DNA from: a virus
Strand: one strand, 5' to 3'
Length of the DNA: 18,188 nucleotides
Virus record (IMG/VR): IMGVR_UViG_3300045988_030933
Coordinates: 1-18,188 of that record
Part shown: positions 1 to 18,188 of the stretch, in pieces
Position numbering within the stretch: position 1 is the stretch's first letter
How the letters are laid out: every line of letters starts with the position of its first letter
Made by a program: the position numbers and the translations under genes
The notes under the pieces: model-generated
The model's input: the letters and a program-made list of their open reading frames with translations, nothing else
Database searches by the model: none
Told to the model about the DNA's origin: nothing

Positions 1-77
1 TCGTATCTGTTCCTTTTGCCTTATGAAACGGATGACGGTTTGCTTCTGTTTCCTGCTGAGGATATGGAAGCGTTTGC
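1..77. repeat. Left inverted terminal repeat (ITR-L), 77 bp perfect
   Basis: nt 1-77 equal the reverse complement of nt 18112-18188, compared base by base. After a 1-nt indel, cgga matches again. A second conserved block at about 100-140 mirrors about 18055-18095. Confidence 0.97.
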
Positions 78-105
78 TCGGACGTGGTAATGATAAAGCC
101 CCTAG

Positions 106-134
106 GTTTATTACCTAGGGGCTTATTTTATGCT
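106..134 (-). terminator. Left subterminal hairpin, probable terminator of the leftward operon
   Basis: AAGCCCCTAGG-tttatta-CCTAGGGGCTT forms an 11-bp perfect stem ending 6 nt past the endolysin stop. On the minus strand the tail is UUAUCAUU (weak U-tract); on the plus strand it is ATTTTAT. A near-copy sits at the right end. Confidence 0.6.
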
Positions 135-140
135 GTCAGT

Positions 141-818
141 TTAGGCGAATACGAGGTACCATGTTGATTTGTCGGCTGGTGCGAGTGCGACGTATCGGGT
201 TGCGCCGGATCCGCCAACGTAGTGTGCCCAAATGTACCCGTCTGCGATGATGCCACCGTCTTGAAGAACTACGGTTTGTCCGTAGTGATACTGTGCGACT
301 ATCTGTGCTGAGGTGGACGGTGCCGAGCGCACGTTGAGCGTATCGACGTTGACTCGATATGTTCGCGCGATAATGGTTGCATTGTTGTTGTTTGGTGTGG
401 GTGCTGGCGTGTTTGCTGTGCGTGGGTGGAAGTAGCCGATGATTCCGGTCTTGCTGAGTGTGATGTATCCGGCTTTGTTTGGATTTTGGCTCATGGTGTT
501 GAGTGTGCCGTTACCATTGTCTTTAACTACGATGGCGACATGGTTCATGCCGTTGCCGTTCCAGAATGCCACGTCACCGTAAGACGGCGTGTAGTTGCCT
601 GTTTCGCGGGTGAAAGTGTTTTGCAATGCTTGGGAGCGATCGTATCGTGTAGTGTAGACGCTTGCCGCGTATCCGTCTACCGTGTTGGTGTCGGCTGCTG
701 GAATGCCGTACACGTTTCGCGCATAGCTGCTCCATAGGTCCCAGCATTGACCGCCGTACGCGCCGTCCATGTCGATAATCTTACCGTTAACCGTGTTCAT
801 CCACGTTTGAATATCCAT
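141..818 (-). CDS. Endolysin, N-terminal CHAP peptidase/amidase + C-terminal SH3b-like wall-binding domain
   Basis: 225 aa. DMDGAYGGQCWDLW is a CHAP catalytic Cys context and NHVAIVV supplies the His. The C-terminal YRVNVDTLNVRSAPSTSAQIVAQY...GYIWAHY is SH3b-like. An AAGGAG RBS lies upstream of the ATG at 818. The gene directly follows the holin. Confidence 0.85.
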   Translation of the reverse strand: MDIQTWMNTVNGKIIDMDGAYGGQCWDLWSSYARNVYGIPAADTNTVDGYAASVYTTRYDRSQALQNTFTRETGNYTPSYGDVAFWNGNGMNHVAIVVKDNGNGTLNTMSQNPNKAGYITLSKTGIIGYFHPRTANTPAPTPNNNNATIIARTYRVNVDTLNVRSAPSTSAQIVAQYHYGQTVVLQDGGIIADGYIWAHYVGGSGATRYVALAPADKSTWYLVFA

Positions 819-819
819 G

Positions 820-1191
820 TCAGTTCTCCTTCTTATGTTTGGGGGTATTGTTCTGTGCGAATACGTTCATAAATGGTGCATCCGCCAGCTCGGGGTTGAT
901 GGCGGTAATGTTTTCAAGGATTGAGGTGAGTTCGATCAGGCTAATGCCGCCTACGGTGCAAACGAACACGCTGACCGGCAATCCAAGGTCTACGTGTAGG
1001 TTAATCATGTCCACAAAATATGCCACCAAAGTAAGCATGAGATATGCGAACTTATGCCATAAACCTTCTCGCATTTTTTGTGAGCTAAGCGTGTCGTTGA
1101 GTATGGCTTTGGCAAGTCCGGTAATGTAGTCTACGATGATGAAAAAGACTACTGCAAACACACACCACACGTCGGTTGTGGTCATTGTCAT
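820..1191 (-). CDS. Holin (phi29 gp14 / phage_holin_4_1-like)
   Basis: 123 aa with hydrophobic segments VWCVFAVVFFIIVDYI, FAYLMLTLVAYFV and VSVFVCTVGGISLI. It shows the DYITG...SILEN pattern and a charged tail KHKKEN. An AGGAGG RBS lies 7 nt upstream. It is adjacent to the endolysin. Confidence 0.8.
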   Translation of the reverse strand: MTMTTTDVWCVFAVVFFIIVDYITGLAKAILNDTLSSQKMREGLWHKFAYLMLTLVAYFVDMINLHVDLGLPVSVFVCTVGGISLIELTSILENITAINPELADAPFMNVFAQNNTPKHKKEN

Positions 1192-1203
1192 TACTATTGC
1201 CTC

Positions 1204-2271
1204 CTATTTTCCTAACAGTTCACCGATGATCAGCCCAAAATCGGATTTGACCTGTGAATCGTCGAATCTGATTTTACCAAGTCGATAGCCGGTGGTGAGT
1301 CTTCGTATGATATCATCTGATTTTTTGACGTACCATGTTTTTTCGTCAACATGATTGGGGTCTAACGTATAGACGGGGCGAGTGTTGTCTTTGGGGATAC
1401 GTCGTGAAACATATTGTGAAACGTGCCCGTCACGTTCGGAAACGCTCACCCATATGCCGAAACGCGCGTAGTCGGTAGTGTCCAAAATGTAGGACAGTTC
1501 GCCGTCTGCGGGGATGGGGGCTAGCAGCGTGTCGGATTCGTCGCGGAATTTGTTGCGTATGGCATAATCCGCATAGTCGCCGTCGTACTGTTCAAGGAAC
1601 CGTCCGAACTTGGATTTTGCGACTTTCGCACTGAATCCGCCGTAATCAGCCAATTCCAAACAGACGAAACCACCACAATACAACTTGTATTGCTGCTGGT
1701 TCGCTTGCTGAGCACCAATGTCCAAACGGTATTTTGCAAAATAAGGGTTCGCCTTTTGCACAGCGTTGGATAAAAACAGTACTTTTGTCCTATCCTGCCA
1801 ACGGTCAACAGTATTGTAAAATTCACTGAAACTGTTTACTTCGTTGCTCAAAAATCTGAGGTTATCGGGAAATATTTCGTCGAAAATAATCAAATGCACT
1901 CTAGGATACGCGACTGATTTGAGTCCGCCAGCTTGTGAGAGTGCGACAAAATAGCAGCATGTGCGCCAATCTTTTTCATCCCATGACGTCTTATGCACCT
2001 GCCCTTTTTCACCATTCACGCGAAATTCATACTGTGGGAAGAACTCTTGGATATCCTTAAAGAACGTTTCCTTGCGGTGCTGTTCCACGTCGGTACGGCG
2101 CAGGTAAATGAACTCGTAACCGTGCTTGATGTACTCTTTGATGCCGTATCGTTTTGCGGCAAAAGTCTTGCCAAGTCCACGCGCTCCGATCACGAAATTC
2201 CACGGCGCGTTACGGGTGAGCAGATTATGCAAGTCGTAGTAGTCGTCTTCGGCCAATGTCTGCAACGCCAT
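1204..2271 (-). CDS. DNA encapsidation (packaging) ATPase, phi29 gp16-like
   Basis: 355 aa. Walker A NFVIGARGLGKTFAAKRY plus EFIYLRR resemble recalled phi29 gp16 (NFVIGARGIGKSYA...QFIYVRR). Walker B is HLIIFDEI. RBS is AGGAGGTGAGCGGAC-ATG. Confidence 0.92.
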   Translation of the reverse strand: MALQTLAEDDYYDLHNLLTRNAPWNFVIGARGLGKTFAAKRYGIKEYIKHGYEFIYLRRTDVEQHRKETFFKDIQEFFPQYEFRVNGEKGQVHKTSWDEKDWRTCCYFVALSQAGGLKSVAYPRVHLIIFDEIFPDNLRFLSNEVNSFSEFYNTVDRWQDRTKVLFLSNAVQKANPYFAKYRLDIGAQQANQQQYKLYCGGFVCLELADYGGFSAKVAKSKFGRFLEQYDGDYADYAIRNKFRDESDTLLAPIPADGELSYILDTTDYARFGIWVSVSERDGHVSQYVSRRIPKDNTRPVYTLDPNHVDEKTWYVKKSDDIIRRLTTGYRLGKIRFDDSQVKSDFGLIIGELLGK

Positions 2272-2286
2272 GTCCGCTCACCTCCT

Positions 2287-2326
2287 AAAATAACGGGGCG
2301 TAACGTCATGACCACCATTACGCCCC
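2287..2326 (-). terminator. Terminator-like hairpin + U-tract in the leader of the ATPase gene
   Basis: On the minus strand GGGGCGTAA-(14 nt)-TTACGCCCC forms a 9-bp stem. It is followed by GTTATTTTAGGAGG, meaning the U-tract runs straight into the SD of the ATPase gene. Confidence 0.55.
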
Positions 2327-2375
2327 TGTTGGTTACGGTCGGCTCAAGGGAAGTTATCACATGCCGACATCGATT

Positions 2376-2384
2376 ATTATACCA
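2376..2384 (-). promoter_or_regulatory. Extended -10 promoter (TGGTATAAT) upstream of the ATPase-holin-endolysin cassette
   Basis: The minus strand reads TGGTATAAT just after the tail-lysin stop (2389). There is no recognisable -35. The format matches the other intergenic promoters in this genome. Confidence 0.45.
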
Positions 2385-2388
2385 CACT

Positions 2389-3600
2389 TTAGAATGCGGG
2401 TGGATTCGATCTACCATCCCACACAGTCAGCAACGAATACGCCTGATTATAGCGGTTAGTATACGGCCCGAACGGATACGTATTTAAGATATTAGTCTTG
2501 AGTTGCGCAAGATTCGATGCTTTCGCCACCTTCAAGGCGTTTGCCGGCGATTGGTGGTATGCGGTCACCCACAAAATCTGCATTTTATCATCATCGTACT
2601 CCTGCGGATATCCCGCATAATCCTCAGCAAACTGCTTGCGCTGCCCCTCATGCGACTCGCTACGTGCCGCCCACGTCTTGAATGCGGATGCTTCCGTTTG
2701 TGTCAGGTTTCGTGTAAAATCTCCCCCGCTCTCCATGAGTGCCGCGATCTGCGGTGCTGAGGTTTTGAATGTTGCATAGCCGGTCGGGTCGGCAGATTTC
2801 ATTGCATTCAACACTTGCAAACGTCTACCGAAACTCCATTGAGCTATGCCGATACCCTGTAGATTGGCCGCTTCCACTGCATCCCACCGCAGACCGGCTT
2901 CCACCGTGCCGACCACGTAGAGCGCATACGAATTTTCCAGTGATGTCGAACTGGACGGGTGCCCTTGGCCTTGCGAATCAGACGGTTGCCCCTGTGATGC
3001 CTTTTCGGAAAAATTGTTTGCCGTTGTCTTGTAGAAAATACGGGTGCGTGCCCCGCTGTTATCCGTCTCATGCAGATACAGGTTGTCGCCCTGCCAGTGT
3101 ATCCACGCCCCGCCCCGTCCGGTATCGGGGTGTCCTTGATTGTTGTTGCCGGTGGGATTGTCCACGTCCGGCTTAGGCATGGTACGGGGATGCAGATAGC
3201 CTAACAGTCCTACGGTGGTAAACCATTTCAACGCGCTGGCGTCCGGATTTTGCGTGATCACGTAAATTCTACCATCTTTTACACCGTCTCCCGCGACTAT
3301 GGCGACATGCGTGTAGGGTGTGTACGTGCCGTACCCCCATATTGCCACGTCCCCCGCCACCGGCGAGTATCCGCTTGCTGGAATCCGTTCGTACACTTGC
3401 CCGCACCGTGCGGATACGGGGTATGACGTGTACAAGCCTCCGGCATAACCGGTTGGGGTTATGCAGTCCTGAATGGACATGCCGTACATGTCCATGCTGT
3501 ATTTCGCCCATAAATCCCAGCATTGCGCACCATACGCCCCGTCCATGTCCCAAAAACGGTTTTTCGTCTGTTTTATCCAATCATCAAAAGTAATAGCCAT
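2389..3600 (-). CDS. Tail-associated peptidoglycan hydrolase (gp13-like role): N-terminal CHAP + C-terminal lysozyme-like domain
   Basis: 403 aa. The N-terminus DMDGAYGAQCWDLW...THVAIV...GYLHPR is paralogous to the endolysin CHAP domain. A G/S/Q-rich linker follows. The C-terminal VEAGLRWDAVEAANLQGIGIAQWSFGRR resembles phage tail lysozyme-type domains, which is tentative. Its position after the tailspike matches phi29 gene 13. Confidence 0.7.
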   Translation of the reverse strand: MAITFDDWIKQTKNRFWDMDGAYGAQCWDLWAKYSMDMYGMSIQDCITPTGYAGGLYTSYPVSARCGQVYERIPASGYSPVAGDVAIWGYGTYTPYTHVAIVAGDGVKDGRIYVITQNPDASALKWFTTVGLLGYLHPRTMPKPDVDNPTGNNNQGHPDTGRGGAWIHWQGDNLYLHETDNSGARTRIFYKTTANNFSEKASQGQPSDSQGQGHPSSSTSLENSYALYVVGTVEAGLRWDAVEAANLQGIGIAQWSFGRRLQVLNAMKSADPTGYATFKTSAPQIAALMESGGDFTRNLTQTEASAFKTWAARSESHEGQRKQFAEDYAGYPQEYDDDKMQILWVTAYHQSPANALKVAKASNLAQLKTNILNTYPFGPYTNRYNQAYSLLTVWDGRSNPPAF

Positions 3601-3625
3601 ACTCTTATTATAAGAGTATGGCTAT
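3593..3625 (-). promoter_or_regulatory. 33-nt perfect palindrome (15-bp stem, 3-nt loop) covering the tail-lysin start codon
   Basis: The minus strand reads ATAGCCATACTCTTA-taa-TAAGAGTATGGCTAT followed by TACTTTTGAT. The 3' arm contains the ATG (3600-3598) and the only weak SD (AAGAG). Confidence 0.6.
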
Positions 3626-3677
3626 GTAGGTCGGTTGAATCAGTTTGCCTCTGAAGTGTGCCCCCCTATAGGGCTTG

Positions 3678-5378
3678 TCATGCGCTGGTAGAACTCAACT
3701 CTTTAATATTGTACTGATAAAATCTTTTTTCCGCGTCATAGAAGCCCCTGATGTTAGTACCTAAAAGCACGTTAACATTATACGTAGCCAAAGGTGCTCC
3801 CGTCACCACTCGCGTATAATGGCTTCTCTCTACAGTCAATGAAACTCGACCGTAGTGATACTCCTCCGAACCTGTGAGGGCACTTGGCAAAGGATATCCT
3901 AATGCAACCATATTGCGATAGTATTGAGTTTTCCTGAATTCCTCCCATGTGCTGAATTCTTTGTATCTTTCAAATGTGACGTCCTGTAGATTGCAATGGA
4001 AACAGATAGGCCCATATTTATCTAAAAGCTCCGTCAAGCTTTTAGTGTTCAAATCTTCTTCGGATACTACCAAATTTGCACCGTTTCCAAAATCTTCGAT
4101 TCTCGACTGCGTGAGAAGTACGGATTGAGACGGCCGCACTTTCATGAATGAAGCGCCTTGAGACCGGTTTTCGACGTTGTGAGGTGTGTCTGACTTGTAA
4201 GAATTAGCCACTACCTTTACATAATTCATCTTACCGTCTGGAGTTCCGACAAAGTATTGACCCGATTCAAGTATTGCGAAAATAGCACAGCAAATCAATT
4301 GCGCTGAATTTTCCTGACTATCGCAGACCACCGAACCATTGTGTGAATAATCGGCGTACAGCATGTACGCATAGTTCGTTGTGTTTGGATATAGCTTCAA
4401 CACATTGTTGCAGCCCCATATATGCAAGTATTGAAAAGTCCATATTGACGCATTTAAGTCAACTCCGATTTTAAAATTCCTGCCTACGACGTATGCGTAA
4501 TTGTCGTTGTCATTTTTTGCTACCCTCAATCCGCACTCGCCGTATACCGCGTCAGAAGTCAGTCCGCCATATAAGGCCAAAAAGAATTTGCATTCGATAT
4601 TCCTGCCGCGAGTCTCCACCGCAGTATCCATACATGCGATTACGTTGGCCTTGATTTCCGCGCCAAAAAACCCCTGCACCGCTAATCCACTGACACTCTC
4701 TCCCGAACCATTGATATTGATGCATATTTTTTTACCTTTTGGCATGTTTGCACTGTTTTCAAGTTCCGTGCTGCCCTGAGCCAACACCATTACACCGTCA
4801 GTGAAATTGTTGACATTAGATGCTTTTACCCACCCATCCGAATAAACGTTGACGTCCTGCGTCAGCAAGGTAGTCTTGATGTACCAATCTCCATCTGGAA
4901 TATATATGGATTTATGTGCTGTATTTACGTAATTGTTTATGATTGTCGCATTATCAAAATTGGGGTCATCCTTTTTACACCCCAGTTTGCTAATGTCCAT
5001 TGCGTTGGAGTCACGTACGATAGTCGCGTCAGATACGGTTCCCGCACCCAATGCGGCGAGAATGGCCATATTGTTGTCAGCCTTGCCTGTGGCGGCTGCG
5101 GCGTCCGCAATTGCTTTGATGGCGTCCGTACCTGCTTTGTCCCACTTGGTTTTCGCTGCGGTCGCAGCATCCACCGTATTGTCCCCAAGCAGTGCCTTCG
5201 CGACTTCCTCATCATGTGTTTCATGGGACTCCATTGATTCGATACGATTCAAGTGCTGCTCCAATGTCGTATCAATGGTGCGCATGGACCCGTTGTATCC
5301 GTCGCGCAGATCGGCGGGGTCGTTGTCACCGTACAGGTTCAGGCCGTAATTGTCGGTTTTATCGTAGATGGTGCTCAT
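3678..5378 (-). CDS. Tailspike / pre-neck appendage-like protein with pectate-lyase-type beta-helix (gp12-like role)
   Basis: 566 aa. DISKLGCKKDDPNFDNATIINNYVNTAHKSIYIPDGDWYI fits the N-terminal signature of pectate_lyase_3-type beta-helix depolymerases. The N-terminal LYGDNDPADLRDGYNGSMRTID anchor motif is shared with the upstream 55-aa ORF. An AAAGGAG RBS is present, and the start overlaps the upstream stop as ATGA. Confidence 0.7.
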   Translation of the reverse strand: MSTIYDKTDNYGLNLYGDNDPADLRDGYNGSMRTIDTTLEQHLNRIESMESHETHDEEVAKALLGDNTVDAATAAKTKWDKAGTDAIKAIADAAAATGKADNNMAILAALGAGTVSDATIVRDSNAMDISKLGCKKDDPNFDNATIINNYVNTAHKSIYIPDGDWYIKTTLLTQDVNVYSDGWVKASNVNNFTDGVMVLAQGSTELENSANMPKGKKICININGSGESVSGLAVQGFFGAEIKANVIACMDTAVETRGRNIECKFFLALYGGLTSDAVYGECGLRVAKNDNDNYAYVVGRNFKIGVDLNASIWTFQYLHIWGCNNVLKLYPNTTNYAYMLYADYSHNGSVVCDSQENSAQLICCAIFAILESGQYFVGTPDGKMNYVKVVANSYKSDTPHNVENRSQGASFMKVRPSQSVLLTQSRIEDFGNGANLVVSEEDLNTKSLTELLDKYGPICFHCNLQDVTFERYKEFSTWEEFRKTQYYRNMVALGYPLPSALTGSEEYHYGRVSLTVERSHYTRVVTGAPLATYNVNVLLGTNIRGFYDAEKRFYQYNIKELSSTSA

Positions 5379-5542
5379 TGGTTGGCTCCTTTGATTTCGC
5401 GGATAAGGGTTTCCAGCTGGTTGATTTTTTTATCGATAATACGCATTGCCTCATTGTACCCATCCCGCAAGTCCATAGGCGTATCATCCGTGTAGAGAGG
5501 CAGTGCGAGGTGTCGTGTCCTCTTGTATGTGTCATTGTTCAT
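5375..5542 (-). CDS. 55-aa protein paralogous to the tailspike N-terminal anchor
   Basis: MNNDTYKRTRHLALPLYTDDTPMDLRDGYNEAMRIIDKKINQLETLIREIKGANQ. It has about 18/34 identities to residues 8-41 of the 566-aa protein. The ORF-track start at 5599 is a GTG, so the ATG at 5542 is preferred. The stop overlaps the tailspike ATG. Confidence 0.55.
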   Translation of the reverse strand: MNNDTYKRTRHLALPLYTDDTPMDLRDGYNEAMRIIDKKINQLETLIREIKGANQ

Positions 5543-6059
5543 TGTTGTTCGTTCTTTCTCGTGGGGTGACTCTCGGCTCTTCGTTTCCGAAAATATCACG
5601 ATTGCCTACAACCGCCCATGTGATGCAGTCATGTTGCGCGGCCTGGGCTGCTGTCATGGTTGCCATCTGATCTACCCGTGCGCCGAATACGGCCAGTTCG
5701 CGGTACATGTCACGATCGGTGTTTTTGGAATCCTCATACCGTCCCGTGGTCGGATTATAGGTGAGCGCCGACGTTTGATACTGGTCCACCTTTTTCGCAA
5801 GATCATCCAAGGCGGTATCAACCGAGGTTTGCCATGCTGCGATTCCGGCGAGGACCTTATCGATCGCTTCAATGTCGGCATTTTCGTCTTTGGCGAGATT
5901 ATCCAACTGTTCGCGCAGCTGGTCCAAGTGTTCGGCCACTTCCTGCACGTAGCCGAGCACGGTGAGCGTGTCGCGGTATGAGAATGGCTGAACCGTCGTG
6001 AAATACCGTTGTCTTGGGTCGATGTCCAAGGGGGCGGCGCACATGTTGATTCCGTCCAT
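5532..6059 (-). CDS. Putative fibre/appendage-associated structural protein (coiled-coil)
   Basis: 175 aa. PFSYRDTLTVLGYVQEVAEHLDQLREQLDNL resembles the N-terminal attachment plus coiled-coil region of phage fibre and minor structural proteins. RBS is TTGGAGGATTT-ATG. It lies between the lower collar and the tailspike. Confidence 0.45.
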   Translation of the reverse strand: MDGINMCAAPLDIDPRQRYFTTVQPFSYRDTLTVLGYVQEVAEHLDQLREQLDNLAKDENADIEAIDKVLAGIAAWQTSVDTALDDLAKKVDQYQTSALTYNPTTGRYEDSKNTDRDMYRELAVFGARVDQMATMTAAQAAQHDCITWAVVGNRDIFGNEEPRVTPRERTNNNEQ

Positions 6060-6091
6060 AAATCCTCCAATCTGTCTTTTTCAAGTATACT

Positions 6092-6904
6092 CTAGTGTCC
6101 GAGATTGTAGGCGAGACTCGTGCTGTAGAGTTGCGGAACATTGGTCATGTTGTCGCCACTGCCCCAAAGCCCCAAAAAGAGACCTTCCAGCGAGTTGATT
6201 ACCATCATGTCGACATTGAGCATGGTATTACGCCAGTCAAGCAAAAGCTGTGACTGTGAACCGCTGGTGCCGAGCGTATGCGACACACTATTGCCCTTAT
6301 CGGAAGAATGCGCATAATCCGTATTGCTGGTGCTGGTCGCGGTGGCCGAACTATCCTGCTGCGTGCTCGTATGCGTGTTGCCGGTCGAATCTGTCTGCGA
6401 CGCGGTTGTGGCGTATTTGCGAAAATCGTCGATACGGGTCTGCGGAAATTCGCTGTTGAACGTCATGCTGGAATTGTCCGCCTTGGTGTCGGACGTGCTG
6501 TTTGCCGTGGATTCGTTGGATTGCGTGCCCGAAGACCTGCCGGAAGATTCGTTAATGCTGGTCGAGTCCATCTCCTGCCGGATATCGGACGTGATGAAAG
6601 GGTCGAATTTACGTTGCGCAGATAAATATAATTGGTTGAAATAGTCCATTTGTTCGCGCATGGTACGCCCCAAATAAAAGACGAACATTTGCGGCGTTTC
6701 TGAACCGATTTCACGTAATGCGTAGTGGGCTACGATTTTCTCATTCAACTTCGCCCTATAGTTTTCGTCAAAAATCGGATAATAAAATGAACTCAAATGT
6801 AGTTTTTCGTCCGTATTAAATCCACGGTCAATCAGATTGCCCAAGGTCAACGTGTAATCTGCCATACTGTCCTTGATGGCGTACATGCTCAGGTCCTGTG
6901 TCAT
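6092..6904 (-). CDS. Lower collar protein (phi29 gp11-like)
   Basis: 270 aa. FYYPIFDENYRAKLNEKIVAHYALREIGSETPQMF...YFNQLY matches the lower-collar family pattern. There is an ATGA overlap with the portal stop and an AGGAGGAAG RBS. The central part is an S/T/N/Q-rich tract. Confidence 0.78.
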   Translation of the reverse strand: MTQDLSMYAIKDSMADYTLTLGNLIDRGFNTDEKLHLSSFYYPIFDENYRAKLNEKIVAHYALREIGSETPQMFVFYLGRTMREQMDYFNQLYLSAQRKFDPFITSDIRQEMDSTSINESSGRSSGTQSNESTANSTSDTKADNSSMTFNSEFPQTRIDDFRKYATTASQTDSTGNTHTSTQQDSSATATSTSNTDYAHSSDKGNSVSHTLGTSGSQSQLLLDWRNTMLNVDMMVINSLEGLFLGLWGSGDNMTNVPQLYSTSLAYNLGH

Positions 6905-7845
6905 CGTTCGTCTTCCTCCTTGTTTCCGTCCACGTCCAGTAGACCGCCGGACGTGGTATCATTCCATTCGATGCCGATAGGGTATCCCGAGTCGGCCATT
7001 TGCGGCCACAGGCGGTTAATCGTATCGCACGCCTGCTGCCTTGCTTTGAGATAGCTTAGGCGGAAAACGTTCGTACGGCTATTGCCTGCCGTCACTTCCG
7101 ATTCGAGCAGTCGCTCCTTCTTTTCGGTTGTCGAGTTGTCAATTCCAAGATAATTGACGAGTTCATTCCACACCTGCGTTTTCGTCGTGATGATCTTATC
7201 AGCCAAAAAGGGGGTGACGTTGGGGAAGGTCTGGAACATGCCGGTAATGTCCGCCGAATCGTACGTGTAAATATAGGGGTCACCGTCTTCTCGCGCTTTC
7301 ATCAAATTCTGCGCGGTGAGCTTGTTGGTTTCAGACGTGGCGATAATCAACGGAACGCTAATGTTATCCAGATTGACGTCTAAGGCGCGGTCTGCGACGG
7401 CAAGTCGTGTCGCATAATTCCACATGACGTCAATCATGGTGCACCTGAGCTGATTATCCCAAATGGGCACGCATTCCTTGCTCCCGATCTGCGAGTGGGA
7501 ATAATTCGTCGCCACGGGCTGAAACGATGTCGGATTATTGTAGTTATTGACGCCACCGATGTTGCCGGAAGTGACCATAAAACGGTTGACCCCCTTGCGT
7601 TTATCGGGGAAAAACAGCGCGAGACCGTTTTCGAACAGCGTCAATTCCAAATATCTTTCGTCAATGTACGGCGGGAGGTTAATCCACTTAAACCGACTTA
7701 CGGCCAGCATTTCAATAAGCTTCATATACTGGTTGATACGTAAGCTTTGCCGCATTTCGGGGAGGTTCAGGTTACCCCACATCGAACCCAAGACGCTCTG
7801 ATTGTCCCAGTGCGCGGCCTTGCGAGCATTATTGCGTTTACCCAT
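6901..7845 (-). CDS. Portal / upper collar connector (phi29 gp10-like)
   Basis: 314 aa from MGKRNNARK. RFKWINLPPYIDERYLE and VWNELVNYLGIDNSTTEKKERLLESEVT...YLKARQQACDTINRLW align closely with recalled phi29 gp10 (FEWENLPPTIN..., [28 protein letters not shown]...REEACEKINELY). The ORF-track start at 7881 lies in the loop of the upstream terminator hairpin, so the ATG at 7845 with an AGGACGG RBS is preferred. Confidence 0.9.
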   Translation of the reverse strand: MGKRNNARKAAHWDNQSVLGSMWGNLNLPEMRQSLRINQYMKLIEMLAVSRFKWINLPPYIDERYLELTLFENGLALFFPDKRKGVNRFMVTSGNIGGVNNYNNPTSFQPVATNYSHSQIGSKECVPIWDNQLRCTMIDVMWNYATRLAVADRALDVNLDNISVPLIIATSETNKLTAQNLMKAREDGDPYIYTYDSADITGMFQTFPNVTPFLADKIITTKTQVWNELVNYLGIDNSTTEKKERLLESEVTAGNSRTNVFRLSYLKARQQACDTINRLWPQMADSGYPIGIEWNDTTSGGLLDVDGNKEEDER

Positions 7846-7856
7846 AATCACCGTCC

Positions 7857-7893
7857 TAAAAATAATGGAGAGAGTTACCATGCTCTCTCCATT
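7857..7893 (-). terminator. Intrinsic terminator between tail-knob and portal genes
   Basis: On the minus strand AATGGAGAGAG-catggtaa-CTCTCTCCATT forms an 11-bp perfect stem. It is followed by ATTTTTAGGACGG. Confidence 0.7.
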
Positions 7894-7901
7894 ATATCCA
7901 A

Positions 7902-10142
7902 TCAGTACGAGATACCGGCCAGTGGCGCATTGTCCGCATAGTCGGTGACGCCGATCTTGTCGGGGTCAGTCCATACGGTCACGCCGGACTCAAAAATACC
8001 CTTGACGGTCAATCGGTATTCTTCCGGACACGTCGAGCTACGCACATACAACTCGTGCAATTTCCAATACGTGAAATTGCTCATGGCCATAAGATTCTGC
8101 GGCAATTGCATAAATCGCTGCACATAGTAGCCGTACCTTAACCACACTTCCCCGATGGCCTGCATGGCTGCGGGTGGAATCTGCCGGAAACGTACCATGA
8201 CGCCGATCAGCCCATTGGCCAAATTGAATGCGTCACCGCCCAACGCGCCGGACGTGGTAGGGGGCACTGTCTGTGTCTGCTGCACTTGGGCGTTGATGCC
8301 GGCGATCGTGTTTTCATAATCGCCTTGCGCCGTGGCCTGCGCAAGCTGTTTGTTCATATCGGCTAGCTGCATGGTCTGCTGGTTGCCCAGGTTGGTTTGC
8401 GCAAGTGAGTAGGCGTTAGCCTGTGAGGTGGTTGCGGCATTGGTGGCAAACGTGTTCGAAAGTGCTTGACTATTGCTGGATACACTATTGTCATAACTTT
8501 GCTGGTTCGCCCATGCGCCAATGGCGGTTCCCGCAATAGCGCCCACCGCACCCCCCACATTGCCGGATGCGAGCGAGCCGATGGCGTTGGCGGCACCTGA
8601 CCCTACCGTGTTGATCTGGTTCATACGATTGCTGAAACTCAGGTTTTTCAAGGTCAGATCGGAGGACATTTGAGCGCTTTGATTGTTGATCGACATCATG
8701 GCATTGCGGTTCGCGGTGCCGAGCTTGTTTTGCTCGCTCGCATACTGCGTTCCGACTTGTGCTTGGGCGTAGGCGTTGTTGATGCCCATCTGGGTTTTCT
8801 GATACCCCCAATCCGCGCTTTGCCGTGCGTATTGGCGTGTGTAGGCACTGTTCGCAAGCGCCAAGGCTGACCCGTTGTTGACGGACATGAACGTTGGAAA
8901 ATTGGTGATGCCAAATGATGCGTTCAGCATTTCGCCCGTATCGATCGGCAATCCCTTGCCGTCCGGCAATGGTTGGCGGTCGCCCAAGTTTCCCGCATGA
9001 TATCCTCTCGCGTAAAAATTCAGGCGAGGAGACGGGGGCGCATAATTCCATGTCTCCCTGATAATCAGGTCCGCGCTCGGTATCTGCTCAGGCTCATACG
9101 TGATCACCGTACCATTAAGGCACGAGCATTCGACATACGCATAGGGGGCAGTAAGGAATTTCTTCAAATATTTATATCGTTCGGGCAAAGTGAAAGCGTC
9201 GCGGAAATTCTTCAGGCTGATAATGTCCGTGTAGCGTGCGTTGCTATTGTCGTTCCGCTTGCGCAGTTCCCAGCAATTTCCGGCAAAGCTGACTGAATGG
9301 CCGAACAGTTCCGTCTTTTTCGGTTGACCGTCAAGCAGGGCTTGCGGCAGATGGGGTACGGCGTAGATTCCGCAAATGCCTTGCGTGACCCATGGGGCAT
9401 TCATGCCCTCAGTGAAAAATGTGACAATATCGGCTGGAGTGTCCAAATAGTACATGCTGGTACCGTTGAGCTGGCTTTCGAAAGCGCTGCCGGTGGCGGT
9501 GTTGACTGCCGGATTGTCTTTGGTGCCCGGATCCGCTTCAAGATCGGTGGTGCTTACGATAATCAGCCCATAGGACGTAAATTTCACCCCATCACGTTCG
9601 GCCACGTCCATTAGCGGCTTCCAAGACTCATTCGTGAGCACGGTGCATTTTCCCGTGTCGAGTCCTTCGGGCAGATCGAGATAGGTTTTGCCCCAGTCTT
9701 TCCACGCGTTTTCGTTGGCAACCCCAACATGCCCCCTTTCGACGTAGGCGTTGCCCAGCTGGATATCATGTTGAAAGCTCTGCCACACGTCCAATTGGAT
9801 GTTGAGCTGTGTCGTGTTGGCGTTGATATAGTCGCATGTCTGGACGAAATAATACCAACTGCGGGGGGTATCGAAATCGTAGTCGTTCGTTGCGATCAGA
9901 TAATTATATTGCGACGCTTGGGCGAAAGGTACCGGCAGTCGTACCGGCAGTCCGTATTTGGCCATGGTGCAGTCGGTAAATTCGATGCCATTCAAACGGT
10001 CGAAATACTCTTTTTGAGACTGTCCATCCCATTTGACAATATCCCTATACCCCATATCCCATGGCACGTTGCACAGCTTGAATCGCGTGTTTGGCGTCCA
10101 TTTAGCATAGCTGAAATTGATGGGCAGATCGTTTGCGCTCAT
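7902..10142 (-). CDS. Tail knob / distal tail tube protein (phi29 gp9-like) with large low-complexity insert
   Basis: 746 aa. The N-terminal FKLCNVPWDMGYRDIVKWDGQSQKEYF resembles the gp9 N-terminal pattern. Its position between capsid and portal matches phi29. RBS is AGGAGGACTTT-ATG. Residues about 420-645 are Q/N/A/S-rich with a Gly/Ala hydrophobic core. Confidence 0.65.
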   Translation of the reverse strand: MSANDLPINFSYAKWTPNTRFKLCNVPWDMGYRDIVKWDGQSQKEYFDRLNGIEFTDCTMAKYGLPVRLPVPFAQASQYNYLIATNDYDFDTPRSWYYFVQTCDYINANTTQLNIQLDVWQSFQHDIQLGNAYVERGHVGVANENAWKDWGKTYLDLPEGLDTGKCTVLTNESWKPLMDVAERDGVKFTSYGLIIVSTTDLEADPGTKDNPAVNTATGSAFESQLNGTSMYYLDTPADIVTFFTEGMNAPWVTQGICGIYAVPHLPQALLDGQPKKTELFGHSVSFAGNCWELRKRNDNSNARYTDIISLKNFRDAFTLPERYKYLKKFLTAPYAYVECSCLNGTVITYEPEQIPSADLIIRETWNYAPPSPRLNFYARGYHAGNLGDRQPLPDGKGLPIDTGEMLNASFGITNFPTFMSVNNGSALALANSAYTRQYARQSADWGYQKTQMGINNAYAQAQVGTQYASEQNKLGTANRNAMMSINNQSAQMSSDLTLKNLSFSNRMNQINTVGSGAANAIGSLASGNVGGAVGAIAGTAIGAWANQQSYDNSVSSNSQALSNTFATNAATTSQANAYSLAQTNLGNQQTMQLADMNKQLAQATAQGDYENTIAGINAQVQQTQTVPPTTSGALGGDAFNLANGLIGVMVRFRQIPPAAMQAIGEVWLRYGYYVQRFMQLPQNLMAMSNFTYWKLHELYVRSSTCPEEYRLTVKGIFESGVTVWTDPDKIGVTDYADNAPLAGISY

Positions 10143-10152
10143 AAAGTCCTCC

Positions 10153-10191
10153 TAAAAATAATAGGTGTGGATAAAGTCTATCCACACCTAT
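10153..10191 (-). terminator. Intrinsic terminator after the major capsid gene
   Basis: On the minus strand ATAGGTGTGGATA-gactt-TATCCACACCTAT forms a 13-bp perfect stem. It is followed by TATTTTTAGGAGG, which runs into the tail-knob SD. Confidence 0.75.
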
Positions 10192-10212
10192 TTTACCGGT
10201 TGTCACCCAATG

Positions 10213-11931
10213 TCAGGCGGCGGTGACGGTGATCTGTGCCGTCCCCTCCGCTCCTGCAAACTTTGCGGTGACGTTGGCCGCTCCTGCGCCGGTTCCGGTC
10301 AATACGCCGTTAGGGGTGATGGTCGCGTGCTGGTCTACCGTCCACATGGCGAGATTGGTCACGTCCGCGGTGTTGCCGTCCGTCTTGGTGGCAATGGCCT
10401 TGAGCGCGATATGCTCGTTAACCTTGACCGCCTTTTCGCCATGAATCTCAATGGATTCGATGGCTCCCGTCTTCCAGCCGCCGAGCCAAGCGCCGACAAC
10501 CGGAACGGACAATGCGGCGGAAACCGTCTGGTCGATCTCAGGATGGGCGGGGTTGATGTAGGTTGCCTGAGCGGTTACCTTGAGGATTTCGGCGGTTTCG
10601 TCGAGGCCGCAACGCAGAATACCCCCGTTGTCGATCGAGGTGAACTGGGAGGTCGCGCCCTCAACCTTGTATTCGATGCCGACTGGCTGGAACGACGCCT
10701 CATTCTTGTTATCACTGGCAATAACGGATTCGACCTGCACGAGATCGCCACGCGACACGTTTTCGGGGGTGATGGCAGACTGTCCGTACTTGCGTACGCG
10801 CAGCGTAAATTCCGGCTTCGAGGTGGTGAGCGTATCCGGCAACGTCACGGACTCAGAGGAGCCTTCGCCCGTCCAAAACAGCACGGCATTCGCAAACGGG
10901 TTAGGGGTAATGGAACCCCTGTGCTTGTAGAAGATGTTGCGGGTTCCGTCGATGGGGTTGACGGGGGAGTTCGTCGTTTCGAGCATTTCATCCCAGCAGA
11001 AGAAGAAGTCTTCGGTGGTGAGCACGGCCTGTACCTTGCCGCCGGCACCACCGATACCGAACATATCCTCCGGAATTGGAATGATGCGGTAGGGGACGTT
11101 GACCTTGTCGATGTTAAAGGCTGCGGCCAATGCTTCGACGTTGAGCGCTGCGATCACCTGTGGCGTGGCGAAGAGGATTGCTTCGGAATCTCGCCATGGG
11201 GTAACCCACGACATGGCGTTATAGCGTGGCATGGCCGACATTGGAGACGCCTTGAGTTCGTTGGCGGTCTGCTGGATAAGGCGCAAGAGGTTTTTCGCGT
11301 CCGCTTCGGTGGAGTCAGCCGCGCCAACGTCCTTGGTGTGGACTCGATAGAAACCGCCCTTGCGCGCGTACTCGGCGAAGCACTGGGTTTTCATTAGGTA
11401 CATATCATTACGGTCAGACAAGATCGGCGCGTTCATGATTTCCGCGATATAATCCGCCATGCCGCTTTCGCCGTCGAATGCCGTCAACAGCGCATCTTCC
11501 GGGATGGTGACGGGGTAGTAGTGGTCGAAAGTAAGGGGGTGGAATACGGAAGCGGTCGGCAGCGAGTAACGTCCGTAAACGTCGTCCCCCAAGTATTCCT
11601 TGCTGAAATTGCGGGTGCGTGCCTTGACTAGGCCAACTGCGGCCTGTTCATAAGTGCTGCCGTAACGCTTGAGGGTGCGTGGGGAGCCGATCAGCTTGAG
11701 CGGGTCATCCCAGTCCGCATGTTGGATGTACAGGCCGATCAAACGCTGGATAAGCACCCCTGTGAATTCGTCGCGCAAGTACGGGAAGTTGCGCATGGTG
11801 TCCACGGCGTTACGGATGTTGCCTTGCGTGGCGCTCGGGATACGCACCTGAAACTGTGGGGAGGTTGCGTTTCGGACGGCGTTGAAGATTTCAACGTCAC
11901 CTTTACCGGCCAACGGTCGAATATTAGACAT
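10213..11931 (-). CDS. Major capsid protein with C-terminal Ig-like (Big_2-type) domains
   Basis: 572 aa placed directly after the scaffold gene, with a TAGGAGA RBS. The C-terminal part (...LKVTAQATY... and ...VLTGTGAGAANVTAKFAGAEGTAQITVTAA) has typical bacterial Ig-like group 2 endings. phi29 gp8 also carries a BIG2 domain. Confidence 0.8.
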   Translation of the reverse strand: MSNIRPLAGKGDVEIFNAVRNATSPQFQVRIPSATQGNIRNAVDTMRNFPYLRDEFTGVLIQRLIGLYIQHADWDDPLKLIGSPRTLKRYGSTYEQAAVGLVKARTRNFSKEYLGDDVYGRYSLPTASVFHPLTFDHYYPVTIPEDALLTAFDGESGMADYIAEIMNAPILSDRNDMYLMKTQCFAEYARKGGFYRVHTKDVGAADSTEADAKNLLRLIQQTANELKASPMSAMPRYNAMSWVTPWRDSEAILFATPQVIAALNVEALAAAFNIDKVNVPYRIIPIPEDMFGIGGAGGKVQAVLTTEDFFFCWDEMLETTNSPVNPIDGTRNIFYKHRGSITPNPFANAVLFWTGEGSSESVTLPDTLTTSKPEFTLRVRKYGQSAITPENVSRGDLVQVESVIASDNKNEASFQPVGIEYKVEGATSQFTSIDNGGILRCGLDETAEILKVTAQATYINPAHPEIDQTVSAALSVPVVGAWLGGWKTGAIESIEIHGEKAVKVNEHIALKAIATKTDGNTADVTNLAMWTVDQHATITPNGVLTGTGAGAANVTAKFAGAEGTAQITVTAA

Positions 11932-11951
11932 TATATTATCTCCTAACTATT

Positions 11952-12233
11952 TTAGTCGAACAAATCTTCGATGGACTCTTGCGTTTCGTCGCCGTCACCG
12001 TCATTGTCGGACGGTGCGGGGTCAGTGTATCCGAGCGTGTCCATCATGGCCTTGAGTGCGGCCAATTCCTTTTCGATCGAGTCAAGTCGCGCGCTCACGT
12101 CCGGTTCGGACGGTTCCGGTTCCCGCTCAGGCTCTTTCGGCTTGGTTCCATCATCGACGGTTTCAGTCCGCTTCTCTTCTTCGGTAGGCGGCGGGGTGGT
12201 GTTTTCGTCGCTCTCATTGTTTGGGTCTGCCAT
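11952..12233 (-). CDS. Putative scaffolding protein (gp7-like)
   Basis: 93 aa, highly acidic and P/E-rich, with a helical segment ARLDSIEKELAALKAMMDTL. It lies immediately upstream of the capsid gene and is the first gene after the late promoter. RBS is TAGGAGC. Confidence 0.55.
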   Translation of the reverse strand: MADPNNESDENTTPPPTEEEKRTETVDDGTKPKEPEREPEPSEPDVSARLDSIEKELAALKAMMDTLGYTDPAPSDNDGDGDETQESIEDLFD

Positions 12234-12268
12234 GCAAGCTCCTATCTATCGGCAATGTTTTCACCAAA

Positions 12269-12277
12269 ATTATATCA
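12269..12277 (-). promoter_or_regulatory. Late promoter, extended -10 (TGATATAAT)
   Basis: The minus strand reads TGATATAAT immediately after the terminator U-tract. It sits about 36 nt upstream of the scaffold ATG. Confidence 0.6.
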
Positions 12278-12288
12278 TGTGACGGGAG

Positions 12289-12319
12289 AAATAAAATGAC
12301 CCTCCAATCACGGAGGGTC
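12289..12319 (-). terminator. Intrinsic terminator ending the early/replication transcription unit
   Basis: On the minus strand GACCCTCC-gtgatt-GGAGGGTC forms an 8-bp GC-rich perfect stem. It is followed by ATTTTATTT. Confidence 0.8.
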
Positions 12320-12456
12320 TGAATCGTCCTATCAGAGCGCAAAAGTGATGATCGTAGGGCACTACCGCCACGATAGCGATTCCATGGTTGGCGGCATTCT
12401 CAGCCGTGGCAGTCCATCCTATGTTGCTCCCAGTCGAAAATCGACGCTCACAAGAC
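12290..12456 (-). ncRNA. Candidate structured small RNA, possible prohead/packaging RNA (pRNA) analogue
   Basis: It has its own extended -10 (12471-12463) and its own terminator (12319-12289). A 12-bp closing helix forms between 12456-12445 and 12339-12326. An internal 8-bp helix pairs 12412-12405 with 12372-12365, and further small hairpins are present. It has the same position relative to the TP and DNAP genes as the phi29 pRNA. The only ORF here (65 aa) is rich in rare-looking ATA/GGA/CGA codons and reads through the terminator and the late promoter. Confidence 0.4.
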
Positions 12457-12462
12457 ATAACT

Positions 12463-12471
12463 ATCATAGCA
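12463..12471 (-). promoter_or_regulatory. Extended -10 promoter (TGCTATGAT) for the candidate small RNA
   Basis: The minus strand reads TGCTATGAT and overlaps the DNAP stop codon. The predicted +1 at about 12456 coincides with the first base of the closing helix. Confidence 0.45.
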
Positions 12472-13915
12472 TAACCATTGTCCCGTAATCGTCCTTGACT
12501 TGCACGCCATGATGGAATTGCTCATACGGGATAGGTTGGGAGAACATGTTTCCGGACATGCAAATATCAACGTCCCCATCATCCTTCCACCCTTGATATC
12601 TATTCATTCCGAGTATGGTCAGTTTTTCGTATCGGGCTGCGATCTTCCATTTGCCCAATTCGGTAGGGTGGATTTCGCATGAGTCCACCGGCTCCCAGCC
12701 GGATAGGATGCACCCGTCCGTGTTCGCATATAAGAGCCGGTCGGAGTTCGCGTGACAGACGGTCATAAGCTTTTTTCTTGCGTAGGCATTCACCCATACG
12801 GGCACGGGGAGAAAATCGGTTTTCAGATTCGATTCCTCTCTCTGTGCGATATCCCAGTCCAAGGTGATACCGTCTTGAGATAAGGGGAGCATGACGGCAC
12901 CTTTGGGTAGACTCGCCATTTTTCCCACAAGCGCATTCATGACAAGTTTTGCCACTTGCCGTTTCTCTCCTGTAGCATTCTGTTTCAGCTCCCCCCATTC
13001 ATCGACAAACGAGCGGAAAAACCCCTTGCTTTGCCGGAATTTCCACCCCATAACATGCCTGTATACGCTCACTTCGTAATTTTCATGGAGCAGTTTTTGG
13101 TCAATGTCTGTCAATACTCTTGTAATATACCCCCTTGTGCTGGTGAGTCGATTGAGTTCATACACGCTACGATTATCTAACAGAAAGGGGTATCCGTTTG
13201 GTTTGAGTTCCGCACGAAACGTAAGTTCATCGCAATGCAACGGCATATCATCATCCTGCTCATACGCACCGTCGTAAGGTTCAGGTAGCCCCCATGGCAA
13301 CCATTCGTCTCGCAATATGCTCGGATACATCGAGTTGCAGTCAACGTCAATGGCCTTACCGTATGCCCCCTCTTTAGCAACCATAAAGCCGCCAACATAA
13401 GCGTCATGCAATGACTTTTTCGTGTCCGATTCGAGTTGCGGGAATTTGTCGTAATACCACTTCCACTCGCCGGACACAAACGCCTCCATACTCGCCCCAC
13501 CGGCTGTGATCTTGCACAGGCCGCGCCGATCGTACTCGCGCAAAATGTTGAGCAGTTGAGTATCAGTCATGGTAAGCTTGCAGTTTTCGCGCAGCAGATT
13601 CGATATGTCGAAAAAGCGTGCGGAATTCTCGCGGTCGATACGGACGGTAAAACTAAAAAATTTGCCCTTTTTGGATACTATCGCGTCCCAGCTCAAATTC
13701 GAATTGTGTTCGCTGTGGGGCAGAGAGTGTACGACATGCGCTATAAACGGGTCAAGTAGATCGGGGTTGGTCATGTAGACGGTGAGTTTGCCGCCCGCCA
13801 TGATGGACGCCAAAAGACGATTGGGTTGGATGACGTCACGCAGCACGGTGCCGTCCGTGCAGCGTATGACGTTATCCATACACCATAATCCAACTCTATT
13901 GTCGCTCACCGTCAT
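12464..13915 (-). CDS. Protein-primed family-B DNA polymerase (phi29 gp2-like), unusually short and divergent
   Basis: 483 aa. AYVGGF plus DVDCNSMYPS corresponds to motif A, KLVMNALVGK to motif B and LLYANTDGCILSG to motif C. GLCKITAGGASMEAF aligns with phi29 GLDRMTAGSDSLKGF. A TPR2-like segment is present before VWVNAYAR. RBS is AAGGGAAG. Confidence 0.9.
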   Translation of the reverse strand: MTVSDNRVGLWCMDNVIRCTDGTVLRDVIQPNRLLASIMAGGKLTVYMTNPDLLDPFIAHVVHSLPHSEHNSNLSWDAIVSKKGKFFSFTVRIDRENSARFFDISNLLRENCKLTMTDTQLLNILREYDRRGLCKITAGGASMEAFVSGEWKWYYDKFPQLESDTKKSLHDAYVGGFMVAKEGAYGKAIDVDCNSMYPSILRDEWLPWGLPEPYDGAYEQDDDMPLHCDELTFRAELKPNGYPFLLDNRSVYELNRLTSTRGYITRVLTDIDQKLLHENYEVSVYRHVMGWKFRQSKGFFRSFVDEWGELKQNATGEKRQVAKLVMNALVGKMASLPKGAVMLPLSQDGITLDWDIAQREESNLKTDFLPVPVWVNAYARKKLMTVCHANSDRLLYANTDGCILSGWEPVDSCEIHPTELGKWKIAARYEKLTILGMNRYQGWKDDGDVDICMSGNMFSQPIPYEQFHHGVQVKDDYGTMVML

Positions 13916-13949
13916 AGTATATAACTTCCCTTGTTATTGTTATTGACCG

Positions 13950-15008
13950 CTACTTTTCCAGTGCGCCCGCCTCCGCTATCCACCGGTCAAATTGCCGTCT
14001 TGAGCGCTGATAGCCCTCACTGTTGCCCTTGAAAATCGACGTGAAGCCGTGTCGAACGGGGTCATACACCGTCCAGTCGAAAACAATACGCGGGGCATCG
14101 GTCTGTTCGATAAAAGCGCGTTTCTGCGCAGCGGATAGGCTGCGGAACCGTTTAAGGCGTTTCGAACCAAGTGAGGTGGCCAAGATTTTTTCGAACACTT
14201 CATAACGTCCGCGACTCATATAGGACGGCCACTCGTGCTCGCCGTACAGGTCTTTACTCTTTTTGCCCGTCCCCTGTTTTTTGGACTTGCGTTTCCGTTC
14301 GGTGCGCAATCCTAATATTTCGGCTGCGTCATGCATTTGCTCAAGCAACTCGTTACGCCGTCCGCTCTCCAATTGGGAACGCACAAACGCTTCGTCGCTC
14401 AATACGTTGGTCATCTGCAAAAAATCAGTGAGTTTTGACGGAATGATCTGATTACGTCCGAAACCCTCTCCGGTGGTACCGGTGATTTCAGATACACGCT
14501 GCTCGTACACGCTGCGTTTCGGCATGGCCTGTTCGCGGTTCCATTCGTTGATTTTGCGTCGTGCCGCATTGATTTTCCGCTGCTGCTGCCGTAAGAGTTT
14601 ACGTCGTTTCGCCACGGGTTCCGCTTCGATCTGCGCGTTCGTGATGGGCGTGCGTTGGGCGAACATAATGTCTTTTTTCGTCGGCTTTTCCGCGGCGGTG
14701 GCATGGTATGGTGTGTTTTTCGCTGCCGCTATGGTCTGTTTTTTCTGCCGCTCCCACTCTTTGCCTAAGGTTTTCGCGATATTGACTAGTTGCTTGTCGG
14801 CGGTTTTTGCGAGATTCGTGTGAGAGTATGTGCCAAGTTTGCTAATGTTGCGGGCGGCACGTGCTTCCGCAGCCTGTCTTGCCTTGACGTGCTTGCGTGC
14901 CTTGCTGTCCGCTTTGATGGCTACCGTGCCAATACCGGTGTTGTTGGCGTGAGGGGTGTAGTGTTGACTTGCGACTGCTCGGGATGATTTTCTTTGCTTT
15001 CGTGACAT
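13950..15008 (-). CDS. Putative terminal protein (TP)
   Basis: 352 aa and very basic (MSRKQRKSSR..., KRRKLLRQQQRKINAARRKI, RKRKSKKQGTGKKSK). It lies immediately upstream of the DNAP, as in phi29 gene 3-gene 2. The genome has ITRs. No direct sequence match to phi29 TP was recognised by eye. Confidence 0.6.
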   Translation of the reverse strand: MSRKQRKSSRAVASQHYTPHANNTGIGTVAIKADSKARKHVKARQAAEARAARNISKLGTYSHTNLAKTADKQLVNIAKTLGKEWERQKKQTIAAAKNTPYHATAAEKPTKKDIMFAQRTPITNAQIEAEPVAKRRKLLRQQQRKINAARRKINEWNREQAMPKRSVYEQRVSEITGTTGEGFGRNQIIPSKLTDFLQMTNVLSDEAFVRSQLESGRRNELLEQMHDAAEILGLRTERKRKSKKQGTGKKSKDLYGEHEWPSYMSRGRYEVFEKILATSLGSKRLKRFRSLSAAQKRAFIEQTDAPRIVFDWTVYDPVRHGFTSIFKGNSEGYQRSRRQFDRWIAEAGALEK

Positions 15009-15027
15009 ATGCAGTCCTTAAGATGGC

Positions 15028-15053
15028 GAGAGCACCCCAATTAGGGTGCTCTC
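15028..15053 (-). promoter_or_regulatory. Stable 5'-UTR hairpin ahead of the TP gene
   Basis: GAGAGCACCC-(6 nt)-GGGTGCTCTC forms a 10-bp perfect stem with no U-tract on either strand. It lies between the promoter at 15076-15084 and the TP RBS. Confidence 0.55.
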
Positions 15054-15075
15054 TGTGAACGAACGCTACTTAACG

Positions 15076-15084
15076 ATTATAGCA
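15076..15084 (-). promoter_or_regulatory. Extended -10 promoter (TGCTATAAT) for TP-DNAP
   Basis: The minus strand reads TTGCTATAAT, 3 nt after the SSB-like stop. The 9-mer is identical to the right-end early promoter. Confidence 0.55.
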
Positions 15085-15087
15085 AGT

Positions 15088-15525
15088 TCACTTGGTTTTC
15101 TCTTCGTCCACCGGCTCAATGCTGAAAAACTTGAAGCCACGGCGGGAACGACGTTCCACCACCTTGATAGCAAGCGGTGCCTCCCAAGTGTTCGGCGTTC
15201 CAAAAATGCCGAACATGGTATTCAATCCAGCTGCGAGAGTGGGGGAGGTGGCCGCATACGCCTTATTGTCGTCGGTTACGATGATGACGCGCACGGTATT
15301 GGAGATTTCGCCCGTCTGATCATCCGTCACCTGTACGGCCTGGGCGACGGCATTCACCATGTTCAACGTTTCGTTCAAATGTTCATCCAGCTTTTCGGCG
15401 TTCTGAAGCGCAGAGTAGAGTTTGATCTTACCTTCGCGGGTGGAAGTGTCGATGAAGTGCTGGACGGTGCCGAGTTCGGTGGACTCGGTGTTGAATGCGA
15501 CAAGTGCGGTGTTGGTGTTTTCCAT
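15088..15525 (-). CDS. Putative single-stranded DNA-binding protein
   Basis: 145 aa. The pattern ...VQVTDDQTGEISNTVRVIIVTDDNKAYAATSPTLAAGLNTMFGIFGTPNTWEAPLAIKVVERRSRRGFKFFSIE resembles the lactococcal-phage type SSB family as I recall it. Its position just upstream of TP and DNAP fits a replication module. RBS is AAGGGAAGG. Confidence 0.45.
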   Translation of the reverse strand: MENTNTALVAFNTESTELGTVQHFIDTSTREGKIKLYSALQNAEKLDEHLNETLNMVNAVAQAVQVTDDQTGEISNTVRVIIVTDDNKAYAATSPTLAAGLNTMFGIFGTPNTWEAPLAIKVVERRSRRGFKFFSIEPVDEEKTK

Positions 15526-15584
15526 GATATTACCTTCCCTTAACTATTGTTGTTATTTTATTTTTCAGGCTTATGCCTAAAATC

Positions 15585-15593
15585 TTTTATATC
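15585..15593 (-). promoter_or_regulatory. Extended -10 promoter (TGATATAAA) upstream of the SSB-like gene
   Basis: The minus strand reads TGATATAAA and overlaps the stop of the 104-aa ORF. It is intergenic and AT-rich. Confidence 0.45.
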
Positions 15594-15906
15594 ACATGCC
15601 GTCATTATTTTCAATTTCGGCATGTCGTTTTGTATGCTCTTCGGGATTCCATTCTTGCGGCTCACCAAAAGTCGCATACTTATAAAAAGTCTCCTCATTC
15701 ATAGAGACTTTTTGCGAAAAAACGTGAATAGAGCGCGGAATGAAATTAGGAAACAGTTTCTTCGCGCGAATCGAATATGCGCGCGCGTCCTTAAGTCGCC
15801 CGTCGATGACATGCTCGGCTTCCATGAAATCGCCGTCAACAAGTTCCATGCCCTTGAGCACGGCATAGACGCGCGTGCGAAAAATATCGGTTTTGGTTCT
15901 AGCCAT
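15592..15906 (-). CDS. Hypothetical early protein (104 aa)
   Basis: The ORF-track ATG at 15912 is only 2 nt from GGGAGG. The second ATG at 15906 (MARTKTDIF...) has proper spacing. No recognisable domain. Confidence 0.65.
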   Translation of the reverse strand: MARTKTDIFRTRVYAVLKGMELVDGDFMEAEHVIDGRLKDARAYSIRAKKLFPNFIPRSIHVFSQKVSMNEETFYKYATFGEPQEWNPEEHTKRHAEIENNDGM

Positions 15907-15911
15907 ATGCA

Positions 15912-16430
15912 TTACCTCCCTTGTAGTAAGATTTTTTGCAATTCATCATCATTATACCGTGTCGTGTCCAGTCTGTCAAAATTTTTAAACACTGCAATAA
16001 TGAGATTTTGAGCTTGTGGACTATCAAAGATCGTGCAGCAATCATATGACGTGCACCCTTTGACAGCGCAGACGGCACACCATGCAATCAGATTAGGCGG
16101 GTTGATGGTACCGTCCAAGTATTCCACATCATACGTGCGTGACAGGGCGGCGGAAAAACCGTCCGATATGGTCATGTTCCCGCAAATCTGCGATACGACA
16201 ATTATTGCTTGCGTAAACCATGTGCTAGCCCCGTCGCGCCACAGTTCACATAGCATGTTCACGGCACGGCAGCATGTTTCAAAATCCCCATGCCCCATGT
16301 CATAGCGTTTCAGATTCAGCTCGCGTTTCCGGCCTTTCGTAGCCTTGACAATACGAGGCGATTCCATGATCGCATCATCAAATTTCCTCATGCGATAGAT
16401 CGGGATCCGGTCATTGCCACGGTTAAACAT
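15912..16430 (-). CDS. Hypothetical Cys-rich early protein (172 aa from MFNRGND)
   Basis: The open frame extends to 16472, but the ATG at 16430 has a GAAAGG RBS and only an 8-nt overlap with the upstream small ORF. Cys clusters are CCRAVNMLC and WCAVCAVKGCTSYDCC. No domain recognised. Confidence 0.6.
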   Translation of the reverse strand: MFNRGNDRIPIYRMRKFDDAIMESPRIVKATKGRKRELNLKRYDMGHGDFETCCRAVNMLCELWRDGASTWFTQAIIVVSQICGNMTISDGFSAALSRTYDVEYLDGTINPPNLIAWCAVCAVKGCTSYDCCTIFDSPQAQNLIIAVFKNFDRLDTTRYNDDELQKILLQGR

Positions 16431-16599
16431 AGTAGCGCCTTTCGACCCTGAAGTATGCAATGTTGCGTACATGCGTGGGTACTGCCGCCCACTTGCGAAT
16501 CAGCTCGGCGGCTTTACCGTATGACGTGGCATACCCCACTTCAATAGGGGGTTTATTGCCATGCCTCAAATATGCCAGTGCAACAAACGTTTTGTACAT
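16423..16599 (-). CDS. Possible small early protein (58 aa, below ORF-track cutoff)
   Basis: Hand translation gives MYKTFVALAYLRHGNKPPIEVGYATSYGKAAELIRKWAAVPTHVRNIAYFRVERRYYV. The ATG lies 2 nt after the upstream stop. It fills an otherwise unexplained 130-nt gap in a tightly packed operon. Confidence 0.35.
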   Translation of the reverse strand: MYKTFVALAYLRHGNKPPIEVGYATSYGKAAELIRKWAAVPTHVRNIAYFRVERRYYV

Positions 16600-16601
16600 G
16601 A

Positions 16602-16805
16602 TTAAAATTCCAATCCCTCATTACCTGACTCGGCACCGAGCCACCACATATCAGACCACAAGCCCATACTCGGACACCTCTTCGGCGGTGTAAAAGCGTC
16701 ACCCTTGCGTTTCGCTCCCGCCCAAAACGCACGCAAACGCCAATACGTGTCAGCATAAGCGCAGTCCTTGCACACCCACGAATGCAACCAGCCACGAAAA
16801 TACAT
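16602..16805 (-). CDS. Hypothetical small early protein (67 aa, Trp-rich)
   Basis: The ATG lies 2 nt after the upstream stop. The composition is more protein-like than the overlapping 80-aa frame. No domain recognised. Confidence 0.45.
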   Translation of the reverse strand: MYFRGWLHSWVCKDCAYADTYWRLRAFWAGAKRKGDAFTPPKRCPSMGLWSDMWWLGAESGNEGLEF

Positions 16806-16807
16806 GA

Positions 16808-17053
16808 CTAATCCCTACCCAAGAGTGGCGTGTGTGCGATATCGATAGCGTCCAGCATAAGATCAACCACCTGACTACCATCACCCGCATCATACGCACA
16901 CAAAGCAGTGGCATTACGAAACCCAACAGTAGTACGGAATCGGACGGCATACCTCAGCTCGTACCGTTGGCCGTGAGGACAATACCACAGACGCACGCCA
17001 CCGCCTACAAACGGCGACGCAAACACGGCAACATTCATATCATTCATACACAT
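16808..17053 (-). CDS. Hypothetical small early protein (81 aa)
   Basis: ATG start directly after the stop of the small membrane ORF. No domain recognised. Confidence 0.55.
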   Translation of the reverse strand: MCMNDMNVAVFASPFVGGGVRLWYCPHGQRYELRYAVRFRTTVGFRNATALCAYDAGDGSQVVDLMLDAIDIAHTPLLGRD

Positions 17054-17054
17054 T

Positions 17055-17225
17055 TCAAAAACCCTTTACTGCAAAAGCCAAAACCATAGCCACACTTACT
17101 GCAAGCATGACCAAAAAACAAAACACATCCCGCACGTCACGCTGAGTCTCACGGAACGCAACGGCACATGCCGCGACAAGCAGAATCGCAAACAGAACGA
17201 CAACAATACTCATACACGTCATCAT
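17055..17225 (-). CDS. Small two-TM membrane protein (56 aa, below ORF-track cutoff)
   Basis: Hand translation gives MMTCMSIVVVLFAILLVAACAVAFRETQRDVRDVFCFLVMLAVSVAMVLAFAVKGF. It has two hydrophobic helices separated by a charged loop. Its ATG overlaps the upstream TGA as ATGA. Confidence 0.55.
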   Translation of the reverse strand: MMTCMSIVVVLFAILLVAACAVAFRETQRDVRDVFCFLVMLAVSVAMVLAFAVKGF

Positions 17226-17452
17226 ACCAGCACCACTTTCACCACACCAACCATAGCGCCATCAAGGTCAAACGTGGCATTATCAATATCCACGTTCACA
17301 TCCATACCCGCATAGGCGCTGCGGATATGAGATAGCACGCCGACCAACGACGCTTTCAACGACGTTGTATGAAACATGCCACTAGGCTTCACGCAGTCAG
17401 GCAGAATCTCAAATACCTGAAACCCATCATTGGTGATGATAAAATACCACAT
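17222..17452 (-). CDS. Hypothetical small early protein (76 aa)
   Basis: The ORF-track start at 17470 is a TTG inside TTGAAAGGGAGG. The ATG at 17452 follows the GGGAGG RBS. Confidence 0.6.
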   Translation of the reverse strand: MWYFIITNDGFQVFEILPDCVKPSGMFHTTSLKASLVGVLSHIRSAYAGMDVNVDIDNATFDLDGAMVGVVKVVLV

Positions 17453-17466
17453 ATCAAACCTCCCTT

Positions 17467-17724
17467 TCAATCAATATTCATATTGGTGATATGAATGATC
17501 TGGCGCAACTGTACAATCGCTTCGGACAACTCGCTTAACAATGCGGCATGGTCAGCCAGCGCTTCCACCGGAACGACCTGGCAACTCAAGCGCACGCCAC
17601 CATCCAACACCTCCCCCCCGGCATCAATACGGACATAATCACCAATACAGCCCATCACATGACCGTTGCCATCATCCTTAAGCACACCGTTATAGTGAGC
17701 AGTAAGCGGAATCCTGATTTTCAT
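17467..17724 (-). CDS. Hypothetical small early protein (85 aa)
   Basis: The ORF-track start at 17739 is a TTG inside TTGGAGG. The ATG at 17724 (MKIRIPL...) follows the GGAGG RBS. Confidence 0.6.
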   Translation of the reverse strand: MKIRIPLTAHYNGVLKDDGNGHVMGCIGDYVRIDAGGEVLDGGVRLSCQVVPVEALADHAALLSELSEAIVQLRQIIHITNMNID

Positions 17725-17739
17725 ACGTGAAACCTCCAA

Positions 17740-17982
17740 TCAGTGAATCAAGGCGTCGGATACCGCTTCCGCGATGGTGTCTCCAGTTCCCAAGACAACG
17801 GCGGGGCGGCAATGATCAGCGTAAACGGCATAAAACACATCAACCGCGTCCACCTTACGCCCATCTTCGGTAGTGCGATAGTATGGCGTCTCAACCCTCT
17901 TGACGCAAGCGCGCGCCATCAATTCCCGCACACTCTCGATACTAACGCCAGCTTCCTTTGCGATTTGCTTATAATTTTCCAT
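17740..17982 (-). CDS. First early gene, small protein with possible N-terminal helix-turn-helix
   Basis: 80 aa. NYKQIAKEAGVSIESVRELMARA looks HTH-like. RBS is GGGAGGTAAATAAA-ATG. It is the first ORF after the right-end promoter. Confidence 0.6.
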   Translation of the reverse strand: MENYKQIAKEAGVSIESVRELMARACVKRVETPYYRTTEDGRKVDAVDVFYAVYADHCRPAVVLGTGDTIAEAVSDALIH

Positions 17983-18014
17983 TTTATTTACCTCCCTTGT
18001 AGTCGATATTTTTC

Positions 18015-18023
18015 ATTATAGCA
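18015..18023 (-). promoter_or_regulatory. Right-end early promoter, extended -10 (TGCTATAAT)
   Basis: The minus strand reads TGCTATAAT, about 33 nt upstream of the first early ATG. There is no recognisable -35. Confidence 0.6.
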
Positions 18024-18068
18024 TAAACGAAATTACGACACGCCGTAAAACAAAACAACATAAAAAGC

Positions 18069-18089
18069 CCCTAGGCAATAAACCTAGGG
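18069..18089. other. Right subterminal hairpin, mirror copy of the left one
   Basis: CCCTAGG-caataaa-CCTAGGG forms a 7-bp stem. Read inward from the end it is followed by GCTTTTTATG, as at the left end (GCTTATTTTATG). Confidence 0.7.
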
Positions 18090-18111
18090 ACTTTACTTTA
18101 CGCATTTTCCG

Positions 18112-18188
18112 GCAAACGCTTCCATATCCTCAGCAGGAAACAGAAGCAAACCGTCATCCGTTTCATAAGGCAAAAGGAACAGATACGA
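18112..18188. repeat. Right inverted terminal repeat (ITR-R), 77 bp perfect
   Basis: Exact reverse complement of nt 1-77. Confidence 0.97.

Follow-up and report, generated by a model that had tools for sequence, protein, structure and literature searches.

Genomic context and transcription signals

The window (the whole stretch of DNA that was analysed, 18,188 nt; positions 1 to 18,188 of the IMG/VR virus record IMGVR_UViG_3300045988_030933) derives from a phi29-like Bifidobacterium phage. Its phi29-like gene set comprises a Phi29_MCP capsid protein, a gp10 portal, a gp9 tail knob, a type-B DNAP and a gp16 ATPase. The portal and ATPase had been taken as gp10 and gp16 homologues in a preliminary description of this DNA, and this assignment was confirmed by Pfam matches for the gp10-type portal and the gp16-type ATPase (PF05352 at E = 3e-40 and PF05894 at E = 9e-45) and by alignment of the ATPase with phi29 gp16 (7jqq) over residues 6-319, the C-terminal domain included. 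The N terminus of the portal, MGKRNNARKAAH, is basic; in phi29 gp10 the N-terminal RKR binds the prohead (packaging) RNA, pRNA.

Between the DNAP gene and the scaffold/capsid genes, positions 12289-12471 (minus strand) hold a discrete and strongly conserved small non-coding RNA gene, the expression of which is predicted from its signals. Transcription is expected to depend on an extended -10 promoter, TGCTATGAT (12463-12471), which overlaps the DNAP stop codon and was identified by a TGNTATRAT scan and by its conservation. The start predicted from this box is G+1 at 12456, seven nt past TGCTATAAT. A structured domain I (nt 1-131, 12326-12456; nt n corresponds to window position 12457 - n) has its 5' and 3' ends paired, as judged by the covariance model R1 and by pairing counts, and is followed by a 6-nt non-conserved linker and an intrinsic terminator (12289-12319). 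In a terminator scan the latter appeared as a GC-rich hairpin of 9 bp (12319-12298), six of them G-C, with AUUUUAUUU running to 12289, which gives a predicted RNA of about 168 nt. A second extended -10 box, TGATATAAT (12269-12277, minus strand), lies outside the RNA and is the putative promoter of the scaffold-like and capsid (late) genes. The TGNTATRAT motif occurs six times in the window (1.3 expected; none of 200 shuffles reached six), in each case on the coding strand and at a gene or operon start.

Across 86 relatives the conservation profile of the region has sharp edges. Identity is 0.94 for the -10 box of the RNA gene, 0.84 for the RNA, where codon periodicity is absent, and 0.97 for the late-gene box; it falls to about 0.50 in the flanking spacers and to 0.50 in the 6-nt spacer that follows the RNA-gene box. 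The terminator stem covaries in the alignment of the relatives (CCCUC/GAGGG exchanged for CCCCG/CGGGG), and no antiterminator pairing alternative to it was seen. The extended -10 box, the start, the closing strands and the terminator of the preliminary description, like the other sequences that it lists, were all recovered where it had placed them, and its proposal of a gene with promoter and terminator of its own is supported by the motifs and by their sharply bounded conservation. In folding with RNAfold, which had been suggested as a check, the MFE and the centroid structure each contained the closing helix as well as the terminator (z = -2.15).

A 65-codon ATG-to-stop ORF (12270-12467) is present in the window, and the region could on that account be read as coding for a 65-aa protein. 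Comparison of 91 relatives refutes this ORF as a protein gene. Its ATG lies inside the -10 box and is kept in 10 of the 91, with ATA in the other 81; an in-frame stop occurs within 6 to 45 codons in most relatives; and the length of the ORF region modulo 3 is 0, 1 and 2 in 26, 24 and 41 relatives, respectively. Variability is equal at the three codon positions, with no codon-position bias, and the ORF has no match in Pfam. The ORF is not conserved, in keeping with the earlier statement that no convincing CDS is present. Third-position conservation, which had been named as evidence against an RNA, is absent, and compensatory base-pair changes are found in its place. We consider a coding function to have next to no probability.

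Comparative fold of domain I

Pairing and compensatory changes were counted over 41 pairs in an alignment of 93 distinct relatives, by using 500 shuffles and slid alignments as controls. In the comparative fold 98.1% of cells pair and 16 of the 41 pairs are compensatory; slid controls reached 34-48% paired, and the real fold beat all 500 shuffles on every measure. Exactly one copy per genome was found by the covariance model R1 in the 93 genomes, with scores of 96-155 bits. On this comparative evidence the domain I structure is real. It is specific to the minus-strand transcript, because it includes many U-G pairs (e.g., 4-128, 13-117 and 84-92). Thermodynamics of the single sequence were uninformative: the antisense strand folds no worse than the sense strand, and the comparative fold (-27.7) lies 12 kcal/mol higher than the single-sequence MFE (-40.1).

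The fold consists of a 5'/3' closing helix, a three-way junction, a C/E arm and a D hairpin. The 5' strand of the closing A helix (12444-12456, minus strand) provides A1 (nt 1-5) and A2 (nt 8-13), the partners of which are nt 127-131 (12326-12330) and nt 117-122 (12335-12340). These helices are paired in 99.4% (A1) and 99.8% (A2) of cells, and A2 shows compensation at pair 12-118 (GC to AU in 12 sequences) and at pair 11-119 (CG to UA in two). The pairing of the closing strands GUCUUGUGAGCG (12456-12445) and CGCUCUGAUAGGAC (12339-12326), which had been proposed from the single sequence, is thereby upheld. Next to A2, a small hairpin P2 (nt 14-22, CGA-UUU-UCG; 12435-12443, minus strand) competes with pairing of this segment to nt 103-110, which would extend the A helix into a rod. 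One compensatory event was found for each (15-21, GC to AU in sequence L081, for P2; 20-105, UA to CG in L189, for the rod), and RNAalifold on the first alignment favoured nt 15-22 with nt 103-110 over the P2 hairpin.

The junction is closed by CCC (nt 98-100; 12357-12359, minus strand) with GGG (nt 26-28; 12429-12431), which is paired in 100% of cells and changes from GC to AU at pair 27-99 in two sequences. The C/E arm (12383-12423, minus strand) carries the C helix (nt 34-43/66-74; 9 bp plus a bulged A37) and the E helix (nt 51-54/62-65; 4 bp) with the E loop UGAGAAU. Between them, on the 5' side only, lies the CE loop ACUGCCA (nt 44-50; 12407-12413), the 3' part of which, UGCCA (nt 46-50), complements the D loop. 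Six of the nine C-helix pairs are compensatory, and in the E helix pair 53-63 changes from GC to AU in one sequence. The D hairpin (12360-12378, minus strand) has a helix of 6 bp (nt 79-84/92-97; 99.8% of cells paired, four of six pairs compensatory) and the loop CGUGGCG (nt 85-91, 12366-12372).

A three-way junction had been suggested before, and it is supported by covariation of the closing, C, E and D helices. This comparative fold differs from the earlier fold drawn by hand and is closer to the phi29 pRNA blueprint. Two elements of the hand fold were lost. The GUAG/CUAC hairpin is uncompensated, with A-C or C-A mismatches in 7 to 17 of 91 sequences, and its bases covary with the D helix instead. 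The self-complementary CCAUGG is found in no more than about one relative in four; a functional role for this palindrome was rejected, the sequence being simply the 3' strand of the C helix.

A third element, an 8-bp helix of CUGCCACG with CGUGGCGG, was upheld as a complementarity and rejected as a nested helix, because the latter conflicts with the covariation-supported E and D helices. The complementarity fits better with loop-loop pairing, UGCCA with UGGCG. Pairs 46-91, 47-90, 48-89 and 49-88 between the CE and D loops are kept in all 93 sequences; at 47-90 the pair is GC in 74, GU in 12 and AU in seven of them. A47 occurs only with U90 (7 of 19 sequences with U90, 0 of 74 with C90), in at least four lineages (Fisher p = 5e-6, relatedness uncorrected). 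Closure of the D loop to a UGG triloop (pairs 85-91 and 86-90) fits the data equally well, and the two loops could pair in cis and so make a pseudoknot. Against composition-preserving shuffles, the loop complementarity gave p = 0.07 for the window RNA and p = 0.26 for phi29 itself, so the power of this test is too low, since it fails even for phi29.

Resemblance to phi29 pRNA and to RNAs of other phages

To our knowledge, pRNA is the only RNA known as a structural part of any viral DNA-packaging motor. The closest known system is the pRNA of Bacillus phage phi29 and its relatives in the Salasmaviridae, and the Rfam RF00044 consensus was used for comparison with phi29. Both RNAs have a C helix of 9 bp with one 5' bulge, a CE loop confined to the 5' side (of 9 nt in phi29 and of 7 nt in the window RNA), an E helix of 4 bp, an E loop (6 nt and 7 nt, respectively), an uninterrupted 3' strand of 13 nt, a junction linker (3 nt and 4 nt) and a D helix of 6 bp. 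The complementary bases lie at the 3' end of the CE loop, adjoining the E helix, in both. The loop duplex would comprise 5 bp in the window RNA (UGCCA/UGGCG, -5.9 kcal/mol) and comprises 4 bp in phi29 (AACC/GGUU, -2.9 kcal/mol). The E loops, UUGAGU in phi29 and UGAGAAU here, have UGA in common; those of other clades read UUGAAU, UUGAAA, UUGAUU, CUGAAA and UUAAGU. The arms differ in length, the CE loop being reached after about 10 bp and the D loop after 6 bp, as in phi29, which pairs in trans.

Both RNAs are about 170 nt long, are encoded where the block of replication genes ends, with a promoter of their own (a predicted one in the window), and consist of a domain I closed by 5'/3' pairing followed by a 3' hairpin domain. 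The window terminator occupies the position of phi29 domain II and, unlike it, is a true intrinsic terminator. Compared with phi29, the window RNA has a shorter A region, which an additional hairpin or junction interrupts. The layout had been described as the same as in phi29; this holds for the position at the end of the TP-DNAP block and for the separate promoter, and is loose otherwise, as the phi29 gene is situated past genes 1-1C, close to the left end of the genome, whereas the window gene lies between the DNAP and the scaffold/capsid genes. The window RNA differs further in that its host is an actinobacterium, that RF00044 has no match to it and that a function can be proposed for it only by analogy.

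The Rfam model RF00044 (Phage_pRNA), a search with which had been proposed in the preliminary description, gave no match in the whole window at the gathering threshold and none at E <= 10 on positions 12150-12600, while phi29 as a control scored 145 bits; membership of that family is therefore not supported by the model. The other Rfam 15 families (tRNA, tmRNA, 6S, sRNAs, riboswitches and leaders) had no match in the window beyond a miRNA and a CRISPR repeat at chance level (E about 1-2). Model R1, run with filters on and off on BadAztec, Anjali, Av-1, phi29, Pize, PineapplePizza and Voltaire, gave chance-level matches only, so homology across clades rests on architecture, position and a short loop motif.

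An RNA of the same blueprint followed by a terminator was found in the same gap in the Curtobacterium phages Pize, Ayka, Ellison17, Fairywren, Thatch, Mantle and Reje, in Arthrobacter phage Anjali (z = -5.4) and in Glutamicibacter phage Voltaire (z = -4.3). The folds were obtained mostly by MFE prediction and inspection, and covariation was checked only for the Curtobacterium A helix. Like the window RNA, these RNAs occupy the gap upstream of the scaffold/capsid genes and show a 5'/3' helix, a three-way junction and a D hairpin. Their C arm likewise has a 5'-side loop and a short E hairpin (UUGAAA, UUGAAU, UUGAUU), and the D loop complements the 3' end of the CE loop (e.g., UUGCA/UGCAA, CAGCU/AGCUG), with a strong terminator thereafter. 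They differ from it in that no sequence similarity is detectable, that their A helices are longer and more phi29-like, that a small ORF separates the DNAP gene from the RNA and that no promoter follows the terminator. In the Curtobacterium phages the distance from the terminator to the start codon of the scaffold gene is about 25 nt, a stretch that contains a ribosome-binding site and nothing else. All of these Curtobacterium, Arthrobacter and Glutamicibacter RNAs are unannotated.

The BadAztec phages have the same extended -10 box and a downstream hairpin without a U tract, after which there is no second promoter. This clade comprises only two distinct sequences, with no further relatives in IMG/VR, and support in it is limited to the closing helix and the hairpin; by eye the interior can be fitted with a CE loop AAACC, an E loop UUAAGU and a D loop with GGU. 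Microbacterium phage PineapplePizza has no such gap. In the actinobacterial phi29-like Actinomyces phage Av-1, GenBank lists an unverified misc_RNA feature "packaging RNA" (NC_009643, 16295-16402), which, unlike the window RNA, is found close to the right end of the genome, overlapping ORFs of the other strand. It matches neither RF00044 nor R1, and no supporting analysis was found in the searchable literature.

A proposed packaging RNA and alternative readings

The transcription signals, non-coding nature, fold, loop complementarity, synteny and match to the phi29 blueprint are directly supported, and the RNA of about 168 nt is probably this phage's counterpart of the phi29 prohead RNA. By analogy with phi29 we infer its expression, its pairing in trans, its binding to prohead and ATPase, and a packaging function for which it would be needed. 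From the original proposal of a pRNA, the non-coding RNA gene, its signals, the phi29-like context and the blueprint are retained; two of the hand-folded elements are not, and the proposed search with RF00044 gave no match.

In the proposed mechanism, host RNA polymerase would start at G12456 from the extended -10 box and stop at the terminator (12319-12289). Nucleotides 1-131 would fold so that the 5'/3' A helix leads to a three-way junction with two arms, one formed by the C helix, the one-sided CE loop and the E hairpin, and the other by the D hairpin. As in phi29, the CE-loop UGCCA of one molecule may pair with the D-loop UGGCG of the next, and this pairing would close a ring that surrounds the portal vertex of the empty prohead. 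The junction and the E-loop end would contact the capsid and the basic N terminus of the portal, and the A helix, pointing outward, would dock the gp16-type ATPase, which itself would lack a portal-binding domain. The RNA would leave after packaging.

A different role, acting in cis at the boundary of early and late genes, appears improbable to us, whether as a structured leader, attenuator or processive-antitermination element that sets read-through into the scaffold, capsid and other late genes or as a stabilising structure at the 3' end of the early mRNA. The two loops would in that case form a kissing contact within one molecule that stabilises the three-way junction, a feature of many riboswitch aptamers. 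In every clade examined the scaffold/capsid genes come directly after the element. In the Curtobacterium phages, where the short interval between terminator and scaffold start codon holds only a ribosome-binding site, late transcription must cross it, and the BadAztec hairpin without a U tract or a following promoter points the same way. A closing helix, a three-way junction, kissing loops and a terminator also make up the classic layout of a transcriptional riboswitch; purine riboswitches share the closing helix, the two arms with complementary loops and the terminator upstream of genes. The window RNA departs from the purine type in its conserved promoter after the terminator, the missing antiterminator, the unequal heights of its arms and the absence of a match to Rfam. 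The nearly invariant extended -10 box after the terminator (0.97) implies that late genes of the window clade have their own promoter. The terminator stem covaries independently, whereas upstream candidates for competing pairing are invariant, and a non-conserved linker of 6 nt separates it from the closing helix. No riboswitch or leader family of Rfam matches, and arms of about 10 bp and 6 bp are those of phi29, where the pairing is in trans. The constant position of the gene, directly in front of the late operon, would suit a cis-acting leader too.

We also regard as unlikely, though slightly less so, a trans-acting RNA unrelated to packaging, for example a regulatory sRNA, a cofactor of replication, or an RNA that serves as decoy for a host protein or for RNA polymerase, with a resemblance to pRNA that is convergent or coincidental. 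A strong promoter and terminator of its own and conserved loop and junction nucleotides would be expected of such an RNA as well; the covariance models detect no sequence-level homology to pRNA, and RNAs with three-way junctions are common. Against this, helix and loop counts match those of phi29 pRNA one for one, the complementarity is in the same place and the UGA of the E loop is shared. The RNA occurs, moreover, in several phi29-like clades that otherwise share mainly replication and morphogenesis genes, and no extended single-stranded seed typical of base-pairing sRNAs stands out.

Prohead RNA may be an ancestral and general component of phi29-type motors that is not confined to Bacillus phages, the RNAs of the Bifidobacterium, Curtobacterium, Arthrobacter and Glutamicibacter phages being true, highly diverged homologues; we rate the chances of this as even. 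Such homologues would have kept the C helix of 9 bp, the E helix of 4 bp, the D helix of 6 bp, CE and D loops that pair in trans, and an E loop of the UGA type. According to the literature, phi29-like motors are attached to the prohead through pRNA because the ATPase's C-terminal domain barely contacts the portal, and pRNA-contacting residues are conserved in a non-Bacillus relative; structural work assumes that all phi29-like motors need pRNA. Reviews up to 2024 describe pRNA as unique to phi29 and related Bacillus phages. Two reviews are in line with the remark in the preliminary description that only Bacillus phages have characterised pRNAs, with the GenBank feature of Av-1 as an exception on paper; beyond that note, nothing was found in the literature on pRNA in Bifidobacterium, Actinomyces or other non-Bacillus phages. 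A pRNA-like RNA supported by covariation, together with apparent actinobacterial counterparts, would close the gap between these reviews and the structural assumptions.

Under the ancestral reading, these would be the first pRNAs outside Bacillus phages, found in abundant human-gut phages. They would provide a comparative set for what the RNA does in the motor and show which features are constrained (arm lengths, loop pairing and the E-loop motif), and the choice between an ancestral pRNA and one that replaced a lost terminase domain late on would become testable. Phi29 pRNA is widely used in RNA nanotechnology, and the RNAs described here would supply new self-assembling scaffolds. None of these phage genomes has the RNA gene in its annotation.

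Gene neighbourhood and edges of the RNA unit

The window represents a phi29-like podophage of Bifidobacterium (88.8% identity to Bifidobacterium phage BP1 across 86% of the window length), and every gene lies on the minus strand. Pfam searches identified a type-B DNA polymerase (DNAP; 12464–13915), a Phi29-type major capsid protein (10213–11931), a gp9-like tail knob, a gp10 connector (6901–7881) and a gp16 encapsidation ATPase (1204–2271), in agreement with the gp10 and gp16 homologues claimed in the preliminary description; residues 6–319 of the 332-residue ATPase, C-terminal domain included, were aligned to phi29 gp16 in the cryo-EM motor structure 7jqq. The motor proteins of this phage are of the pRNA-dependent type. 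Its portal has a basic N-terminus (MGKRNNARKAAH) resembling the RKR-containing N-terminus by which the phi29 gp10 portal binds pRNA; the likeness is no more than a lead.

All sequence features named for the candidate RNA (minus strand, 12471–12289) were located where the preliminary description had placed them. The terminator was detected by a terminator scan (12319–12298, followed by a U tract), and both closing helix and terminator are present in the minimum free energy (MFE) and centroid folds (z=−2.15). The window contains six copies of the extended −10 motif TGNTATRAT, always on the coding strand (1.3 copies expected; six reached in 0 of 200 shuffles) and at the start of a gene block: 18015–18023, 17221–17229, 15076–15084, 12463–12471 (the RNA's own copy), 12269–12277 (after the RNA terminator) and 2376–2384, all on the minus strand. 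Given this placement and excess over chance, the motif is plausibly the promoter type of the phage. The six sites delimit early, TP/DNAP, RNA, late and ATPase/lysis transcription units.

The same unannotated gap of ∼228 nt is found in BP1, BD811P1–3 and one metagenomic record, where it separates the DNAP gene from a gene that encodes a small acidic protein and itself lies upstream of the capsid gene. DNAP-query searches of IMG/VR and Logan/ENA assemblies yielded the element in 93 distinct versions. Along the conservation profile, the two −10 boxes around the RNA reach identities of 0.94 and 0.97, whereas identity falls to ∼0.50 in the spacer that leads from the −10 box to +1 and in the linker that joins domain I to the terminator; the unit therefore has sharp, functional-looking edges where a promoter–RNA–terminator arrangement predicts them. 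The RNA itself is conserved at 0.84 (flanking genes, 0.80–0.83) without codon periodicity (0.85/0.84/0.82, versus 0.92/0.96/0.59 for the capsid gene).

A 65-aa ORF that spans the region was considered and rejected. Its start codon lies inside the −10 box, where 81 of 91 relatives have ATA; in-frame stops come early in most relatives, region length modulo 3 falls into all three classes, and the three codon positions are equally variable. A coding function is excluded, and the earlier claim that the region is non-coding withstood the codon-conservation check proposed with it.

Comparative fold

Nucleotides are numbered from G1 (12456), nt n lying at window position 12457−n on the minus strand. 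Comparative analysis gave helix A1 (nt 1–5 with 127–131), helix A2 (8–13 with 117–122), hairpin P2 (14–22), a junction-closing GGG/CCC (26–28 with 98–100), helix C (34–43 with 66–74, A37 bulged), a CE loop on the 5′ side only (ACUGCCA, 44–50), helix E (51–54 with 62–65) with loop UGAGAAU (55–61), a GAAU linker (75–78), and helix D (79–84 with 92–97) with loop CGUGGCG (85–91). Across the 93 distinct sequences (model-aligned), 98.1% of cells hold standard pairs, and two-sided changes are seen at 16 of the 41 pairs; all five structure measures exceeded all 500 shuffles, pairing dropped to 34–48% when the 3′ partners were slid by 1–3 columns, and an independent MAFFT alignment gave the same structural picture. 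The fold is specific to the minus-strand transcript, since U–G pairs are frequent at fixed positions. The A region can be drawn either as interrupted by a small hairpin or as a rod with internal loops, and one compensatory event speaks for each.

Of the elements previously folded by hand, the closing helix and the small GUCGA/UCGAC hairpin were retained. The GUAG/CUAC hairpin was lost, its 5′ half covarying with helix D while its 3′ half is invariant, and the CCAUGG palindrome is not conserved among relatives. The proposed 8-bp helix CUGCCACG/CGUGGCGG cannot be nested, since helices E and D take up its ends. What it leaves is 5 bp of complementarity, with U46 G47 C48 C49 A50 in the 3′ part of the CE loop matching U87 G88 G89 C90 G91 in the D loop. 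Pairs 46–91, 47–90, 48–89 and 49–88 are standard in 93/93 sequences; 47–90 is GC in 74, GU in 12 and AU in 7, and A47 occurs exclusively with U90 (7/19, versus 0/74 with C90; at least four lineages; Fisher p=5e-6, a value that ignores relatedness). An alternative in which the D hairpin is extended by 85–91 and 86–90 to a UGG triloop fits the data equally well. In a composition-preserving shuffle test the loop complementarity gave p=0.07 for the window and p=0.26 for phi29, the test being weak and failing for phi29 too.

Folded on 12326–12456, the covariation-supported structure (−27.7 kcal mol−1) is 12 kcal mol−1 less stable than the MFE structure (−40.1 kcal mol−1), which suggests that the native fold would be stabilised by tertiary, intermolecular or protein contacts.

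Two further couplings were observed. The E loop has two main forms, UGAGAAU and UGAAAAC; among relatives, G58→A and U61→C (12396–12399) mostly change jointly, from G..U to A..C, with a few exceptions in which one changes alone (e.g. L038 and L073). The two bases may form a non-canonical pair within the loop or share a contact. The bulged nt 37 (A/G) covaries with nt 41 (U/C; 12416–12420) as A+U (n=19) or G+C (n=54); nt 41 is already paired with nt 68, so that a base triple, an alternative register of helix C or plain lineage linkage may be involved.

Comparison with the phi29 pRNA

The Rfam phage pRNA model RF00044 scores the phi29 pRNA at 145 bits. It found no match in the window, nor at E≤10 on a 451-nt slice; by this model test the window RNA is not a member of RF00044, and we class it as a pRNA-like RNA outside the Bacillus phages. 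Element-by-element comparison of the RF00044 consensus structure with the comparative fold showed (phi29 versus window RNA) a C helix of 9 bp with one 5′ bulge in both, a 5′-side CE loop of 9 versus 7 nt, an E helix of 4 bp in both, an E loop of 6 (UUGAGU) versus 7 nt (UGAGAAU), an uninterrupted 3′ strand of 13 nt from E through C in both, a junction linker of 3 versus 4 nt, a D helix of 6 bp in both and a D loop of 5 versus 7 nt. In both RNAs the bases complementary to the D loop close the CE loop on its 3′ side and adjoin helix E.

New relative to the phi29 pRNA are the modified A region, which is shorter and interrupted by the small hairpin or internal loops, and the genomic position. The phi29 gene lies near the left genome end, with genes 2 and 1 to 1C upstream of it, whereas the window RNA gene lies between the DNAP and scaffold/capsid genes; the layout proposed as the same is only loosely so. 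What endures of the original pRNA proposal is a discrete non-coding gene with the pRNA blueprint; the RF00044 search suggested with it found no match, and the GUAG/CUAC hairpin and the nested 8-bp helix do not endure.

A 2024 review describes pRNA as "a unique feature inherent in" phi29 and related Bacillus phages, and a 2016 review agrees, in line with the preliminary description. A literature search found no report of a pRNA in Bifidobacterium or other actinobacterial phages. The exception is an unverified 'packaging RNA' annotated for Actinomyces phage Av-1 in GenBank (NC_009643, 16295–16402), which overlaps opposite-strand ORFs and matches neither RF00044 nor R1, our covariance model of the window-type RNA. 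According to structural papers, phi29-like motors attach to the prohead via pRNA because the ATPase C-terminal domain hardly touches the portal, and the ATPase of a Lactococcus relative has kept the residues that contact pRNA.

Related phages and interpretation

The B. asteroides phages BadAztec1 and BadAargau2 (capsid protein ∼36% identical) share the TGCTATA(G/A)T box at the DNAP end and the GUGAGCG...CGCUCAC closing helix, extended by a stretch with compensatory differences (ACAG/CUGU versus GCGG/CCGC), and have an E-like hairpin (CGUA-UUAAGU-UACG). The promoter box and the GAGCG/CGCUC closing helix fall within 12680–12857 (L082) and 13051–13229 (L083), both on the minus strand. A 12-bp GC hairpin follows, without a U tract or a second promoter after it; judged from this arrangement, RNA and late genes would share one transcript unless the RNA is processed.

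An unannotated gap upstream of the scaffold/capsid genes is also present in Curtobacterium phages Pize, Ellison17, Ayka, Reje, Thatch, Mantle and Fairywren, Arthrobacter phage Anjali and Glutamicibacter phage Voltaire; Microbacterium phage PineapplePizza lacks it. The MFE folds show a long 5′/3′ helix, a three-way junction and two arms. The first carries a 5′-side internal loop and a short hairpin (loop UUGAAA, UUGAAU, UUGAUU, CUGAAA or GUGAAG); the second is a hairpin, in the loop of which the 3′ end of the internal loop has its complement, for example UUGCA/UGCAA for both Ellison17 and Ayka, GCAA/UUGC for Pize, CGC/GCG for Fairywren and CAGCU/AGCUG for Anjali. Next comes a strong terminator. 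The folds have z-scores between −4.3 and −5.4, and compensatory change is abundant in the Curtobacterium A helix. The blueprint was assigned by inspection (L170 3936–4046; L173 263–372; L174 264–372; L175 527–637; L176 519–632; L177 518–632; L178 514–624; L164 4990–5095; L172 about 4765–4870); R1 detected none of the RNAs of these three phage groups. The window RNA apparently belongs to a wider unannotated set in actinobacterial phi29-like phages.

The locus is a discrete and conserved RNA gene that is non-coding, structured, specific to one strand and built on the pRNA blueprint, and the best explanation, which we consider probable, is that it encodes the prohead RNA of this phage. The RNA would then be expressed, form a ring in trans, bind prohead and ATPase and serve in packaging. 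A trans-acting RNA with a function other than packaging is unlikely. Somewhat less likely still is the main rival, in which the element would act in cis on the late operon as a leader or attenuator: its constant position and its setting in the BadAztec and Curtobacterium phages speak for this, but in the window clade a conserved promoter follows the terminator, an antiterminator alternative is absent, and the arms are unequal in length, as in phi29.

Away from the RNA locus, near-identical GC-rich hairpins lie inverted ∼100 nt from each window end (AAGCCCCTAGGTTTATTACCTAGGGGCTT, 96–124, plus strand; AAAGTCCCTAGGTTTATTGCCTAGGGGCTTT, 18064–18094, minus strand), and may be either inward-facing terminators or parts of terminal inverted repeats in a linear genome with protein-primed replication.

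Follow-up and report, generated by a model that had tools for sequence, protein, structure and literature searches.

The polymerase gene of the viral DNA analysed here (IMG/VR record IMGVR_UViG_3300045988_030933, positions 1 to 18,188, hereafter the window) raises the question of whether a very short relative of phi29 DNA polymerase (DNAP) has lost proofreading and, if so, by which route. Phi29-type polymerases are the textbook single-subunit replicases, combining protein priming, processivity, strand displacement and proofreading, and are the workhorse enzymes for DNA amplification and nanopore sequencing. An earlier note, made from the sequence alone, had read the enzyme as a proofreading-deficient, altered minimal protein-primed replicase. 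The degenerate exonuclease site and altered motifs on which that reading was based are upheld below, whilst the route is revised, the site having apparently been lost by deletion and truncation rather than by residue-by-residue substitution.

The open reading frame runs from ATG to stop on the minus strand, and its 483-aa product is 92 residues shorter than phi29 DNAP (575 aa), in agreement with the extent and the shortfall of about 90 aa given previously, and all motif strings quoted in the earlier note (D14-N-V16, N50-PDLL-D55, L114-TMT-D118, DCNSMYP, KLVMNALVGK and YANTDG) were found in its translation. The start codon is the ATG at 13915, with a Shine-Dalgarno sequence (GGGAAG) 9 nt upstream, and M1 is kept in 118 of 119 genus homologues (99%). 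The M13 start annotated in Bifidobacterium phage BP1 was ruled out, this position being Met in only 2% and Ala in most homologues. A plus-strand reading was likewise discarded as it is full of stop codons, and a 65-aa ORF (12270..12467) that overlaps the stop codon of the polymerase was not accepted as a gene, being interrupted in BD811P2 and BadAztec. Matches to PF03175 (E=1.7e-27; 96.9 bits against a cut-off of 25.8, far above chance), phrog_1907 (E=1.8e-41) and phi29 DNAP itself (phmmer, E=9e-41) identify the family. In a Foldseek/AlphaFold comparison of the kind the earlier note had proposed, the AF2 model (pLDDT 90) had the same fold as phi29 DNAP (E=2e-40, TM 0.80-0.82 over the whole chain). 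TPR1 and TPR2 insertions are a hallmark of protein-primed family B polymerases (pPolBs). The product of 12464..13915 is a phi29-type protein-primed family B replicative polymerase of a small Bifidobacterium phage.

The genome surrounding this gene is of the corresponding type. As a complete, linear phage genome, the window ends in exact terminal inverted repeats (ITRs) of 77 bp, and it is 88.8% identical in nucleotide sequence, over 86% of the genome, to the cultured lytic Bifidobacterium phage BP1. PHROG matches were obtained for a major head protein, upper collar connector, lower collar/adaptor and tail, and together with the single-stranded DNA-binding protein (SSB) and the pPolB these place the window among small phi29-like podophages with linear genomes of 18-20 kb. 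The group compared for genome type was Salasmaviridae-related and comprised Badaztecvirus and unclassified Bifidobacterium phages. A packaging ATPase is presumably encoded, judging by a gene collinear with that for the 'DNA packaging protein' of BP1. The 352-aa ORF next to the polymerase gene is a candidate terminal protein (TP), a role suggested by its location, which is that of the TP gene in phi29 and Av-1. BadAztec1 has a homologue of it in the corresponding place (E=2e-16), and the synteny is repeated on a metagenomic contig; the ORF had no match in Pfam or PHROG, and its similarity to the Av-1 TP was not significant (E=0.09). Rfam scans of the window gave no match. Initiation is predicted to be TP-primed, with TP left on the 5' ends. 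Coordinates of all features are given in Table 1.

Table 1. Features of the polymerase gene and its genome, in window coordinates
Feature	Coordinates	Strand	Basis
DNA polymerase gene, 483 aa + stop	12464..13915	minus	ORF list, translation, PF03175/phrog_1907/phi29 DNAP matches
Vestigial exonuclease-like N-terminal domain, aa 1-130	13526..13915	minus	hhalign homology with phi29 exonuclease domain; catalytic residues gone
Junction D118/T119 of 35-residue deletion (phi29 136-170, including ExoIII Y165, D169)	13559..13564	minus	hhalign gap, MAFFT block map
YxGG motif, Y173-V-G-G176, kept	13388..13399	minus	Y173 and G175 invariant in clade; coordinates checked by translation
Motif A DCNSMYP, aa 192-198	13322..13342	minus	D192 = phi29 catalytic D249; Y197 = steric-gate Y254
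TPR1 insertion, aa 204-298 = phi29 261-358	13022..13306	minus	Almost gap-free alignment; AF2/Foldseek
Motif B KLVMNALVGK, aa 323-332	12920..12949	minus	K323, N327 kept; S388->A, Y390->V330
TPR2 insertion, aa 338-362 = phi29 398-420, beta-hairpin	12830..12904	minus	Alignment, AF2
Motif C YANTDG, aa 396-401	12713..12730	minus	D400 = phi29 catalytic D458; D456->N398
KxY motif, N438-R439-Y440	12596..12604	minus	Primer-terminus Lys (phi29 K498) lost
Shortened thumb, aa 453-483	12467..12559	minus	Block map; last 13 residues of phi29 thumb hairpin absent
Left terminal inverted repeat, 77 bp exact	1..77		Reverse complement identical to 18112-18188
Right terminal inverted repeat, 77 bp exact	18112..18188		Reverse complement identical to 1..77
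Phi29-type single-stranded DNA-binding protein	15088..15525	minus	PF17427 Phi29_Phage_SSB E=7e-18; phrog_6243 E=1.2e-19
Candidate terminal protein, 352 aa, basic	13950..15008	minus	Position adjoining polymerase gene upstream

To compare the enzyme with its relatives, 136 pPolBs were aligned, comprising 22 representatives of a clade of short polymerases, to which the window polymerase belongs, and 114 full-length relatives. The ancestry of the N-terminal domain was apparent from hhalign, in which the clade domain matched the exonuclease domain of the 114 long pPolBs with a probability of 98.4% (E=7.5e-15), residues 5-145 of the window polymerase corresponding to phi29 21-197; a genus-only profile still gave 94.8%, and AF2 modelled the domain confidently. 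The catalytic residues were not recovered. The earlier note had equated D14-N-V16 with ExoI, which did not stand up: C12-M13-D14 is a three-residue insertion limited to this genus (a gap in 17 of the 22 clade members), profile-profile alignments start the window polymerase at phi29 residue 18-21, past ExoI, and the V16 position is Glu in none of 119 genus sequences. No clade member (0/22) has a D-x-E at the ExoI position. The equivalence proposed for ExoII was half right, as N50 does correspond to phi29 N62, but phi29 D66 pairs with L53 or L54 and not with D55. Genus sequences have N at position 50 in 57% of cases and D in 40%, and the position is variable across the clade; D55 is 87% conserved in the genus and is otherwise N, T or A. 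For ExoIII, LTMTD had been taken as a substituted motif with Asp118 kept. This has to be abandoned, the segment being deleted and not substituted: LTMTD aligned to phi29 129-135 or 156-160, upstream of the ExoIII-bearing segment, which is deleted or gapped and in two of three alignments was a gap of 35 residues (phi29 136-170), and 21 of 22 clade members have no residue aligned to phi29 Y165. Placement of the first approximately 25 residues differs among the three sequence/profile alignments, none of which restores D-x-E. N106 is the sole invariant residue of the clade N-domain and no acidic column is invariant, the best being D21 at 73%. The N-domain is nonetheless under purifying selection, with a dN/dS of 0.084 against BP1. 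Probably, then, the exonuclease fold has been kept as a conserved scaffold from which the catalytic residues are gone, and from the missing motifs we infer loss of 3'-5' exonuclease activity.

The equivalences that the earlier note had drawn for the polymerase domain fared better, those for motifs A, B and C and TPR2 holding in the alignment of the window polymerase with phi29 DNAP and 134 relatives, with TPR1 also kept. The positions of phi29 D249, K383 and D458 are invariant in 136 of 136 aligned pPolBs, and the clade shows no variation at D192, N194, Y197, K323, T399 and D400; at the Y254 position all 22 clade members have Tyr and six of the 114 long relatives have F or H. The full consensus sequences Kx3NSxYG, YxDTDS and KxY are not preserved, the window polymerase reading KLVMNALVG, YANTDG and NRY, with none of the changed residues a metal ligand. 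The Y390 position is non-Tyr throughout the clade (22/22) and Tyr in 88 of 99 exonuclease-intact relatives. Every long relative (114/114) has D at the D456 position, where 11 of the 22 clade members have N, a change that recurs stably across lineages only 27-41% identical. Two further changes had escaped the earlier note, namely K498->N438 and the 13 missing C-terminal thumb residues. The C-terminal end point is the same in all clade members, and AF2 places short strands in the thumb at 472-474 and 480-482, as well as the TPR2 strands at 340-345 and 353-358. Each of the 114 long relatives has K at the K498 position; clade members that keep D456 have R, H or Q there, and those in which D456 is Asn have N, G, S or T, so that D456N covaries with loss of the basic KxY residue. 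The catalytic carboxylates of phi29 are D249 and D458, and its nascent base-pair pocket is built from Y254 and Y390 (PMC4974454). K498, whose counterparts are RB69 K706 and Pol epsilon K967, contacts the primer strand at n-2; its loss moves the primer terminus to the exonuclease site, and RB69 K706A and phi29 K498T cripple synthesis (PMC4333401). Covariation with N398 is at present the only pointer to how N438 may be tolerated.

The clade as a whole spans 454-496 aa and is monophyletic on the polymerase domain alone. ExoI, ExoII and ExoIII are present in none of its 22 representatives, the window polymerase included, and the canonical D-E-D-D set is found in 96 of the 114 full-length relatives. 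All three Exo motifs are kept in the cultured gut and actinobacterial phi29-like phages Av-1, Eggerthella LE1-1, Curtobacterium Reje and Hungatella CH17P1.

We are fairly confident that the enzyme is an active pPolB serving as the sole replicase of a linear podophage with ITRs, its N-domain probably being without proofreading. Were the gene instead decaying or inactive and the phage replicated by host enzymes, the changes at Y390, D456 and K498, positions (nearly) invariant in full-length relatives, would fit. This is so improbable as to be almost negligible, given a dN/dS of 0.092 across the polymerase domain, a length steady at 482-484 aa in all of more than 170 homologue clusters, invariance of the catalytic Asp, Asp, Lys and Tyr, stability of D456N in divergent lineages, and the position of the enzyme as the only polymerase in cultured lytic phages with ITR ends. 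It also seems very unlikely that the N-domain still proofreads through a non-canonical site made up of the lineage-specific D14, D55, D77, D103 and D118. Several acidic residues are 98-100% conserved in the genus (D14 98%, D118 99%) and the domain is under selection; however, conservation at genus level is high for most residues and not for acidic ones in particular, D14 lies in the genus-specific insertion, and D55 varies. Moreover, no acidic position is common to the clade although the truncated architecture is, and the ExoIII helix segment that would supply the general-base Tyr and fourth carboxylate is deleted.

That proofreading is provided in trans, whether from a second phage protein or from a host exonuclease at the phage fork, is a somewhat less remote prospect, though still unlikely. 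The one candidate to emerge was a 172-aa early protein (15912..16430, minus strand) with an invariant GD[F/Y]E[T/S] resembling ExoI, present here as GDFETCC. It was ruled out as a DnaQ-like stand-alone exonuclease, being predicted all-helical (AF2 pLDDT 69), matching no fold in the PDB (best E=1.9) and having no hit in Pfam or PHROG. No phage-encoded exonuclease was found in Pfam/PHROG scans of the ten other window ORFs, none of which matched a nuclease family, or among the 26 annotated BP1 products. Furthermore, we know of no docking site for a separate proofreader on a monomeric protein-primed strand-displacing polymerase such as that of phi29.

In the proofreading-free reading that we favour, D192 of motif A and D400 of motif C would act as metal ligands in catalysis, K323 and N327 would serve dNTP binding and Y197 would be the steric gate, with TPR1, TPR2 and a shortened thumb kept. 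In phi29 these last three elements function in terminal-protein interaction, processivity and strand displacement. The N-domain would have descended from a DEDDy proofreading exonuclease through loss of the ExoI strand or its carboxylates, the ExoII Asp and the entire ExoIII segment, and would most likely persist as a structural wall of the template/strand-displacement tunnel without 3'-5' exonuclease activity. Y390->V and K498->N may have been relaxed alongside, affecting residues which in proofreading family B polymerases check the nascent or primer-terminal base pair and govern partitioning between the polymerase site and that of the exonuclease, and the non-liganding first Asp of motif C may have been neutralised to Asn jointly with loss of the basic KxY residue. 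Remodelling so read has two components, relaxation of the mismatch-sensing Tyr390 and Lys498 and joint neutralisation of the Asp456/Lys498 pair. The net outcome is predicted to be a compact replicase that does not proofread and is probably of lower fidelity, which would be tolerable for an 18-kb genome.

With the proofreading domain of the clade reduced to a scaffold, replication in these phages probably proceeds with no self-correction. A broader proposal can be advanced only tentatively, and we hold it to be possible but not probable, namely that Bifidobacterium phi29-like phages and several other metagenomic lineages carry a naturally proofreading-free, remodelled polymerase that is error-prone yet processive and strand-displacing, with high mutation rates. 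Such rates would be predicted for abundant human-gut and bee-gut Bifidobacterium phages and, if the proposal is true, these tailed phages mutate well above other dsDNA phages. A natural, selected clade in cultured phages lacking the exonuclease catalytic apparatus would set the domain's structural roles apart from its role in catalysis, and would point to the motif C Asp and KxY Lys as a coupled pair whose joint neutralisation is tolerated. The window enzyme would also, if this is true, be a ready compact exonuclease-minus substitute for engineered phi29 polymerase. BP1 and the BD811P phages are cultured, which makes direct testing possible.

Amongst known systems, the closest polymerases are those of the same clade, with identities to the window polymerase of 93% for BP1 gp14, approximately 75% for BD811P1-3 and approximately 32% for BadAztec1/BadAargau2, all with a truncated N-domain and thumb as here. 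A BadAztec1 DNAP model was the top BFVD match (TM 0.84-0.86). BadAztec has retained D456 and carries Arg in place of K498; the window polymerase has N398 and N438 at these two positions. The BP1, BD811P and BadAztec polymerases are annotated merely as 'DNA polymerase', with the BP1 and BD811P2 starts placed too late, and their missing exonuclease motifs were not mentioned in the papers found by our literature searches. These searches yielded no exonuclease-less phi29-like phage polymerase, the only pPolB precedent found being that of mavirus and polinton-like viruses, in which the exonuclease domain is a remnant or lost and lower fidelity is predicted (PMC11161782). The reduced exonuclease domain is common to both cases, but the mavirus/polinton-like enzyme belongs to eukaryotic viruses, is a TP-vOTU fusion and shows loss accompanied by helicase gain (PMC11161782), whereas the window polymerase comes from a tailed bacteriophage with no helicase, keeps TPR2, presumably for strand displacement, and has a folded scaffold under selection. 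Pol alpha, Pol zeta and archaeal PolB2 have, as here, kept the exonuclease fold and lost its catalytic residues, and PolB2 also has a single motif C Asp (PMC7544198); these are, however, RNA- or DNA-primed cellular enzymes with proofreading partners, unlike the window polymerase, which is the only replicase. Primer-independent PolB (piPolB) of pipolins lacks the first motif C Asp and yet is an efficient polymerase (PMC5695915, cited in PMC7544198). It offers a precedent for N398 but belongs to another PolB group and is primer-free, unlike the window polymerase. The reference for the whole comparison is phi29 DNAP (gp2; PDB 1XHX, 2PYJ, 2EX3), from which the window polymerase differs additionally in lacking the phi29-specific insert at 505-521, and with which it shares the fold, motif A, the K and N of motif B, the catalytic Asp of motif C, YxGG, TPR1 and TPR2, as well as a linear ITR genome of approximately 18 kb in which the polymerase gene follows the TP gene, putative in the window.

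The product of the polymerase gene can be assigned without ambiguity to the phi29-type family B polymerases. It matched Pfam PF03175 with 96.9 bits (cut-off 25.8) and phrog_1907 with E=1.8e-41, and a phmmer search of PDB sequences aligned its residues 127-437 with residues 179-497 of phi29 DNA polymerase (E=9e-41). An AlphaFold2 model generated from a 22-sequence alignment (mean pLDDT 90.3, pTM 0.88) matched best, among PDB folds, the nine chains of phi29 polymerase (E=2e-40 to 2e-37, TM 0.79-0.82), followed by archaeal family B polymerases at a TM of about 0.4; the top BFVD fold was the polymerase of Bifidobacterium phage BadAztec1 (TM 0.84-0.86, rmsd 2.6), with GA-1 next. The earlier note had correctly described the protein, its initial methionine being kept in 118/119 genus-level homologues and preceded by a Shine-Dalgarno sequence, but had placed it on the wrong strand, as the frame is open on the minus strand only. 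M13, at which the GenBank annotation of phage BP1 begins, is Met in only 2% of the 119 genus homologues. The annotated start is 12 codons too late in BP1 and 38 codons too late in phage BD811P2, where the conserved start equivalent to M1 is a GTG codon. An in-frame GTG nine codons 5' of the annotated BadAztec start would add VIVYVGGSE, a strand-like sequence common to BadAztec1 and BadAargau2, so that the annotations of several short-clade members may be missing a few residues at the N-terminus. The protein is 92 aa shorter than phi29 polymerase, and part of this shortfall is a 17-aa insert (505-521) that only phi29 polymerase and those close to it possess.

Coordinates and composition of features discussed in the text
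Feature	Position	Strand	Remarks
Polymerase ORF	ATG at 13915, stop 12464-12466	minus	483 aa
Shine-Dalgarno sequence	9 nt upstream of polymerase ATG	minus	GGGAAG
172-aa early protein	15912-16430	minus	longer 186-aa start unused by homologues
106-aa ORF	15592-15912	minus	
Gap after polymerase stop	12234-12463	minus	230 nt
65-aa ORF	12270..12467		
End palindromes	1-130, 18059-18188		~nt 97-125, beyond 77-bp ITR
BP1 (L001) polymerase	13200-14651		
BD811P2 (L006) polymerase	1501-2952		
Nine-codon region from GTG, 5' of BadAztec polymerase start	~1366-1392 (BadAztec1, L003); ~1312-1338 (L004)		
Other parts of 92-aa shortfall			~14 aa N-terminus; 35 aa ExoIII; 13 aa thumb tip; several small indels
Long polymerases with degenerate Exo motifs			P0155, P0164, P0183, P0192, P0219, P0243, P0244, P0248, P0256, P0258, P0262, P0263, P0264, P0267

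Among 1.84 billion cluster representatives searched, 1608 relatives of the polymerase were recovered. The nearest (P0121-P0139) are 454-496 aa in length and 30-41% identical, the same short group includes the polymerases of the honeybee-gut phages BadAztec1 and BadAargau2 (469-470 aa), and more distant relatives are of 535-625 aa. When 22 short and 114 long polymerases were aligned with MAFFT and numbered according to phi29, the canonical D12, E14, D66 and D169 were present in 96/114 long polymerases, with three further long sequences being gene calls merely truncated at the N-terminus, and the set was found in 0/22 short polymerases. In the short proteins D12 and E14 are matched by unrelated residues or by nothing at all, and the residues opposite N62 and D66 vary. 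Y165 falls in a gap in 21/22, the exception being P0139 with a Pro. Profile-profile comparison identified the short N-domains as homologous to the long exonuclease domains (probability 98.4%, E=7.5e-15; query 5-145 to phi29 21-197), in agreement with a genus-only profile (94.8%; query 2-145 to phi29 18-197). These alignments indicate that the polymerase begins after the ExoI strand, that N50 corresponds to N62 but phi29 D66 to L53 or L54, and that the ExoIII-bearing segment is gapped in every case, by a single gap of 35 residues (phi29 136-170) in two alignments and, with the genus-only profile, by two gaps that together span 25 residues. The first ~25 residues were placed differently by the three alignments, none of which yielded an ExoI D-x-E; in one MAFFT run D5 falls opposite D12.

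The strings quoted in the earlier note are right, as is its use of N50 in ExoII, but most of its exonuclease equivalences do not hold in these alignments, those for ExoI and ExoIII being wrong. The residues C12-M13-D14, the last of which opened the proposed ExoI (D14-N-V16), form a three-residue insertion confined to the genus and are a gap in 17/22 clade members, and no genus sequence has Glu at position 16. LTMTD, proposed as the ExoIII counterpart, precedes the ExoIII-bearing segment that is deleted or gapped. Genus sequences carry N in 57% and D in 40% of cases at position 50, and at position 55 Asp gives way to N, T or A in 13%.

Residues D192, N194, Y197, K323, T399 and D400 of the polymerase domain are invariant in the short clade, and the positions of phi29 D249, K383 and D458 show no variation across the 136 sequences; two of these residues, D249 and D458, supply the catalytic carboxylates of phi29 polymerase (PMC4974454). 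TPR1 (204-298) and TPR2 (338-362) aligned with only minor gaps. The motif B and C substitutions reported previously were borne out by alignment with the 114 long relatives. Y390, which together with Y254 constitutes the nascent base-pair pocket (PMC4974454), is V330 here and is non-Tyr in 22/22 short polymerases, compared with Tyr in 88/99 exonuclease-intact relatives (Fisher p=1e-14, sequences being counted regardless of phylogeny). D456 (here N398) is D in 114/114 long polymerases and N in 11/22 short ones, whilst K498 (here N438), which corresponds to K706 of RB69 and K967 of Pol epsilon, is K in 114/114 long polymerases. The two positions co-vary within the short clade (p=3e-5): in 11/11 proteins with Asn at 456, position 498 is N, G, S or T, and in those with Asp it is R or H in 10/11 and Q in the remaining one. 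A neighbour-joining tree built on the polymerase domain has the Asn-456 state in at least four separate places. In primer-independent family B polymerases the first motif C Asp is dispensable (PMC7544198). Relaxation at Y390, D456 and K498 would be coherent with an enzyme that has no exonuclease site to partition to.

The N-domain is a conserved scaffold from which the catalytic residues have been lost. It was modelled confidently by AlphaFold2 as strand and helix elements, and dN/dS between the window and BP1 was 0.084 for codons 1-126 and 0.092 for the remainder, indicating that the domain is not decaying. This signature of selection, together with a constant length across more than 170 clusters and the fact that such phages have been cultured, excludes the polymerase gene being a pseudogene. 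A non-canonical, genus-specific metal site in the N-domain is formally conceivable but is without support from clade-wide conservation: the best-conserved acidic column, D21, reaches 73%, and the sole N-domain residue invariant across the clade is N106, within the segment aligned with phi29 119-127. Proofreading might also be supplied in trans, by a phage exonuclease or by host factors. The sole plausible phage candidate is the 172-aa early protein, which is confined to this phage genus and in which seven Cys and the motif GD[F/Y]E[T/S]CC are invariant, but it is predicted to be all-helical and matched no family and, at a significant level, no PDB fold. Screening of the ten other window ORFs covered revealed no nuclease family, nor is a nuclease among the 26 annotated products of BP1; a contribution from host factors is conceivable. 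The absence of the Exo set from the short clade and the invariance of the catalytic residues support, in silico, the original interpretation of a proofreading-deficient, altered protein-primed replicase. Judged from sequence, the polymerase is probably an active TP-primed, strand-displacing enzyme in which the exonuclease remnant would serve a structural, non-catalytic role, and which would hence be without intrinsic proofreading.

The window represents a complete linear genome, bounded by exact inverted repeats of 77 bp. Its substantial genes are all encoded on the minus strand, in contrast to the divergently transcribed early and late blocks of phi29, with early replication genes at the high-coordinate end followed by structural and lysis genes. 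The window is 88.8% identical to BP1, a cultured podovirus of B. pseudocatenulatum (PMC12694917), over 86% of its length; with phage BD811P2 of B. dentium it shares ~76% identity across roughly half. Upstream of the polymerase are a phi29-type SSB (PF17427, E=7e-18) and a 352-aa basic ORF, whose position suggests that it encodes the terminal protein; its product is homologous to the same-position protein of BadAztec1 (E=2e-16) and has no detectable homology to the Av-1 terminal protein. The same SSB/TP-like/polymerase order surrounds P0124, the one short-clade member examined. Downstream are phi29-type head, tail, connector and collar genes and then, according to the BP1 annotation, a packaging-ATPase gene. 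Inward of the 77-bp repeats, the two ends share a nearly identical palindrome, CCC(C)TAGGTTTATT(A/G)CCTAGGGG and then Ts, an element of hairpin or terminator type close to each terminus. The BP1 record extends 22 bases further on the left and lacks a right end to match, making the true termini uncertain. The BP1 counterpart of the 106-aa ORF is annotated as a DNA methyltransferase, probably wrongly since the ORF has no match in Pfam or PHROG and is too small for such an enzyme.

The gap following the polymerase gene looks like a conserved structured RNA. A 65-aa ORF overlapping it was rejected as a gene, being broken in BD811P2 and BadAztec though the nucleotides are conserved. RNAalifold analysis of three phages gave 72 pairs, 11 with compensatory double changes, and the MFE z-score was -2.9. 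A ~145-nt multibranch fold is followed by a GC-rich hairpin and U-run, resembling a terminator, and then by TGATATAAT, which is extended -10-like. There was no match in Rfam, and the RNA may correspond, in these phages, to the packaging RNA (pRNA).

On the polymerase domain the short proteins form a monophyletic clade. Approximately 14/114 long representatives (535-590 aa, metagenomic) also have degenerate ExoI, ExoII and ExoIII and fall in at least five separate lineages of a neighbour-joining tree, so that decay of the exonuclease site, and with it loss of proofreading, seems recurrent in phi29-like phages. All three motifs are kept in the cultured non-Bifidobacterium relatives Av-1, Eggerthella LE1-1, Curtobacterium Reje and Hungatella CH17P1 and in the uncultured faecal contig MT835861. 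The gene is already in GenBank as 'DNA polymerase', and a 2024 review of phi29-like phages treats the polymerases of that group as ordinary homologues. The literature searched yielded no mention of missing exonuclease motifs in these phage polymerases, and the exonuclease-less, remodelled nature of the short clade appears not to have been described before. The nearest precedent is provided by the protein-primed polymerases of mavirus and polinton-like viruses, which have an exonuclease remnant and in which a helicase was acquired along with the loss (PMC11161782), with the inactivated exonuclease domains of Pol alpha, Pol zeta and PolB2 (PMC7544198) a more distant one.
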